A stretch of DNA of 64,000 bases, taken from contig CAJTNG010000001.1 in the NCBI GenBank assembly GCA_910577745.1, forward strand, positions 224,346 through 288,345, written 5' to 3'. Made by a program: the position numbers and the translations under genes. Numbering within the stretch: the stretch's first letter is position 1; every line of letters starts with the position of its first letter. Under the pieces are notes generated by a model. The model saw only the letters and a list, made by a program, of their open reading frames with translations, was not told the origin of the DNA and searched no databases. Positions 1-64,000 of the stretch are shown in pieces. Origin of the DNA: an uncultured Anaeroplasmataceae bacterium. Its GTDB lineage: Bacteria; Bacillota_I; Bacilli_A; Acholeplasmatales; Anaeroplasmataceae.

Positions 1-22
1 AAACGTAATCTTTTCCTAAATA

Positions 23-51
23 TTGACTTGTAAATATAGAATTGATATAAT
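23..51 (+). promoter_or_regulatory. sigma-A-type promoter of the first pectin-cluster operon
   Basis: TTGACT at 23-28, 17-nt spacer, TATAAT at 46-51. An AAGGAG RBS at 72-77 precedes the ATG at 89. Confidence 0.5.
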
Positions 52-88
52 GAATTTAAAGCGTTTACATAAAGGAGTTAGAATTGGA

Positions 89-1483
89 ATGAAAAAAATG
101 ATTTTAATAATTCTATTGGGATTCTTTGGAATCTTTGGTTTAGTTTCCTGTAAGACAAATGAAGAACCACCAGTAGAAGAACAGCCAACAGAAAGACTTG
201 CTTTAAGTAGTATTAGTTTAGATACAAGTTCTGTCAAAACGAAATATTACTTAGGGGATGAATTTACTGCGGAAGGTTTAAAGGTTACGATTAACTACAT
301 TAAAAATACAGAGGAAGGTCCTGTAGGGGTTCAAAAACCTTGTGAGGAGTATTATCTTAATTTAGATGCAGTTGATATGAGCCATGTGGGAAAATATTCT
401 GTACAAGTTATCTATCGTGAAGGAACTGTGAATGTCAATAATACGTATGATATAGAAGTAAAATCTTCTTTATTAGATGATGCTGGTGTTAAATATGCAT
501 CAGGACTTGAGGCAAATTATACAGGGGAATTAGATATCCTTTTAAACGATGAATTTAGTTTTAAATATAATCAAATTAGCTTTAAAGTACACTATACTCA
601 AAATGGTGAAGAGGTAGAAGTTAAAAATATAGCTTATACTAAAGTGACGATTGATACCTCTAATGTGGATACAAGTAAAATAGGCAGTTATCTCATCAAA
701 TATACATTTGAAGAAGATTTAGATGTCCATGGAACACCATATAAAAATACGGTTTGTTCTTTTTCTGTGGTGACTGTTTCAAACCCTGCAACATCTATAG
801 AGTTATCAGAAGGAACATTTATTTTACCTGCAACCCTTACAAAACTAGATACTTCTGATTGGAAAATTAAAATAACTAGAAAAAAAGGTGCACCTGAAGT
901 TGTGGCTTTTAGTGAGGATCGTTTTACATTGACTGGAGTTATACCTTATATTACAGGGAACCAAGTGGCAAAAATCACTTTAAAGGAGGATGAAAGTGCT
1001 TCTTTAACTAAAGAAATTACAATTGTTGAATCAACAACACACAATATTGTAATGGGAACAGAGTTTTCAAGATACAAAGAGTTAGAAAATGGAAAAGTAC
1101 AATTGGATGCATCTGAATTGATTTATGTTACAAATGCAGTTACCATAGCTGACCGTACTTCTTCAACAGGGTACAAAGATAATTATAAAGGTCTAATTAC
1201 GTTCCACGACAGAGTCACGATTAAGGGGGCAGCTTCTTATATTGACGTTGTAATGGAAGCACCAGGTATGATTGTATTCTATTATGCGTCTACAGGTAGC
1301 ACGGTTCGTGAAGTTTCTGTACTTGATCCAAACGGTGAAGAGGTAGGAACATTTATGACGGCAGCTTCAAGTGCGATTCAAGAAGCTAGTGTAGTAATTC
1401 AGAAAGCTGGAACGTATCGTATTGTTTGTTTATCTGATCAGATTTATGTTCATGGTTGTGTAATTGCAACCACAAAGGCATAA
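89..1483 (+). CDS. surface lipoprotein with Big_3-type bacterial Ig-like repeats (accessory protein of the pectin cluster)
   Basis: Track ORF 23..1483 trimmed to ATG 89, behind the RBS. Lipobox MKKMILIILLGFFGIFGLVSC. Repeated YYLGDEFTAEGLKVTINY-type motifs typical of Big_3 domains. C-terminal beta-rich module of about 110 aa. Confidence 0.6.
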   Translation: MKKMILIILLGFFGIFGLVSCKTNEEPPVEEQPTERLALSSISLDTSSVKTKYYLGDEFTAEGLKVTINYIKNTEEGPVGVQKPCEEYYLNLDAVDMSHVGKYSVQVIYREGTVNVNNTYDIEVKSSLLDDAGVKYASGLEANYTGELDILLNDEFSFKYNQISFKVHYTQNGEEVEVKNIAYTKVTIDTSNVDTSKIGSYLIKYTFEEDLDVHGTPYKNTVCSFSVVTVSNPATSIELSEGTFILPATLTKLDTSDWKIKITRKKGAPEVVAFSEDRFTLTGVIPYITGNQVAKITLKEDESASLTKEITIVESTTHNIVMGTEFSRYKELENGKVQLDASELIYVTNAVTIADRTSSTGYKDNYKGLITFHDRVTIKGAASYIDVVMEAPGMIVFYYASTGSTVREVSVLDPNGEEVGTFMTAASSAIQEASVVIQKAGTYRIVCLSDQIYVHGCVIATTKA

Positions 1484-1493
1484 TAGGAGGTTA

Positions 1494-4400
1494 ATGATGA
1501 AAAAGTTTAAATTTAGATATTTAGGAGTATTTGCTTTAAGTGCTTTAGCCTTAATAGGCTGTACAGATAATGCAGAAGAGTCTAAAGAAACCTATAATAC
1601 ATTTTATGTTACGCCAACAGGAGATGTAACATCTGATGGACTTTCTAAAGATGCACCTACTGAATTTTCAGTAGCAATTCGTAATGCAAAGCCAGGAGAT
1701 ACAATTTTGCTAGATGGCGGAACCTATAAATATAATTCTAGATTACAAATTGAAAATAGTGGTGCAGCAAATAAATATATTACAATCAAGCCTGAAACAG
1801 CTGAGGATCGGGTAATCTTTGATTTCTCCCAAATGTTTTTCAATAGTGCAAATCGTGGTATACAGGTATATGGTAGTTATTGGCATTTTTTAGATATTGA
1901 AATTTGTGGTGCTGGTGATAACGGTATGTATATTGCTGGAAATTACAATATTATAGAAAATTGTCAATTCTATAATAATCGTGATACAGGATTACAGATT
2001 GGTCGTGGATATTCCCATCAGAATACAATTGATACATGGCCTTCTTACAATTTGATTAAAAATTGTACATCTTTTGCAAATTACGATGATGAAACTAAAG
2101 GTGAAAATGCAGATGGATTTGCTGCTAAATTAACTGTAGGATATGGTAATGTATTTGATGGATGTATTGCCTTTAGAAATAGTGATGATGGTTGGGATTT
2201 ATTTGCGAAAGAAGATTCAGGAAATATAGGAACCGTTGTATTATACAACTGTGTTTCTTTTGAAAATGGTTTTCTTCCTTATCAGATAGAACGTTCTAAT
2301 GTAGATGGTTCAACTTATATGTCTTATAACACACAGGATGGTGATGGTATTGGATTTAAATTAGGTGGTTCTACTATGGAAGGGGATGTTCTATTAGAAA
2401 ACTGCTTAGCTTTTAATAATAAATTACATGGTGTAGGAGATAACTCTAATCCAGGTGAAATTCACATCAGCAATAGTACAGCTGTAAATAACTGTATCGG
2501 CTTGGAAGAGAATGGGGATGTATCTGGCATACGTGGAATTACGGGAGAACAAAACAAGTCCAATAATTTTGATTTAGCAAGAGATACAAAGAGTTATAAT
2601 TCTTACTATGGATTAGTTTCTTATATCAATAATCAAACAGGATATGATATCTCTTCTGGAGATAGTTCTTATAATGAAGATCATTTTAGAGGAAGTGCTG
2701 CATATAGTATTTTCCAAACAGGATATAATGGTTCAGAAATCTATAGAGCATTCACAGCTTATGAGGATGCTTCATCTTATCATTCTAGTACTACAGATGT
2801 TGCTTTCTCTAATGGAACAGAATATAAAGGCTTATCTGATGATAGCTTTGCTAGTTTAGAACCTCTAAATGCTAAGTGTGAAGATGCACAACATGTAGTT
2901 GATCTAACAAGTTATCACAAAACCTTAAGAAATGAAGATTATTCAGTCAATATGGGAAATACATGCAAAATAGTGGATGAAAAACTATTGAAATTTGCGA
3001 ATGGAAATCCAATTGGAGCTAATCTTTCTAAATCTAGTATGCAAGATTATAAGCATTATGATTTGTTAGATTTTAGTGCAGCGAAAACGGAAGATGAAGT
3101 TTCAGTGCAAGCTGCTTATAATGCTTTAGAGGTACTATGTGCAGAAGCTGCTGTATATCAAGATTTTGAAGTATCAAAGTTAATTCAAGGCTGTGATATA
3201 CGTTGGTCTTCTTCAGATACAGCTGTATTAGAAGTAGAAAATGAAGAAAAAGTATCCGTTTCTAAAAGTGTTTTTAGTACAGTTAGAGTTCATTCTCCAG
3301 CACAGGAAAAGCAAGTAACTTTAACTGCAACGATAACTAAAGGAAATGTTGAAAAGATTAAGACCTTTAATTTAACAGTAAAAACCAGAAGTCAAAGCTT
3401 AGGCCAAATGGTTTCTACAGGTCTTGCTGTAAACAGAGTAGAACTTTATCAAAAGTTTATTACTCCACGAATTTATCCTTTAGATGCATCTTCTTGTACG
3501 AATACGGAATTACCTTTAAGTTTATACGATATGAAATATACTTATCGTTATGCGACAGATGGAAACTCAAAATTTAATGAAATTGATAATGTTTATACTT
3601 CTGTTGCAGGGGTATACGAGGTTACTGCAACTGCATCGTTAAAATCTAATCCTGATATTTCAACCTCTTATACTTATACAGTTTATGTGGTTGATCCAAA
3701 TTGTGAAGTGGATTTTATGGATTCTATTTCCTCTGTAACGTTGAATAAAGATGGCTTTAGTGTTAGTGGTAGTCTGTCCAATATAGATGGTGCCATTTAT
3801 GCAGTAGTATCTAATGAAGAATTGAATTTAACGAGAGAAGAGTTATTAGCTCATCCAAATGTTCAAAAAGTTGAGATTGACTCAAATTATATTACTGCAA
3901 ACTTCTTGGCTGATAATAATGCTAGTCAGGTTTATTATGGATATTATTTGGTATCTAATAGAAATAAGAGTAATGTCAATGCCAAAGTCTATTCTTTCCA
4001 TACAGATATCATTACAATTGATACAAAAGAAGAGTTTAAAAATTTAGCAAGTACGGGTAAAAAAGGTACAGAAACTGCTACCTCAACAACGATATATAGT
4101 TTATCAAATGATTTAGATTTTACTGATTTTGAATGGGAAATTCCAACTAAGGCTCAGGCTAAAGCCTTTACAGGTTTATTTAATGGAAATGGACATACCA
4201 TTAGCAATATTAAGGTTATTGGTGCATCAGCTGATAAAACGGTAAATATATTCTTTAAATTATCAAACGCAACTTTAATGAATATCCATTTTGATCATAT
4301 AACGATTGAAAATAAAGATTATACTAGTGGTAAACAAGTGGGGATTATTGGAGAATTCCAAGGCGGATACTTACATAATATTCATATGACAAATGTTTCT

Positions 4401-5171
4401 GTTAAAGGCAATGAAGGTGTAGGAGCATTAGTCGGTCAAGTCACAGGTGGTGTGAATTATATTTCACAATGTTCTTTAGTAAATCCTGTGACAGAACAGG
4501 CTGTGGATAATCCTTATGTGATCGCTTCAGCAAAGAAATATGCTGGTGGTATTGTAGGTAATGGTCAAAAGAATAGTGATCAGTCTGTATTTAAACTCAT
4601 TGTTACAGATTGTATGGTAAATGCAATTATCGGTGACGGAAATGATTCAGGTGGTAACACAGGTGGTATTATTGGTCGTGTTAAAAATGATAGCAATGTT
4701 TACTACACGCAAGTTGAAAATTGTTACTTCAAAGGGATTGTCGTTGGCAAAGGAAACTATAATGCAGGTATCGTTGGTGATTTTGATGGTGGTTTAGGAC
4801 ATGTTGTGATTAACTGCAACTATTCAGATGTATCTTTTGTATTTGCAGGAGTGTATTTGAATGCAAAAGAATTACATGAACAAGGAACAACGCAACTTTA
4901 TGCACATAAAAATACGAACCCTATTGTTGGTCGTGCTGTATGGGCAGAAGGAGGAATCTACGAAACTCGTAGTAATGTTGGAACCTTCGTAGAGTATTAT
5001 TCAAATTATATTCAATCTTTCTCTATTGAATTTGAATTGGCACAATTAAATGAAGAAACCTATAAGTATGAATGGACTTTAACAGAGTTATTCTTATCAA
5101 GGGATTTAGGATTTGATTTAGAGAATATTTGGGTATTTGATGAAGCAACCCAAGATTTAAAATTAAGGTAA
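1494..5171 (+). CDS. lipoprotein polysaccharide lyase: right-handed beta-helix (PL9-like pectate lyase) with C-terminal GLUG-motif region
   Basis: Track ORF 1464..5171 trimmed to ATG 1494 (AGGAGG at 1485-1490). Lipobox LSALALIGC. Beta-helix/pectate-lyase-like motifs FYVTPTGD...DGGTYKY and NADGFAAK...FRNSDDGWDLF. C-terminal FTGLFNGNGHTISN and repeated GG(I/L)(I/V)G motifs. Confidence 0.6.
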   Translation: MMKKFKFRYLGVFALSALALIGCTDNAEESKETYNTFYVTPTGDVTSDGLSKDAPTEFSVAIRNAKPGDTILLDGGTYKYNSRLQIENSGAANKYITIKPETAEDRVIFDFSQMFFNSANRGIQVYGSYWHFLDIEICGAGDNGMYIAGNYNIIENCQFYNNRDTGLQIGRGYSHQNTIDTWPSYNLIKNCTSFANYDDETKGENADGFAAKLTVGYGNVFDGCIAFRNSDDGWDLFAKEDSGNIGTVVLYNCVSFENGFLPYQIERSNVDGSTYMSYNTQDGDGIGFKLGGSTMEGDVLLENCLAFNNKLHGVGDNSNPGEIHISNSTAVNNCIGLEENGDVSGIRGITGEQNKSNNFDLARDTKSYNSYYGLVSYINNQTGYDISSGDSSYNEDHFRGSAAYSIFQTGYNGSEIYRAFTAYEDASSYHSSTTDVAFSNGTEYKGLSDDSFASLEPLNAKCEDAQHVVDLTSYHKTLRNEDYSVNMGNTCKIVDEKLLKFANGNPIGANLSKSSMQDYKHYDLLDFSAAKTEDEVSVQAAYNALEVLCAEAAVYQDFEVSKLIQGCDIRWSSSDTAVLEVENEEKVSVSKSVFSTVRVHSPAQEKQVTLTATITKGNVEKIKTFNLTVKTRSQSLGQMVSTGLAVNRVELYQKFITPRIYPLDASSCTNTELPLSLYDMKYTYRYATDGNSKFNEIDNVYTSVAGVYEVTATASLKSNPDISTSYTYTVYVVDPNCEVDFMDSISSVTLNKDGFSVSGSLSNIDGAIYAVVSNEELNLTREELLAHPNVQKVEIDSNYITANFLADNNASQVYYGYYLVSNRNKSNVNAKVYSFHTDIITIDTKEEFKNLASTGKKGTETATSTTIYSLSNDLDFTDFEWEIPTKAQAKAFTGLFNGNGHTISNIKVIGASADKTVNIFFKLSNATLMNIHFDHITIENKDYTSGKQVGIIGEFQGGYLHNIHMTNVSVKGNEGVGALVGQVTGGVNYISQCSLVNPVTEQAVDNPYVIASAKKYAGGIVGNGQKNSDQSVFKLIVTDCMVNAIIGDGNDSGGNTGGIIGRVKNDSNVYYTQVENCYFKGIVVGKGNYNAGIVGDFDGGLGHVVINCNYSDVSFVFAGVYLNAKELHEQGTTQLYAHKNTNPIVGRAVWAEGGIYETRSNVGTFVEYYSNYIQSFSIEFELAQLNEETYKYEWTLTELFLSRDLGFDLENIWVFDEATQDLKLR

Positions 5172-5177
5172 ATAATG

Positions 5178-5211
5178 GAAGAGAAGGGAATTCAAATGCC
5201 TTCTCTTTTTC
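5178..5211 (+). terminator. rho-independent terminator after the lyase gene
   Basis: GAAGAGAAGG (5178-5187) pairs with CCTTCTCTTT (5199-5208), followed by a T-run. Confidence 0.6.
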
Positions 5212-5249
5212 TATTGCTATCATTTTTTCTGTTTTTAAAATGAAGTGTA

Positions 5250-5278
5250 TTGACATTTTTCTTCTTTAAGTATAAAAT
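5250..5278 (+). promoter_or_regulatory. promoter of the pectinesterase gene
   Basis: TTGACA at 5250-5255, 17-nt spacer, TAAAAT at 5273-5278 (TATAAA at 5271 is an alternative). Confidence 0.45.
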
Positions 5279-5324
5279 GTTATCGTGAAAAAACGTTTTC
5301 ATGTATCAAAGAAGAAGGAGAAAA

Positions 5325-8300
5325 ATGAATATGAAAAAAAGCAAATTACTCATTGGACTCTGTGCATTAACAGCAGTGATAGGGCTAGCTGCATGTGACA
5401 ACAGTGAAGAACCACCAGCAGGTGATGATCCAATTGTAGAAGCAACAGAGTACACAGTAACCTTTAATTCACAGGAAGGTAGTGCAGTAAGTGCACAAAA
5501 AGTAAAAGAAGGAGAGAAGGTAAAAGAACCAACGGCTCCAACAAGAGAAGGATATACCTTTAAGGGATGGTATAAGGAAGCATCCTGTACCAACGCATGG
5601 AACTTTGGAAGTGACACAGTAAGTGGAGCAGTAACCTTGTATGCGAAATGGGAAAAGAAACCAGAAGAGCAAAAAGAAACATTTAACGTTTACTTCCATT
5701 TAACTGCAACAGATGAACCAGAACCAGTTACAGTGGAGAAGGATGATGTTGTGGCTGAACCAACGGCTCCAACAAAGCCATATAGTACCTTTGTAGGTTG
5801 GTTTACAAGTGCTACTGAACAGAATGAGAATACAGCATTCAGTTTTAGTACACCTATTACCCAAGAAACTCATTTATATGCAGGTTGGACAGTTGAAAAA
5901 GAAACTGTAACTTATACATTTGATGCTGCAACACTTACACCTCAAGTTTTAAGTGAAGATTTAACTGTAGGCAAGTTTACAATTGGTGCAGGTAATGAAA
6001 TCAGAACAGAAAGTGGTAAGAAGTATGCTGGTACATCTTATGCAATGGGTGTAAAAATCAACAACTCAGGTCAAACTTTCACTGTACATTCTGCAGGAGA
6101 AGGAAAACTTGTATTATTTGTTATTGATAGAGGTAGCTTATCTGCAATTTCAATAAAGCAACCTGATGGAACAACTGTAAATCAAGAGATATCTTTTGAA
6201 AACGTTCCTGCAGATACTAAGCAAATGCAAAGAATAGAAATCGATGTTCAAGAAGGAGATTATGTTTTATCTCAAGGAACTGGTACACCAGATATTGCAT
6301 ATGCAACTTTAACTTGTCAAGTTGAAAAATCTGCTCCTAAAGCTATTAAATTAAGTGGAGCTCAAACAAAATTCTTACAAGGAAGAGAATTTGATGCTTC
6401 TACATTAAATGTTGAACTACTTTATGAAAATGGTAGATTGGATATGTTAGATAAAGCAACATATACAGTTGATTCCACTGCATTTAATAAAGCAGTAGCA
6501 GGATCCTATACAATTCAAGTAACTTTTGGTGAATTGACTGAAACATATGTTGTTTATGTTTATGGTATTGAAAGTATTCAATTATATGATTTTTCATTAG
6601 ATAGTAAGAGAAATACTTTACCTTTACAGAAGGTATTCTTAAAGGATTCTCAATTCAATAGTAATAATTTAGCAGTACATGCTACTGGTAAGACGCCAAA
6701 TGTAGAAGGTACTGAAGATTTCATTTTAACTGCTGAAGAAATTGAAGTTGTTGCTCCATTATTAACAGCTGTTGGACAACAAACCATTACAGTAAAAGAA
6801 AAGTTATCAGGAGCAGAAAAGAGTGCTTCATATTCTGTAGTCGTTGTTACAAATGTATTTGATGCTAGTGCAACATCTTATAAAGTGACAGTGGATACAA
6901 CCGCTGATGCACCAGTTGTAGAAAATGGTTTAGTTGTCTTTAAGACAATTAATGATGCACTTATGTATTTAGAATTGGTTCAAGCAAAACCAAGCGCAAT
7001 TAAAACGATAGAGGTAGCTGTAGGTACTTATTTTGAAAAAGTTACCGTAAATATGCCTAATGTTCATATGGTTGGTATAGATGAAGATGCTAGCAGAACG
7101 GTTCTAGAATTTAATGCATTAAATGGATTAACAGACCCAAGTGGAACTATTACATATTCAACAAATGGTTCAGCATCAATTACAATTACAGAAACTGCAA
7201 CAGGATTTACGGCTCAAAATATAACATTTAAAAATTATTATAATACAAATGCTTTATATGAAGAATCTAAATTAATTGCGGGTTCTGGAACTCAAGCCGT
7301 TGCTGCATTAGTTCAAGCTGATCAATCTGTATTTAAAAACGTTCGTTTCACATCTTACCATGACACTCTATATGCTCAGGTAGGACGTCAATACTATGAA
7401 AACTGCTATATTGAAGGTAGAACAGATTATATTTTTGGCTACAATGCAACTGCATTCTTTGAAAATTGTAATATTCATACTTTAGGAGCTGGAGTAGAAG
7501 AGAAGAATGGCGGATATGTCATTGCTACTAAAGGTTCAAATAAGGCTGCTGCAACAGATGCTATAAAATATGGATATATCTTCAATAATTGTACATTTGA
7601 TGCAGATGATCAAACACAGGATGGTTCAGTTTCTATCGCTCGTGGCTGGGATGTATCAATGGCTACTATGATTATGAATTCTTCCATTTCTAAAGCTTTT
7701 TCAAAGACAGCTTATGTTGAAAACAATTCTGGACTAAATAATCGTTATGGAAAAATGAATGCTGCCCCAGTAGCTGCTCAACTTTTAGAGTATAACAATA
7801 CAGGGGATGGAGCAATCACAGAATCTTTAGAAAATACATGTACATACACTACAGAAGCTGTAGCTTTAGAATATGCGGATTTAAATACTGTCTTTGGTGC
7901 AGTTAACAACAAGCTTACTTGGAATTCTGCTTGGAATCCAGTGCAAGTTAAGGATGCAACAATTGTATTGAAGAAAGCAGATGGTACTACACTTCAAACA
8001 TTAGAAAATGTTGGATATGTTGGTGCAACAATTACAGAAGTTGAATTAAGAGAATTAGTTGAAATTCCTTCAGGAATGAATTTAGATGGATTCTTTACAA
8101 ACGCTGAATGCACAACTGCTTATAATTTTGCTACAAAATTAACAGAATCTAATGAGATCTATGTTAAATTATCTTCATCTTCTGTATTAAGTGCAACGAC
8201 TATTAAATTCAGTGGACTTGCAGCTACAATAGATAGTGAAGTTAAAGTCGATGCATTGGGTATTGTAACTTTAGTTGGTTCAGCAACATCAAAGATTACA

Positions 8301-8657
8301 GTAGATGGCTCTGGTAAAGAAATTTTAGATGCAGAAGGAAATGCATACACACCTGAACAAAGAGTTAAAACAGGGGGACAGTCTAAAGCAGATGGTCGTT
8401 ACATTAAAATAGATTTATCTAAATATTCTGGTCAAGCAAAGATTCAAATCTATTCTCAAACAGGTAGTGGTGCTGCTGATAGAACTGGTCAATTGAGAAA
8501 AGATGCCTTTGATGGAGCAAGTGTGCTTGTAATTAATTGTCCTGCAGGAAGTGCAGCAACTTTAAATGAAGTTGTTATTGAATGTGGACATATTTACTAT
8601 ATTACTGCAGATGCAAGTATCAATTTCTTTGGTATTAATATCATTCCAGTTGTATAA
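5325..8657 (+). CDS. multidomain lipoprotein pectinesterase (CE8) with Listeria-Bacteroides repeats and Big_3-like domains
   Basis: Track ORF 5301..8657 trimmed to ATG 5325 (AAGGAG at 5315-5320; ATG 5331 also possible). Lipobox LTAVIGLAAC. Two Flg_new-type repeats (YTVTFNSQEGS...GYTFKGWY...LYAKW and FNVYFH...FVGWF...LYAGW). CE8 core motifs GTQAVAALV, YHDTLYA, GRTDYIFG, ARGW. Confidence 0.75.
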   Translation: MNMKKSKLLIGLCALTAVIGLAACDNSEEPPAGDDPIVEATEYTVTFNSQEGSAVSAQKVKEGEKVKEPTAPTREGYTFKGWYKEASCTNAWNFGSDTVSGAVTLYAKWEKKPEEQKETFNVYFHLTATDEPEPVTVEKDDVVAEPTAPTKPYSTFVGWFTSATEQNENTAFSFSTPITQETHLYAGWTVEKETVTYTFDAATLTPQVLSEDLTVGKFTIGAGNEIRTESGKKYAGTSYAMGVKINNSGQTFTVHSAGEGKLVLFVIDRGSLSAISIKQPDGTTVNQEISFENVPADTKQMQRIEIDVQEGDYVLSQGTGTPDIAYATLTCQVEKSAPKAIKLSGAQTKFLQGREFDASTLNVELLYENGRLDMLDKATYTVDSTAFNKAVAGSYTIQVTFGELTETYVVYVYGIESIQLYDFSLDSKRNTLPLQKVFLKDSQFNSNNLAVHATGKTPNVEGTEDFILTAEEIEVVAPLLTAVGQQTITVKEKLSGAEKSASYSVVVVTNVFDASATSYKVTVDTTADAPVVENGLVVFKTINDALMYLELVQAKPSAIKTIEVAVGTYFEKVTVNMPNVHMVGIDEDASRTVLEFNALNGLTDPSGTITYSTNGSASITITETATGFTAQNITFKNYYNTNALYEESKLIAGSGTQAVAALVQADQSVFKNVRFTSYHDTLYAQVGRQYYENCYIEGRTDYIFGYNATAFFENCNIHTLGAGVEEKNGGYVIATKGSNKAAATDAIKYGYIFNNCTFDADDQTQDGSVSIARGWDVSMATMIMNSSISKAFSKTAYVENNSGLNNRYGKMNAAPVAAQLLEYNNTGDGAITESLENTCTYTTEAVALEYADLNTVFGAVNNKLTWNSAWNPVQVKDATIVLKKADGTTLQTLENVGYVGATITEVELRELVEIPSGMNLDGFFTNAECTTAYNFATKLTESNEIYVKLSSSSVLSATTIKFSGLAATIDSEVKVDALGIVTLVGSATSKITVDGSGKEILDAEGNAYTPEQRVKTGGQSKADGRYIKIDLSKYSGQAKIQIYSQTGSGAADRTGQLRKDAFDGASVLVINCPAGSAATLNEVVIECGHIYYITADASINFFGINIIPVV

Positions 8658-8680
8658 AAATTTAATGAAGAGTTTACTTA

Positions 8681-8702
8681 AAAAGAGTAGACTCTTTTTT
8701 TT
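8681..8702 (+). terminator. weak AT-rich terminator after the pectinesterase gene
   Basis: AAAAGAG / CTCTTTT stem with a 4-nt loop, then a T-run. Confidence 0.35.
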
Positions 8703-8704
8703 GT

Positions 8705-8730
8705 ATAAAAAAAGGTGCTAATAAGCACCT
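8705..8730 (-). terminator. terminator of the minus-strand exonuclease operon
   Basis: On the minus strand, AGGTGC-TTATTA-GCACCT followed by TTTTTTT. The hairpin overlaps the last codons and the stop. Confidence 0.5.
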
Positions 8731-9551
8731 ATTTTTGTTAGTATAGATTTTGTTGTAACCTCTTGATGAAGCGTATAAACTAAATGCTCTAGGGAATAAG
8801 GCAGGGAATCCACTTCTATAAAATCAATCAGTTTGTAGTTTAATTCTAAAACTGTTTTCTGCCCAAATAATAATTTCTTTAATTTTTCATTTTCTAAATT
8901 ATCATAAAGTTCCTGTATGGAATTATATTTATTTACTAGATATGCTGCACTTTTTGGACCTATACCTTTTATTCCTTTTATATTATCTGCTGTATCTCCA
9001 CAAAGTGCTTTAAAAAATTTATATTGACTGGGTTGAATTTGAAGTCTATTCCATACATAGGCTTTATCACAAACGTAACTATTATCTCCCCTGTAACGGA
9101 AAATGCTTGTATGATCTGAAATTAAACTAAATAAATCACTATCCCAGGAGGATATGATAATAGGTATATTTTTGAGCGTATGAACATAGGCGGCAATGAT
9201 GTCATCTGCTTCATAATGTGTAGTTTCATAAAAAGGAATTTGTAAATGCTGTAATGCTTTATAAATGTCGTCTAATTGGGAAAAGGGATTGTCTTCCTCA
9301 GGTACCGTGGTATAATCCATACGATTTGCTTTGTATGTCTCAGAAAGTTCTGTTCTAGGGTTGCTGTGTTCTCCATCAAATAGAACTAGAATATGGGTAG
9401 GGTCTGTCTTTCGAATTATCTTGAGTAAGGCACCTACAAAGCCTAAAACCCCTTGCATTGGTTTACCTTTGGAGTTGAGAATTCTTGCAGGCATCCCATA
9501 AAACATTTGAAAAAGAAGATTACTTCCATCTACTAAAAGAAGTTTATTCAT
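8718..9551 (-). CDS. stand-alone 5'-3' exonuclease (Pol I N-terminal-domain/FEN family)
   Basis: Track ORF trimmed to the Met of MNKLLLVDG (AGGAG RBS 5 nt upstream). Motifs LLLVDGSNLLFQMFY and the H3TH motif GDTADNIKGIKGIGPKSAAYL. Confidence 0.75.
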   Translation of the reverse strand: MNKLLLVDGSNLLFQMFYGMPARILNSKGKPMQGVLGFVGALLKIIRKTDPTHILVLFDGEHSNPRTELSETYKANRMDYTTVPEEDNPFSQLDDIYKALQHLQIPFYETTHYEADDIIAAYVHTLKNIPIIISSWDSDLFSLISDHTSIFRYRGDNSYVCDKAYVWNRLQIQPSQYKFFKALCGDTADNIKGIKGIGPKSAAYLVNKYNSIQELYDNLENEKLKKLLFGQKTVLELNYKLIDFIEVDSLPYSLEHLVYTLHQEVTTKSILTKIGAY

Positions 9552-9552
9552 A

Positions 9553-10338
9553 TTAGCTCCTGTAAATGATATTATCATAATACATAAAGCTGATAAAATC
9601 TAATAATTGATATTCCCAGGTAGATTCGGAATGAATTCCTGATTCACTTACAACCAGTCGTACCTTGGCATCTTTGTTTTTCAGCATATGATATAATTCT
9701 AAACTTGTGGTATAGTAAAGTTTTGAATCATAAGAACCGTCGGAAGATTCTCTTTTGCCAACATATAAAAATAGTTTTACATTTTTTTTAAAGTGTTGAT
9801 GGATAAATTGGTCCATCTCATCCTTGCATAAAAAAGAAGCAGTAGAGAAAGCACCAATTCCGGAAAATACTTCATATTTATATCCTAAGTAAATGGCTGT
9901 AACTGCAGCTAATGAAGAGCCATAAATAAAGCGATTGTTAGATGTAGGATATTTTCTTTCTATATAGGGAATGATAATTTGAACAAAATCATCGCAAAAA
10001 TCATGACAAATTTGAACCTCTTGTTTTTTCCACTCTTCCTCAGCAGGGTTTGTAATGGGAAAAGGGGTATATTCGTTGATTCTACCTAAGTCAGAACCAG
10101 CATTATGAATGGCAATGCCTATGAGTTTTGTATTCGTAATGCTAGCCATATATCCCATATATTTGGTAGCTCTGATGGAACGATTATATGCTGCATGAGA
10201 ATCCTTAAATGCGTTTTGACCATCTAAAAAATAAATAGAATCAAATTTTGTATTCTTGTCATAAAATCTTGGAAGTGAAATTTCAAGTTTCACCTCTTTT
10301 TTACTCCGTGGTAAAAATAATTTTATGTATTCGATCAT
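9553..10338 (-). CDS. putative esterase (esterase D / enterochelin-esterase-like alpha/beta hydrolase)
   Basis: YFLDGQNAF and IYGSSLAAV (an unusual G-S-S-L-A nucleophile elbow). Start moved to ATG 10336-10338 because GAGGTG lies 6 nt upstream; the track start is a GTG inside that RBS. Confidence 0.5.
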   Translation of the reverse strand: MIEYIKLFLPRSKKEVKLEISLPRFYDKNTKFDSIYFLDGQNAFKDSHAAYNRSIRATKYMGYMASITNTKLIGIAIHNAGSDLGRINEYTPFPITNPAEEEWKKQEVQICHDFCDDFVQIIIPYIERKYPTSNNRFIYGSSLAAVTAIYLGYKYEVFSGIGAFSTASFLCKDEMDQFIHQHFKKNVKLFLYVGKRESSDGSYDSKLYYTTSLELYHMLKNKDAKVRLVVSESGIHSESTWEYQLLDFISFMYYDNIIYRS

Positions 10339-10459
10339 ACTATACACCTCTTTCTATAATTATAACTGAAATTTTTATAAAATGCACTTGTTATTTTGGT
10401 AGGGTTATTTTTTTCTACAAAAAAGTATTGTATAATGGTATTAGTTTGGAGGGATCGGT

Positions 10460-10975
10460 ATGATTGAAGCTATCGTCTATGTTTCTAAATGTGGACATAC
10501 AGAAAAATATGCGAAAGAATTATCTGAACAGTTAAATCTTCCTAGGTATACTTTAGCCCAAGCAAAGAAGAACTTGCCAAAACAGAGTCGAATCCTTTTT
10601 ATGAGCTGGATTATGGAAGATAAATTAGTAGGATATGAAAAGGCGTTAAGATATAGTATAGACCGTGTAGTGGCCGTCGGAATCTTACCTGCTACAGAAG
10701 AAAGGGTCTATCGTGTGAAGGAATATAATTTTTTACACACGCCTTTGTATTATTTACCTGGCGGAATCCAGAAAAAAAAGCTGAGTTTTCTAAAAAAGTT
10801 AAAACTAAAGTGGATAGAAAATGAATTGTCTTTTAAATTGTTAGATCATGGCTTAAAGAAAGAAGAAACCTTTGCTTTAGAGGCAATTCTTCATGATTTG
10901 GATTATGTGGATTTTTCAAAGCTAGATCCCATTATAAAATACTATTTAGATGACAAAAAAGATTATATTTCTTAA
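10460..10975 (+). CDS. flavodoxin-like fold protein (uncertain)
   Basis: The N-terminus IVYVSKCGHTEKYAKELSEQL resembles the flavodoxin phosphate-binding start. GGAGGG RBS. Confidence 0.35.
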   Translation: MIEAIVYVSKCGHTEKYAKELSEQLNLPRYTLAQAKKNLPKQSRILFMSWIMEDKLVGYEKALRYSIDRVVAVGILPATEERVYRVKEYNFLHTPLYYLPGGIQKKKLSFLKKLKLKWIENELSFKLLDHGLKKEETFALEAILHDLDYVDFSKLDPIIKYYLDDKKDYIS

Positions 10976-11029
10976 GGTTTTCGTTGTAAAAAAAACTGAA
11001 ATTTGTTAAAATAAAAAATATGTGAAGGG

Positions 11030-12568
11030 GTGAGTGTTTTGTTAAAATTATTATGGATTAAAATAAAAGAAGCTTTAATGTCAGTCCTTCCTGTTACGTT
11101 GATTGTTATGATTTTATTCTTTACACCTTTAGTAAATTTAACAAATTATGAATTGATTGTTTTTTTTGTATCAGCATTTCTTTTGATACTAGGAATTGGA
11201 TTATTTAATTTAGGAGCAGATTTAGCGATGCAGCCTATGGGAGAGCAGGTTGGATCTTCTCTTATGAAATCAAAAAAGATTAAAATTATTGTTTTAGTAT
11301 GCTTTGTAATGGGACTTTTGATTACCATAGCAGAACCAGACTTATCTGTTTTAGCTTCTCAAGTAAAGGAAGTTATTCATCCTACGCTATTAATTTTTTC
11401 TGTGGGAATTGGTGTTGGTTTATTTTTAGTATTAGCAATTTTAAAAATCATTTTTAAAAAAGATTTGTCTTTGATGTTAATGTTTTTTTATATGTTAATG
11501 TTTGCGCTGGCTGGGCTAGTCATATTGAATGGAAATGGAAATTTCTTGGCTTTAGGATTTGACTCTGGTGGGGTTACTACAGGACCGATTACTGTACCAT
11601 TTATTATGGCATTAGGTGTAGGCGTTGCTGCTACCATCGGTGGAAGAAATTCGAGTGAGAATAGCTTTGGTTTAATTGCGCTGTGTTCTGTTGGACCTAT
11701 CTTGGCTGTGTTCTTGCTAGGGATAGCAATGAAAGGTGATATTCCTTATACAGATCCAAACTATGAAGTGAATCCTAATTTTTGGGGTGGATTTTTTCAA
11801 ACATTGGGTAGTGTTTCAAAGGAAGTTATCACAGCTTTAGGATTAATTGTCGGGTTCTTTTTAATTATTGAACTTATCTTCATTAAACTACCTAAAAAGA
11901 AGCTAATTCAAATTGGCATCGGCATCGCTTATACTTTTATAGGGTTGGTCATCTTTTTAACAGCGGTAAACATTGGCTTTTTGCCTATTGGATATAAAAT
12001 GGGTAAAGCTATTGCAGCATTTCATCCTGCCTATTTGATTGTATTTGGATTTGTTTTAGGTTTTGTTGTTGTTCTTGCAGAACCTGCAGTCCATGTTTTA
12101 AATAAACAAGTAGAAGAGGTCACAAACGGTGGTGTAACCAAACGTGCTATGCTGATTGCTTTAGCTATTGGTGTAGGAATTTCAATTGGGTTATCTATGA
12201 TTCGTTTAACCTTTGATTTCTCCATCCTATATTACATCATCCCAGGCTATTTTATTTCTTTAGGCTTATCTTTCTTTGTTCCTAGAATGTATACTGCCAT
12301 TGCCTTTGACTCTGGTGGTGTAGCATCAGGACCCTTAACCTCTAGTTTCATCTTACCTTTTGCAATCGGTGCCTGTATAACACTTTATGATGGTCCAAGC
12401 AAGGTATTAAACGATGCCTTTGGAATCGTGGCTATGGTTGCAATGACACCTTTAATAACGATTCAGTTATTAGGTTTTAAAGCAGTCTTTGTAAAACGAG
12501 TTAAGGAAAAGACTAGACTTAAGAAAATTATTGATGCAGATGATGAACAAATTATTAATTTTATGTAG
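11030..12568 (+). CDS. DUF1538-family polytopic membrane protein (putative transporter)
   Basis: About 12 hydrophobic helices and an internal duplication (GFDSGGVTTGPITVPFIMALG and AFDSGGVASGPLTSSFILPF). Exact start uncertain: GTG 11030 abuts the RBS and TTG 11039 is possible. Confidence 0.6.
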   Translation: MSVLLKLLWIKIKEALMSVLPVTLIVMILFFTPLVNLTNYELIVFFVSAFLLILGIGLFNLGADLAMQPMGEQVGSSLMKSKKIKIIVLVCFVMGLLITIAEPDLSVLASQVKEVIHPTLLIFSVGIGVGLFLVLAILKIIFKKDLSLMLMFFYMLMFALAGLVILNGNGNFLALGFDSGGVTTGPITVPFIMALGVGVAATIGGRNSSENSFGLIALCSVGPILAVFLLGIAMKGDIPYTDPNYEVNPNFWGGFFQTLGSVSKEVITALGLIVGFFLIIELIFIKLPKKKLIQIGIGIAYTFIGLVIFLTAVNIGFLPIGYKMGKAIAAFHPAYLIVFGFVLGFVVVLAEPAVHVLNKQVEEVTNGGVTKRAMLIALAIGVGISIGLSMIRLTFDFSILYYIIPGYFISLGLSFFVPRMYTAIAFDSGGVASGPLTSSFILPFAIGACITLYDGPSKVLNDAFGIVAMVAMTPLITIQLLGFKAVFVKRVKEKTRLKKIIDADDEQIINFM

Positions 12569-12576
12569 GTGAAACT

Positions 12577-13011
12577 ATGACAGACGGAAAATCTATAACT
12601 AGAAAAAAAGATAAAAAATTCAATAATTTGAAATCAGTAAAAGAATCTCAAGGACTTACTGCACCTAGAAAACTAAAAATATTAGTCACAGTTGTGGAGC
12701 GTGCGAAAGCGGATTTTTACATTGATATGTTAGAAGGTTATGAAGTTAATATGCAGACAGTCATCTATGGTAAAGGAACTGCTCCAACAGAAATGCTACA
12801 ATATTTAGGATTAACACATCTAGGTAAGGCAGTTATATTTAGCATAGTTCAGGAAGAAAAAATTAAGGAAATATTAGTGGCGTATGAAGATAAATATTTT
12901 AAAACGAAAAATGGGAAAGGTATTGCCTTCACTTTACCCATATCTTCTATGATAGGTGTCTTAATTTATCAATTTCTAAGTAATAACGCAGATGGAATAA
13001 GGAGTGAATAA
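12577..13011 (+). CDS. PII-like signal-transduction-fold protein, paralogue 1, with N-terminal basic extension
   Basis: Beta-alpha-beta pattern KILVTVVERAKADFYIDMLEG...GKAVIFSIVQEEKIKEIL...KGIAFTLPI. Lies 8 nt after the DUF1538 gene. Confidence 0.5.
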   Translation: MTDGKSITRKKDKKFNNLKSVKESQGLTAPRKLKILVTVVERAKADFYIDMLEGYEVNMQTVIYGKGTAPTEMLQYLGLTHLGKAVIFSIVQEEKIKEILVAYEDKYFKTKNGKGIAFTLPISSMIGVLIYQFLSNNADGIRSE

Positions 13012-13012
13012 A

Positions 13013-13360
13013 ATGGATAATCAATTTGAACTTGTCTTTTGTATTGTTAATGCAGGTTTCTCTGATAGTGTCATGAGTGCTGTAAGAGAAATAGACTCTC
13101 GGATTGGTGGAACAGTATTGAACGCCAGAGGAACCGCTAGAGAGGAAGCAGAGAAATTATTTAATATTTCCATACAACCTGAAAAAGAAATTCTTATGAT
13201 ATTAGTAAAAAAGGCTGTAAAAGAAGATGTCCTTCATGCCATTTATAAAAATGTTGGATTAAATACGCCAGGTCAAGGGATAGCTTTTAGTATTCCAGTT
13301 GATGAAGTTGTAGGTTTATCCTCACCTACTTTAAAGCAAGAACCAAAACCTGAAAACTAA
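13013..13360 (+). CDS. PII-like signal-transduction-fold protein, paralogue 2
   Basis: ELVFCIVNAGFSDSVMSAVRE...GGTVLNARGTA...EILMILVKKAVKEDV...GIAFSIPVDEV. ATG 13013 with AAGGAG 8 nt upstream. Confidence 0.55.
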   Translation: MDNQFELVFCIVNAGFSDSVMSAVREIDSRIGGTVLNARGTAREEAEKLFNISIQPEKEILMILVKKAVKEDVLHAIYKNVGLNTPGQGIAFSIPVDEVVGLSSPTLKQEPKPEN

Positions 13361-13390
13361 AAATTCGAAAACTTTTCGAATTTTTTTATT
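13361..13390 (+). terminator. rho-independent terminator after the DUF1538/PII operon
   Basis: AAATTCGAA (13361-13369) pairs with TTCGAATTT (13375-13383), followed by a T-run. Confidence 0.6.
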
Positions 13391-13444
13391 GATACTATCT
13401 GAATAAAACATCTGTGCATTGAATAGGCTCTATTAGGTGATACG

Positions 13445-14095
13445 ATGAAAAAACAATCGATTCTTTTATTACTCATAGTCTTTGTTTTCAGTATATTTGC
13501 AGCTGTAGCTCATGCGGAATCAGAAGATGAACTATGGGTAGTGGTTGATCCAGGACATGGTGGTATAGATGGTGGAGCAAGCATAGGAGATATTAAAGAA
13601 GCAACGCTAACGCTTGAAATATCCAAAAAGATAAAAGAGGTCTTTGAAAAGAATGGGGTAAAGGTCATCTTGACACGTACCACAGATGATGATTTATGTG
13701 AGGATTCTTTTGTAAAACGGGAAGATATGCTGAAACGAGTTAATATGATAAATGCTTCTAAAGCATGTATTGCGTTATCCATCCATTTAAATAAATTTAG
13801 TATAGAAAAATATAGAGGGTCCCAAGTTTTTTATAACACTACGAATCCAGCGAATTCTTATTTGGCCAATATAATGCAGCAAAGTTTAATTCAGTATTTA
13901 AATAATACAGAACGTAAAACTGTAAAACGAGATAATATCTTTTTGCTAAATAAAGTGATGATACCCTGCTGTATCATAGAATGTGGATTTATGTCAAACA
14001 AAGAAGAGCTTGCTTTGTTACAGACAGAAGACTATCAATATAAAATGGCATATGCTTTATTCTATGGCGTAGAAGAATATTTAAAGTTATATTAA
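13445..14095 (+). CDS. cwlD: N-acetylmuramoyl-L-alanine amidase, CwlD type (germination-specific)
   Basis: Signal/anchor sequence, then Amidase_3 motifs VVVDPGHGGIDGGA, LTRTTDDDL, SIHLN, ECGFMSNKEE. Size about 216 aa, as for CwlD. Confidence 0.75.
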   Translation: MKKQSILLLLIVFVFSIFAAVAHAESEDELWVVVDPGHGGIDGGASIGDIKEATLTLEISKKIKEVFEKNGVKVILTRTTDDDLCEDSFVKREDMLKRVNMINASKACIALSIHLNKFSIEKYRGSQVFYNTTNPANSYLANIMQQSLIQYLNNTERKTVKRDNIFLLNKVMIPCCIIECGFMSNKEELALLQTEDYQYKMAYALFYGVEEYLKLY

Positions 14096-14099
14096 GATT

Positions 14100-14127
14100 A
14101 CAATGGAAGCTTTCCATTGTTTTTTTA
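14100..14127 (+). terminator. rho-independent terminator after cwlD
   Basis: ACAATGGAA-GCT-TTCCATTGT (9-bp stem) followed by TTTTTT. Confidence 0.7.
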
Positions 14128-14148
14128 TGATAAATAAAATAATGACAA

Positions 14149-14664
14149 ATGGATACAAAAGCCATTACGATTGGTAGTTTGCCAATACTTATTGAAGTAT
14201 CAAAATTATACCATGAGCACAAAACGGCTGAGGAAATTGTAGCTTGGGCAGAAACAGAAGTGAATAAGTATGCCACTTATTTTTATGCCGATGATTTAAA
14301 GTTTTTTAGTAAGAGTGGCAGAATCAGTAACTTCTCAGCAATTATGGGTACGATATTAGGTATTCATCCCATTATACATATGGACGCTAAAGGAATGCTT
14401 AAGGCTTTAACAAAAGCTCGTGGAAGAGTGGGAAGCTTGAAGAAGATTATAGATTTTATGGCAGAATTAGAAGAGGACATTGCATCTTATCCTATCATTA
14501 TAGGTCATACAGATGCTTTAGAGTTGGCAAAGAAATTTGGTGATATGATAAGAGCTAAGTTTGGGGGAAACTTAAACATTCAATATGTGGTTGTAAATCC
14601 AACGGCAGGTGCTCACTGTGGGCCTGATTCTATTGGTGTTTGTTTTCATGTGAAACATCGATAA
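14149..14664 (+). pseudogene. 5'-truncated DegV/FakB-family fatty-acid-binding protein (C-terminal about 170 aa only)
   Basis: Matches only the C-terminal two-thirds of DegV (FYADDLKFFSKSGRIS, ILGIHPIIHMD, RGRVGSLKK, GAHCGPDSIGVCFH). About 110 N-terminal residues are absent. The ORF begins 22 nt after the cwlD terminator, with no evident promoter or RBS. Confidence 0.6.
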
Positions 14665-14683
14665 CTCTCCCCATTGTAAAATG

Positions 14684-14732
14684 AACCCAATTATTCAGAT
14701 TTGAGATATCAGAGAAGAATAATTGGGTTTTT
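14684..14732 (+). terminator. terminator-like hairpin
   Basis: 13-bp stem, AACCCAATTATTC (14684-14696) with GAATAATTGGGTT (14717-14729), then TTT. The loop is long (20 nt). Confidence 0.45.
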
Positions 14733-14866
14733 ATTGTGGAATTATGAAACTATACCATTCCTATACCTATAAAAAACTATTAAAAAACTTGGAATTTCAT
14801 AGGAAATATCTTGGAGTTGGTGTATAATAAAATTAAAGGAAGTTCTTTTATTTGGAGGTGGAATTT

Positions 14867-15568
14867 ATGGAATTTGTATCTTTTCAAAATGTTACAAAAA
14901 AATATAGTACTGGAAGTCAAGAAATCATTGCAAATCATAAGGTAAGCTTTGAAATAAAAGAGAAAGAGTTTTGTGTAATTGTAGGACCTTCTGGAGCTGG
15001 AAAGACGACAATTTTAAACCTTCTTGGTGGTATGGAAAGTAATGATGAGGGGACTATATTTGTAGATGGTCTTGAAGTCAGTAAAATGAACGACCGAGAA
15101 CTGACAATGTATCGAAGATATGATGTGGGTTTTGTTTTTCAGTTTTATAATCTTATGCCCAATTTAACGGCTTTAGAAAATATTGAAATTGCTGCAGAGA
15201 TATGTAAAGCGCCATTAGATCCGAAAGAGGTTTTATGTTCTGTAGGGCTAGAAGAACGATTCAATAACTTTCCTGCTCAACTATCTGGTGGAGAACAGCA
15301 ACGTGTCAGTATAGCAAGAGCAATTGCCAAAAATCCTAAAATCCTATTATGTGATGAACCTACAGGAGCGCTAGATTATTTGACAGGGAAAAGTATTTTG
15401 AAGCTTCTTCATGATACCTGCCGAAATTCTTCTAAAACGGTGATTGTCATTACACATAATGCAGCTTTGACCAAAATGGCTGATCATGTAATTCGTGTGA
15501 AAAATGGAGAAGTTGTAGAGGAATATTATAATGATCATCCACTACCAATTGAAGAGATTGAGTGGTGA
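14867..15568 (+). CDS. ABC transporter ATP-binding protein (MacB/FtsE/LolD type)
   Basis: Walker [10 protein letters not shown], signature [14 protein letters not shown], Walker [12 protein letters not shown]. Start at ATG 14867 behind GGAGGTGG. Confidence 0.85.
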
Positions 15569-15572
15569 TTTT

Positions 15573-18056
15573 ATGAACAAGACCTTTATAAAAACTATTT
15601 TTCGTGATTTTAAAAGAAACTTTTCTAGATTAATCTCCATTATAGCAATTATGGCATTAGGCTCAGGCTTTTTGATTGGGCTTTTATCCTCTACTCCTGT
15701 TTTGCAACATTCTATGGATCGGTTTTATCATCAGCAGGATATGTATGATATATTGTTAAAAAGTACATTGGGATTTACGCAGGAAGAGGTTGACCAGCTT
15801 TCTAAAGATGTACAGGATGCAGAAAAAGTAGAAGGGTTTTCGTCCTTAGATAATGAAATCAATTTTGCGGGACAAAGCATAACGGTTCGTACGACGATAT
15901 CCAATTTAAAAGATGGAATAAATCAGGTAGAATTGATAGCTGGAGAATATCCTAAAACCAAGCATGAATGCTTAATTCAGAACCTTGGATATTTTTTTGA
16001 AAAAGACTGTATTGGCAAAACGATAGAGGTTGGAGAGGATACCTATACCATTGTAGGTATCTGTAATTCTCCTGTCTATTCTTATAAAATGCAGGAACCT
16101 AGCACTGTGGGAAAAGGGACTGTAGATGCATTTCTATATATAGATTCTGCCTTCACAGAGTATATCATTACAGATGTTGCTTTTCTTTTGAAAGATTCTA
16201 AAAAGTACAATTCTTTTGATAAAAGCTATTTTTCGTATATAGAACCTTATAAAGAAAAATTAAAAGGATTAGAAAACTCATATTTAGAGTTTCGTCTTAA
16301 AAATTTAAAAGAAAATGCTTTTGATGAGGCTTTAGAAGAGGCAAGACAACAACTTTTACTGCAATTTCCTAATTTACCAATAGAAAGTATTGAAACAATC
16401 TTAAATTCACAAAAGGATAAAATCTTTGAAGAAGTAGAAAAACAGTTGGCAGATATAAAATTGAAATGGTATATTTTAGACCGAAAAAGTAATATGAGTT
16501 ATGTCTCCTATGAGGAAAATTCCAATAAAGTGAATCGTGTTGCTGTAATATTCCCATTCTTTTTCTTCTTTATTGCCGCTTTAATCTCCTTAACTTCGGT
16601 TACTAGGCTGGTTTATGAGGATCGGGCTTCCATTGGTACACTAAAATCTTTTGGATATTCCAAACGAAAAATATTAAGTAAATATTTAATTTATGCAATT
16701 TTTGCCTGTGGGATTGGGACTTTAGGAGGACTGTTTTTAGGTGTATATGGTCTTCCGTATGTCATTTATATTTGTTATAATTCTTTATTTGTTATGCCTG
16801 CTTGTAAACTATCTTGGCATATTGAGTATGTATTACTTGCCTCTATTACGATGAGTATTACTATATTCTGTGTTATGATTGCAGTTTGTCTTAAAGCTTT
16901 AAATGAAAAGCCAAATGCGCTTTTAATGCCTAAGGCACCCAAAGCAGGAAAACGAATTTTGTTGGAACGCATAGGATTTATTTGGAAGAAATTAAAGTTT
17001 AAGTATAAATCCTCGATTCGAAATGTTTTTCGTTTCAAGAGAAATTTAATGATGATGATTGTAGGTGTTGGGGGATGTACAGGTCTAATGCTTATTGGTC
17101 TTGGGTTAAACGATTCTATAAATGCATTAGGAAATGAACAATATCAGAACATTTTAAAATATGACTTTATGCTAACTGTGAATCAAGAGGTTGAAATGGA
17201 GTATTTAAAGGATAGTTCATGGATGTATCTCTATCAAGAAGAAGCCAGTTTAAATCAAGACAGTAGATATGAAATCAAATTGCTTTATACAGAGGATAAA
17301 ATTATAGATTTCATGAATTTAGGAATTGATGGCTTTATGGAAGATTCGGTCGTAATTTCAAGTCAGCTTGCCCATGACTTCCATCTTCGCAAAAATGATA
17401 CGATAGAACTTTTGGTTGAAGGGGAAGTAAAGCAATTTAAAATTACAAATATTTTTACGAATTATGTGAGCAATTATGTAATTGTCCACCAAAGTTTAAT
17501 AAAAGAACCTGTGAATCGCTTGCTTTTAAAATTAGGAGAACAAGACAAGGCGAATTATGAGGAAACCATCCGTCATATCTTTGCGACAGAAGAGTTTCTC
17601 ACCATAGAAGATTTATCACAAACAAGAACGATTTATGCTTCCATGACCGATAGTATAGGACTTGTTGTTTTGTTGATTATTTTCTTCTCAGGACTTCTAG
17701 CGATTGTGGTAATCTATAATCTAACAAATATTAATATAAATGAAAGAATTAAAGAGATTGCAACTTTAAGAGTTTTAGGGTATCATAGAAAAGAGGTTTT
17801 AGGATATATATACCGAGAAATCATAATCATGAGTGTTTTGGGTATTGTATTTGGATTTCTATTAGGGCCTATCTTAAATTACTTTGTAATGCGACAGATT
17901 TCTAGTCCAGGTCTTCGTTTTAATGCAAATTTAAGTGGGTTATATTATTTATATTCTTTCCTTATCACTTTAGGTTTTGTGATAATCGTATTATTGCTTT
18001 TTATCCCTAAAATAAAAAAAATAAAGATGGTGGAGTCTTTAAAATCTGTAGAGTAA
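15573..18056 (+). CDS. ABC transporter permease with two FtsX domains (MacB/YbbP-like, about 828 aa)
   Basis: TM1, a large extracytoplasmic domain and 3 TM helices, all duplicated. ATG 15573 lies 4 nt after the ATPase stop. Confidence 0.7.
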   Translation: MNKTFIKTIFRDFKRNFSRLISIIAIMALGSGFLIGLLSSTPVLQHSMDRFYHQQDMYDILLKSTLGFTQEEVDQLSKDVQDAEKVEGFSSLDNEINFAGQSITVRTTISNLKDGINQVELIAGEYPKTKHECLIQNLGYFFEKDCIGKTIEVGEDTYTIVGICNSPVYSYKMQEPSTVGKGTVDAFLYIDSAFTEYIITDVAFLLKDSKKYNSFDKSYFSYIEPYKEKLKGLENSYLEFRLKNLKENAFDEALEEARQQLLLQFPNLPIESIETILNSQKDKIFEEVEKQLADIKLKWYILDRKSNMSYVSYEENSNKVNRVAVIFPFFFFFIAALISLTSVTRLVYEDRASIGTLKSFGYSKRKILSKYLIYAIFACGIGTLGGLFLGVYGLPYVIYICYNSLFVMPACKLSWHIEYVLLASITMSITIFCVMIAVCLKALNEKPNALLMPKAPKAGKRILLERIGFIWKKLKFKYKSSIRNVFRFKRNLMMMIVGVGGCTGLMLIGLGLNDSINALGNEQYQNILKYDFMLTVNQEVEMEYLKDSSWMYLYQEEASLNQDSRYEIKLLYTEDKIIDFMNLGIDGFMEDSVVISSQLAHDFHLRKNDTIELLVEGEVKQFKITNIFTNYVSNYVIVHQSLIKEPVNRLLLKLGEQDKANYEETIRHIFATEEFLTIEDLSQTRTIYASMTDSIGLVVLLIIFFSGLLAIVVIYNLTNININERIKEIATLRVLGYHRKEVLGYIYREIIIMSVLGIVFGFLLGPILNYFVMRQISSPGLRFNANLSGLYYLYSFLITLGFVIIVLLLFIPKIKKIKMVESLKSVE

Positions 18057-18075
18057 ACTTATGGAGTGTTGTAGT

Positions 18076-18987
18076 ATGAATGATGTTTTTATTTCTTATA
18101 AAGTTCATAACAGAAGAACAGCAATTGAATACTACAAAAATTTAAAACTATTAAATTTTCAGGTTTGGTTTGACCAACTTGTACCTAAAATGGCAGATTG
18201 GAAAAAAACAATCAAGGACCAAATCAAAAAATCAAATATATTTATCTGTCTTTTAAGTAAAGAATGCTTGCTGGATGATTGGGTTTTATTTCAAATTCAA
18301 GTTGCTAGAAAAGCACATAAGAAAATATATTTTATTACATTAGATGATACAGACTGGACACAGAATAAGGCGTATAAAGTTCCAGAAAAGACTTATACAT
18401 CCTTAGAAGAAGTATGTCTAATGCTATTTGATGATAAATCAAAAATAAATTTAACCCATTCTTATCAAGGGATTAATAATTTTACAGTGAATTTCCTTAC
18501 TTTAGCCGTTTGTGCATTTCTTGTTTCCAGTTTTGGAATTCATCTGTTTAATTTAAAATTAGGATTAGAGTTTGGATTAATTATTTGGGGGATATTAACC
18601 TGTATCGTGTTAGCCTATATCCCTAAAAAGCTAACTTATATTCTTCAGGGAATTCTTTCGGTTGTGTTACTGTATTTGGCCATCTACATTTTCCCTACCT
18701 ATATTGTGTCAAATATCCCCATAAATACAGTTTTCTTTCTTTGGTTTTATCTGTTTGGGATATCCCTTAGATTTTTAAAATATTCGTTGTGGAAGTCATG
18801 GTTAATTGCTTTATTTTATGCAAGTTTTAGTGTGACAGTATATTCCTCATTGCTCGTCTTATTTTCTTACTTTTGGGATTATGATTGTTCATGGGTGAGT
18901 TTTATCATTTTAATTTCCTATTTTCTTTATACGCTGTTTCATCATGCGAAAGAAATTTTGTTTAAAAAGAGGTCTTATCAGGATTAG
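18076..18987 (+). CDS. TIR-like domain protein fused to a six-helix transmembrane domain
   Basis: N-terminal DVFISY...QVWFDQ...DWKKTIKDQIKKSNIFICLLSKECLLDDWVLFQ follows the TIR_2 pattern. About 6 hydrophobic helices fill the C-terminal 170 aa. ATG 18076 with GGAG 7 nt upstream, 20 nt after the permease stop. Confidence 0.6.
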   Translation: MNDVFISYKVHNRRTAIEYYKNLKLLNFQVWFDQLVPKMADWKKTIKDQIKKSNIFICLLSKECLLDDWVLFQIQVARKAHKKIYFITLDDTDWTQNKAYKVPEKTYTSLEEVCLMLFDDKSKINLTHSYQGINNFTVNFLTLAVCAFLVSSFGIHLFNLKLGLEFGLIIWGILTCIVLAYIPKKLTYILQGILSVVLLYLAIYIFPTYIVSNIPINTVFFLWFYLFGISLRFLKYSLWKSWLIALFYASFSVTVYSSLLVLFSYFWDYDCSWVSFIILISYFLYTLFHHAKEILFKKRSYQD

Positions 18988-20293
18988 GTAAAACTTTTTT
19001 TCGGAAATATAACATAAACCCATATATTGTTATACTAGTTATAACTTCAGAAATTGTAATGGCTAAATATATTCCACTTTCTTCCATACAAAGGCTTAAA
19101 CCATATGCTAGAGGTAATAATAAAATTAATTGTCTTAACAGGCTTACGATTAAAGAAAGTAAGCCTTTTTGTATGGATTGAAAATAGGAAGCCATGATAT
19201 AATTGATACAGCCAAAACTAAAACCAATAGAGGCTAATCTTAAGAACATGTTCGTCGTTTGTATTAAATTTTGATCTTCATAGAACATTTGCATCAAAAG
19301 ATTAGGCATGCTCATAAAAATGATAGTTGCAAGAATACCGATTCCGATGGATAAAAATAAGGATTGCTTTAAAATCAGATTTAAGCGTTTTTCATTTTTG
19401 GCTCCATAATTGTAACTCATCAGAGGCATCGTTCCTTGAGCAATTCCGCTTACTCCCATATACACAAAATACTGCAATTTGTAGAATAAGCCAAATGTTG
19501 TAACAGCAAAAGAATTTATAGTGATTAAAATATAATTCATGAAAGTGACCATAAAAGATGGAATGGCATTCATAAAGAAGGATGGAATACCAACCTTATA
19601 GATTAACTGAATGTTATCTTTATTAAAGGAGAACCCTTTTAGGTGAATTCGAATCCGATTCTTTTTAGATAGAATAAATGCTAGCATTACGATGGTAGAA
19701 CAGACTTGGGCAATCACCGTTGCTAGGGCTGCCCCAAGTATTCCCATATCAAATGTGAAGATTAAAAGTGGGTCTAGTATTACATTGATGATCACTCCAG
19801 TAACAAGGGAAAACATCGGAAGTGCCATTTTTCCATCTGCTTGTAATATTTTTTCCATTGCAATTTGAAAGATTGTAGTGAAACTAAAAATTATGATTAA
19901 ATTGATATACGTTAATCCATATTGAATAACTTTATCTTCTGTAGTAAAGGTTTGAATGAAAATTTTAGATAAAGCTAATCCAATAACTAATACTCCAAGA
20001 TAATGAAATATGGAGAGAATCAGTCCAGAGGTTGCTGCATTCTCTGCTTCCGTATGCTTGTTTTGACCAAGCTTCATTGCAATACATGCATTCATTCCTA
20101 CACCTATACCAACAGATAAGGCTAAAATTAAATTTTGTATTGGGTACACAATAGATATTGCCTCCATTGCTTTAGGATCATAATTGGTAACATACATTGA
20201 ATCTATTAAATTATATAAAGATTGAATGATCATAGATAAAGCGGGTGGCAGACTCATTTTTATGATTAAAGCAAGTGTCTTTTTCTTTTCCAT
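18962..20293 (-). CDS. MATE-family efflux transporter
   Basis: 12-TM protein with a typical MATE N-terminus (LPPALSMIIQSLYNLIDSMYV). Start moved to the Met of MEKKK (GGAGAGG RBS upstream). The 3' end overlaps the TIR-TM gene by 26 nt. Confidence 0.75.
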   Translation of the reverse strand: MEKKKTLALIIKMSLPPALSMIIQSLYNLIDSMYVTNYDPKAMEAISIVYPIQNLILALSVGIGVGMNACIAMKLGQNKHTEAENAATSGLILSIFHYLGVLVIGLALSKIFIQTFTTEDKVIQYGLTYINLIIIFSFTTIFQIAMEKILQADGKMALPMFSLVTGVIINVILDPLLIFTFDMGILGAALATVIAQVCSTIVMLAFILSKKNRIRIHLKGFSFNKDNIQLIYKVGIPSFFMNAIPSFMVTFMNYILITINSFAVTTFGLFYKLQYFVYMGVSGIAQGTMPLMSYNYGAKNEKRLNLILKQSLFLSIGIGILATIIFMSMPNLLMQMFYEDQNLIQTTNMFLRLASIGFSFGCINYIMASYFQSIQKGLLSLIVSLLRQLILLLPLAYGLSLCMEESGIYLAITISEVITSITIYGFMLYFRKKVLPNPDKTSF

Positions 20294-20311
20294 AGTATCC
20301 TCTCCATTCAT

Positions 20312-20366
20312 AAAAAAATAGCCTCATATTTGTTTGTTAACTCCGAAACAAAAAAATACGAGGCTA
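20312..20366 (-). terminator. intrinsic-terminator-like hairpin in the MATE 5' leader (possible attenuator)
   Basis: On the minus strand, TAGCCTCGTATTTTTTTGTT pairs with AACAAACAAATATGAGGCTA (about 18 of 20 bp), followed by TTTTTTT. It lies only about 20 nt upstream of the MATE RBS. Confidence 0.5.
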
Positions 20367-20493
20367 ATAGCACTTGCATTGTATCATAGTTTTTATGGAA
20401 AGTCTATGACAAATTTTTTTTATTCATGAAAAAGAATTTTATTTTAAATCAATTTGGTATATAATAATGAAATAGAGAAAAGAGGTAATAAAT

Positions 20494-21627
20494 ATGAAAA
20501 TTGACATTATTTCAGGATTTTTAGGCGCAGGAAAAACTACATTTATAAAAAGACTTTTAAATACGAGGATGAAAGAAGAAAAGGTTGTTCTTATTGAAAA
20601 TGAATTTGGTGAAATCTCTGTAGATTCAGACTTTTTAGCAGATACAAGGATTGATATTAAGGAGTTATCTCAAGGCTGTATCTGTTGTAGCTTATTTGGA
20701 GATTTTTCTAAATCTTTACAGGAAGTCATTGAAAAGTATCAGCCTGATCGTATTTTAATCGAACCATCAGGAGTAGGAAAATTATCAGATATTATTCAAG
20801 CTGTCAAAGATGCAGGATTAGAAAAGAATTTAAATGCTTTAGTTTGTCTTGTAGATGTCAATAAAGCTAAAATGTATTCTAAGAATTTTGGTGAATTCTT
20901 TTTAGACCAAATTAAAACCGCACATACGATTATTTTATCTCGTACGGACGTTGCTAAAGAAGATAAAGTAATTGAAACGTTAGAAGTAATAAGAGAAAAT
21001 AATGACAAGGCAGTTTTAGTAACTACGCCTATTCAAGATTTGAAAGATGGTGAGATATTTAAAGCCTATGAGGGATTACATGATGATTTTAAAAAAGAAC
21101 TTTTACAAGATGTACACCATGAGCATGAAGAAGAGTGTTGCGGACACCACCATCATCATGAACATGAAGAAGAATGCTGTGGACACCACCATCATCATGA
21201 ACATGAAGAAGAGTGCTGTGGACACCACCATCACCACGAGCATGAAGAAGAGTGCTGTGGACACCACCATCACCACGAGCATGAAGAAGAATGCTGTGGA
21301 CACCACCATCATCATGAATATGAAGGAGAGTGTTGTGGGCATCACCACCACCATCATGCAGAAGAAGTGTTTTCTTCTGTAGGTTTTGAGACAGTCAAGA
21401 AATATAATTTAGAATTTTTGAAAAAAGTTTTAGAGAACCTGTCTAATGGGGTTTGTGGTATTGTCGTAAGGGCTAAAGGTGTTATTTCAGATGATACGAA
21501 TCAATGGTATCAGTTTAATTTAACTCCTGGTGAAGTAACTTTAGAGAAATGCAATCCACGTCCAATTGGTAAAATCTGTGTGATTGGTTCAAAGATTGAT
21601 GAAGCAGTTATTAAAAAATTATTTTAG
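20494..21627 (+). CDS. COG0523/CobW-family G3E GTPase metallochaperone with His/Cys-rich insert
   Basis: Walker A GFLGAGKTT, CXCC motif GCICCS, IEPSGVG, SRTD. An internal 81-aa HEHEEECCGHHHH repeat tract. Confidence 0.8.
   Translation: MKIDIISGFLGAGKTTFIKRLLNTRMKEEKVVLIENEFGEISVDSDFLADTRIDIKELSQGCICCSLFGDFSKSLQEVIEKYQPDRILIEPSGVGKLSDIIQAVKDAGLEKNLNALVCLVDVNKAKMYSKNFGEFFLDQIKTAHTIILSRTDVAKEDKVIETLEVIRENNDKAVLVTTPIQDLKDGEIFKAYEGLHDDFKKELLQDVHHEHEEECCGHHHHHEHEEECCGHHHHHEHEEECCGHHHHHEHEEECCGHHHHHEHEEECCGHHHHHEYEGECCGHHHHHHAEEVFSSVGFETVKKYNLEFLKKVLENLSNGVCGIVVRAKGVISDDTNQWYQFNLTPGEVTLEKCNPRPIGKICVIGSKIDEAVIKKLF
21115..21357 (+). repeat. in-frame tandem repeat, about 6 x 39 nt, encoding (HEHEEECCGHHHH)n
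   Basis: Six near-identical 39-nt units that differ mostly at synonymous positions. The last unit is degenerate (HEYEGECCGHHHHHH). Confidence 0.9.
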
Positions 21628-21637
21628 AGGATAGTCT

Positions 21638-22558
21638 ATGGTTGAGGTACCTATATTTATTGTAAATGGTTTACTGGAAAGTGGTAAAACCACACTAATC
21701 AAAGAAATTATAGAGAATAATGTTTCTTATCAAGCAGGAACTACACTTTTGGTGGTTTGTGAAGAAGGAGAAACAGAATATGAAGAGCGTTGGCTCAAAG
21801 AGTATGAAGTTCAAATCGCTTATGTTTCAAAAGAAGCTGATTTGACACCAGAGTTTTTGATGGCTTTAGATGAACAATATCAGCCTGTTCAAATTGTTTT
21901 AGAATATAATAGTTTTTATAATATGGATGAATTAGCCTTTCCAGAGTATATGCCAGTCTATCAGCAAGTTACACTCATTGATGCGTCCACATTTGGCATA
22001 TTCTTTAATAATATGAAACAAATCTTTAATAATCTTGTAAAATTTTCTTCTTTGGTTATTTTTAATCGTTGTGATGGAATAAAAGATTTATCTTTATATC
22101 GTAGACAAATTAGAGCTTTAAACCAAGAATGCCAAATTGGTTTTGAGGGAAAAAATGGGCAACTAACCTCTATGTTAGATGAAGATCTTCCATACGATAT
22201 TACAAAAGATAGCATTCTACTAGAGGATGAAGATTATCCTACTTGGTATATTGATGTGTTTGACAACTATGAAAAATATCAAGGAAAGACCATACGATTT
22301 AAAACTTTCGTTAGAGATATTTTAGAAGACTCTATAGTCGTAGGAAGAAATGTTATGACATGTTGTGAAAATGATATTCAGTTTTTAGGATATGAGGTTC
22401 AAAATGTAGATCTGCTTTTAGGAATTGGAGATTGCATTTTCTTAGAATGTATGGTTAAACGTGAGTATTCTAAAATTGCAGAAGAGGAAGTCGTAATGCT
22501 AGATGCCAAAAAGGTGTCTAAACTTCCAAAGGAAGAGGATAAGGTTCTATCCTTATAA
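21638..22558 (+). CDS. COG0523-like GTPase paralogue lacking CXCC, with a DUF1980/TIGR03943-like C-terminal domain
   Basis: Walker A GLLESGKTT, IVLEYNS, FNRCD, but VVCEEGE where CXCC is expected. C-terminus YQGKTIRFKTFV...VGRNVMTCCENDIQFLGY. Confidence 0.55.
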   Translation: MVEVPIFIVNGLLESGKTTLIKEIIENNVSYQAGTTLLVVCEEGETEYEERWLKEYEVQIAYVSKEADLTPEFLMALDEQYQPVQIVLEYNSFYNMDELAFPEYMPVYQQVTLIDASTFGIFFNNMKQIFNNLVKFSSLVIFNRCDGIKDLSLYRRQIRALNQECQIGFEGKNGQLTSMLDEDLPYDITKDSILLEDEDYPTWYIDVFDNYEKYQGKTIRFKTFVRDILEDSIVVGRNVMTCCENDIQFLGYEVQNVDLLLGIGDCIFLECMVKREYSKIAEEEVVMLDAKKVSKLPKEEDKVLSL

Positions 22559-22560
22559 AG

Positions 22561-22584
22561 GAGACAAAGTTTGTCTCTTTTTTT
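22561..22584 (+). terminator. rho-independent terminator
   Basis: GAGACAA-AGT-TTGTCTC followed by TTTTTTT. Confidence 0.65.
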
Positions 22585-22651
22585 GTTTCTGTGCAAGGAA
22601 ATGGCTTACTTTTGTTAAAAATTGTGATATACTTATACTTGGTGATAAAGC

Positions 22652-23098
22652 ATGGTAAAAGAATATATAACAAAATCCGCAGAAGAAACCATAGCCATAG
22701 GTGTGAAAATTGGGAAACTGCTTCAAATTTCAGATGTAGTATTATTGACAGGTGATTTATCTGCAGGAAAGACAACGCTAACTAAAGGAATTGGTTCTGC
22801 CTTACAAGTTACAAAAGTTATTAATTCTCCCACATTTACGATAGTGAAAGAATATAAAGGGTTCTATCCTTTATATCATTTAGATTTATATAGATTGAAT
22901 GGTTTAAATCAAGATTTTGATTTGGAAGAATTTATTGGCGGTGACGGGGTTTGTGTCATTGAATGGCCGAACCAAGTGGAAGAATTATTGCCAAAAGAAT
23001 TTTTAGAGGTTTCACTAGAAAGAATCAACGAATTTGAAAGAAAGATAGTAATTTCCTCTAAAGGGAAACACTATGAAGAGGTTGTGATGAAACTATGA
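22652..23098 (+). CDS. tsaE: tRNA t6A37 biosynthesis ATPase TsaE
   Basis: GDLSAGKTTLTKGI P-loop, SPTFTIVKEY, and the HLDLYRL motif. Confidence 0.85.
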   Translation: MVKEYITKSAEETIAIGVKIGKLLQISDVVLLTGDLSAGKTTLTKGIGSALQVTKVINSPTFTIVKEYKGFYPLYHLDLYRLNGLNQDFDLEEFIGGDGVCVIEWPNQVEELLPKEFLEVSLERINEFERKIVISSKGKHYEEVVMKL

Positions 23099-23676
23099 AA
23101 ACATTGATTATTGATTCTGCAACAAACATTTTATATACGGCTCTATTGGTCGACAAGGATAAAAAATATGAGTCTTATGTTTTAGGAAAAAATGATCATG
23201 CAAGCGCAATTCTTGTAGAAATAGAAAAAGCTTGCAAAACTGCAGAACTTGAACTTAAGAATCTGGATTGTGTAGTCGTGGGATATGGTCCAGGCTCCTA
23301 CACAGGAGTTCGTATGGGCGTAACCATTGGTAAACTGCTTGCGACTTTAGAAAAGAATATCAAACTATATACCCTATCCACATTATTGTTCATGGCAAGT
23401 GGTTCCAAAGGACAGGTGTTATCCACTATAGATGCTAGAAGAGGAAATGTGTTTGGCTGCATTTATGATATGGATACTATGAATTATGTAGTACAAGAGG
23501 CTTTAGTAGAAAAAAGTGAAATAGAACATCATCCTCATACGACAAGTGTGGATGAAAACCATTTTGTTGTAGACCCTTTTAAAGTTGTAACTATGGCTTC
23601 TTATGTGGCAGAGCCTAGAACGCTGGTGCCAAACTATTTAAGACAAACGGAAGCGGAGCGGAATCTAAATGCTTAG
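23095..23676 (+). CDS. tsaB: tRNA t6A37 biosynthesis protein TsaB
   Basis: ATGA overlap with tsaE. YeaZ-like motifs LIIDSATN and GYGPGSYTGVRMGVT. Confidence 0.8.
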   Translation: MKTLIIDSATNILYTALLVDKDKKYESYVLGKNDHASAILVEIEKACKTAELELKNLDCVVVGYGPGSYTGVRMGVTIGKLLATLEKNIKLYTLSTLLFMASGSKGQVLSTIDARRGNVFGCIYDMDTMNYVVQEALVEKSEIEHHPHTTSVDENHFVVDPFKVVTMASYVAEPRTLVPNYLRQTEAERNLNA

Positions 23677-24787
23677 ACCTTATAAAAAAGAAGATATTCC
23701 AAGAATTGTAGAATTAGAAAAAATCCATTTAGAATCCTCTTTAGAAGAATCCTATTATGTAGAGGATATGACCAACCCTCTTGCTAAACATTATGTGTTT
23801 GAAATTGAAGGACAGGTGATAGGGTTTATCTCTTCCATCTTTGATGGCTTTTCTATAGATATTCTAAATTTGGTCATTCATCAGGATTTTCAAGAACAAG
23901 GCTATGGGACGAAGATGCTAGCAGCATTTTTAGATGAATTTGTACCTCTTGGCGTAAATAGTGTATCTTTGGAGGTTCGTGCCTCCAATGTGAAAGCCAT
24001 TCATTTATATGAGAAGTTAGGCTTTAATAAGATCCATGTTAGAAAAGAATATTATAACCATAGGGAAGATGCCTATGTTATGCAAAAATTGTATGATACA
24101 AAAAAAGATATGGCAAATCTAGAAGCCATTCTTTTCTCTAAAAAATGTGGCTTAAAATTTACAAGCGATTTTAAAGAGCGATATTGCTTGAATTATTATG
24201 ACCTATATGATTATAAAATAAAGGCATTACATGAGTTGCGGGAAGAAGACTATCTTTATGTGATAGCCAATTGGACTAACTATCAGCTGTTTGATGGGTT
24301 CGATATTTCTAGTTGTGCATTGATGCATGTAAATGCTTATCAATACCATAGTCTTTCTAAAAAACAACATAAAGTTCATTTGAATTATCTTGAAGATCAT
24401 TTGGATTTTACCTATCAAGTTAATTTAGAATATGGGGAAGAATACGCAAAAAAATATGCTGAATTTAGTTTTGATAAAATCAAAGAAAATAAAATAAAGT
24501 TATTTTCTGTTTTGGAGGAAAATAAAACAATTGGACATGTACAAGTATTAGAATATCATCATAGTATATTTCTTTTAGGGGTGTATGTGGATGCTGCTTA
24601 TAGAAATCAAGGTATTGCATCGGCATTGATTGATGCATGCATATCTTATGCCAAAACATCTAAAAAGTTGGAAGTATATTTAGAGGCAGATGCAGAGGAT
24701 ACCCCTATTCAGATGTATGAGAGAATGAACTTTAAACAGATAGAACAGATTTATGAAATGTTTAAAGAGAAGGCCGGAACAATTTAA
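23669..24787 (+). CDS. rimI: RimI-type N-acetyltransferase with an extra C-terminal GNAT module (372 aa)
   Basis: Position after tsaE-tsaB. First GNAT has QEQGYGTKML...LEVRASNVKAIHLYEKLGF. Second GNAT near the C-terminus has YRNQGIASALIDACISYAK. Confidence 0.65.
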   Translation: MLRPYKKEDIPRIVELEKIHLESSLEESYYVEDMTNPLAKHYVFEIEGQVIGFISSIFDGFSIDILNLVIHQDFQEQGYGTKMLAAFLDEFVPLGVNSVSLEVRASNVKAIHLYEKLGFNKIHVRKEYYNHREDAYVMQKLYDTKKDMANLEAILFSKKCGLKFTSDFKERYCLNYYDLYDYKIKALHELREEDYLYVIANWTNYQLFDGFDISSCALMHVNAYQYHSLSKKQHKVHLNYLEDHLDFTYQVNLEYGEEYAKKYAEFSFDKIKENKIKLFSVLEENKTIGHVQVLEYHHSIFLLGVYVDAAYRNQGIASALIDACISYAKTSKKLEVYLEADAEDTPIQMYERMNFKQIEQIYEMFKEKAGTI

Positions 24788-24819
24788 AGGAAATAAATAT
24801 ATTTTTATAAAGATCAAAC

Positions 24820-24846
24820 ACTTCTAAAATATTTAGAAGTTTTTTC
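24820..24846 (+). terminator. rho-independent terminator after rimI
   Basis: ACTTCTAAA-ATA-TTTAGAAGT followed by TTTTT. Confidence 0.65.
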
Positions 24847-24948
24847 TTTAGAACTTATATTAATACTATTATTTTTTTAGTAAATATTGTATAATATCAA
24901 TGATATATACAAAATATGATGTTTATGGAAGTATTAGGAGTGATACAT

Positions 24949-26595
24949 ATGGAAGAAATCAGTAATTATATAAAAACTTTGATGGCAGAGGATTTAAAAG
25001 AGGGTAGAGTAAAAGAAATTATTACTCGTTTTCCGCCTGAACCTAATGCCTATTTACATATTGGACATGCACGTGCAATTGTCACAAATTTTGAATCTGC
25101 GAAAGCCTATGGTGGCAAGACAAACCTACGTTTGGATGATACAAATCCTACAAAAGAGGATAGTGAATATGTAGAGGCAATTCAAGAGGATTTAAAATGG
25201 TTAGGCTATACGCCAAATCACGTATTTTTTGGAAGCGACTATTTTGAAGAAACCTATGAAAAAGCCGTTCTTTTAATTAAAAAGGGATTGGCTTATGTGG
25301 ATGACCTTTCTCAAGAAGAAGCCTCAAAGTATCGTGGCACATTGACCGAGCCTGGCAAGAATTCTCCTTATCGAGATCGAAGTATAGAAGAAAATTTGGA
25401 TCTGTTTACAAGAATGCGTGCAGGAGAATTTAAAGATGGTGAAAAGACACTTCGTGCGAAAATTGATATGGCAAGTCCTAATATCAATATGAGAGATCCA
25501 ATTTTATATCGTATCATTCATATGCATCATCATCGTCAAGGAGATAAGTGGTGTATTTACCCTATGTATGATTTTGCACATCCTTTACAGGACAGTTTTG
25601 AGGGGATTACACATTCCTGCTGCTCATTAGAATTTGATAATCATCGCGTGCTATACGATTGGGTTTTGGCAAATACTGAGGTAGAACATATTTCTCATCA
25701 ATATGAGTTCGGACGGTTAAACATTACAGGTATGGTTATGTCCAAACGTTATTTGAGAACTTTAGTAGATACGAAAAAGGTAAGTGGCTATGACGATCCA
25801 AGAATGCCAACGCTGGTTGGACTAAAACGTCGTGGGTTTACACCTGAAGCTATAAAAAAATTTATCTTGTCTACAGGATTATCTCGTGTAAATTCAACTG
25901 TAGATTATGCACAGCTTGAAGAGGCATTAAGAGATGATTTAAAGATGAAGACGTTAAGACCTTCTGCTGTCATTCATCCAGTTTTAGTTCAGATTGACAA
26001 TTATCCTGAAGGACAAGTCGAATATATGGATTGTCCAAACAATGCAGAAAATGAAGCATTGGGATCTAGAAAAATAGCATTTAGTAAATATGTTTATATT
26101 GAAAGAGAAGATTTTATTGAAGAAAAACCAAATAAAAAGTGGAAAAGATTGGCACTAGGCGTAGAGGTAAGACTTATGCATGCCTACTTCATTACCGCAA
26201 CCCGTGTGGAAAAAGATGAGAATGGAAACATTACTTTGATTCATGCGACGTATGATCCAGCAACTCGTTCTGGTTCTGGGTTTGATGCAAGAAAGCCAAA
26301 TGGAAACATTCACTTTGTGGAACAAACGACAGCAATCCCTGCAGAGTTTAGAATTTTTGAGGCTCTCATCTTGCCTGAAACTGAGGAGACAAAAGATTTA
26401 GATTTTATGGAAAGACTAAATCCAAATTCTCTTACTATACAAGAAGGCTTTGTAGAAAAATCTTTAGAAGATACAAAACCTTTAGACCATTATCAGTTTG
26501 TACGTAACGGATATTACGTTACAGACCAGGATAGTACAGATACTAAGTTAGTATTTAACTGCACATGTGGCTTAAAATCATCATTTAAGCTATAA
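24949..26595 (+). CDS. glnS: glutamine--tRNA ligase
   Basis: HIGH motif (YLHIGHARA), KMSKS variant (VMSKR), and a GlnRS-type anticodon-binding C-terminal domain. ATG 24949 behind AGGAG. Confidence 0.85.
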   Translation: MEEISNYIKTLMAEDLKEGRVKEIITRFPPEPNAYLHIGHARAIVTNFESAKAYGGKTNLRLDDTNPTKEDSEYVEAIQEDLKWLGYTPNHVFFGSDYFEETYEKAVLLIKKGLAYVDDLSQEEASKYRGTLTEPGKNSPYRDRSIEENLDLFTRMRAGEFKDGEKTLRAKIDMASPNINMRDPILYRIIHMHHHRQGDKWCIYPMYDFAHPLQDSFEGITHSCCSLEFDNHRVLYDWVLANTEVEHISHQYEFGRLNITGMVMSKRYLRTLVDTKKVSGYDDPRMPTLVGLKRRGFTPEAIKKFILSTGLSRVNSTVDYAQLEEALRDDLKMKTLRPSAVIHPVLVQIDNYPEGQVEYMDCPNNAENEALGSRKIAFSKYVYIEREDFIEEKPNKKWKRLALGVEVRLMHAYFITATRVEKDENGNITLIHATYDPATRSGSGFDARKPNGNIHFVEQTTAIPAEFRIFEALILPETEETKDLDFMERLNPNSLTIQEGFVEKSLEDTKPLDHYQFVRNGYYVTDQDSTDTKLVFNCTCGLKSSFKL

Positions 26596-26647
26596 AATAT
26601 AGGACTGCTTAGGCAGCCCTAAATTTATGTAGGAAAGGAAGAATAAA

Positions 26648-28225
26648 ATGTTAAAAACCGTAAATTTAGGATTACAATATGGTTCTAGAAAACTTTTCGA
26701 GCATGTAGATTTAACCTTTACTAAAGGAAATTGTTATGGAATAATAGGAGCCAATGGGGCAGGAAAATCTACATTTTTAAAAGTATTATCTAAAGAAATA
26801 GAGTCAACCACTGGTGAAGTGATTTTGGATAAGAATGAAAGAATGTCTGTTTTAAAGCAGGACCAAAATGCGTATAATGAAGAAACTGTGGTGAATACGG
26901 TTTTATTAGGACATCCTAGACTTATTGAAATCATGAAGGAAAAGGATGCGTTATATTCTAAAGCAGATTTTTCAGAAGAAGATGGACTTCGTGCTGCAGA
27001 GCTAGAAGGAGAGTTTGCTGAACTTGGAGGCTGGGATGCAGAGTCAGATGCTGTTACCTTATTAAACGGAATTGGTGTCGACGAAGAATATCATTATTGC
27101 TTAATGAAGGATTTAGATGCAAAGCTAAAAATTAAAGTTTTGTTAGCGCAAGCCTTATTTGGTAATCCTGATATATTACTTCTAGATGAGCCAACGAACA
27201 ATTTAGATTATAAATCTACCAGATGGTTAGAAAATTTCTTATTGAATTTTGAAAATACAGTTTTAATCGTTTCACATGACCGTCACTTTTTAAATAATGT
27301 ATGTACACATATTTGTGATGTGGATTTTGGAAAAATAAAATTGTATGTAGGTAACTATGAATTCTGGTATGAATCTAGTCAATTGGCTTTACAACAGGCC
27401 AAAGACCAAAATAAGAAGAGTGAACAAAAGATAAAGGAACTTCAGGAATTTATTGCAAGATTCTCCGCAAATAAATCTAAATCTCGTCAGGCTACTTCTA
27501 GAAAAAAACTATTAGAGAAAATTAAAATTGAAGATATTGAACCATCTTCTAGAAGATATCCTTATATAGGGTTTAAACCGAATCGTGAAGTTGGTAATGA
27601 TATTTTATTTGTAGAAAATTTATCGAAACCAGGTGTATTTGAAAATCTGACATTCTCTATAAATAAAAATGATAAAATAGCTTTCCTGGCGGAAAACTCT
27701 ATGGTCATTACCACTTTATTTAATATATTATCTGGTAAGGATACAGAGTACACTGGAAAATTTAAATGGGGAATTACGACCTCTGTTGGGTTTTTGCCTC
27801 AAGATAACAAAGCATATTTTGATAAAGATTTAAGTTTGGTGGACTGGTTGAGACAGTACTCTAAAGAAGATCAAACCGAAAGCTTTATCCGTGGATGGCT
27901 AGGCAGAATGTTATTCAGTGGAGAAGAATCTTTAAAGAAATGTAATGTTCTTTCAGGTGGCGAAAAGGTAAGATGTATGTTTGCCAAACTGATGCTAGAA
28001 AGTCCAAATATATTGGTATTAGAGGATCCAACCAATCATTTGGATTTGGAATCTATTACGGCTTTAAATGAGGGCATGAAGGCTTATAAAGGAAATATCT
28101 TATTCTCTAGTCACGATGCGGAGCTTTTAGAAACTGTAGCTAATAGAATTATTTCCTTTAAAAAGGATGGTACGATTATTGACAGAATGTCATCCTATGA
28201 AGATTTTTTAGAAACTTATGAATAG
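26648..28225 (+). CDS. ABC-F family ATPase (two ABC domains, no TM; translation-factor type)
   Basis: Two Walker A sites (GANGAGKST and a degenerate second site), two signature motifs, and a basic inter-domain linker QKIKELQEFIARFSANKSKSRQATSRKK. Confidence 0.8.
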   Translation: MLKTVNLGLQYGSRKLFEHVDLTFTKGNCYGIIGANGAGKSTFLKVLSKEIESTTGEVILDKNERMSVLKQDQNAYNEETVVNTVLLGHPRLIEIMKEKDALYSKADFSEEDGLRAAELEGEFAELGGWDAESDAVTLLNGIGVDEEYHYCLMKDLDAKLKIKVLLAQALFGNPDILLLDEPTNNLDYKSTRWLENFLLNFENTVLIVSHDRHFLNNVCTHICDVDFGKIKLYVGNYEFWYESSQLALQQAKDQNKKSEQKIKELQEFIARFSANKSKSRQATSRKKLLEKIKIEDIEPSSRRYPYIGFKPNREVGNDILFVENLSKPGVFENLTFSINKNDKIAFLAENSMVITTLFNILSGKDTEYTGKFKWGITTSVGFLPQDNKAYFDKDLSLVDWLRQYSKEDQTESFIRGWLGRMLFSGEESLKKCNVLSGGEKVRCMFAKLMLESPNILVLEDPTNHLDLESITALNEGMKAYKGNILFSSHDAELLETVANRIISFKKDGTIIDRMSSYEDFLETYE

Positions 28226-28279
28226 GACATAAAAGATGTTCTATTCTTCTGTACAATAAAAGGTAAGGAGGGGGAGTTT

Positions 28280-30409
28280 ATGTTAGATGATTTAAATACG
28301 GCGCAAAGAGAAGCGGTCACCTCTATAGATGGACCAGTTATGGTAATGGCTGGTGCAGGGTCTGGGAAAACTAAGGTGTTGACAGAACGTATAGCTTATA
28401 TAATCGAGCAGGGAATCTCTCCTTATCAGATTCTTGCAGTCACATTTACCAATAAAGCCGCAAGGGAAATGAAAGATAGAGTAGAAGAGCTTGTAAATAT
28501 GGATACGAAATTTATGTGGATTTCCACATTTCATAGTTTCTGTTCCAGATTTTTACGATTGGAAATTGAAGAAGGATTACCTGCATATAATCGTAATTTC
28601 TTAATTATCGATGAAGATGATGCTGTAAAAATAGTTAAAGAAATTTTGAAAAATTTTGCATTGGATGAATTTAAACCAAAAAAGATTTATGATTTGATTT
28701 CAAAAACGAAAAATTTTCCAAACTATCAAATACGGGACTCTTATTTAAAAAATACTTTTCCATCTATCTTTACCCGATATAATGCCTATTTAGTAGAAAA
28801 TAATATGCTGGATTTTGATGATCTTATCATCAAGACCATAGAGCTCTTACAAAAAAATCCTTTAATTTTAGAGAAATATCAGGAGAAATTTCAATATATT
28901 TTAGTTGATGAATTTCAGGATACCAATGATTTGCAGTATAAGTTGATGTTTATGCTTTCTGCAAGATTTCATAATATATTTGTGGTTGGTGATGATTTTC
29001 AGTCTATCTATTCTTTTAGAGGCGCTAAAATTGAAAATATAAAAAAATTTCAAAACGATTTTAGAGAACATAAATTAATTTTACTAGAAGAAAATTATCG
29101 TTCTACGACACAGATTTTGAATCTAGCAAATGTGGTTATTGAACACAATCCGAATCAAATCAAGAAAGTGATGTTTTCTAATAAAAAAGAAGGGCAGGTT
29201 CCATTTTATTACCAGGCAATGAGTGGAAAAAGTGAAGCTATGTATGTGGTAGACAAAATCAAAGAGTTTCACTTGCAAAAGGATAAGTATAGTGATTTTG
29301 CCATCATTTATCGGACCAATTATATTTCAAGAGTTTTTGAAGACACCTTGATAAAATTTCAAATTCCATATAAAATCTATGGAGGATTGTCTTTCTTCTC
29401 TAGAAAAGAAATCAAAGATTTGATTGCTTACTTGCGGATTATTATTCATCCAGAAGATGATTTCTCCTTTTCCAGAATTGTAAATGAGCCAAAAAGAAAA
29501 ATAGGAACATCTATTTTAGAGAAACTGCACCTACACGCTAAGGAACAGGAGTGCTCTTTATATGATGCTATTCCAACTTTTCAAGCAAGCGGAGTAGGAT
29601 ATACTGCTTTAAAGGCTTTTCATCAAATGATTTTCTCTATTAAAGAACAGTTAAACAATATGCCATTAAAAAATGTGGTAGATGTCATCATAGAAGAATC
29701 TGGGTATAAGGCTATGCTTGCGGTAGAAGATCCAGAACATGAACGTTTAGGAAATATTTTTGAGTTTAAGAACGTTTTAAAGGAGACAGATGTAACCGTT
29801 GAGGGAGATAATTTTGATAAATTAAATCAACTTCTAAATGATTTATCCTTAAGAACAGATAATGAAAATGATAGTGATGTAGATGCAGTTGTGCTTACCA
29901 CATATCACCAAGCAAAAGGTTTGGAATTTAAAAATGTTTTCTTGGTGGCTATGGAAGAAGGTATATTTCCCAGTGAGTATCACATAGAAGATTTGGATAT
30001 AGAAGAAGAACGTAGAATCTGCTATGTTGGAGTCACTAGAGCAAAGGATAGACTATACATTACAAATGCGCAAAATAGAATGCTTTATGGAAGAATGGAA
30101 ACCTCCAATCCTTCTAGGTTTATAAAAGAGATGGGCAAAGAACATTTGAAAAATGTAAGTGCAGATTTTTATGAAATATCTTATAAAAAGTTTCAAAGCT
30201 TAAAAGAAGAACTACCTAAAGTTGTACAAAAAACAGATGAACAATATCATGTGGGAGATAAAGTAGAACATAATGTATTTGGAATTGGTGTAATTGTAAC
30301 AGTCGGTAATGATACTTCTATAAAGGTTGCGTTTCCACTTCCGGCTGGTATTAAAACATTGATTAAAAATCATCCCTCTTATCATATTTTAACAAAAGCT
30401 TCTAAATAA
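28280..30409 (+). CDS. pcrA: ATP-dependent DNA helicase PcrA (UvrD family)
   Basis: LNTAQREAV, AGAGSGKTKVLTERIAY, VDEFQDTN, TYHQAKGLEF, VGVTRAKDRLY. The C-terminal Tudor-like tail is present. Confidence 0.85.
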   Translation: MLDDLNTAQREAVTSIDGPVMVMAGAGSGKTKVLTERIAYIIEQGISPYQILAVTFTNKAAREMKDRVEELVNMDTKFMWISTFHSFCSRFLRLEIEEGLPAYNRNFLIIDEDDAVKIVKEILKNFALDEFKPKKIYDLISKTKNFPNYQIRDSYLKNTFPSIFTRYNAYLVENNMLDFDDLIIKTIELLQKNPLILEKYQEKFQYILVDEFQDTNDLQYKLMFMLSARFHNIFVVGDDFQSIYSFRGAKIENIKKFQNDFREHKLILLEENYRSTTQILNLANVVIEHNPNQIKKVMFSNKKEGQVPFYYQAMSGKSEAMYVVDKIKEFHLQKDKYSDFAIIYRTNYISRVFEDTLIKFQIPYKIYGGLSFFSRKEIKDLIAYLRIIIHPEDDFSFSRIVNEPKRKIGTSILEKLHLHAKEQECSLYDAIPTFQASGVGYTALKAFHQMIFSIKEQLNNMPLKNVVDVIIEESGYKAMLAVEDPEHERLGNIFEFKNVLKETDVTVEGDNFDKLNQLLNDLSLRTDNENDSDVDAVVLTTYHQAKGLEFKNVFLVAMEEGIFPSEYHIEDLDIEEERRICYVGVTRAKDRLYITNAQNRMLYGRMETSNPSRFIKEMGKEHLKNVSADFYEISYKKFQSLKEELPKVVQKTDEQYHVGDKVEHNVFGIGVIVTVGNDTSIKVAFPLPAGIKTLIKNHPSYHILTKASK

Positions 30410-30424
30410 TTTAGAAGCATATAT

Positions 30425-30509
30425 GCGGTTATGGCGGAACTGGTAGACGCGTACGTTTGAGGGGCGTATGGGACATCCCGTGTGAGTTCGATTCTCATTA
30501 GCCGCACCA
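30425..30509 (+). tRNA. tRNA-Leu (anticodon GAG)
   Basis: Hand-folded cloverleaf: acceptor GCGGTTA/TAGCCGC, anticodon stem TACGT/GCGTA with loop TTGAGGG, long variable arm, T-arm GTGAG-TTCGATT-CTCAT, and encoded CCA. Confidence 0.85.
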
Positions 30510-30521
30510 TTAAGAAACAAC

Positions 30522-30565
30522 AGTGTTGATACAGTAGAAATACTACAAAATCAACACTTTTTTAA
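30522..30565 (+). terminator. terminator after tRNA-Leu(GAG)
   Basis: AGTGTTGAT pairs with ATCAACACT across a structured loop, followed by TTTTTT. Confidence 0.55.
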
Positions 30566-30722
30566 ATTTTTAGGTAGTTTTGCTAGGGTTCCAATACCTA
30601 GTTTACACGAAAGCACACGATTTAAAGTTTTGATATGTTTAAAGATGTATTTTATTACTTTATAAATCTTTAGGAAATAACTGGATAAGGGGGATTATTA
30701 TCAATTTATTGAGAAAAATGTC

Positions 30723-30751
30723 TTGAATAGAACAATGATGTATGCTATAAT
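30723..30751 (+). promoter_or_regulatory. promoter of the que operon
   Basis: TTGAAT at 30723-30728, 17-nt spacer, TATAAT at 30746-30751. Confidence 0.6.
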
Positions 30752-30769
30752 CAATAAGCAAATTAATAA

Positions 30770-30809
30770 GACAGTTCGTAACCATCCTGTCTATAATTTA
30801 AAACTAAGG
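30770..30809 (+). promoter_or_regulatory. preQ1-I riboswitch aptamer
   Basis: P1 GACAG/CTGTC enclosing a 12-nt loop TTCGTAACCATC, then an A-rich tail TATAATTTAAAACTAAGG. Same architecture as the B. subtilis queC aptamer AGAGG-UUCUAGCUACAC-CCUCU-AUAAAAAACUAAGG. Confidence 0.8.
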
Positions 30810-30823
30810 AATGTGTACTTGTG

Positions 30824-30856
30824 ATGAGGCAACTTTTTTTAGTTGCCTCATTTTTT
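30824..30856 (+). terminator. riboswitch expression-platform terminator
   Basis: ATGAGGCAACT-TTTTTT-AGTTGCCTCAT (11 bp) followed by TTTTT, located 19 nt before the queD start. Confidence 0.75.
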
Positions 30857-30874
30857 AGTTAGGAGTTGATATTT

Positions 30875-31273
30875 ATGCATTCAGTAAAGTGTGAGGGTTC
30901 GTTTGATGCGGCTCATTTTTTGAGCAATTATGAAGGAAAGTGCCGTAATATCCATGGACATAGATGGAGAATTGTTATTGGTGTTAAAGGTAAACTTCAC
31001 AATGGTATGGTTGTTGATTTTAGTGTTTTAAAAGCCAGTATAAATAATCTATGTGAATATTTTGATCACACCTTTATAGTTGAAAAGGATAGTCTTAAAA
31101 AGGAAATTATGGAGATGCTAAAGGAGAACTTTCTTCTTCGTGAAGTGAATTTTAGAACTACTGCTGAAAATTTTGCAAAATATTTTTTTGATAAGATTAA
31201 TGAAGAATATGAGTGCTTGTATGCTGAAGTTTATGAGACTCCTAATAACTGTGCGAGGTACACATGCGAGTAG
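30875..31273 (+). CDS. queD: 6-carboxy-5,6,7,8-tetrahydropterin synthase
   Basis: FDAAHFL...CRNIHGHRW motif, about 130 aa, first gene of the que operon. ATG 30875 behind AGGAG. Confidence 0.85.
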   Translation: MHSVKCEGSFDAAHFLSNYEGKCRNIHGHRWRIVIGVKGKLHNGMVVDFSVLKASINNLCEYFDHTFIVEKDSLKKEIMEMLKENFLLREVNFRTTAENFAKYFFDKINEEYECLYAEVYETPNNCARYTCE

Positions 31274-31914
31274 TTGAAAAGTTTGTAAGCATTAATGGGG
31301 AAGGAATCAAGCAAGGACAACTTTCTGTTTTTATACGTTTTGCATTTTGCAATTTAAGATGTGGATATTGTGATACTCTATATTCCCTTATAAATCCGAA
31401 ATATGAAGAAGAGAGTATAGATAAACTTGTGGAATTTATATTATCTACTGGAGTTAAAAATGTTACGTTGACTGGAGGGGAACCCTTAATTCAGCCAGAC
31501 ATAGGTAAATTATTAGAGACTTTGAGTGAGCTAAATTTAAATGTTGAAATAGAGACAAATGGAAGTGTTAGTATTCTGCCTTTTAAAAATATAAAAAATA
31601 TTTCCTTTACTTTAGATTATAAAACCCCTTATTCTGGTGAAGAAACTAAAATGTATTTAGATAATTATAAATATGTTACCAAAAAAGATGCAGTTAAGTT
31701 TGTTTGTGGAGATAGGAATGATCTCATTAGGTGCAAGGAAATAATTTATGAATATGACTTACAGCATAAAACAAATTGCATTATAAGTCCAGTGTATGGA
31801 ACCATTGAGCTTACAGAAATAGTAAATTTTTTAAAGGAAAATACTTTGAATGATATATGTATGCAGCTTCAAATACATAAATTCATTTGGGACAAGGATA
31901 AAAGAGGTGTATGA
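31264..31914 (+). CDS. queE: 7-carboxy-7-deazaguanine synthase (radical SAM)
   Basis: FVSINGEG...FIRFAFCNLRCGYCDT and LTGGEPL. Confidence 0.85.
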   Translation: MRVVEKFVSINGEGIKQGQLSVFIRFAFCNLRCGYCDTLYSLINPKYEEESIDKLVEFILSTGVKNVTLTGGEPLIQPDIGKLLETLSELNLNVEIETNGSVSILPFKNIKNISFTLDYKTPYSGEETKMYLDNYKYVTKKDAVKFVCGDRNDLIRCKEIIYEYDLQHKTNCIISPVYGTIELTEIVNFLKENTLNDICMQLQIHKFIWDKDKRGV

Positions 31915-31917
31915 TAT

Positions 31918-32463
31918 ATGGATGAGAAGAGGCTTCAAAATGCAATTAAAGAAATTCTAATTGCCATAGGAGATGATCCTTCTAGAGAAGGCTTGCTTGA
32001 TACACCTAAAAGGGCTACTAAAATGTTGGTAGAAATGCTAGAGGGAATGCAGTATACAAATGATGAAATTGCAATGATGTTTGATAAATCTTTTGATGAA
32101 GATTCTTTCATAGATTCTAGGAATATTGTGGTGATAAAGGACATAGAAATCTTTTCATTTTGTGAACATCATATGGCACTAATGTACGATATGACAGTAG
32201 ATATTGCTTACATGCCAAATGGTAGAGTTCTCGGTCTTTCAAAGCTTGCAAGAATTGCGGATATGGTATCTAAGAGATTGCAATTGCAAGAAAGAATAAC
32301 ACAGGATATCTTATATATTATAAAAAAAATCACAAATTCTAACGATATATTTGTTCGCATTAAAGGTTGTCATTCTTGTGTTGCAGCTCGAGGAATCAAA
32401 AAGAAAAGTTTTACAATAACCAAGGCAAAAATTGGAGATATTAAGGAGAGTGAATTAGATTGA
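31918..32463 (+). CDS. folE: GTP cyclohydrolase I
   Basis: REGLLDTPKR, FSFCEHHM and QLQERIT motifs. Confidence 0.85.
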   Translation: MDEKRLQNAIKEILIAIGDDPSREGLLDTPKRATKMLVEMLEGMQYTNDEIAMMFDKSFDEDSFIDSRNIVVIKDIEIFSFCEHHMALMYDMTVDIAYMPNGRVLGLSKLARIADMVSKRLQLQERITQDILYIIKKITNSNDIFVRIKGCHSCVAARGIKKKSFTITKAKIGDIKESELD

Positions 32464-33146
32464 AAATTTTAGTATTATTAAGTGGAGGAGTAGATTCAAC
32501 TACGGCTTTAGCAAAAGCAATTGAAAAAGTTGGCAAAGAGAATGTTATAGCATTAAGTATAATATATGGTCAAAAGCATGATCGTGAGATAAACTCATGT
32601 ATCGAAGTGGCAAAGTTTTATGGGGTTGAGCATTTATATTTAGATTTAACCATGATCTTTAAATATTCAAATTGTTCACTTCTAAAACAGTCTAATGGGA
32701 AAATTCCTTACGAATCGTATGATGAACAAGTAAGAGGTTCAAATGGCACTCCAGTTTCAACCTATGTTCCTTTTCGTAATGGATTGTTTCTTTCGGCTTC
32801 AGCCTCCATTGCTATTTCTAAGGGATGTGACATAATTTATTATGGCGCCCATTCTGATGATGCCTGTGGCAATGCCTATCCAGATTGTAGTCCGGAGTTT
32901 ACAAATTTTATGAATAAGGCCATTTATATTGGTAGCGGAAATCAAGTTCATGTAGAAGGACCATTTGTAAATTGTAGTAAAAAAGATATAGTAAAAGAAG
33001 GCTTAAGGTTACATGTGCCATATAATCTAACATGGAGCTGTTATGAAGGACGTGAGAAAGCTTGTGGTAAATGTGGGACGTGTATAGATAGGAAGCACGC
33101 ATTTAAAGAAAATGGGATGGAAGACCCAATAGAATATGAGGAATAA
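32460..33146 (+). CDS. queC: 7-cyano-7-deazaguanine synthase
   Basis: TTG start overlapping the folE stop. [12 protein letters not shown]-loop and a C-terminal zinc cluster CGKCGTC. Confidence 0.85.
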
Positions 33147-33148
33147 TT

Positions 33149-33631
33149 ATGAATCGCACTAATGAAAATTTGAAAATTTTGGGAGCAAAAACAAAATACA
33201 GTATGAATTATGCTCCAGAGGTTTTAGAAACCTTTACTAATAAGCATCAGGACAATGATTATTTTGTTAAATTTAATTGTCCAGAATTTACATCTTTATG
33301 TCCTATTACAGGACAACCTGATTTTGCAACTATTTACATTTCATATATACCCGATGTAAAGATGGTGGAATCAAAATCTTTAAAATTATATTTATTTAGT
33401 TTTCGTAATCATGGTGATTTTCATGAGGATTGTGTGAATATTATTATGAAGGATTTAATTCAGCTTATGAATCCTAGATACATTGAGGTATGGGGGAAGT
33501 TTACTCCACGAGGTGGCATTTCAATTGACCCCTATTGCAATTATGGCAAGAAAGGCACTAAATTTGAACAAATGGCTGAACAGCGTCTTTTTTGGCATGA
33601 TATGTATCCTGAGAAGGTGGATAATAGATAA
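33149..33631 (+). CDS. queF: NADPH-dependent 7-cyano-7-deazaguanine reductase (type I)
   Basis: [15 protein letters not shown] and [19 protein letters not shown] motifs, 160 aa. Confidence 0.85.
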
Positions 33632-33788
33632 GTATGTACTTTGGAAGTACCATATTAATGCTTACGAATAAATGAGTTAGTTGTAGAGAAGGCAGAATAT
33701 AATTGATTGTCAAAAGCAGATTATTGAAAAAAAGAGGAATAACATAAATCCTGTATGCTATCATATAAATTTTAATTAACTCTTTGAA

Positions 33789-33819
33789 GTTAGTAGAATC
33801 GTTTCTACTAACCTTTTTT
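33789..33819 (+). terminator. rho-independent terminator about 160 nt after queF
   Basis: GTTAGTAGAA-TCGT-TTCTACTAAC followed by CTTTTTT. Confidence 0.6.
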
Positions 33820-33935
33820 ATTTTCAAATATCAGTTTATTCCTCGTAAGTTAAACAATGTCGTTTAATTAATTGTTATACACTATCAAATAGTTTAAATA
33901 AGATGTATAATATAGTTAGTATAGGAGTTGTTTTT

Positions 33936-35957
33936 ATGAAAAAGAACACAAAGAGAAAAGATAAAAAATTACATCATAAAAAGTTATGGTTTGTTTTAGG
34001 GAGTATACTAGGGCTTGTACTAGTAATTGGTATTACCTTGATAACTTATGTTAATATATACTATTCTGCAGATGCTTATGCAAAAGAAGCACTAACATCA
34101 GATGATGTCGTAGAAGTGTATCGAGAAAAAGAATATTATATTTTTGAGCCTAAGGCTTATGATACAGGGATTATTTTTTATCCAGGAGGAAAAGTAGATG
34201 CTGTAGCATATGCACCAATATTAAAACAGTTGGCATATGAAGGAATTTTGTGTATTCTTTGTGAAATGCCTTATCGTTTGGCAGTTTTAGATGTGAATGC
34301 GGCAGATGGACTGCAGGAGAGATTTGACGTTGACACTTGGTATATGGCAGGGCATTCCTTAGGAGGATCTATGGCTGCATCTTATATATCTAAGCATAGT
34401 GAGGATTATGCAGGACTAATCTTACTTGCCTCCTATTCTACCATAGATTTATCTAATACAGAGTTAAATGTTTTATCCATATATGGAGAATTGGATGGCG
34501 TTTTGAATAAGAAAAAATATGAGAGCAATCTTTCTAATCTTCCCAATACCTATAAGGAATATATGATACAAGGTGGGTGCCATGCCTATTTTGGGTCTTA
34601 TGGAGTGCAAAAGGGAGATGGAACCCCAACAATTACAAATGAACAGCAAATCAAAGAAACTGTTTCATTCATATTAAATAATATAGTTTCAAATGAACTG
34701 GTAACTTATAAGGAATCTATAGAGGAGTTTTCAAATCCTGATTGCGGATTTTATGAACCAGTGTATGTTCAGTGCAATCTAGATCGTGTTTCCAATGTAA
34801 ATCCTATGCTTTTAAAATATAATGCATTATTGCATTTAAGAATAGACATAGCTGCATTTAGTGGTAAAGTGAATGGTAAGGAAGACATAGAATTTACAAA
34901 AGAAATGTTGAATGGACTAGATGAGTTATTTCAGAGAATGAATGAAGCCTCTTGCTGTGTAATCCTACGCTTTTCATATGATCCAGGGTTTAATGGAGCT
35001 AAAGATATGGAGCCTGAAATCTCAATGGTGGTAAACCATATAGAATCTTTAAAAAACTTATTTACTAAATATGAAAAAATGATTACAGCAATAGAATGTG
35101 GACTTGTTGGTCCTTGGGGAGAAATGCATTCTAGTAAAATTGCCAACCAACAAACCTATAATATATTAATTGACTCCTATTTAAAGGTGTTACCATCTAC
35201 AATAAAACTTTTAGTAAGACGTCCTAAATTTCTATATAGTTATTATGGATATTCATTATCCTCATTAAATGATTTTTCAATCAAGGATTGTCGTCTAGGG
35301 GTTTATAATGATGGATATTTAGGATCAGAAAATGATTTAGGAACCTACGAGGATCGTGAAAAAGAAGTAGCATGGTTAAGCAAGGTCAATATTGATACTC
35401 CTTATGGGGGAGAAGTAACTGTGCCTGGAAGTAGCTATAATGAATTAAACCATGCAGTGGAGGAAATGTTTCAGCTTCATTTAAGTTATCTAAATTTAAG
35501 ATGGAATGATCAGGTGATAAAGCGTTGGAAGGATACAAAATACACAGGAACTGATTCACTCTATAAGAATAGTACAGAATATAGCTATATTAAAAACCAT
35601 TTGGGCTATCGCCTTATTTTAAAGAATTTGAGATATCATGAGAACAATAGTACATTAAATCTTAATCTCAATGTGAATAACGTAGGATTTGGCAATCTTC
35701 TTAAATCTAAAAATGCTTATATTGTTTTTCAAAACGAAGAACATACCTATGCATTTAAATTTGAAAATGTAGATATCAACAACTTGATTTTTAAAATTGA
35801 TAAGAAGAATATAAGTAGAGGGACATATAAGGTTTATTTTGTTTTAGCGGATGACTTTACAGAAAGTGGAACAAGGAGCATACGATTTGGAAATCAAGAT
35901 ATTTGGGATGAAACCATAAAAGGAAATATAATCTTTAATAGCTTTAATATAGAGTAA
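33936..35957 (+). CDS. membrane-anchored fusion: alpha/beta hydrolase with a DUF4874/DUF4832-like (glycosidase-like) region
   Basis: N-terminal TM anchor. Hydrolase motifs IIFYPGGKVDA and AGHSLGGSMAA. C-terminal region with ECGLVGPWGEMH, recalled from the DUF4874/DUF4832 pair. ATG 33936 behind AGGAG. Confidence 0.5.
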   Translation: MKKNTKRKDKKLHHKKLWFVLGSILGLVLVIGITLITYVNIYYSADAYAKEALTSDDVVEVYREKEYYIFEPKAYDTGIIFYPGGKVDAVAYAPILKQLAYEGILCILCEMPYRLAVLDVNAADGLQERFDVDTWYMAGHSLGGSMAASYISKHSEDYAGLILLASYSTIDLSNTELNVLSIYGELDGVLNKKKYESNLSNLPNTYKEYMIQGGCHAYFGSYGVQKGDGTPTITNEQQIKETVSFILNNIVSNELVTYKESIEEFSNPDCGFYEPVYVQCNLDRVSNVNPMLLKYNALLHLRIDIAAFSGKVNGKEDIEFTKEMLNGLDELFQRMNEASCCVILRFSYDPGFNGAKDMEPEISMVVNHIESLKNLFTKYEKMITAIECGLVGPWGEMHSSKIANQQTYNILIDSYLKVLPSTIKLLVRRPKFLYSYYGYSLSSLNDFSIKDCRLGVYNDGYLGSENDLGTYEDREKEVAWLSKVNIDTPYGGEVTVPGSSYNELNHAVEEMFQLHLSYLNLRWNDQVIKRWKDTKYTGTDSLYKNSTEYSYIKNHLGYRLILKNLRYHENNSTLNLNLNVNNVGFGNLLKSKNAYIVFQNEEHTYAFKFENVDINNLIFKIDKKNISRGTYKVYFVLADDFTESGTRSIRFGNQDIWDETIKGNIIFNSFNIE

Positions 35958-36277
35958 AATATAAAAAAAGAATATTGAATTTATAATATAGAGATTTTTT
36001 AATACTATCTAAATGTGATGGTTTTTGGGTGTCGTGGAAATTTAATAAAGTATGGCTATTACTTTAATGATGATTTTAAGACATTTTTAAATAAGCTGGG
36101 CATATTAAAATATAGTTTATGTTTTTTTTGAATTTGGGAAGATTTCTTTTGGAGAATAGGAATTAAGTTTACTCTTTCTAATCCAGAGAAGTTATTACCA
36201 AGCTGGTTATGTTATATGCATTAAATCATTTTATATGGTATAATGAATTATTCAAATTATAATTCATGGAGAAGAAT

Positions 36278-36790
36278 ATGAAATTTTTAGATTCTAATTT
36301 ATTTTATCCTCATTTTAGTAAAAAATTTGATTATGATTTATGGAAAAAGAAATTACAAGCTGCTGAAATGAAATATGAGGAATACTTAAGTAATTGCAAA
36401 AAGGATATTGATCAGGAATTGTTGAAAATCTATGAGTTGACAAACCATTTTCATGACTATAATTTTCGTAAAATAATTTTTCATGCAAATAAAATTTTTT
36501 CTTGCAAAGATAAGGTGGATATTATAGAGATGCGTTTTTTCTCTAAAGATGCAAATATCATTTCACTATACTTAAAAGATATTATTAGTTTTTCAATGCA
36601 TATGAACCAATTGAATTTTAAGGAACAAGAACGTATAGGGTTAGAGGATATAGTCTTGTGTGAAATAGGCTATGAAAAAAAATGTAGCTTTATTAATTTA
36701 CATATGATATCAGGAGCAGAAATTTCCATCTATTTTAAAAATGCAAAATTTAAAATAAAATCCTTGAAGTCTTTACCTGTTGGAATTTAA
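36278..36790 (+). CDS. hypothetical protein
   Basis: Clean ORF with GGAG 6 nt before ATG 36278. No confidently recognised domain. Confidence 0.4.
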   Translation: MKFLDSNLFYPHFSKKFDYDLWKKKLQAAEMKYEEYLSNCKKDIDQELLKIYELTNHFHDYNFRKIIFHANKIFSCKDKVDIIEMRFFSKDANIISLYLKDIISFSMHMNQLNFKEQERIGLEDIVLCEIGYEKKCSFINLHMISGAEISIYFKNAKFKIKSLKSLPVGI

Positions 36791-36826
36791 AATAAAAAAG
36801 TATAATACAGATCAGGAAGTGATGGT

Positions 36827-37546
36827 ATGGCAATGTGGAATCCTTGGCGAGGGTGTAAAAAATGTAGTGATGGATGTCTTCATTGCTATATACATAAAGG
36901 AGATTTAAAAAGAAATATAAATACGAATGAAATCGTAAAAACCAAAGACTTTTTAAAACCTATAGAGAAAGTAAAAAATGGAAGTTATAAAATGAAATCA
37001 GGACTGGTTTATCTATGCTTTTCTACGGATTTCTTGATCGAAGAAGCAGACCAATGGAGAAATGATTGTTGGAAAATGATAAAAGAAAGACAAGACTGTA
37101 CATTCTTATTTCTGACTAAAAGAATAGATCGATTTATGAAATGTATTCCCAATGATTGGAAGGATGGATATGATAATGTAGTTGTATGTTGCACTATAGA
37201 AAATCAAAAAAATGCAGATGTTAAATTATCTATATTTAAAGATTTACCTATAAAGCATAAGTGTATTACAGCCCAACCCTTATTAGAGAGTATAGACATA
37301 GAAAAGTATCTTCCTCATATAGAACTTGTTGTGGTAGGAGGAGAATCGGATGGTAATGCTCGACCATTAAAGTATGACTGGGTATTACAAATTAGAGAAC
37401 AGTGTATACGAAATCATATTAGTTTTGAATTTAGGCAATGTGGAACTTATTTCATAAAAGATGGGAAACAATATAAGCTTCAAACCAAAGACTTAATTAA
37501 ACAGGCTAAGTTGGCTAACATAGATTATAAAATAACTGATATTTAA
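36827..37546 (+). CDS. DUF5131 (Gp37/Gp68) family protein
   Basis: N-terminal WNPWRGCKKCSDGCLHCY Cys cluster, FLFLTKR, TAQPLLESI, VVVGGESDGNARPLKYDWV, FEFRQCG. This matches the family pattern WNP-x-GC...GC-x-x-CY...GGESG...FKQWG. Confidence 0.65.
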   Translation: MAMWNPWRGCKKCSDGCLHCYIHKGDLKRNINTNEIVKTKDFLKPIEKVKNGSYKMKSGLVYLCFSTDFLIEEADQWRNDCWKMIKERQDCTFLFLTKRIDRFMKCIPNDWKDGYDNVVVCCTIENQKNADVKLSIFKDLPIKHKCITAQPLLESIDIEKYLPHIELVVVGGESDGNARPLKYDWVLQIREQCIRNHISFEFRQCGTYFIKDGKQYKLQTKDLIKQAKLANIDYKITDI

Positions 37547-37596
37547 AGTTTAGAATTATTATTTCCTTTACAGGTTTCCAATGTAAGGGCATAGCA

Positions 37597-37626
37597 AGTG
37601 GAGCGTGAAGATAACTCCATTTTTTC
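37597..37626 (+). terminator. terminator-like hairpin
   Basis: AGTGGAG pairs with CTCCATT (one G-U), followed by TTTTT. Confidence 0.4.
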
Positions 37627-37691
37627 TTCTTGTGTAAAAATTACATTTTTGTTATGAATATGTTATAATTATTTTTGAAGTAGGTGATAGT

Positions 37692-38258
37692 ATGGAATTG
37701 AAAAATATTCTAACTATAAAAAATCGATATGAGTTTAGAGATTGGCTTAAAAATAATCATGATAAGGAGCAAGAATGCTGGATTTTTTGTAAAAGAGGAA
37801 AGCCTGTTGATGATATACATTTTTGGTATTTAGATGCTGTAGAAGAGGCATTATGTTTTGGATGGATTGATTCAACCATAAAGAAAGTGGATGGGAGAAT
37901 AGTTCAGCGATTTACGCCAAGAAAAAGTGATAGATGGTCTGAATTGAATAAAGAAAGATGTCGCAGATTAGAGAAATTAGGATGGATGACGGATGCAGGA
38001 AGAAGGTGTTTACCTGATATGTCAGTAAATTCTTTTGTTATAGATCAAGATATATTAGATGCATTAAAGAAAGATGAAGTCATATGGAATCATTTTAATT
38101 CTTTTCCACCTTTATATCAAAGAGTTCGTATAAATACCATTGCGATTACCAAGAAAAATAAAGAATTATTTCAAAGCCGTTTAGAAAAATTCCTTCAGAA
38201 TACAGCGGAAGGAAAACTTTATGGAGATTGGAATGATTATGGAAGATTGATTACATAG
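37692..38258 (+). CDS. YdeI/OmpD-associated family protein
   Basis: FRDWLKNNHDKEQECWI...WYLDAVEEALCFGWIDS...RFTPRKSDRWSELNKER resembles the YdeI family signature. Confidence 0.5.
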   Translation: MELKNILTIKNRYEFRDWLKNNHDKEQECWIFCKRGKPVDDIHFWYLDAVEEALCFGWIDSTIKKVDGRIVQRFTPRKSDRWSELNKERCRRLEKLGWMTDAGRRCLPDMSVNSFVIDQDILDALKKDEVIWNHFNSFPPLYQRVRINTIAITKKNKELFQSRLEKFLQNTAEGKLYGDWNDYGRLIT

Positions 38259-38294
38259 AATCATTTTAATATAAAATTGGAAGGTGTAAGGTGT

Positions 38295-38786
38295 ATGAAT
38301 TGGAATCTTGGATTTTCTTACGTTGGACTTTTCTTTTTGTTTATGTTATATATTCCAAATATCATTTGGAGTAAATATAAACCAAAAGACTATGATATTT
38401 TTATGAAAACTGAAAATAAGGTATTGGTTATATTTGAAAAAATTGGTGAAGTTTTGGTCACCTGCGTATCCTTAATCTTTACAGATTTTAATATAAATGC
38501 AATTAACTATTGGAGCATAGTTCTTTTATTGGCATTTCTTGTTATGCTTTTATATGAAATATATTGGATAAAATATTTCAGAAGTGAAAAAACTATGCAG
38601 GATATGTATAGCAGTTTGCTGGGTATCCCTGTGGCAGGTGCTACGCTATCCGTTTTTGCCTTTTTGCTATTGGGGATTTATGGCAGAAATATAGTTATGA
38701 TACTCTCCGTCATCCTTTTAGGTATAGGTCATATTGGTATTTCTTTAGGTCATAGAAAGCAAATCCAGATAGGAGGGAAAATATGA
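38295..38786 (+). CDS. small polytopic membrane protein, unknown function
   Basis: 4-5 hydrophobic helices. ATG 38295 behind AAGGTG. The stop overlaps the next start (ATGA). Confidence 0.5.
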   Translation: MNWNLGFSYVGLFFLFMLYIPNIIWSKYKPKDYDIFMKTENKVLVIFEKIGEVLVTCVSLIFTDFNINAINYWSIVLLLAFLVMLLYEIYWIKYFRSEKTMQDMYSSLLGIPVAGATLSVFAFLLLGIYGRNIVMILSVILLGIGHIGISLGHRKQIQIGGKI

Positions 38787-39733
38787 TTATCAATACAGGG
38801 GGTAGAACGGATACAGTTCAGTATTTTACCGAGTGGTTGTGCAATCGCTTTAAAGAGGGCTTTGTATATACTAGAAATCCGTTATTTCCAAACAAAGTAA
38901 GTCGATATGAGCTTACTCCAGACAAGGTAGACTGTGTTATCTTTTGTTCAAAAAATTATCAGACAATTTTACCAAGGCTTCACGAGATTACAAGTAAGTT
39001 CAATACATATTTTCATTATACCATTACGGCTTATGGAAAAGATATTGAACCAGGAGTTCCATCGATTGACGAAAGCATAGAAACATTAATTCAATTATCC
39101 AAGCAAGTAGGAAAACAGAGAGTTTCATGGAGATATGATCCAGTTTTATTTACAGAAAATTATACTCTGAAGGTTCATTTAGACACATTTGAAGTTATGG
39201 CAAAACGATTGGCTCCCTATATAGATCGTTGTATTTTCAGTTTTGTAGAACGATATAAAAAGCTAGAACACAACATGCCAGAACTTATTCCTTTTACAGA
39301 ACAAGATAAGGAAACTATAGCAAGAGAGCTTGGCAAGATTGCTAAAAAATATGGAATACATCTTCAGACTTGTGGGACGAATGGAGATTACGCTAAGTAT
39401 GGCATTCATCCTTCTGGCTGTTCGACATTAAAAATTTTAGCAAATGCGAATCAAATCGAGTTCAAGACGCTAAAGCATAAAGGAATGCGACAAGGATGTC
39501 ATTGTATTGAGAGTCGGGATATTGGTGCTTATGACACCTGTTTAAATGGTTGTAAATATTGTTATGCAAATCAAACACCCCAAAAAGCCAGAGTAAATTT
39601 TAAATACCATGATCCGAATTCTCCTTTATTATTAGGGGATTTAAAGCCGACGGATGAGCTTATGACTACTCCTCAAAACTCTTTTAGAATTCCAAAGGTA
39701 AGACAATTGTCTTTATTTTCTGATAATGAATAA
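38783..39733 (+). CDS. DUF1848 family protein (C-terminal radical-SAM-like Cys cluster)
   Basis: MIINTGGRTDTVQYFTEWLCNRFKEGFVYTRNP...WRYDPV...CIFSFVERYKK, plus C-terminal GCHCIESRDIGAYDTCLNGCKYCYAN. Confidence 0.6.
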   Translation: MIINTGGRTDTVQYFTEWLCNRFKEGFVYTRNPLFPNKVSRYELTPDKVDCVIFCSKNYQTILPRLHEITSKFNTYFHYTITAYGKDIEPGVPSIDESIETLIQLSKQVGKQRVSWRYDPVLFTENYTLKVHLDTFEVMAKRLAPYIDRCIFSFVERYKKLEHNMPELIPFTEQDKETIARELGKIAKKYGIHLQTCGTNGDYAKYGIHPSGCSTLKILANANQIEFKTLKHKGMRQGCHCIESRDIGAYDTCLNGCKYCYANQTPQKARVNFKYHDPNSPLLLGDLKPTDELMTTPQNSFRIPKVRQLSLFSDNE

Positions 39734-39824
39734 ATGGCTATTGCATAGATTATTTTCTATGCAATTTTTCTTTTTTCTACATAATGTTTCTCTTTTTACA
39801 CAAGATATGAAAGAGGGGATTACT

Positions 39825-40799
39825 ATGTGTACAGCAGTTACATATCAAACAAAAGATTTTTATTTTGGAAGAACCTTGGATCATGATTTTTCATATCATG
39901 AGCAAGTGGTCATTACTCCCAAAAACTATCCATTTCATTTCAGAAAAGAAAAAAGCTTAAAGACGCATTATGCAATGATTGGTATGGCTTATGTGGTGGA
40001 GGAATATCCGCTATATTATGATGCCTGTAATGAAAAGGGATTGTGTATGGCAGGATTAAATTTTGTAGGCAATGCCGTTTATTTCAAGCCAATGAAAAAT
40101 AAAATAAATTTGGCAAATTTCGAACTGATCCCTTACATCTTAGGAACATGTTCTAGTGTAAAAGAAGTAAAGGAACTTTTTGAAAAAATGAATATGATAG
40201 ATATGCCCTTTTCCCGCGATCTGCCATGTGCAGAACTTCACTACCTCATTTCAGATGCGAATGAATCCATCACAGTGGAAAGCGTAGAAAGTGGAATCCA
40301 TATCTATCAAAACCATGTTGGTGTTTTAACGAACAATCCACCCTTTGGCATCCAAATGTTTCATTTAAATATGTTCTTAAATTTATCTAGTCAAGAGCCT
40401 TATAACAAATTTTCTGATAAGATTGAATTAGATAAATTTAGTAGAGGTATGGGGGCTATCGGACTGCCAGGGGATGTGTCGTCCACCTCAAGATTTGTAC
40501 GTGCTTGTTTTGTAAAACTCAATTCAGTTTCATCTTGTGAAGAAACAGAAAGTGTAAGTCAGTTTTTTCATATTTTAAATTCGGTAGATCAGCAACGGGG
40601 CTGTTGCAGGCTAGAAGAGGATAAATATGAGATAACAATCTATACTTCATGCATCAACGCGACTAAAGGAATTTATTACTATACTACCTACGATAATCAT
40701 CAAATTACGGCCATAAACATGTTTGCGGAAAACTTGAATCAAAGTCAATTGATTACTTTTCCGTTACGTAAAAAAGAACAGATTTATCTAGAGAATTAG
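39825..40799 (+). CDS. choloylglycine hydrolase family Ntn-hydrolase (bile salt hydrolase / penicillin V acylase type)
   Basis: Start reset so that the protein begins MCTAVTYQTKDFYFGRTLD (nucleophile Cys2, conserved R and D). GAGGGG RBS upstream. The track ORF has a spurious 33-aa extension. Confidence 0.75.
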   Translation: MCTAVTYQTKDFYFGRTLDHDFSYHEQVVITPKNYPFHFRKEKSLKTHYAMIGMAYVVEEYPLYYDACNEKGLCMAGLNFVGNAVYFKPMKNKINLANFELIPYILGTCSSVKEVKELFEKMNMIDMPFSRDLPCAELHYLISDANESITVESVESGIHIYQNHVGVLTNNPPFGIQMFHLNMFLNLSSQEPYNKFSDKIELDKFSRGMGAIGLPGDVSSTSRFVRACFVKLNSVSSCEETESVSQFFHILNSVDQQRGCCRLEEDKYEITIYTSCINATKGIYYYTTYDNHQITAINMFAENLNQSQLITFPLRKKEQIYLEN

Positions 40800-40882
40800 A
40801 ATTTGTTTTAAAAATAAAAACTTAAGTAGAAACTCGTCATTTTTTGTGATAAAATAAGAAAAGATGATGGAGGAAACTTAAG

Positions 40883-42049
40883 ATGCTAGGTAATTTTACG
40901 TATTCAAATCCTACTAGATTATATTTTGGTAAGGATGCTTTAGAAAATTTAAAAACAGAATTAAAGAAGTATGGAAAAAACGTACTACTTATTTATGGGG
41001 GCGGTTCTATAAAAAGAACAGGCTTGTATGATAAAATCATTTATATTTTACAGGAAGCAGAGAAGAATGTTTTTGAAGATGCTGGTGTAATGCCCAACCC
41101 TACTGTTGAAAAATTATACGAAGGTGCAAAGCGCGCGAAAGCTTGTAATGCCGATTTATTACTGGCTGTTGGTGGCGGGTCTGTCATTGATTATGCAAAA
41201 GCTGTTGCGGTATCTGCTCATTGTGAAGAGGACCCTTGGGATAAATACTATTTGCGATTTGAAGAACCAACCTGTAGAATTCTTCCTATCGGATCTGTAC
41301 TTACGATGGTTGGAACTGGTTCAGAAATGAATGGTGGTGCTGTAATTACAAATCCTGATCAAAAGCTGAAAATTGGACATGTCTTTGGGGAAAATGTTTT
41401 TCCTAAATTTTCCATTTTAAATCCAGAATTAACTTTTACGGTTCCAAAGTACCAAATGGTTGCAGGAATTTTTGATATTATGTCTCATATTATGGAACAG
41501 TATTTTTCTGGTGAAGATGATAATACCTCTGATTATATTATGGAAGGATTAATGCGTAGTTTAATTCATTCTAGTAGAATTGCAGCAAAGGATCCTTTGA
41601 ATTACGAGGCGAGAAGTAATATTATGTGGATATCCACATGGGCATTAAATACATTAGTGGCTAAAGGAAAAACGACGGACTGGATGGTTCATATGATTGG
41701 GCAGTCTATCGGAGCTTATACGGATGCCACTCATGGGATGACGTTATCAAGTGTATCTTTGGCATATTACCGCTATATTTTAAAGGATGGATTACATCAA
41801 TTTAAAAAGTTTGCGTTAAATGTATGGAATGTTTCCCCAGACCAAAAATCAGACGAAGCTATTGCTTTAGAAGGATTAGAGGCTATGGAGCATTGGATGA
41901 AGGAAATAGGGCTTGTATTAAACATTACGGAACTAGGGGTTACAGAGGAACTCCTTGATGGGATTGTCAAAGGTACTTTAAGTATGGATGGTGGCTATAA
42001 GAAGCTAACCTCTAGTGATATATTAGAAATTTTAAAGAGAAGTATGTAA
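40883..42049 (+). CDS. iron-containing (group III) alcohol dehydrogenase, butanol-dehydrogenase-like
   Basis: LIYGGGSIKR, AVGGGSVIDYAKAVA, and a His-rich metal site (HIMEQYF, ATHGM). Confidence 0.8.
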   Translation: MLGNFTYSNPTRLYFGKDALENLKTELKKYGKNVLLIYGGGSIKRTGLYDKIIYILQEAEKNVFEDAGVMPNPTVEKLYEGAKRAKACNADLLLAVGGGSVIDYAKAVAVSAHCEEDPWDKYYLRFEEPTCRILPIGSVLTMVGTGSEMNGGAVITNPDQKLKIGHVFGENVFPKFSILNPELTFTVPKYQMVAGIFDIMSHIMEQYFSGEDDNTSDYIMEGLMRSLIHSSRIAAKDPLNYEARSNIMWISTWALNTLVAKGKTTDWMVHMIGQSIGAYTDATHGMTLSSVSLAYYRYILKDGLHQFKKFALNVWNVSPDQKSDEAIALEGLEAMEHWMKEIGLVLNITELGVTEELLDGIVKGTLSMDGGYKKLTSSDILEILKRSM

Positions 42050-42054
42050 TCCTT

Positions 42055-42077
42055 GCACTCCATCTGGGGGTGCTTTT
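42055..42077 (+). terminator. terminator-like hairpin after the ADH gene
   Basis: GCACTCC pairs with GGGGTGC (one G-U), then TTTT. Confidence 0.4.
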
Positions 42078-42176
42078 ACTTTAAATAAAATGAAATTTGA
42101 TAGCAAATTTAGATGCTTTTAAGGGCATCTTGTGATAAAATAGAGAAGTACTATAAGTATGAGATGAGGTGTTTAT

Positions 42177-42764
42177 ATGAAGAAAAGTAGTATTATGATG
42201 CCGTTGTTTGTTTTATTATTTTTTTTAATTTTTATGTTCGGCTTACTGAAATATTTTGTGGTGGCATATGTTCTTCTAGGGTTAGCCTTCGGATTGGCAG
42301 TTTTAATTTTCGTTTTATTTAAAAAAGAATTAAATCGTATCAATGCGATATCCCATATGATTTATGAGGAAAAAGAGTATTTCAATGCTTTAGAAGAGAT
42401 TGATTCTATTCATGAAAGAAAATTATTTCAAGGAAACTATTATTATCTTAGAGCCTTAAAGGTCAGTGTTTTACTATTATTAGAAAATGAAGATGTGGCC
42501 TTACATACCTTAACTTCTACAGAATGGAACAATCAATATCAATTTTATATTTACTATTCTTTCTTATTGAATGTATATTTTGAAAGATTAGATGAGGCAG
42601 AGTTTTCTTTCTCTCATTTACAGAAAATAAAAAATAAGAATTATATAGAACAAAAAAATATTGCAATAGAAATATATAAGGTGATGCATGGAGAATCCTA
42701 TAATAAAGGATTATTGGAGAATTCTTTATATCCTATTGTACAAAAAATCATGAAGAAATATTAG
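42177..42764 (+). CDS. hypothetical membrane protein (2 TM plus helical-repeat-like domain)
   Basis: Two N-terminal hydrophobic helices, no recognised motif. GAGGTG RBS. Confidence 0.45.
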   Translation: MKKSSIMMPLFVLLFFLIFMFGLLKYFVVAYVLLGLAFGLAVLIFVLFKKELNRINAISHMIYEEKEYFNALEEIDSIHERKLFQGNYYYLRALKVSVLLLLENEDVALHTLTSTEWNNQYQFYIYYSFLLNVYFERLDEAEFSFSHLQKIKNKNYIEQKNIAIEIYKVMHGESYNKGLLENSLYPIVQKIMKKY

Positions 42765-42776
42765 AAAGGAAACATT

Positions 42777-44348
42777 ATGAAACGAATAGAATGGCTTGAA
42801 GATGCTGTATTTTATGAGATCTATCCCCAATCCTTTTATGATTCTAACGGAGATGGAATTGGAGATATATTAGGAATTGTTGCAAAACTAGACTATGTAA
42901 AATCCCTAGGCTGTAATGCGATTTGGATGAATCCATGTTTTGATTCACCTTTTAAGGATGCAGGCTATGATGTGAGAAATTACAAGCTAGTTGCACCTAG
43001 ATATGGGACTAATGAGGACTTAGAAACACTTGTGGAGGAAATGCATAAAAGGGATATGCATTTACTTTTAGATCTTGTTCCTTGTCACACAAGTGAAGAA
43101 CATCCTTGGTTTAAAGCTTCTACCAAACAAGAGAAAAATGAGCATTCTCAAAGATTTATTTGGACAGATGGTGCATTTTATAAACCAAATCATTTGACAG
43201 CGGTAGGAGGAGAATATGAAAGAAATGGAACGTATGTTATTTCGTTCTTTAATTGTCAGCCTTCTTTAAATTATGGATTTCAATCTGTGACAGAAAAATG
43301 GCAATGTGCAACAGATTCTAAGGAAGCTATTTCTACACAGGATGCTATGATAGATGTCATGAAATTTTGGCTTGCAAAAGGCGTAGATGGATTCCGTGTA
43401 GATATGGCAGCCTGTCTAGTGAAACATGATGAGGGAGAAGTTGGAACTCAAGAAGCTTGGAAGAGAATGTTCAGTATCGTTCGTAAGGCGTATCCTGAAG
43501 CTGTTTTTGTATCAGAATGGAGTAATCCTACTAGGTCTTTAAAGTGTGGCTTTACTATGGATTTTTATTTAGATCATGGCTGGAATGGTGGAAATGGATA
43601 CCATCATTTATTAAGAGATAATGATATAGATTTAAATACATATCAACTGACCAAGGATGAATCTTATTTTAAGTTTGAGTCCTCACAAACGATTCATAAA
43701 TTTTTAAAGGAATATATAAACGATTATAAAGAAACAAAAAATGATGGGTATATCTCATGGATTACAGATAATCATGATATGATTCGTTTAAAGAAGTTTT
43801 TTACGGAAGAAGAAATTAAAGTGATATATGGCTTTATCTTTACAATGCCAGGGGTTCCTTTTCTTTACTATGGGGATGAGATTGGAATGAACTACTTAGA
43901 GATTCCTACAAAAGAAGGGGGATATCATAGGACGGGTAGTAGAACACCTATGCAATGGGCGCAGAAAAAAAATTTAGGATTTTCTAAAGCAGATAAAGAA
44001 AAATTATATTTACCTGTAGATGAATCAGTTGAAGCTCCAACGGTAGAACAGGCTTTGCAGGATAAAACATCTTTATTACAGTATGTGAAAGCTTTAATTG
44101 CTTTGCGACATACGTATAAAGATTTGCAATCTGTAAACAATTTTGAACTTTATGCAGCTAGCAAAAAGTCTAAGTTATTTGCTTATAAACGAGGAGATTT
44201 CTTAATGGTAGTAAATCCTTCTTCCCGAGAAGAACGCTTGAAATTAGACGCAAAATATCAGGTTATGCATAGTGTGGGAACATATGAATTAGAAGCAAAT
44301 CGACTTACGAAACTAAAACAGTGCTTCTTAATTTTAAAAAGGAACTAG
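42777..44348 (+). CDS. GH13 alpha-amylase-family glycosidase (alpha-glucosidase / oligo-1,6-glucosidase-like, cytoplasmic)
   Basis: AVFYEIYPQSFYDSNGDGIGD, GCNAIWMNPCFDSP, GVDGFRVDMAA (nucleophile), FVSEW, TDNHDM. No signal peptide. Confidence 0.8.
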   Translation: MKRIEWLEDAVFYEIYPQSFYDSNGDGIGDILGIVAKLDYVKSLGCNAIWMNPCFDSPFKDAGYDVRNYKLVAPRYGTNEDLETLVEEMHKRDMHLLLDLVPCHTSEEHPWFKASTKQEKNEHSQRFIWTDGAFYKPNHLTAVGGEYERNGTYVISFFNCQPSLNYGFQSVTEKWQCATDSKEAISTQDAMIDVMKFWLAKGVDGFRVDMAACLVKHDEGEVGTQEAWKRMFSIVRKAYPEAVFVSEWSNPTRSLKCGFTMDFYLDHGWNGGNGYHHLLRDNDIDLNTYQLTKDESYFKFESSQTIHKFLKEYINDYKETKNDGYISWITDNHDMIRLKKFFTEEEIKVIYGFIFTMPGVPFLYYGDEIGMNYLEIPTKEGGYHRTGSRTPMQWAQKKNLGFSKADKEKLYLPVDESVEAPTVEQALQDKTSLLQYVKALIALRHTYKDLQSVNNFELYAASKKSKLFAYKRGDFLMVVNPSSREERLKLDAKYQVMHSVGTYELEANRLTKLKQCFLILKRN

Positions 44349-44359
44349 GAGTTCTAGCC

Positions 44360-44776
44360 ATGAAAATTAGACATGCTTTAGAAAAAGATATAGATTTTCT
44401 AAAAGAGAAGGATCGTCATTTAACTTATGAGACGTTATGTGAATGCATTTCCCAAAGAAGAATCTATATTTTAGAAATCAATGAGAGGTCTGTAGGATGG
44501 CTTAGATACAATCTCTTTTGGGATAATACCCCCTTTATGAATTTACTATATGTGTTAGAAGAATATAGAGGGAATGGCTATGGAAGTCAACTTGTGAAAT
44601 TTTTTGAACGTCAAATGCTGAATCAAGGATTTGATATTGTAATGACTTCTACATTGGTTCATGAAACAGCGCTTCCCTTTTACTTAAAGCATAACTATAA
44701 AGTTGTAGGCGGATTTCATCCTAATACAGAAGAGTATGAAATTCTTTTACAAAAAAAATTGAATGCAGGAGGTTAA
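44360..44776 (+). CDS. GNAT family N-acetyltransferase
   Basis: YRGNGYGSQLVKFFE acetyl-CoA motif. ATG 44360 behind AGGAG. Confidence 0.65.
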   Translation: MKIRHALEKDIDFLKEKDRHLTYETLCECISQRRIYILEINERSVGWLRYNLFWDNTPFMNLLYVLEEYRGNGYGSQLVKFFERQMLNQGFDIVMTSTLVHETALPFYLKHNYKVVGGFHPNTEEYEILLQKKLNAGG

Positions 44777-44781
44777 ACTTT

Positions 44782-45786
44782 ATGGAAGTGAAATTTTATA
44801 AAGAAGAGCCCAAAGAAATTAAATATGTGGTCATTGTTGCAAGATATAAGGATCAGTTTGTTTTTTGTAAACATAAAGACAGAACAACCTATGAACTGCC
44901 AGGAGGACATATTGAATCCAATGAATCTATAACAGAAGCTGCCAAAAGAGAGCTTTATGAAGAGACGGGAGCCGTCAGGTTTTCTTTAGATTTTGTCAGT
45001 TATTATTCCTATAATTCTTTTGGAGCACTCTATTATGCAGAAATTGAAGAAATCACTGAGTTATCCTATGAGATAGAAAGTTTATATTTTTCTGATTATC
45101 TTCCAGTAAATCTGACTTATCCTTTGATTCAGCCTAGACTATTTAATTATGTCGTTCAGCATGCAAATATTTTCTATGGCTCTAATTTTAAACGAATGAT
45201 AGCGGGAGCCTTATATGATTCTAGTAAGAATGATCCAGAGCTTCATCGCAACTCAGTACGTAAGGCGATGGAGTATAACACGACTTTGCCTCATGAATTA
45301 GAAAAAAGAAGAGATATTATTAAAAACTGGTTTGGTTCAACTCAAGAACATTTTTACTTAGAACCAACGGTTAAAGCAGATTATGGATTTAATATTCATT
45401 TGGGAAACTATTTTTATTCAAATTTTGACTGTGTGTTTTTAGATGTAGCTCCTATCATATTTGGAGATTATGTTTATGTAGCCCCTAGATGCTGTTTTTA
45501 TACAGCAGGACATCCTATTACTGCAGAAGTTAGAAATAAAAATTTAGAATATGGATATCCCATACGAGTAGGAAATCATGTATGGTTTGGAGGTTCTGTG
45601 GTTGTTAATCCAGGGGTAACAATAGGATCAAATGTAGTTATTGGGTCTGGCTCTGTAGTTACAAAAGATATTCCAGATGGTGTTGTAGCCTGCGGAAATC
45701 CTTGTAAAGTTATAAGAGAAATAACCGAAGCAGATAAAGCTTACTGGTCTTCTCAAGAAAAGATTTTTTTAGAGGACATAAAATAA
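44782..45786 (+). CDS. fusion protein: Nudix hydrolase with maltose/galactoside O-acetyltransferase (hexapeptide LbH)
   Basis: Complete Nudix box GGHIESNESITEAAKRELYEETGA. C-terminal Maa/LacA-like region (MIAGALYDS..., GNHVWFGGSVVVNPGVTIGSNVVIGSGSVVTKDIP). Confidence 0.75.
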   Translation: MEVKFYKEEPKEIKYVVIVARYKDQFVFCKHKDRTTYELPGGHIESNESITEAAKRELYEETGAVRFSLDFVSYYSYNSFGALYYAEIEEITELSYEIESLYFSDYLPVNLTYPLIQPRLFNYVVQHANIFYGSNFKRMIAGALYDSSKNDPELHRNSVRKAMEYNTTLPHELEKRRDIIKNWFGSTQEHFYLEPTVKADYGFNIHLGNYFYSNFDCVFLDVAPIIFGDYVYVAPRCCFYTAGHPITAEVRNKNLEYGYPIRVGNHVWFGGSVVVNPGVTIGSNVVIGSGSVVTKDIPDGVVACGNPCKVIREITEADKAYWSSQEKIFLEDIK

Positions 45787-45825
45787 ATTATTTTTTCACT
45801 CAAGTTTTATACTTGAATGAAATAT

Positions 45826-45911
45826 GCAGATATGGCGAAACTGGTATACGCGCTATCTTCAGACGGTAGTGGTTATAAACCGTGTGGGTTCAAATCCCAC
45901 TATCTGCACCA
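45826..45911 (+). tRNA. tRNA-Leu (anticodon CAG)
   Basis: Hand-folded cloverleaf: acceptor GCAGATA/TATCTGC, anticodon stem CTATC/GGTAG with loop TTCAGAC, long variable arm, T-arm GTGGG-TTCAAAT-CCCAC, and encoded CCA. Confidence 0.85.
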
Positions 45912-45945
45912 TCTTTGTAGTACGAAAAGGCTACAAACTAAAAAA

Positions 45946-45978
45946 AGCTCAAAAACATATGGTTTTTGGGCTTTTTTT
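45946..45978 (+). terminator. terminator after tRNA-Leu(CAG)
   Basis: 11-bp stem, AGCTCAAAAAC with GTTTTTGGGCT, followed by TTTTTT. Confidence 0.6.
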
Positions 45979-46168
45979 AGTGGTTTTATGGCAATTTTAA
46001 AGAAATTAGCATCTAGTAAATAGGTTTGAATTTTAAGGCTGTAAATTGGCTATTTTAGAAAAAAATGAGACCTGAACTCACCAAATCTGATTATATGAAA
46101 TGCTAAAAATAGATAATTTTATATAATTTCTAATTAACGATTTTATTTTTTATTTTTTTCTGTATCTA

Positions 46169-46197
46169 TTGCTAATAATTAGAAAATTTGTTATAAT
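46169..46197 (+). promoter_or_regulatory. promoter of the orphan lipoprotein gene
   Basis: TTGCTA at 46169-46174, 17-nt spacer ending in TGT, then TATAAT at 46192-46197 (extended -10). Confidence 0.5.
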
Positions 46198-46259
46198 CAA
46201 TATATAAAATGCAGTTGGAGGAATTGAATAAGTAGAGAATAGAAAGGACTGACTTTGTA

Positions 46260-47156
46260 ATGAAGAGAAGAGTGTTTGGTTTAGCTGTTGTTTTGATTGG
46301 TGTCTTATCGCTTTGTGCTTGTAAAGAGGCAGAGGAACCTGAATTAAGTGATATGGATGAATTTATCGCTGGTTTTAAAGCAAAGCATCCTGATGGATAC
46401 CAACTTTCAGATGGTTGGTATGAGGAAACTTTTCATATAACCAATACGAATTATTTTTCTAATCTTGCAAGATATAAACAATTGAAAAGAGAATTTGTAG
46501 GATATTGTAGTTTTACAGATTCAGAAGAATCAGAGTCAGATTCTGTTTCATTCAAAACAAACGATTTTGAGTACAAATCTTTAGAAAGTTATTATTGGAG
46601 AAACGATAAACAAATTGAGAGACGTTCTAATTTTGATGGGGAGAATTATTATTGGTGGGAAACGAAATACGAATATTCATCTTATACGTCATTTCAATTT
46701 ACAGTTACCAAAGCCCCGACGTTATTTACAAATAAAATTAGTGGTTGTTTTGGATACTTTTATTTTTTAGATGAATATAACTATTTACCTGAAATCATTG
46801 CACACCCTACTACCCATACAGCCAGTCATCCTTTTAATACCTATAACTATTTATCCATAAGTGTTACCAATAATGTTATAAAAATAATTAAGGAAAAAAA
46901 TGTGTTAGATTATCGGTTTAACACTTATGTAAGTGAATATTATTTTGATGAAAATTATGAATTAATACGAATAGTAAGAAGTGATCATATAACTTATAAT
47001 ATAGAAACAGGCGGTCAATATATAGATATTGATTGGACATTAGAGAAAACAGAAAAGCGAAATTTAGGTGAATCTATGGAGTATGATCAAGAAGTTGATG
47101 TAGAAGAAGGAGCTTGGATAGCAAGGCATCCTAATTGGTATGACTGGACTCAATGA
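46260..47156 (+). CDS. hypothetical lipoprotein
   Basis: Lipobox LIGVLSLCAC. Tyr/Trp-rich mature part, no recognised domain. Confidence 0.5.
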   Translation: MKRRVFGLAVVLIGVLSLCACKEAEEPELSDMDEFIAGFKAKHPDGYQLSDGWYEETFHITNTNYFSNLARYKQLKREFVGYCSFTDSEESESDSVSFKTNDFEYKSLESYYWRNDKQIERRSNFDGENYYWWETKYEYSSYTSFQFTVTKAPTLFTNKISGCFGYFYFLDEYNYLPEIIAHPTTHTASHPFNTYNYLSISVTNNVIKIIKEKNVLDYRFNTYVSEYYFDENYELIRIVRSDHITYNIETGGQYIDIDWTLEKTEKRNLGESMEYDQEVDVEEGAWIARHPNWYDWTQ

Positions 47157-47191
47157 TGAATAATTAAATAAAAAAATAAAGGGAGTAAATT

Positions 47192-47962
47192 ATGAACATT
47201 TTATTAAGCATAATGTTATCAGGAATTTTAGCGTTAGCAAATGTTGGGGCATCTATGTCCAATGAGGAACAGAGTATGAATTATGCTTCTGAACCTTATG
47301 TGGCAACTATGGCGGAGTATAGATATACGCCATTCCCTTATGAAGGGATAGAATTGATTCATCGATATGAGCCTAATGATACTTGGTCTACTGCGACAAA
47401 TCTTTGCCCTCCTGAGTATTACGAATTAAATTCATATCATACTTATTTGCAAGCTGCTTTGGGTTCTCAATCACATAGCCCAGAATATGACTATTACTAT
47501 TTTACTTTATTAACAGATTGTAATGTAACTGTTCGTGCATGTACTGACAATTGGGAGAATTCCTTTAATTTTTACTTACAGCATTTGACCTATACGCCAG
47601 CTTCAGGAGATAAGGTTTCAAAACGGATGAAATATCTTTATGAGGAAGAAACAACTCAGAAAACCAAGTATTTTAGTTCGACACTTAAAGGTGGTACATA
47701 CTATATTTGTTTTACATACCGTCAACCTGCAAATTATAATGAAGATGTGGAATATGAATTAAATTTATATGTTTCAAAAACTCCAGATGGTAAAGATGCC
47801 AACGTAAGAGATTTAAGAGTTAATAAAGAATTATCTGGTGCTGTGTGGTTGTCAGATTACTTGCCATTGGGAATTGAAAATATCTTTGATCCAACCTTGA
47901 ACGTAGCATACCAAGCAAATAAGACTGAACCAAGCGATGAGACTATTATTTCGTTTGAATGA
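47192..47962 (+). CDS. secreted protein with a pre-peptidase C-terminal (PPC)-like domain and no protease domain
   Basis: Signal peptide. EPNDTWSTATNL...DYYYFTL...GGTYYICF...YELNLYV matches the PPC beta-sandwich pattern. Confidence 0.5.
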   Translation: MNILLSIMLSGILALANVGASMSNEEQSMNYASEPYVATMAEYRYTPFPYEGIELIHRYEPNDTWSTATNLCPPEYYELNSYHTYLQAALGSQSHSPEYDYYYFTLLTDCNVTVRACTDNWENSFNFYLQHLTYTPASGDKVSKRMKYLYEEETTQKTKYFSSTLKGGTYYICFTYRQPANYNEDVEYELNLYVSKTPDGKDANVRDLRVNKELSGAVWLSDYLPLGIENIFDPTLNVAYQANKTEPSDETIISFE

Positions 47963-47992
47963 CAATAATGAGACGAAACAAATTACTACGAA

Positions 47993-48036
47993 TTATTCTC
48001 ACTCATTGCGAACTTTTCGGCAATGAGTGAGAATAA
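47993..48036. repeat. perfect 15-bp (extendable to 17-bp) inverted repeat / hairpin in a 370-nt non-coding gap
   Basis: ATTCTCACTCATTGC (47995-48009) pairs with GCAATGAGTGAGAAT (48020-48034), 10-nt loop. No T-run on either side. Confidence 0.7.
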
Positions 48037-48266
48037 AACAGTGCTTATAGATAGGGGGAGTCTAATCTCTACACCATTTATAGGAGACATCGGGCGATGG
48101 TTTCGTGTGTAAAAATCGGAGTTCAAACGTGTGTCAATTAAAGAGATGGTAGCAGTAGAAGAAATATGATTAAAAATATAAAAGTGTAAATATAAAAAAA
48201 GCTTTTTCAAAGATGATTAGAAAAGGTTTTTTTTGTTGAAGTAACGGATTAAAATATCTTAATACA

Positions 48267-48314
48267 TTGACAACCATCAATATATAATATATAATCCAAT
48301 TGATGTATATCAAT
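48267..48314 (+). promoter_or_regulatory. promoter with candidate ArsR-type operator
   Basis: TTGACA at 48267-48272, 17 nt, TATAAT at 48290-48295. Inverted repeat ATTGAT-GTAT-ATCAAT at 48299-48314 just downstream of the -10, and a third half-site ATCAAT at 48277-48282. Confidence 0.5.
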
Positions 48315-48333
48315 AGGAATGAGAGATGAAAGT

Positions 48334-48606
48334 ATGACAAATGAAGAAATTATAGAAAAGCTAAAAGCCCTTAATGATTTGACTAGACTTCAGATAGTAC
48401 AATTATTATCTAAAAATGAGGTTATGTGCGCCTGCAAAATTTTAAAAGAATTAAATATTACGCAAGGCACTTTATCGCACCATATGAAAATCTTAACCAA
48501 CTGCAAATTATTAGAATGTCGTAAAGATGGGAAATGGTGCTATTATAGGATAAACGAATTAGAGATTTTAGAAGTGTCAAAATATTTAGAAAATTTATGT
48601 GAATAA
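48334..48606 (+). CDS. ArsR/SmtB-family metalloregulator
   Basis: LTRLQIVQLL...EVMCACKILKELNITQGTLSHHMKIL: winged HTH with the CXC pair at the alpha-3 position, as in ELCVCDL of ArsR. Confidence 0.75.
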   Translation: MTNEEIIEKLKALNDLTRLQIVQLLSKNEVMCACKILKELNITQGTLSHHMKILTNCKLLECRKDGKWCYYRINELEILEVSKYLENLCE

Positions 48607-48620
48607 AAGGAGCGAGAAGT

Positions 48621-49193
48621 ATGGATTATAGTTTAGAAGAAAAATATAATTTAATTGTGCAGGGGATAAATGGAGAAATCAGTAAAAATCCTATTCAAAT
48701 TGTAAAAAAAATAATGCATCAACCCTTTATAAATCTTCATGGACCAGAACATCATTTTCTTGATGGTGCTGCTTTTTTAGTAGCATATAAAAATACTGGT
48801 GGAGAAATCGATTTAGAATCTGCACTTGAAGAATTGAAATCCCGTACAATAAAAATGCCAGGAGCAATGTGTGGTTTATGGGGAATCTGCGGTTCTACGA
48901 CTTCTATAGGAGCTGCTTTATCCATAATTCATAGCACAGGACCTCTATCTGGTGATAAGTTTTATAAAGATCATATGGAATATACATCAGGGGTTATACA
49001 AGAAATGAGTAAAATTGGTGGACCTAGATGCTGTAAACGAAATGCCTTTTTATCTATTGATTCTGCTGTGAAATTTGTGAAAAATAATTACGGTATTCTG
49101 ATGGAGATAGAAGATATTACTTGTGAATTCACAGGGTGGAATCTGCAGTGTATTCATACAAAATGTCCATTTTACAATTCTGCACAAAAATGA
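48621..49193 (+). CDS. Cys-rich conserved hypothetical protein (possible metal or Fe-S binding)
   Basis: HGPEHHFLDGAA, PGAMCGLWGICGS, GPRCCKRN, and a C-terminal C-x(10)-C-x(4)-C. AAAGGAG RBS, 14 nt after the arsR-like stop. Confidence 0.5.
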   Translation: MDYSLEEKYNLIVQGINGEISKNPIQIVKKIMHQPFINLHGPEHHFLDGAAFLVAYKNTGGEIDLESALEELKSRTIKMPGAMCGLWGICGSTTSIGAALSIIHSTGPLSGDKFYKDHMEYTSGVIQEMSKIGGPRCCKRNAFLSIDSAVKFVKNNYGILMEIEDITCEFTGWNLQCIHTKCPFYNSAQK

Positions 49194-49211
49194 GGATGAG
49201 GTAGATCTAAA

Positions 49212-49781
49212 ATGATAAATGAAAATCTAAAGGAATGTAGGATCATGGTAAAGGGGAAATCAAATATCGTCCTAGAAACTAAGAGGTTAGTTTTAAGAAG
49301 AATCTGCCAAAATGATTTTGAGGATTTATGCAAGATATTAAAAGATGCAGAAACTATGTGCTACTATGAGGGAGCTTTTAGTGATAGAGAGGTCCAAGAG
49401 TGGCTAGACAGACAAAAATCAAGATATGAAAAATGGGGTTTTGGATTATGGGCAGTCTTGTTAAAAGAGAACCATAAATGGATTGGACAATGTGGATTGA
49501 CGATGCAACCTTGGAAAAATCAAGAAGTTCTAGAAATCGGGTATCTCTTCAATCGTGCTTACTGGCACAATGGTTATGCGACAGAAGCTGCTATGGCATG
49601 TAAGAAATATGCTTTTGAAAAGTTAAACGCTGAAGAGGTATGTTCCATTATCAGAGATATTAATTTGCCCTCTCAGAACGTAGCAATTCGAAATGGAATG
49701 TATGCCGCAGATACCTGGACAAAGCACTATAAAGGTGTGGATATGCCTCATATTCGATATATATGTCGTAGAAGTAAGTAG
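49212..49781 (+). CDS. GNAT N-acetyltransferase (RimJ/RimL-like, Acetyltransf_3 type)
   Basis: ETKRLVLRRICQNDFEDL and YWHNGYATEAAMACKKYAF. Start could be ATG 49245 instead. Confidence 0.65.
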   Translation: MINENLKECRIMVKGKSNIVLETKRLVLRRICQNDFEDLCKILKDAETMCYYEGAFSDREVQEWLDRQKSRYEKWGFGLWAVLLKENHKWIGQCGLTMQPWKNQEVLEIGYLFNRAYWHNGYATEAAMACKKYAFEKLNAEEVCSIIRDINLPSQNVAIRNGMYAADTWTKHYKGVDMPHIRYICRRSK

Positions 49782-49872
49782 TTTTATTGTTTTTAATGAG
49801 AAAGATTTAGCCATCTTTCTTTTTTTGTCGTTTTTCTTATGATATAATTTATATAAAGATGGAGGAAGACTT

Positions 49873-50517
49873 ATGGAGTATCTATGGTTAAAAAACAAGT
49901 ATCAATTAGATGAAAAGGCTCTTATATCTTATGGATTTTCTAAGGATTCCTCTGCATTTATTTTTAAGACTAGCCCCATAGAAAATTTTACTTTTTTGAT
50001 TAAAATCAGTGAAAATGTTTTATCTTTAGATGTGTTTGATGAAGATGGCGAAATCTATATACCATTTACTATTCAGCAGGCACAAGGCGCTTTGGTTTCT
50101 ACATTAAAAAACTTTGCAAATATCCTATTAGAAGATATAATAAAGCATTGTTTCATCCCTATAGATATAAGAAGTAATATTTTAAAATATGTTTGTGAAC
50201 AATATGGAACTCTTCCAGACTATCCTTGGAAGGAATATCAAGAACATGCCACTTTAAAAAATGAAAAAGGGAAATGGTATGGGCTTTTGGCTAAAATTCC
50301 GGCAAAGTGCTTGGGACTGCCATCGAATTCAAAAATTGATATATTAAATGTAAAATTAGCTCCTGAAAAAATAGTACAGTTGATAGACTCTGCCCAATAT
50401 TACGCTGCATATCATATGAATAAAAAATATTGGATGACCATTTTGCTAAATGAAAATACGGATTTGAACATGGTGTATAAGTTACTAGATGAGAGCTATC
50501 AAGCCGTGAATCATTAA
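49873..50517 (+). CDS. MmcQ/YjbR-family protein with N-terminal extension
   Basis: C-terminal PDYPWKEY...WYGLL...AAYHMNKKYWMTILLN matches the YjbR pattern. GGAGG RBS. Confidence 0.55.
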   Translation: MEYLWLKNKYQLDEKALISYGFSKDSSAFIFKTSPIENFTFLIKISENVLSLDVFDEDGEIYIPFTIQQAQGALVSTLKNFANILLEDIIKHCFIPIDIRSNILKYVCEQYGTLPDYPWKEYQEHATLKNEKGKWYGLLAKIPAKCLGLPSNSKIDILNVKLAPEKIVQLIDSAQYYAAYHMNKKYWMTILLNENTDLNMVYKLLDESYQAVNH

Positions 50518-50534
50518 AAGAGGAGAGGATAAGA

Positions 50535-51017
50535 ATGAAAACAATATATGAATCCAAAATCGGAAGCTTGCTTTTGGAAAGTGATGGGGACGCTATCCTC
50601 GGAATAAGTTTTATAAAGGAGTATCCTACGGAAAATCTTGTGCCATTAACACATCCAGCTTTTCAGGAAATAGTGCGATGGTTAGATATCTATTTTGATG
50701 GAAAATGTCCAGAGTTTACGCCTGTTTTTAAGGTGAACGGGCTTACTCCTTTTCGTAAAAAAGTAGTAGATATTTTATTAGAAATTCCTTATGCTACAAC
50801 CCTGACGTATAAGGAGATTGCCATGAAAATTGCAAAAGATATGGGAATCTCTAAAATGTCTGCGCAAGCGGTTGGTGGTGCTGTAGGCTGGAACCCTATT
50901 GGAATCCTAATTCCTTGTCATAGAGTCATAGGCAGCAATGGCAGTTTGACTGGCTATGCAGGAGGACTAGCGAATAAGGAGGCTTTACTCAAACTTGAAG
51001 GTATAAAGCTCCACTGA
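50535..51017 (+). CDS. ogt: methylated-DNA--protein-cysteine methyltransferase
   Basis: LTPFRKKV, TLTYKEIA and the active site IPCHRVIGSNGSLTGYAGG. Confidence 0.85.
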   Translation: MKTIYESKIGSLLLESDGDAILGISFIKEYPTENLVPLTHPAFQEIVRWLDIYFDGKCPEFTPVFKVNGLTPFRKKVVDILLEIPYATTLTYKEIAMKIAKDMGISKMSAQAVGGAVGWNPIGILIPCHRVIGSNGSLTGYAGGLANKEALLKLEGIKLH

Positions 51018-51038
51018 AATTTGTAGGTTTTTGTAGAA

Positions 51039-51067
51039 GAATCCTTGTGAAAAAAAGGATTTATTTC
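51039..51067 (+). terminator. weak terminator after ogt
   Basis: AATCCTT pairs with AAGGATT. The U-tract is poor. Confidence 0.35.
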
Positions 51068-51121
51068 AGGTAATATAGGTATGTCTTGTTTCCTTGTCTA
51101 GATGAAATCCGTATTTTTTTC

Positions 51122-51150
51122 TTGAATATATCCTTATTTTGTTTTATAAT
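51122..51150 (+). promoter_or_regulatory. promoter in front of the FakA-like mini-ORF
   Basis: TTGAAT at 51122-51127, 17-nt spacer, TATAAT at 51145-51150. Confidence 0.5.
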
Positions 51151-51176
51151 TTAGACAAAGAAAGAAGGATTAAACT

Positions 51177-51428
51177 ATGTTAGAATTTAAATTTGATACA
51201 CAATTGTTAATTGCAGGACATGACTTAGACGAGGATACAATCTCTGATTATATAACAAGTAACATTAAAGGAGATTGTCTTTTAGCCGTAGGAGATGATG
51301 AGTTGATTAAAATTCATTTCCATACAAATACACCTTGGAAAGTATTGGAATATTGTGCAAGTTTAGGAGAAATCCATGACATTGTAATAGAAAATATGGA
51401 AAGACAAACGCAAGGGTTAAAAGGATAA
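51177..51428 (+). CDS. 83-aa stand-alone fragment homologous to the central region of DAK2/FakA (YloV)-type proteins
   Basis: GDCLLAVGDDELIKIHFHTNTPWKVLEYCASLGEIHDIVIENMERQ resembles the GDSLVVVGD...KVHVHTN.PG.VLE....G.L..I.I.NM..Q segment of YloV. No Dak2 domain and no C-terminal domain are present. Confidence 0.5.
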   Translation: MLEFKFDTQLLIAGHDLDEDTISDYITSNIKGDCLLAVGDDELIKIHFHTNTPWKVLEYCASLGEIHDIVIENMERQTQGLKG

Positions 51429-51492
51429 AAATAACAGAGTTAGGCATCGCAATGATGTCTATTCTCTTTTTATAAAGGAAGTGGGTGAGGTT

Positions 51493-52182
51493 ATGGTAAA
51501 GTATTTGAATTGTGATTGCATTAATTCAAAATGCTCAGCAGTTGTCAATCAAATCAATCTTTCAGGAAATATGGATACAAAAAGTGGTTTAGAATTCTCT
51601 GTAAGATATCCTTTGATGCATAATGATTATTTATATCGATTTAAAGAAAATAAATTAAATTTGTATGAATCCTATTTATATGAAGAAGATTCTACTAAAA
51701 TCATCAATATGTTATGCTATGAATCTTATGCTTTTCCCACTAATTTACTCACGATAGAAAATTCATTAAAGTATTTTGTAAACCATTATAAGGAATATGG
51801 AATCACAGAAATTGCATTCCCACTCCTAGGCTGTGATGAGGATGGTCTTAGAATGGTAAGTGTTCTTCCTATGATGGAAAAATATTTAAAGCCACTTCCT
51901 ATTGAATGCTATATCTGTTTTGACATTGATGGACCATCGAATTTAGAATTGCAAATGATTCATGCATTTCAAACCTTTGATTTATTTTATTTGAAAAAAT
52001 ATGCTAAACTAGATGACATACAAATGGCGACTTTAGAAGAAAATAAAAGGAATATTTCTCGTTTTGAAGATATATTCCATTTTCAAGGAATTACCCCTAA
52101 GGTATATCGTCAAATCTTTACATATTATTATAATGCAGAATATAAGCAGTTAGATCCTTTCCATCAAGAATCACTTTTTTAA
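51493..52182 (+). CDS. degenerate macro-domain-like protein with C-terminal helix-hairpin-helix-like tail (uncertain)
   Basis: CDCINSKCSAVVNQINLSGNMDTKSGLEFSVRYP and ITEIAFPLLGCDEDGL parallel the macro motifs (A-x-V-N/H-x-x-N...MG-x-GIA...P and IA-x-P-x-x-G-x-G-x-GG), but the Gly loops are replaced. Confidence 0.35.
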   Translation: MVKYLNCDCINSKCSAVVNQINLSGNMDTKSGLEFSVRYPLMHNDYLYRFKENKLNLYESYLYEEDSTKIINMLCYESYAFPTNLLTIENSLKYFVNHYKEYGITEIAFPLLGCDEDGLRMVSVLPMMEKYLKPLPIECYICFDIDGPSNLELQMIHAFQTFDLFYLKKYAKLDDIQMATLEENKRNISRFEDIFHFQGITPKVYRQIFTYYYNAEYKQLDPFHQESLF

Positions 52183-52288
52183 TTTATTTTAGAAATTCAC
52201 TTGATTACTATCCTATTTAATGTTATACTATTTATACGAAGAAAGAGAGGCAAAAACCTCTCTTATTTATTTGATTGGAGTTGATGAA

Positions 52289-52735
52289 ATGGATCTAAAC
52301 AAGGTAAGTGAACTTTTAAAGCCCTATTTAGAACATGAAGGATTAGAATACTATGATGCCGAACTTGTAAAAGAGGATGGATTTTTAATTCTACGTGTTT
52401 TAATCGATAAAGAGGGTGGTATTGATATAGACTCACTTGCAAGATGCAATGAATTTCTATCAGAGAAACTTGATGCCATAGATTCTGATATGCCAGAATA
52501 TATGTTAGAAGTTTCCTCTCCAGGCGCAGAAAAAGAACTTAGAAATCTTGATGAAATCAAAAAAAATATTGGAAAATACATTCATTTGGAATTACCGAAT
52601 ATGGTTTATGAAGGAAATTTATTAGACGTTAAGGAAGATACCTTAAGTGTTCGGTTTAATGCTAAAGGAAGATTTAGGACAATTGAAATTCCTTATTCAG
52701 AAATAAAATATATAAGATTAGCAGTAAAAATATAG
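52289..52735 (+). CDS. rimP: ribosome maturation factor RimP
   Basis: Position upstream of nusA. LEVSSPGAEKELR motif. ATG 52289 behind GGAG. Confidence 0.8.
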   Translation: MDLNKVSELLKPYLEHEGLEYYDAELVKEDGFLILRVLIDKEGGIDIDSLARCNEFLSEKLDAIDSDMPEYMLEVSSPGAEKELRNLDEIKKNIGKYIHLELPNMVYEGNLLDVKEDTLSVRFNAKGRFRTIEIPYSEIKYIRLAVKI

Positions 52736-52747
52736 GAGGACAAAAAA

Positions 52748-53875
52748 ATGATTAATAAGGATTTTTACAGGTTAGCAGAAGAAGATGCAGAAAGCAGAGG
52801 CTTTAATGTAGACGAAGTTCTAGCTTGTATGGAAAGAGCTTTAATAGGTGCTTTTAAAAAGGAGCATGGAAATACATCCTGTAAAGTGGAATTTAAAAAA
52901 GATAAAAATGAAATTCTTTTATATTCTATTCATAAGGTTGTAGAAGAGTATACAACGTATTCAAAAGAGGAAGATGAAGAAGCAGAAGCTGTAAAAGAAG
53001 AGGTTACGGAACCTCAGTATGCAGAAATGCTACTTTCTGATGCAAAGAAAATCAAAGCTTCTTATAAAGTCGGAGATTTGGTGATTCAGCAGGAAAATCT
53101 TAAAAATTATAGTCGTATGACAATTCTTTCTGCAGGAAACGTTTATAAGCAAGGGGTTCGCACCTTAGAAAGAGAAAAGGCTTATCAATACTTTAAAGAA
53201 TTAGAAAATGAAATGATTAACGCTGAAGTATCTAATATTGGAGATCGTTTCTTAACTTTAAAGCTTGGATTTAATGTAACAACCATTTTACCATTAAATG
53301 AATTGTTGCCGAATGACCATCTAGAAATTGGTGATTTTGTTAAAGTTTACGTGAAGCGTGTAGAACAGACAACAAAGGAGCCTAAGGTTGTAGTTTCTAG
53401 AATTGAAAGAAATTTAGTTACAAGATTAATGGAAAACTATATTCCAGAAATTAAAACTGGTGTAATTGAAATTAAAGGTATTGCTAGAGATCCAGGAGAT
53501 AGAACTAAGATTGCTATCTATTCTAATGATGAAAAAGTAGATGCGATTGGTTCATGTGTAGGAGAAGGTGGATCTCGTATACGTGAGATTGTAAATGCTT
53601 TAGGTGGAGAAAAAGTAGATTTATATAAATGGAGCGAAGATCCAGAAGAACTTATTGCAAATTCATTACAACCAGCTTCTGTAACGAAAGTATTAAACAT
53701 AGATGTCAAGAATAAGACTTCTCAAGTGGTAGTCCCTGATGATCACCTATCTTTAGCCATTGGTAAACAAGGACAAAATGTTCGATTGGCAGTTCAGTCC
53801 TGTGGATGGAAGATCGATATCATGCCAACTTCAGAAGCTTATGAGAAAGGCTTAATTCAAATTTTAGGTCTATAA
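52748..53875 (+). CDS. nusA: transcription termination/antitermination factor NusA
   Basis: S1 and tandem KH domains (GSCVGEGGSRIREI, LAIGKQGQNVRLA). Conserved operon position. Confidence 0.9.
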   Translation: MINKDFYRLAEEDAESRGFNVDEVLACMERALIGAFKKEHGNTSCKVEFKKDKNEILLYSIHKVVEEYTTYSKEEDEEAEAVKEEVTEPQYAEMLLSDAKKIKASYKVGDLVIQQENLKNYSRMTILSAGNVYKQGVRTLEREKAYQYFKELENEMINAEVSNIGDRFLTLKLGFNVTTILPLNELLPNDHLEIGDFVKVYVKRVEQTTKEPKVVVSRIERNLVTRLMENYIPEIKTGVIEIKGIARDPGDRTKIAIYSNDEKVDAIGSCVGEGGSRIREIVNALGGEKVDLYKWSEDPEELIANSLQPASVTKVLNIDVKNKTSQVVVPDDHLSLAIGKQGQNVRLAVQSCGWKIDIMPTSEAYEKGLIQILGL

Positions 53876-53876
53876 G

Positions 53877-54137
53877 ATGAAGGAAAAAAAGTTAGTTTTA
53901 AGAACATGTGTGGCATCTCGTGAGGTCTGTGAGAAAAAAGACTTGTTTCGTATTGTTCGCACACCAGAGCATACCGTACTTGTAGATTTGAAGGGGAAAG
54001 CCAATGGCAGAGGCGCATATTTGAAAAAAGATAGAGACATCATTGGATTAGCTAAAAAAAATAAGGCTTTGGACCGTAAACTAGAAATTGAGGTTCCTGA
54101 AGCAATTTATGAAGAACTCTTAGGATATTTAGAATAA
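53877..54137 (+). CDS. ylxR: YlxR/RnpM family RNA-binding protein (DUF448)
   Basis: RTCVASRE...KKDLFRIV...GRGAYL pattern, directly after nusA. Confidence 0.85.
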   Translation: MKEKKLVLRTCVASREVCEKKDLFRIVRTPEHTVLVDLKGKANGRGAYLKKDRDIIGLAKKNKALDRKLEIEVPEAIYEELLGYLE

Positions 54138-54140
54138 ATT

Positions 54141-54428
54141 ATGGATAAAATACTAAATAATTTAGGACTATGTCAAAGAGCTTCTGGGTTAATCAGCGGA
54201 GAAGAGATGGTTCTTAATGCCATATCTTCTGGGCAAGTATGTTACATCTTTTTAGCAAAAGATGCAAGTGAAGCGAGTAAGAAAAAAATTTTGGATAAGG
54301 CTTTATTTTATAAGGTTGAGATCAATGAAGTCTATACTTCCATAGAATTATCACACGCAATCGGAAAAACAAATCGAATGGTGATCGGAATTATAAATAA
54401 GGGATTTTTAAAAATATTAAAGAAATAA
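54141..54428 (+). CDS. ylxQ: L7Ae-family ribosome-associated protein YlxQ
   Basis: [15 protein letters not shown]...IFLAKDASE pattern, located between ylxR and infB. Confidence 0.75.
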
Positions 54429-54429
54429 G

Positions 54430-56271
54430 GTGATTTTTGTGGCAAAAAAGAACAATAAGCAGGATAAGAGAACTGCGAATATTCTTCAATCTAAGAGCAA
54501 AAAAAGTACATCAGAAAAGGTTGAAAATGTTTTAGTGTTTAAGCAAGGAATGACAGTGTCTGATGTTGCAGTAGGTATGGGGAAAACAAATGCTCAAATT
54601 ATCATGAAGTTAATGCAGGCAGGCATAGTAGCAAACCAAAATCAAACCGTGGACAGAGAAACCATTGAACTGGTTGCTTTAGAGTTTGGATTTGATGTAA
54701 AGGATGAGGTTATAACAGATGTGACAAGATTTGATGAAATCGTTGTTGAAGATGATGAAGCATCATTAGAGTCAAGACCACCGGTTGTAACTATTATGGG
54801 TCATGTAGATCATGGAAAAACAACATTACTAGATACGATCCGTTCTTCACGTGTAGCTCGTGGTGAAGCTGGTGGAATTACGCAGCACATTGGTGCATAT
54901 CAGGTGACAAATAATGGCTTTGCTATTACATTTATTGATACACCAGGACACGCTGCATTTACTCAAATGCGTGCACGTGGTGCTCAGATTACGGATATTG
55001 TTGTATTAGTGGTTGCTGCAGATGATGGTGTAATGCCACAAACAGAGGAAGCCATTGCGCATGCTCAAGCGGCAGGGTGTCCAATCATTGTAGCTGTAAA
55101 TAAAATGGATAAGCCAACCGCTAACCCAGATCGAGTAATGGAGGAATTGACAAAATATAATCTAGTTCCTGAAGTTTGGGGAGGAGATACTATTTTTGTT
55201 CCTATCTCTGCATTAAAGGGAGAAGGCGTAGACCAGTTATTAGAAATGATTCAGTTGACTGCTGAAATGAAAGAATTAAAAGCAAATCCAAAACGTTTAG
55301 CTATGGGTACAGTCATTGAAGCAGAATTAGATAAGGGACGGGGACCTCTTGCAACATTCTTGGTTCAAAATGGTACATTAAAGACAGGGGATGTTGTGGT
55401 TTGTGGTGATACATGGGGAAGAATTAGAACGATGGAAGATGATCGACATGTGAGATACACTTCTGTAACTTCTTCCAAAGCTGTTTCTGTAACTGGATTA
55501 AATGCTGTTCCACTTGCTGGAGATAAATTTATGGTATTTAATGATGAAAAAACTGCAAGAGATACCGCTGAAGCTCGCGCAAATCGAACAAAAAATGCGG
55601 ATGCTTTAGCTAGAAAAGCTACATCTTTAGAAGAATTATTTAAGCGTTCTGATGCAGATGTGACAAAAGAGTTAAATTTAATTATTAAGGGAGATGTTCA
55701 AGGCTCTGTGGAAGCTCTAAAAGCTGCTTTAGAGGGGTTGAATGTTGGAGATTTAAAAGTGAATATCATTCGTTCTACTGTAGGAACGATTACAGATACA
55801 GATGTATCTCTAGCTGAAGCTTCTAAAGCTATCATCATTGGATTCAATGTTCGACCAATGGCTTCTGTGCGTAATGAAGCTGCCACTAAGGGTGTAGAAA
55901 TTAGATTATACAATATTATTTATAATGTTTTAAATGATATTGAAGCGGCATTAAAAGGTATGCTAGATCCAGAGTATGAAGAGGTTGTTATTGGTCAAGC
56001 TGAAGTAAGAAGTATCTTTAAACTTTCAAAGGTTGGAACAATTGCAGGCTGTTACGTTACCGATGGTTCTATTGAAAGAAATTCACTTGTCCGAGTTTTA
56101 CGAAATGGAATTGTAGTATTTGAAGGTAAGTTGGCTTCTTTAAAAAGATTTAAAGATGATGCCAAAGAAGTTCGACAAGGATATGAGTGTGGACTTACGA
56201 TTGAAAATTTCAACGATATCAAAGAGTATGATGTTATTGAAGCATCTGTAATGAAGGAGATTGAAAGATAA
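54430..56271 (+). CDS. infB: translation initiation factor IF-2 (short form)
   Basis: G-domain [29 protein letters not shown] start; GTG 54439 is also possible. Confidence 0.9.
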
Positions 56272-56618
56272 TGAGTATCTCTTTACAAAGACTTGAATCT
56301 CTTGCATTGCGAGAGTTATCCTTGATTTTAAGAAAAGATGCAAAGAATAACTATCTTTCTAATTTAACGATTACTGAAGTAAGAATCACGAAAGATTTAT
56401 CTTATATGAAGATTTATTATACTTACTTTCAAGGAAAAGAAGAAAACTATACCAAAGCTTTAGAAGATTGCAAGGGATATTTAAGAAGTGAACTTGCAAA
56501 GAAACTGAAAGCACGCAAAATGCCTGATTTAATATTTGTGCATGATGAAGCATTAGAATATGGAAATCATATTAATGAAATCATCTCTAAACTAGATATC
56601 AAGCATGATGAGGAATAA
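56271..56618 (+). CDS. rbfA: ribosome-binding factor A
   Basis: TAATG overlap with infB. ITEVRITKDLSYMKIYY and PDLIFVHD motifs. Confidence 0.85.
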   Translation: MSISLQRLESLALRELSLILRKDAKNNYLSNLTITEVRITKDLSYMKIYYTYFQGKEENYTKALEDCKGYLRSELAKKLKARKMPDLIFVHDEALEYGNHINEIISKLDIKHDEE

Positions 56619-56640
56619 AAAAAAGAATACAGGTGTATTC
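56617..56640 (-). terminator. terminator of the Tyr/Pro-rich gene (may also serve rbfA)
   Basis: GAATAC-AGGT-GTATTC hairpin at 56625-56640. A T-run follows it on the minus strand (A-run 56617-56624 on plus). Confidence 0.5.
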
Positions 56641-56876
56641 TAATAAGGCATATATGGATAAGGGGAATATGGATACGGCATAGGCTGTGATGGATATACA
56701 GGATATTGTGGGTATACTGGATAAGGCATTGGATAATTATAATTATTCTTATTTGTGTTACTTGCTATATATCCGAATGGGAAACCAACAGCTGCTCCTA
56801 CAAGCAAAGGTAGTAATAATCCACGATTATCTTCACCGCGGTAGTAATAAGATGATGATGGTTGATAATATTGCAT
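56640..56876 (-). CDS. 78-aa Tyr/Pro-rich small membrane protein
   Basis: Perfect AAGGAGG 6 nt before the ATG at 56876-56874. Sequence MQYYQPSSSYYYRGEDNRGLLLPLLVGAAVGFPFGYIA...YPMPYPVYPQYPVYPSQPMPYPYSPYPYMPY. Terminator directly after the stop. Confidence 0.6.
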   Translation of the reverse strand: MQYYQPSSSYYYRGEDNRGLLLPLLVGAAVGFPFGYIASNTNKNNYNYPMPYPVYPQYPVYPSQPMPYPYSPYPYMPY

Positions 56877-56936
56877 ACTTAACCTCCTTACTTTACTATA
56901 TGCAATACTTAAAAATTTGTGAATTGAGGGAAAAGC

Positions 56937-57764
56937 ATGAGTTGTAATCATAATTGTTCTAGTTGTTCATCTAAAGATTGTAATGAAAGAAACGCAGAAT
57001 CCTTACTTGTGAACACGGCAAAGGAAAACACCATAAAAAAAATTATAGGTGTTGTTTCAGGAAAAGGTGGTGTAGGTAAGTCCACCGTGACATCTTTACT
57101 TGCCTTAAATATGGCAAAGCGAGGCTATAAGGTTGGAATTATGGATGCAGATATTACAGGTCCATCTATTCCAAAAGCCTTTGGAATAAAGAATCAAATC
57201 GTGGGAAATGGTGAATTAATGTTTCCTCAAACCTCAAAGAAATATGGAATAAAACTGATTTCAGTGAATCTTTTAATCGATGAACCAACGAAACCAGTAT
57301 TATGGCGTGGTCCTGTGATTGGCGGAGCAGTAAAACAATTTTATACGGATGTTTTATGGGAAGAATTAGATTTCCTATTTATTGATATGCCACCTGGAAC
57401 AGGAGATGTTGCTTTAACTGTATTTCAGTCTATTCCCGTGGATGATGTTATCATTGTATCAACACCACAAGATTTGGTTTCTATGATTGTAGGTAAGGCA
57501 GTTAATATGTGTAAAATGATGAACATACCTATGCTAGGACTAGTAGAGAATATGAGTTATATGGAATGTCCATGTTGTGCGGAAAAACTTCACCCATTTG
57601 GAGTTTCCAAATTGGAAGAAGTTGCAGCAACCTATGAACTATCTGCTTTAGACCAAATGCCAATACAGCCTGAAACCGCAGATTTAGTGGATCAAGGTTT
57701 GGTAGAAGAAGCTGATGCTTCTATATTGGATAGAACGGCAATGACGTTAGAAAAAATTTTATAG
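56937..57764 (+). CDS. Mrp/NBP35-family Fe-S cluster carrier ATPase
   Basis: N-terminal Cys-rich CNHNCSSCSSKDC. Deviant Walker A SGKGGVGKSTV. CPCC motif in MECPCCAEK. Confidence 0.8.
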   Translation: MSCNHNCSSCSSKDCNERNAESLLVNTAKENTIKKIIGVVSGKGGVGKSTVTSLLALNMAKRGYKVGIMDADITGPSIPKAFGIKNQIVGNGELMFPQTSKKYGIKLISVNLLIDEPTKPVLWRGPVIGGAVKQFYTDVLWEELDFLFIDMPPGTGDVALTVFQSIPVDDVIIVSTPQDLVSMIVGKAVNMCKMMNIPMLGLVENMSYMECPCCAEKLHPFGVSKLEEVAATYELSALDQMPIQPETADLVDQGLVEEADASILDRTAMTLEKIL

Positions 57765-57836
57765 GATAAATGCCTATTATCTAAAAAATAATAGGCTTTC
57801 TTATGTAAAATAACTCTATTTGTTTCTGTCGAATTA

Positions 57837-57845
57837 TGGTATAAT
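57837..57845 (+). promoter_or_regulatory. extended -10 element upstream of plsC
   Basis: TGGTATAAT at 57837-57845, with only a weak -35. It lies inside the track ORF N-terminus, arguing for the downstream TTG start. Confidence 0.4.
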
Positions 57846-57870
57846 ATTCAATACAAAGGGGGAGATTGGT

Positions 57871-58704
57871 TTGATTTTAGGAATAATCTTCTTGCTACTG
57901 AGTATAGCTTTAACATCTGTTTTTTATTATTTTACAAATTTATATGAGATTTGGTATTATTTTTTTGTGCCTATTTTATGCATCCCTGTCTTTTGGTTGG
58001 TATGTTTTTTAGTGTATATTTTGATAATTCTAATCATTTCTTTATGTTTTCCTAAAAAGAAAGAGGTTCCACGTCCAAGTAAACTATGGCATTTTTGGAT
58101 AAGAGAAACGGCCTTTTTATTATTATTATTTTTTAGAGTACGGGTAAAAGTGATAGGAAAAGAATGTATAGATCCTAAAAAACAATACCTTATAGTATCC
58201 AATCATCTTTCCATGTTTGATCCTATTTCTATCGTTACCAAATTAAAGCTTAAGCATATCGTCTGTGTATCTAAAAAAGAAAATATTAAGTATCCCATCT
58301 GTGGGACTTTCATTTATAAAGCAGGTTATATTTTTTTAGATCGAGAGGATAATCATGCTGCCATTCATTCCATACGTAAGGCTACTGAGTATTTAGCCAA
58401 TGGGTGGTCTAGTATTTATATATGTCCAGAGGGTACAAGAAGTAAGACTGGAAAGCTTTTACCATTTCATGCTGGGTCTTTTAAGATTGCGACTAAGGCT
58501 GAAACCGATATTATTGTTTGCTACATCCAAAATACAAATCATGTGATGTGCAGATTTCCCTTCAGAAGTACGAAAGTCACTTTGAAAATCTTACGGATTA
58601 TTCCAAAGGAAGAAGTAGTGATGAAGAAGACGGTGGAATTATCATCAGAGGTATATGAAATATTAAAGAAGGAAGAGGATAAAAATGAATTATCTACTGT
58701 ATAA
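57871..58704 (+). CDS. plsC: 1-acyl-sn-glycerol-3-phosphate acyltransferase
   Basis: NHLSMFD (H-x4-D) and CPEGTRS motifs, N-terminal TM helices. Start set to TTG 57871 (AGGGGGAG RBS 6-7 nt upstream), not the track TTG at 57820. Confidence 0.7.
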   Translation: MILGIIFLLLSIALTSVFYYFTNLYEIWYYFFVPILCIPVFWLVCFLVYILIILIISLCFPKKKEVPRPSKLWHFWIRETAFLLLLFFRVRVKVIGKECIDPKKQYLIVSNHLSMFDPISIVTKLKLKHIVCVSKKENIKYPICGTFIYKAGYIFLDREDNHAAIHSIRKATEYLANGWSSIYICPEGTRSKTGKLLPFHAGSFKIATKAETDIIVCYIQNTNHVMCRFPFRSTKVTLKILRIIPKEEVVMKKTVELSSEVYEILKKEEDKNELSTV

Positions 58705-59524
58705 TCCTCTTTCAAGTAATGGAAAAGGAACTGCAATCAAGGATGAGGCAATTCTTTCTTTAAGGGATCGTTTTCAGGAATTTACAGAAATTAATGTTTT
58801 AGAATTAGATAAGGAAGAATTTATACTTCAGTTAAAAGAAGAGGATATTGTTGTTTTAGTTGGTGGAGATGGAACCCTAAATCATTTTGCGAATGCAGTG
58901 TACGAATTGAATGTTAAAAATAAAATTTATCTTTATCGTGCAGGAACTGGAAATGATTTTTCAAGAGATATTTCTTTAGAGGGGGATTTAATAGATTTAA
59001 AGCCTTACTTAAGCAAATTACCAAAAATTCGAGTTAATGGAAAAGTCTCTTATTTCATCAATGGAATAGGGTATGGAATTGATGGTATGGTCTGTGAGGT
59101 AGCAGATAATTTAAGATCACAAGGCATAAAGGATATCAACTATACTAAAATTGCAATTCGATTATTGATGATGAAGTATAAACGTCCAAACGCAAAGGTA
59201 TTGGTAGATGGGAAAGAATTTCGGTTTAAAAAGGTTTGGTTTGCTTCTTCCATGAATGGACAATATTATGGAGCTGGAATGATGGTGGCGCCTGGTCAGA
59301 ATCGTTTAACGGATGATCTTACTTTTGTTACAGTTCAAAAACTTGGTCGTCTTAGGGCTCTTATGATTTTTCCCTCTATTTTTAAAGGAGAGCATATTAA
59401 AAAGACAAACAACTGTATCATGATAAAAGGAAAGCATATTGAGGTTTATTTTAGTAAACCTATGGCTTTACAGATAGATGGGGAAGTTGTAAGAAATGTT
59501 ACGCACTACGAAGTTTTTAAATAG
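58685..59524 (+). CDS. diacylglycerol-kinase-family lipid kinase (DAGKc domain)
   Basis: LYNPLSSNGKG and VLVGGDGTLNHF motifs. Overlaps the end of plsC by 20 nt. Confidence 0.7.
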   Translation: MNYLLYNPLSSNGKGTAIKDEAILSLRDRFQEFTEINVLELDKEEFILQLKEEDIVVLVGGDGTLNHFANAVYELNVKNKIYLYRAGTGNDFSRDISLEGDLIDLKPYLSKLPKIRVNGKVSYFINGIGYGIDGMVCEVADNLRSQGIKDINYTKIAIRLLMMKYKRPNAKVLVDGKEFRFKKVWFASSMNGQYYGAGMMVAPGQNRLTDDLTFVTVQKLGRLRALMIFPSIFKGEHIKKTNNCIMIKGKHIEVYFSKPMALQIDGEVVRNVTHYEVFK

Positions 59525-59529
59525 AGTAT

Positions 59530-59562
59530 AAAACCTATAAATCTTGCATTTATAGGTTTTTT
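59530..59562. terminator. bidirectional terminator between convergent genes
   Basis: AAAACCTATAAAT-CTTGC-ATTTATAGGTTTT, with A/T runs on both sides. Confidence 0.65.
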
Positions 59563-59857
59563 ATAATGTTTTAAATTTTTGAATAATGTCTTCAATATGA
59601 TTTACTTTTGTTTTTAAGACTTCAACCGCATCATCAATATTTGGTGTGTTGGTTTGGCCATTTAAGTTTTGTGCCTGTGCTCCTATGGTTTGCATTACCT
59701 CTCCAAGTAAGTTATAAAAATTGCCTAAAGATTGTAATTGATTGGAATTCAGACCTTCACTTAAAACCACACCTAAAATATAGGCAAGTGTTGCAAATTC
59801 AAATGGATTGAGCGTCAGTAGTAATTCACTAAGTTTAACTATGGGGTTTTTAGTCAT
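59561..59857 (-). CDS. hypothetical small protein (98 aa)
   Basis: AGAGG RBS. Hydrophobic or amphipathic N-terminal half (FEFATLAYILGVVLSEGL), Gln/Asn-rich middle. Confidence 0.5.
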   Translation of the reverse strand: MTKNPIVKLSELLLTLNPFEFATLAYILGVVLSEGLNSNQLQSLGNFYNLLGEVMQTIGAQAQNLNGQTNTPNIDDAVEVLKTKVNHIEDIIQKFKTL

Positions 59858-59956
59858 AAAAAACCTCTTTTTTTAAATAAATTTTTTGGATATCTATAAA
59901 AAAATAGAATCGGTTGGTAATTATTTTATGAAGGTATAAAAGAAAGGAAATTTTAT

Positions 59957-60589
59957 ATGAAGAAAATAACAGCAATAATTTTATGTTTCATTACTATCAT
60001 CTTATGTAATTTCGTGGAATGTTATGCAGATAGTGATTCCTATGAAACCTATAATGAGATTATGATGGTCAATGGAAAGCTTTTAAGATATTTTACAGAT
60101 GAGGAATTAAATCTGTACATGCAAAATGTGAAAAAAAGAATATTTTGGGGAATTAATGTTTACACAGTCCATAAAAATATAGAGGCAACCTATATTTCCT
60201 CCACCCTCTACAATGTTGAAAATCAAGGGGATACAGACGTTTCCTATGAACTAGATATTGTAGTGGATGTTTCAAATAAAACGACCTGGAGTGTTTCTGG
60301 AAATTTAAGTGCCACAGGAAAAGGGAGCATAAAAAGCTTCAAAACAGATCTTGCAGCTAAAGTTGGTATGGACTACAGCAGTACGACAACAGAATCTAGA
60401 AAAGAGACACAAAAATTAAAGGTGATTGTAGAGGCAGGAAGTCGCGCCATTGTATATTTAATGGGAAGTGCTAGAGTGACCAATGGAGTATGTGCCTGTT
60501 ATATATGTTTTGTCAATGTTGCGAGCTGTGGATTTGAATTCTTTACATTGGTGAACCAATATCCAAGAATGGAGAAAAGAAAACTATGA
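59957..60589 (+). CDS. secreted beta-rich protein, possibly an aerolysin/ETX-MTX2-like fold (speculative)
   Basis: Signal peptide MKKITAIILCFITIILCNFVECYA. Ser/Thr-rich alternating stretch VSNKTTWSVSGNLSATGKGSIKSFKTDLAAKVGMDYSSTTTESRKETQKLKV. Four Cys near the C-terminus. Confidence 0.5.
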   Translation: MKKITAIILCFITIILCNFVECYADSDSYETYNEIMMVNGKLLRYFTDEELNLYMQNVKKRIFWGINVYTVHKNIEATYISSTLYNVENQGDTDVSYELDIVVDVSNKTTWSVSGNLSATGKGSIKSFKTDLAAKVGMDYSSTTTESRKETQKLKVIVEAGSRAIVYLMGSARVTNGVCACYICFVNVASCGFEFFTLVNQYPRMEKRKL

Positions 60590-61461
60590 AGAAAATAATA
60601 GGAGTACTTTGCTTTAGCCTTTTCACTCTGTTCTTGACAATTTTAATTATGGCAAAAACAAAAAATGTTACAGAGACTGTGAAATATTATACCATACCAA
60701 GAATGTATGCCTATCACTATACAGAGGATAAAAAAATGAAATTTGAGATTTTTGTAAATGATGAAAATAGTCTGATTGCATATGGTAACGAGAATAGCTA
60801 TAGTATAAAAGATAAGCTTAAAACTTTTACTTTAACGGATGTGGAAATTCAAAAGCAGTTAGATTTTCAGTCAAAAGAAGAAATTATCTATAAATATAGT
60901 ATTACCTCTAACCTGTTATCTTTAAGTGATGAGGATTTATATTTGAAAGACTGTAAATTAGAAATTAAAAATCAAAGCTTTCATTTAAGTTTAGAGCTAG
61001 GAGATATCAGTGTGTATAGAAAACACTATGACAGTCTGCAATTTACAGATGTATATGGAAATTATGCTTATATAGAAGAAGAGTTACATCTCATAGGAAT
61101 TACTCTTCAGCTCCCAAAAACATATCATATTCTGTATGAGATAAAAATTGGTCAAGCGAACTGCTTATTTGACCACATAGAGAAGGATATGCTTTATGAC
61201 AGTCAAAGAAATGTCATAGATCTAGGATATGACCCTATAGGTATGCCAGTAGACCATACATCTTATGTCCTTGATGCAAAGTATGGATACTACTATTTTC
61301 CTATCACTTATGAAGAATTAAAATTAATTACCGAATTGGCCATAGTTCTTTATATAGATGGAAATATATATTACATAGATGACTTTCTATATCTTGCAAA
61401 CGAGATTTCTTTAAAAGAGTATAGTAATACCAAAGTAGAAGGAGTTGTGGTTTATGCTTAA
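60586..61461 (+). CDS. N-terminally anchored or secreted hypothetical protein
   Basis: ATGA overlap with the previous gene. One N-terminal hydrophobic helix. No recognised domain. Confidence 0.5.
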   Translation: MKKIIGVLCFSLFTLFLTILIMAKTKNVTETVKYYTIPRMYAYHYTEDKKMKFEIFVNDENSLIAYGNENSYSIKDKLKTFTLTDVEIQKQLDFQSKEEIIYKYSITSNLLSLSDEDLYLKDCKLEIKNQSFHLSLELGDISVYRKHYDSLQFTDVYGNYAYIEEELHLIGITLQLPKTYHILYEIKIGQANCLFDHIEKDMLYDSQRNVIDLGYDPIGMPVDHTSYVLDAKYGYYYFPITYEELKLITELAIVLYIDGNIYYIDDFLYLANEISLKEYSNTKVEGVVVYA

Positions 61462-62050
61462 ATTCCAAGATGTTAGGAAAAAATATTCACGTTCAGGAGG
61501 AATAGAGAGGGTAAATATTGGCATTGAACCTCAAAAATTTTATCTATTTCTTGGAGAGAATGGAAGTGGGAAATCCACCACATTAAAACTGATATCCAAA
61601 GTCATTTTTCCAGATAAAAATCAAGGAACCCTGCTAAATGAATTTAAAGAAATTATTTATCTACCTGATAAAAGAAGTTATCCCAATCTTTTAAGTGCAA
61701 AAGTATATTTGGCATATTATTTATCTCTAAAAATGAAATCAAAAAGAATAGAAGAATATTTAGAAAGATATCAACTTCCAAATGGGAAGATTGGAAGTTT
61801 TTCAAAAGGGATGCAGCAAAAACTTGGTATAGTTCAAACTATATTAAAAGATGGAGATCTATATTTGTTTGACGAACCAACAGATGGATTGGATAAAGAA
61901 TCCATTACCCTATTTAAAGAAGATATAGAACATTTATTAAAACAGAAAAAGACTGTCATCATCAGCACCCACAATAAAAACATATTTAAGGATTTAAAGC
62001 CCATTTGTTATACTTTTAAGAATGGAGTATGTAATGAGAAAAAGATTTGA
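61454..62050 (+). CDS. compact ABC transporter ATP-binding protein (198 aa)
   Basis: Walker A GENGSGKST, signature variant FSKGMQQKLG, Walker B LYLFDEPTDGLD. ATG 61454 overlaps the upstream stop by 8 nt. Confidence 0.75.
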   Translation: MLKFQDVRKKYSRSGGIERVNIGIEPQKFYLFLGENGSGKSTTLKLISKVIFPDKNQGTLLNEFKEIIYLPDKRSYPNLLSAKVYLAYYLSLKMKSKRIEEYLERYQLPNGKIGSFSKGMQQKLGIVQTILKDGDLYLFDEPTDGLDKESITLFKEDIEHLLKQKKTVIISTHNKNIFKDLKPICYTFKNGVCNEKKI

Positions 62051-62777
62051 AGCGATACGATTGATAAAACTTTATTTAGCCTATCATATGAATTTTTTAA
62101 CTTGTATAATTTTGGGAATCATGCTCATTTTATGGTCTGTTGTATTATTTCTCAATGCGGGGATCCCGTTAGAAATGGAAGACTATTTAAGGAACTATAA
62201 AATGTATCATTTCAATTATTTTGATCAGTCCTTGTATGTTTTACAAATTTTAGACGCCTTTATCATTTCTTTTTTAATAGGAACAGAAGTACATAGTTTC
62301 TCAACCTATGATTCTATGTTTGTCGCAAATGTAAATCGACAAAAAGTCATTATAGCCAAACTGATTTCTAATTTCCTCCTATTTATAGGAATTCAAACCT
62401 TTCAAATTTTACTTCTCTACCTAATTCCTACAATATTTTATCCAAACTATCTTTTTGAGCTTAAGGCTTTGATGCTAATCCTATACTTTCCAATATCATT
62501 TTTAATTTTATTTATAGCTGGAGAACTCATTTTAGTCCTATTTCATTCTTATTTTGTTTCAATCTTGATTTTTATTCTTTATCTCGTAATCTTCATCTCT
62601 AAAAAAATAGAAAATATCTCTAAAATCGTAGTTGCCTTTATTCCTAATGTAACCTATAAAGGTGAAAACATTTATCAGCTACAAGGAAATTTACTTATAA
62701 CTTTAAGCCTGAGTTTATTGCTCGTTATAGGCATATTTCTATTATTTCAAAAAAAAGACTTAAAGAATTATAGTTAA
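62034..62777 (+). CDS. ABC-2-type multi-pass membrane permease (putative)
   Basis: About 6 hydrophobic helices. Overlaps the ATPase gene. GGAG lies 6 nt before ATG 62034 (ATG 62022 also possible). Confidence 0.55.
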   Translation: MRKRFEAIRLIKLYLAYHMNFLTCIILGIMLILWSVVLFLNAGIPLEMEDYLRNYKMYHFNYFDQSLYVLQILDAFIISFLIGTEVHSFSTYDSMFVANVNRQKVIIAKLISNFLLFIGIQTFQILLLYLIPTIFYPNYLFELKALMLILYFPISFLILFIAGELILVLFHSYFVSILIFILYLVIFISKKIENISKIVVAFIPNVTYKGENIYQLQGNLLITLSLSLLLVIGIFLLFQKKDLKNYS

Positions 62778-63041
62778 AATTACAATGTTTTATGCAAATC
62801 CTGTCGAAATAAGTGTGTTGATTTTTGTAGATTTATATTATAAACTGTTATAAAATGAAAATGAAACCATAGAATTATTAAGAATATGAATAATATAGTA
62901 AGCAAAGTGATTCTGAGCTTTGTACGGATTATTATTTTGATTTATTTCTTAAACTTTTCTCAAATAATATTTTTATATCCTCAGCAAATTAGGGGACTGA
63001 TAAAAGATTTTAATCCCACAAATTAAAGGAAGGAATCGATT

Positions 63042-63935
63042 ATGCATCTATATATTTTATTTATCATATCTTTAATCATTTTGATTTTTACAGTTTCTGG
63101 ATGTATTTGCTACAGAATCATATTTAAAAAGGAAAATAGAAAATTTAGTCTTTACTATTTAATTCCATTGTCGTGCTTATTGATATCTATAGGAATAGGG
63201 ATACCAATGAGTATCAGCATCTCTGAAATGGGAGAACTTAAAGAGTGGATGTTTCCTGAAGAAATAGAACTTCCTCATTGGAAAACAATAGAAGATATAG
63301 AGTTTTCGCAATGGAACTCTATAGATTATCTTGAAGAGGCTGAATCTACAAGTATAGATTTTCTTTATGACGGAATTGATGAGTCTTATGGTAGAAAAGC
63401 AGTTATTGAGATTTTACTATCAGAAAATCATAGAGATATCACAGATATCAATTTTTCTATCCTTGCTTCAAGGTCAAAGAAATATGAAGAAAGACCATTA
63501 GAACGTGCCTTATATGAGGCTGAATATACAAAAGATAGATTTTATTTAAAACGAAAAAAATATATAAAAATTGAACCTTATACTATAGAATCTGTTTCAT
63601 TTTTAAATTTTTTATCTTTATCAAGATTAATTCGTGAAGGAGATATAGTTCATGCAGTATCAGACAAAACAAATAGGATTCACATTTGTTATCAAGAAGC
63701 TTCTCCTCTTATGAGATTTAGTGGACAATGGATTACTGCAATCAATCAAAATGGAGAAGAGAAAGAAGCTGTACTGCCAAGTATACTTTTTGAAATTATA
63801 CCTACAACTTATCTTCAAGTAGCTGTCTATAATGATATAGAAAATAGTTTAATTTACTTTAAAAATCCGCCTTATTTAACCTTTGATGAATTTATGAATT
63901 TTGCAGAATATATTGCAAATGCGCATCCATCATAA
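63042..63935 (+). CDS. membrane-anchored hypothetical protein (2 TM plus soluble domain)
   Basis: AAAGGAAGG RBS. Two N-terminal helices. No recognised domain. Confidence 0.45.
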   Translation: MHLYILFIISLIILIFTVSGCICYRIIFKKENRKFSLYYLIPLSCLLISIGIGIPMSISISEMGELKEWMFPEEIELPHWKTIEDIEFSQWNSIDYLEEAESTSIDFLYDGIDESYGRKAVIEILLSENHRDITDINFSILASRSKKYEERPLERALYEAEYTKDRFYLKRKKYIKIEPYTIESVSFLNFLSLSRLIREGDIVHAVSDKTNRIHICYQEASPLMRFSGQWITAINQNGEEKEAVLPSILFEIIPTTYLQVAVYNDIENSLIYFKNPPYLTFDEFMNFAEYIANAHPS

Positions 63936-63951
63936 GATAGGAGATATAGAA

Positions 63952-64000
63952 ATGACAAAAATTACAATTACACATTATCTCAAAATGATTGTCACTTTGG
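63952..64000 (+). CDS. 5' end of a further ORF, truncated by the window edge
   Basis: TAGGAG RBS and ATG 63952 (MTKITITHYLKMIVTL...). Too short to classify. Confidence 0.3.
   Translation, partial: MTKITITHYLKMIVTL

Follow-up and report, generated by a model that had tools for sequence, protein, structure and literature searches.

The bacterial TIR domains that have been characterised mostly cleave NAD+ by means of a conserved glutamate, and in doing so kill the cell or make immune signals. A gene in the genome of an uncultured Anaeroplasmataceae bacterium raises the question of what a TIR domain does when it is fused to six membrane helices and carries a glutamine at the position of that glutamate. 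We analysed the gene within a contiguous stretch of DNA of 64,000 nucleotides (the window) and compared its sequence, its predicted structure and its genetic surroundings with those of its homologues and of known TIR systems.

The gene and its product

The gene and the parts of the encoded protein (TIR::6TM) are located as follows:

18064..18067, + strand: ribosome-binding site GGAG, 8 nt before the ATG, read from the sequence
18076..18987, + strand: complete coding sequence for TIR::6TM, 303 aa and a stop codon (ORF list, sequence, full-length homologues)
18085..18357, + strand: core of the TIR domain, residues 4-94, strands A to D and helices A to C (Pfam TIR_2, AF2, Foldseek)
18280..18294, + strand: W-V-L-F-Q, Trp69 to Gln73, counterpart of the WxxxE catalytic motif (profile alignment)
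18358..18474, + strand: linker joining the TIR core to TM1, residues 95-133, of differing length and sequence among family members (alignment gaps and insertions)
18475..18960, + strand: six-helix membrane domain, residues 134-295, family-specific (hydropathy, AF2, positive-inside statistics)

The ATG at 18076 is the correct start codon, because all homologues begin with MNDIFISY and the GGAG lies 8 nt upstream, within the 19-nt gap that follows the stop codon of the preceding FtsX permease gene. An alternative in-frame ATG at 18061 is backed by none of the homologues. The dN/dS ratio is 0.08-0.23 in the TIR and 6-TM domains alike, which indicates purifying selection; together with the conservation over deep divergence it shows that this is a real membrane-protein gene and more than a chance reading frame.

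A TIR domain with glutamine at the catalytic position

The N-terminal domain is a TIR domain, both by profile and by fold, as the initial annotation had proposed. The profile search that had been recommended there gave a solid match to Pfam TIR_2 (PF13676) over residues 4-94 (47.6 bits, gathering cut-off 28; E=2.9e-12), and the same annotation is carried by all homologues. The AF2 model of the protein has a mean pLDDT of 87, and the top Foldseek matches in the PDB are TIR domains only: SPARTA TIR-APAZ, SARM1, AbTir and RPP1, with a probability of 1.00 and E-values down to 1.7e-4, in keeping with the flavodoxin-like TIR fold. The nearest TIR domain outside the family was sought with a TIR-only profile (A3) in word-seeded searches, which returned only a 107-aa fragment of the family itself (P0043), so that no outgroup TIR can be named.

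In the profile alignments the family consensus 'ddWvlkQ' is paired with 'SDWCWDE' of Cat1, 'RDGVLKE' of SPARTA and 'KDWTNYE' of AbTir, and the column of Gln73 (codon CAA, 18292-18294) is therefore that of the catalytic glutamate of three solved TIR NADases (Cat1, SPARTA TIR-APAZ and AbTir), an equivalence that we base on these alignments and on where Gln73 lies in the predicted helix C. The glutamine is invariant in the aligned family members (36/36) and was also found, reading by eye, in four further ones (P0039-P0041 and L024). The earlier claim of a glutamine at the catalytic position is thus borne out, and at the level of sequence alignments no canonical glutamate was seen to be supplied from elsewhere, which had been one of the reservations attached to it. 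Judged from the sequences, conservation of this depth points to a selected state rather than to recent decay.

The remainder of the pocket can be compared with that of AbTir, where E208, the glutamate of the WxxxE motif, and W204 are needed for NADase activity, as are S140, R151 and D167 (PMC11374754). By profile alignment S140, D167 and W204 correspond to S7 and D33, which are invariant, and to W69 (codon TGG, 18280-18282), which is nearly so; three of the residues required in AbTir are thereby kept in the family: Ser (FIS motif), Asp (WxD) and Trp (WxxxE). The pocket is nevertheless incompletely preserved, because the counterpart of R151 is Glu18. The other invariant pocket residues are K9 and R13, beside strand A, and Q34. 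A literature phrase search for TIR domains that lack the catalytic glutamate gave a paper on plant NLRs as its sole match.

The membrane domain and the linker

Hydropathy and AF2 both yield the six helices that had been claimed for the C-terminal part, at approximately residues 134-153, 165-180, 185-205, 216-233, 238-267 and 274-295, and the AF2 model of the membrane domain by itself has a pLDDT of 91 and a pTM of 0.84. In 36 family members the mean number of Lys+Arg is 1.7, 2.2 and 3.6 for the inner loops and C-tail, and 0.7, 0.06 and 0.03 for the outer loops; the topology is therefore N-in/C-in, with a cytoplasmic TIR domain. At the outer face the helices are joined by short, conserved loops (FNLxL..YG, PPYYISxISIN and FDxDxSW).

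A profile of the membrane domain matched only TIR-fused members of the family among 1.84 billion (1.84e9) representative proteins, residues 125-303 had no match in Pfam or NCBIfam, and Foldseek found no match for the six-helix fold in the PDB (best E=1.5) or in BFVD (best E=1.4). The suspicion that a TIR domain and six helices in one polypeptide constitute an uncharacterised architecture therefore appears to be justified.

The linker is the variable part of the protein: one member (P0018) has ~50 extra residues and another (L024) ~125 extra acidic residues. A rigid coupling of the TIR domain to TM1, as drawn by the continuous helix from residue 110 to 153 in the AF2 model, was considered and rejected, given the insertions of 50-125 residues in these two members and a pLDDT that drops to 51 at residues 121-130. 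Length variation of up to ~125 residues is more readily reconciled with a tether than with a rigid gate.

Genetic context and distribution

The neighbouring genes in the window are:

14867..15568, + strand: ABC transporter ATPase of the LolD/FtsE/MacB type, 233 aa from the ATG at 14867 (NCBIfam)
15531..18056, + strand: duplicated FtsX-family permease, 841 aa (NCBIfam DevC/ADOP; Pfam FtsX/MacB_PCD in homologous loci)
18962..20311, - strand: MATE efflux gene, overlapping the 3' end of the TIR gene by 26 nt (ORF list, NCBIfam MATE)
20494..22558, + strand: cobW1 and cobW2 (synteny tables, family matches)

In every lineage examined the TIR gene occupies a single fixed chromosomal slot within an array of housekeeping genes, upstream of cobW-cobW-tsaE-tsaB and usually right after the ABC/FtsX exporter. 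The co-directional array comprises cobW, cobW, tsaE, tsaB, rimI and glnS, and the lineages concerned have a GlnRS that is 75-96% identical. Upstream, the ABC ATPase gene is the first gene of the probable operon and is found in most lineages (78-88% identity), and the FtsX permease directly adjoins the TIR gene in most of them. In the window the permease and TIR genes are 19 nt apart, the scan for terminators placed no terminator-like site in this gap, and they are probably co-transcribed; the accompanying promoter scan is uninformative, its 41 promoter-like sites comparing with 34 that would be expected in DNA so rich in AT. The ABC-FtsX pair is absent upstream of the TIR gene in four lineages (L012, L028, L054 and L055), and the exporter is present without a TIR gene in the sister lineage L032/L051.

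Downstream, the cobW block is the one neighbour that the TIR gene has wherever the sequence was recovered. It consists of cobW1, encoding a His/Cys-rich COG0523-type GTPase, and cobW2, encoding a CobW N-domain fused to DUF1980_C. In L054 and L055 the first 11 nt of cobW1 lie within the TIR gene, and a single base separates the two in L012. The MATE gene is a lineage-variable insert that lies outside the unit: it occurs both in the window and in lineages L008, L025 and L026, and elsewhere its place is taken by a GH3 gene or by nothing. Wherever a GH3 gene is downstream, the TIR gene overlaps it by 4-14 nt. Two candidate findings at the locus were discarded. A putative soluble TIR-like protein in the slot of L033 (347 aa, upstream of cobW1) gave a weak, sub-threshold TPR match and an hhalign probability of 0.6%, and a Zur-box link to zinc-regulated cobW failed since the Firmicute Zur box had 3 matches at 3 mismatches (4.8 expected), none of them near the locus.

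The family is small, is inherited vertically and is found in Anaeroplasmataceae-type gut bacteria only. It comprises ~40 clusters; all named or titled records stem from Anaeroplasmataceae or uncultured Mollicutes genomes, and so do the GTDB species matches (13/13 Anaeroplasmataceae or Mollicutes). Tblastn searches of phages and plasmids and a scan of the viral contigs of IMG/VR recovered no relatives, the only matches being marginal ones to 48 residues of TIR in Staphylococcus phages (E=8e-3). The TIR::6TM proteins are 30-50% identical where their neighbours are 72-90% identical; divergence that is faster than that of the neighbours is also seen in conflict genes. The sister lineage L032/L051 has the same gene order without the TIR gene, which is therefore dispensable. 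The picture of an invariant core gene with a demonstrable housekeeping role, named at the outset as what would speak against defence, accordingly holds by half: the gene is syntenic and vertically inherited, and it is missing in L032/L051.

The defence question

The initial annotation had set the gene in a framework of anti-phage defence and abortive infection, which the genetic context does not support. In a PADLOC search with the 63 ORFs of the window, the best 25 of 74 families were generic ABC-ATPase, UvrD-helicase and DUF1848 matches to the models mad3, AriA, GajB and DRT, originating from ordinary ABC transporters, PcrA and a DUF1848 protein. Neither a specific defence-system match nor a Thoeris model occurs among these listed matches (best 25 of 74 families), and there is no second TIR gene within the window. 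The matches to ThsB are weak: 15.3 bits for PF08937 (ThsB_TIR), below the cut-off of 21.2, and E=1.1e-5 with 22.8 bits for the best PADLOC ThsB match. A ThsA-type effector (SIR2-SLOG, Macro-TM or other) does not adjoin the gene in any of the loci, the neighbours being ABC/FtsX, MATE or GH3, and cobW in all of them. Added to the fixed housekeeping slot and to the lack of relatives in phages, plasmids and IMG/VR, this means that neither the island or mobile location nor the patchy horizontal distribution typical of defence genes was found, although there is some presence/absence variation, in one sister lineage. For automated defence annotation the case calls for caution: the presence of a TIR domain together with TM helices is not enough to call a gene a defence gene.

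Possible functions

The reading that we favour, to which we give a little less than an even chance, is that of a vertically inherited, membrane-tethered, non-hydrolytic TIR that serves as a ligand-binding or assembly module. The N-terminal TIR domain would face the cytoplasm, tethered by the variable linker to the six-helix bundle. It would not hydrolyse NAD+, because an invariant glutamine stands where every characterised NAD-cleaving TIR domain has its catalytic glutamate; we think that NADase activity has been lost, taking the effect of the Glu-to-Gln exchange from mutational work on other TIRs. The module would bind a nucleotide-like ligand, self-associate, or both. The protein would be a scaffold or sensor at the inner face of the membrane rather than an NAD-depleting suicide effector, and we thereby share what had been suggested before as one option, a non-catalytic scaffold or sensor. 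Its role would lie outside defence, a typical phage-defence NADase being unlikely in view of the invariant glutamine, the tiny family and the housekeeping setting. Four observations count against the favoured reading: the fast divergence, the absence from L032/L051, the Glu18 in place of the R151 of AbTir, and a combination of TIR and TM helices that is typical of defence effectors.

The latter combination brings up a single-gene abortive-infection or anti-phage effector, in which the TIR domain would sense infection or a nucleotide signal and oligomerise and the six-helix domain would breach the membrane, so that membrane disruption replaces NADase activity. Defence systems commonly contain TM-spanning effectors, and TIR domains as well (10.64898/2025.12.03.692087; PMC11350192), and the weak ThsB matches would agree with such a role. 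So would a gene that diverges far faster than its neighbours and that is accessory on the scale of sister lineages, one of which has an identical gene order without it. An effector of this kind is nevertheless unlikely, since the gene sits in the same slot among housekeeping genes in every lineage, lacks relatives in the phage, plasmid and viral-contig collections, and is accompanied by no second TIR gene in the window and no specific defence match among the PADLOC matches listed; the low dN/dS likewise gives no sign of gene-wide diversifying selection, and TIR domains are not known to receive signals on behalf of a TM effector. One E. coli TIR defence system does include TM segments, but the validated E. 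coli TIR systems depended on TIR active-site residues in 12 of 12 cases (PMC11350192) and the present family is without the glutamate.

The close packing of the locus could instead mean that the protein is an accessory or regulatory membrane subunit, either of the upstream MacB/FtsX-type ABC exporter or of the downstream CobW-type metallochaperone pair, with the TIR domain as a protein-protein docking module. The link to the exporter, suggested by the 19-nt distance to FtsX in the window without a terminator-like site in between and by an ABC-FtsX-TIR order that is kept in most lineages, is weakened by the four lineages in which ABC-FtsX is not upstream. The link to CobW draws on the deepest-branching members, where the gene overlaps cobW1 by 11 nt or ends one base before it, and on the presence of the cobW pair downstream wherever the flank was recovered, but a MATE gene on the opposite strand, or GH3 genes, intervene in many lineages, the window included, and no Zur-box-like site was found. 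Since both ABC-FtsX and the cobW pair persist in sister lineages that have no TIR gene, and the 4-14 nt overlaps with GH3 make tight spacing look like a general property of compact genomes instead of a specific link, we regard a subunit of either system as rather improbable. Improbable to a still higher degree is that the TIR domain has remained an enzyme with another chemistry or substrate, Gln73 taking the place of the glutamate in, for example, hydrolysis of or transfer on another nucleotide. The strict invariance of Gln73 and of S7, K9, R13, D33, Q34 and (nearly) W69 does resemble a selected active or binding site, but ligand binding without turnover explains it equally well; TIR-fold proteins with other activities are reported, such as a cADPR-specific hydrolase (PMC13455253), but our literature phrase search gave no precedent for Gln-dependent TIR catalysis.

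The membrane-tethered, non-hydrolytic TIR may be taken one step further. In animal TLR/IL-1R the TIR domain is thought to act by assembly instead of catalysis (PMC7075850), and we consider it possible, though on the doubtful side, that the family is a bacterial counterpart of such receptor-type signalling, in which a chromosomally fixed, non-catalytic TIR, attached to the membrane through a six-helix domain of its own whose outer face is small and conserved, would work by ligand binding or TIR-TIR assembly in normal physiology, and not in NAD+-based immunity. If this were true, it would be a bacterial TIR that has been stripped of its NADase chemistry and is still selected. What makes the family of more general interest is that the glutamate has been swapped for an invariant glutamine over deep divergence with other pocket residues kept, which offers a test case for what a TIR pocket does when it is unable to hydrolyse. 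If the domain is indeed non-catalytic, a scaffold- or sensor-type TIR function, otherwise linked to animal receptors, would exist in bacteria too.

Comparison with known systems

With the bacterial TIR_2 domains (AbTir, Cat1 and SPARTA TIR-APAZ) the protein has in common the fold and the motifs FISY in strand A, W-F-D in strand B, and LLS with the Trp in strand C/helix C. Compared to these, the TIR domain of 18076-18987 is short (~110 residues) and its last helix heads to the membrane domain. The NAD+-cleaving TIRs of the SARM1/AbTir/ThsB/Cat1 type differ by having the WxxxE glutamate where the family has its invariant glutamine. Thoeris ThsB resembles the protein in possessing a TIR domain of similar size, and in the weak PADLOC ThsB and Pfam ThsB_TIR matches; it differs in that TIR::6TM has no adjoining ThsA-type gene, is fused to six TM helices and resides in a fixed housekeeping locus. 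Moreover, ThsB needs its catalytic glutamate to make cADPR-type signals, and this is the residue that the family is without.

The TM defence effectors and TIR systems (CBASS/Pycsar, TM-bearing Thoeris and the E. coli TIR-TM system) likewise combine a cytoplasmic signalling or immune-type domain with membrane helices. These systems are found in defence islands, or in operons that also encode an enzyme producing the signal, and contain TIRs that need their active-site residues, whereas TIR::6TM has neither partner enzyme, island nor glutamate, and a TM domain without relation to structures in the PDB or BFVD. The likeness to the animal TLR/IL-1R receptors, which are membrane-anchored with a cytosolic TIR domain, is one of analogy and not of membership, as homology is confined to the TIR fold. 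In TLR/IL-1R a large ectodomain precedes the only TM helix; TIR::6TM, in contrast, has its TIR domain at the N-terminus, followed by six helices that expose only short loops at the outer face.

The TIR::6TM gene and its TIR domain

The coding sequence for the TIR domain fused to a six-helix membrane domain was delimited as follows:

18076-18987, + strand, TIR::6TM coding sequence (303 residues)

An alternative in-frame ATG at 18061 would add 5 residues; the start was placed at 18076 because all homologues in the 36-sequence family alignment begin at the equivalent position (MNDIFISY...) and a GGAG is located 8 nt before this ATG. Pfam TIR_2 covers residues 4-94 (E=2.9e-12; 47.6 bits vs a gathering score of 28), the PF01582 TIR and PF08937 ThsB_TIR profiles score slightly under their respective thresholds and the ThsB matches from PADLOC are weak (best E=1.1e-5); a search of NCBIfam with the protein gave no meaningful match. 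The AlphaFold2 (AF2) model, for which the family alignment served as input, has a mean pLDDT of 87, and its best Foldseek matches in the PDB are TIR domains only (SPARTA TIR-APAZ, SARM1, AbTir and RPP1). By profile and by fold the protein thus belongs to the TIR_2 superfamily, as the initial annotation had proposed.

That annotation had also placed a Gln where NAD-cleaving TIR enzymes carry the catalytic Glu, and the alignment of the family profile to PDB sequences agrees: 'ddWvlkQ', which ends in Gln73 (codon CAA at 18292-18294; Trp69 is TGG at 18280-18282), is aligned to 'SDWCWDE' of Cat1, 'RDGVLKE' of SPARTA TIR-APAZ and 'KDWTNYE' of AbTir. By residue counting, the AbTir Glu in this column is E208 (WxxxE motif); most bacterial TIRs need this conserved residue for their NADase activity (PMC11374754). 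Gln73 is invariant in the 36 sequences and is also found in the family members P0039, P0040 and P0041 and in a 419-aa variant (locus L024). Together with the profile alignment, its position within predicted helix C of the AF2 model (H69-79) identifies it as the putative equivalent of the catalytic Glu. The activity of AbTir also requires S140, R151, D167 and W204 (PMC11374754). In the profile alignment S140 and D167 correspond to S7 and D33, both invariant in the family, W204 to the nearly invariant W69, and R151 to E18, the Arg not being kept; K9, V10, R13 and Q34 are likewise invariant in the 36 sequences. Since S7, D33, W69, K9, V10, R13 and Q34 are kept, the pocket looks, at the sequence level, largely maintained and the catalytic carboxylate specifically replaced.

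The membrane domain

By both hydropathy and the AF2 model, the C-terminal 170 residues comprise six helices, in line with the about six hydrophobic helices noticed originally. Across the family, the mean Lys+Arg content is 1.7, 2.2 and 3.6 for the predicted inner loops and C-tail vs 0.7, 0.06 and 0.03 for the outer loops, and outer loop 5 is acidic; the bias toward the inner loops and C-tail therefore points to an N-in/C-in topology with a cytoplasmic TIR domain. When modelled on its own with AF2, the membrane domain gave a confident structure (pLDDT 91, pTM 0.84), for which searches of the PDB and BFVD returned no significant match (best E=1.5 and E=1.4, respectively). A membrane-domain-only profile matched 15 proteins among 1.84 billion cluster representatives, of which 13 share the TIR+6TM layout and two are truncated forms (132 and 268 aa); the domain was therefore never encountered alone or with another partner. 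The conserved parts of this half are the loops (FNLxL..YG, LSYIxxK, PPYYISxISIN, RYSK and FDxDxSW). The linker between TIR domain and 6TM varies from 0 to ~125 extra residues, and big changes in its length are tolerated by the family. At the junction of TIR domain and TM1, an acidic low-complexity insertion of ~125 residues occurs in the 419-aa protein (L024 343-1602) and one of ~50 residues in P0018 (L014 8001-9035).

Distribution and selection

From 5.8 billion proteins 38 clusters were retrieved, nearly all of 286-347 aa and with ~90-100% query coverage, three shorter ones being truncated or partial. The named clusters are annotated only as TIR-domain proteins and stem nearly all from Anaeroplasmataceae MAGs (one MAG is labelled Roseburia sp.); with each GTDB species represented by one genome, a scan gave 13 loci, all from Anaeroplasmataceae or 'uncultured Mollicutes' MAGs. 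Searches of 50,697 phage records, of 72,556 plasmids and of IMG/VR found no relatives. The TIR half is far better conserved with respect to the window protein than the membrane half (42-69% vs 18-36% identity). For pairs of 59-83% amino-acid identity, dN/dS is 0.08-0.23, in both halves, by which the gene is functional and under purifying selection. Within a known domain family, the protein is a lineage-restricted variant that is uncharacterised and has a unique membrane partner.

Genomic context

We compared the loci of homologues of 98% to 30% identity and loci retrieved via the downstream cobW2 gene. In the window, a gene for an ABC ATPase (LolD/FtsE/MacB type) is followed by one for an 841-aa duplicated FtsX permease and, after a gap of 19 nt in which a scan found no terminator-like site, by the TIR gene, the 3' end of which is overlapped by an opposite-strand MATE gene. 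In the loci examined, the TIR gene is always co-directional with and upstream of cobW1-cobW2(DUF1980_C)-tsaE-tsaB-rimI-glnS, and what lies between it and cobW1 depends on the lineage: nothing, the opposite-strand MATE gene, a GH3 gene, or GH3 and GH43 genes. This slot (window 18962-20493 and its equivalents in L004, L008, L011, L014, L028 and L053) behaves as a local hotspot of gene gain and loss inside an otherwise stable array. The ABC-FtsX pair is immediately upstream in most lineages, and not directly so in four loci (L012, L028, L054 and L055, with P0037, P0032, P0036 and L028's own member). In L012, L054 and L055 the TIR gene overlaps cobW1 by 11 nt or ends one base before it. GH3, where it is the next gene, is always overlapped too (4-14 nt), and therefore the tight spacing seems a general feature of these compact co-directional genomes and not a specific functional link.

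Neighbouring proteins are 78-88% (ABC ATPase), 69-84% (CobW) and 75-96% (GlnRS) identical; the TIR protein is 30-50% identical in most other lineages. The L032/L051 sister lineage (GlnRS 83%, FtsX 49%) keeps ABC-FtsX-cobW1-cobW2 and lacks the TIR gene, the slot holding only a 141-aa small membrane protein; more distant lineages also miss the gene. Given the fixed locus and these absences, the gene is not mobile: it is vertically inherited within a subclade and can be dispensed with at larger scale. The small membrane protein belongs to a family of 137-141 aa ('VYYTSK...YQFLPLGIRFL', 44-55% identical; L011 7282-7701, L028 5494-5907, L051 8180-8605 = L032 3242-3664). In two lineages its gene is found just before the TIR gene, and in the TIR-less one it takes the place of the TIR gene between FtsX and cobW1; the window contains no copy by tblastn.

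Of the 63 long ORFs in the whole window (G+C 32%), 58 lie on the + strand. An ORF with a Big_3 Ig-like domain (23-1483) is followed by two very large ones, 1464-5171 (1235 aa) and 5301-8657 (1118 aa), that may encode surface proteins. The DegV-family gene (14149-14664, +) is a 5'-truncated remnant with codons 119-289 only and the first 355 nt gone (the intact reference in L003 encodes 289 aa); in L001 it is split into two ORFs, and it appears to be decaying in the strain group of the window. cobW1 (20494-21627, +) contains six tandem His/Cys-rich units (HHHHHEHEEECCG-like) at ~21070-21360. CobW1 measures 377 aa in the window, 389 aa in L001 and 413 aa in L051, and the repeat number therefore seems to vary among relatives.

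Among the best 25 of 74 families, PADLOC gave generic ABC, UvrD and DUF1848 matches; a second TIR gene was not found within the window. The DRT models (RTasDUF1848, RTasHel) and GajB match, at strong E-values, a DUF1848 protein and a PcrA-like helicase (28280-30409). Generic domains rather than defence systems seem to be behind these matches, which illustrate how such hits can mislead.

Possible function

The feature is real and had been correctly read from the sequence. The protein is a cytoplasmic TIR fold tethered by a variable-length linker to a private 6-TM bundle, and its gene sits among housekeeping genes. We tentatively favour a reading in which the TIR domain does not hydrolyse NAD+ and may, on the inner side of the membrane, bind a ligand or self-assemble. 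This agrees with the 'non-catalytic scaffold or sensor' suggested initially; the accompanying anti-phage framing is not supported. A single-gene abortive-infection effector would fit the fast divergence of the protein and its presence/absence difference between sister lineages, but is unlikely given the fixed locus, the absence from mobile elements and the missing Glu, a residue required in all validated E. coli TIR systems. Somewhat less probable still, a role as accessory subunit, either to the ABC/FtsX exporter or to the CobW pair, would be compatible with the favoured non-hydrolytic module; an enzyme with altered chemistry seems improbable. A non-enzymatic physiological role, if true, would raise the interest of the protein.

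Defence systems that combine TIR domains with TM segments are known; they require the active site as well as partner genes. The TIR::6TM protein differs from NADase TIRs in the defining catalytic residue, and from Thoeris ThsB in both profile and gene neighbours. With no homology beyond the TIR fold, its layout is analogous to that of the animal TLR/IL-1R receptors, in which a membrane anchor is likewise combined with a cytosolic, probably non-catalytic TIR domain.
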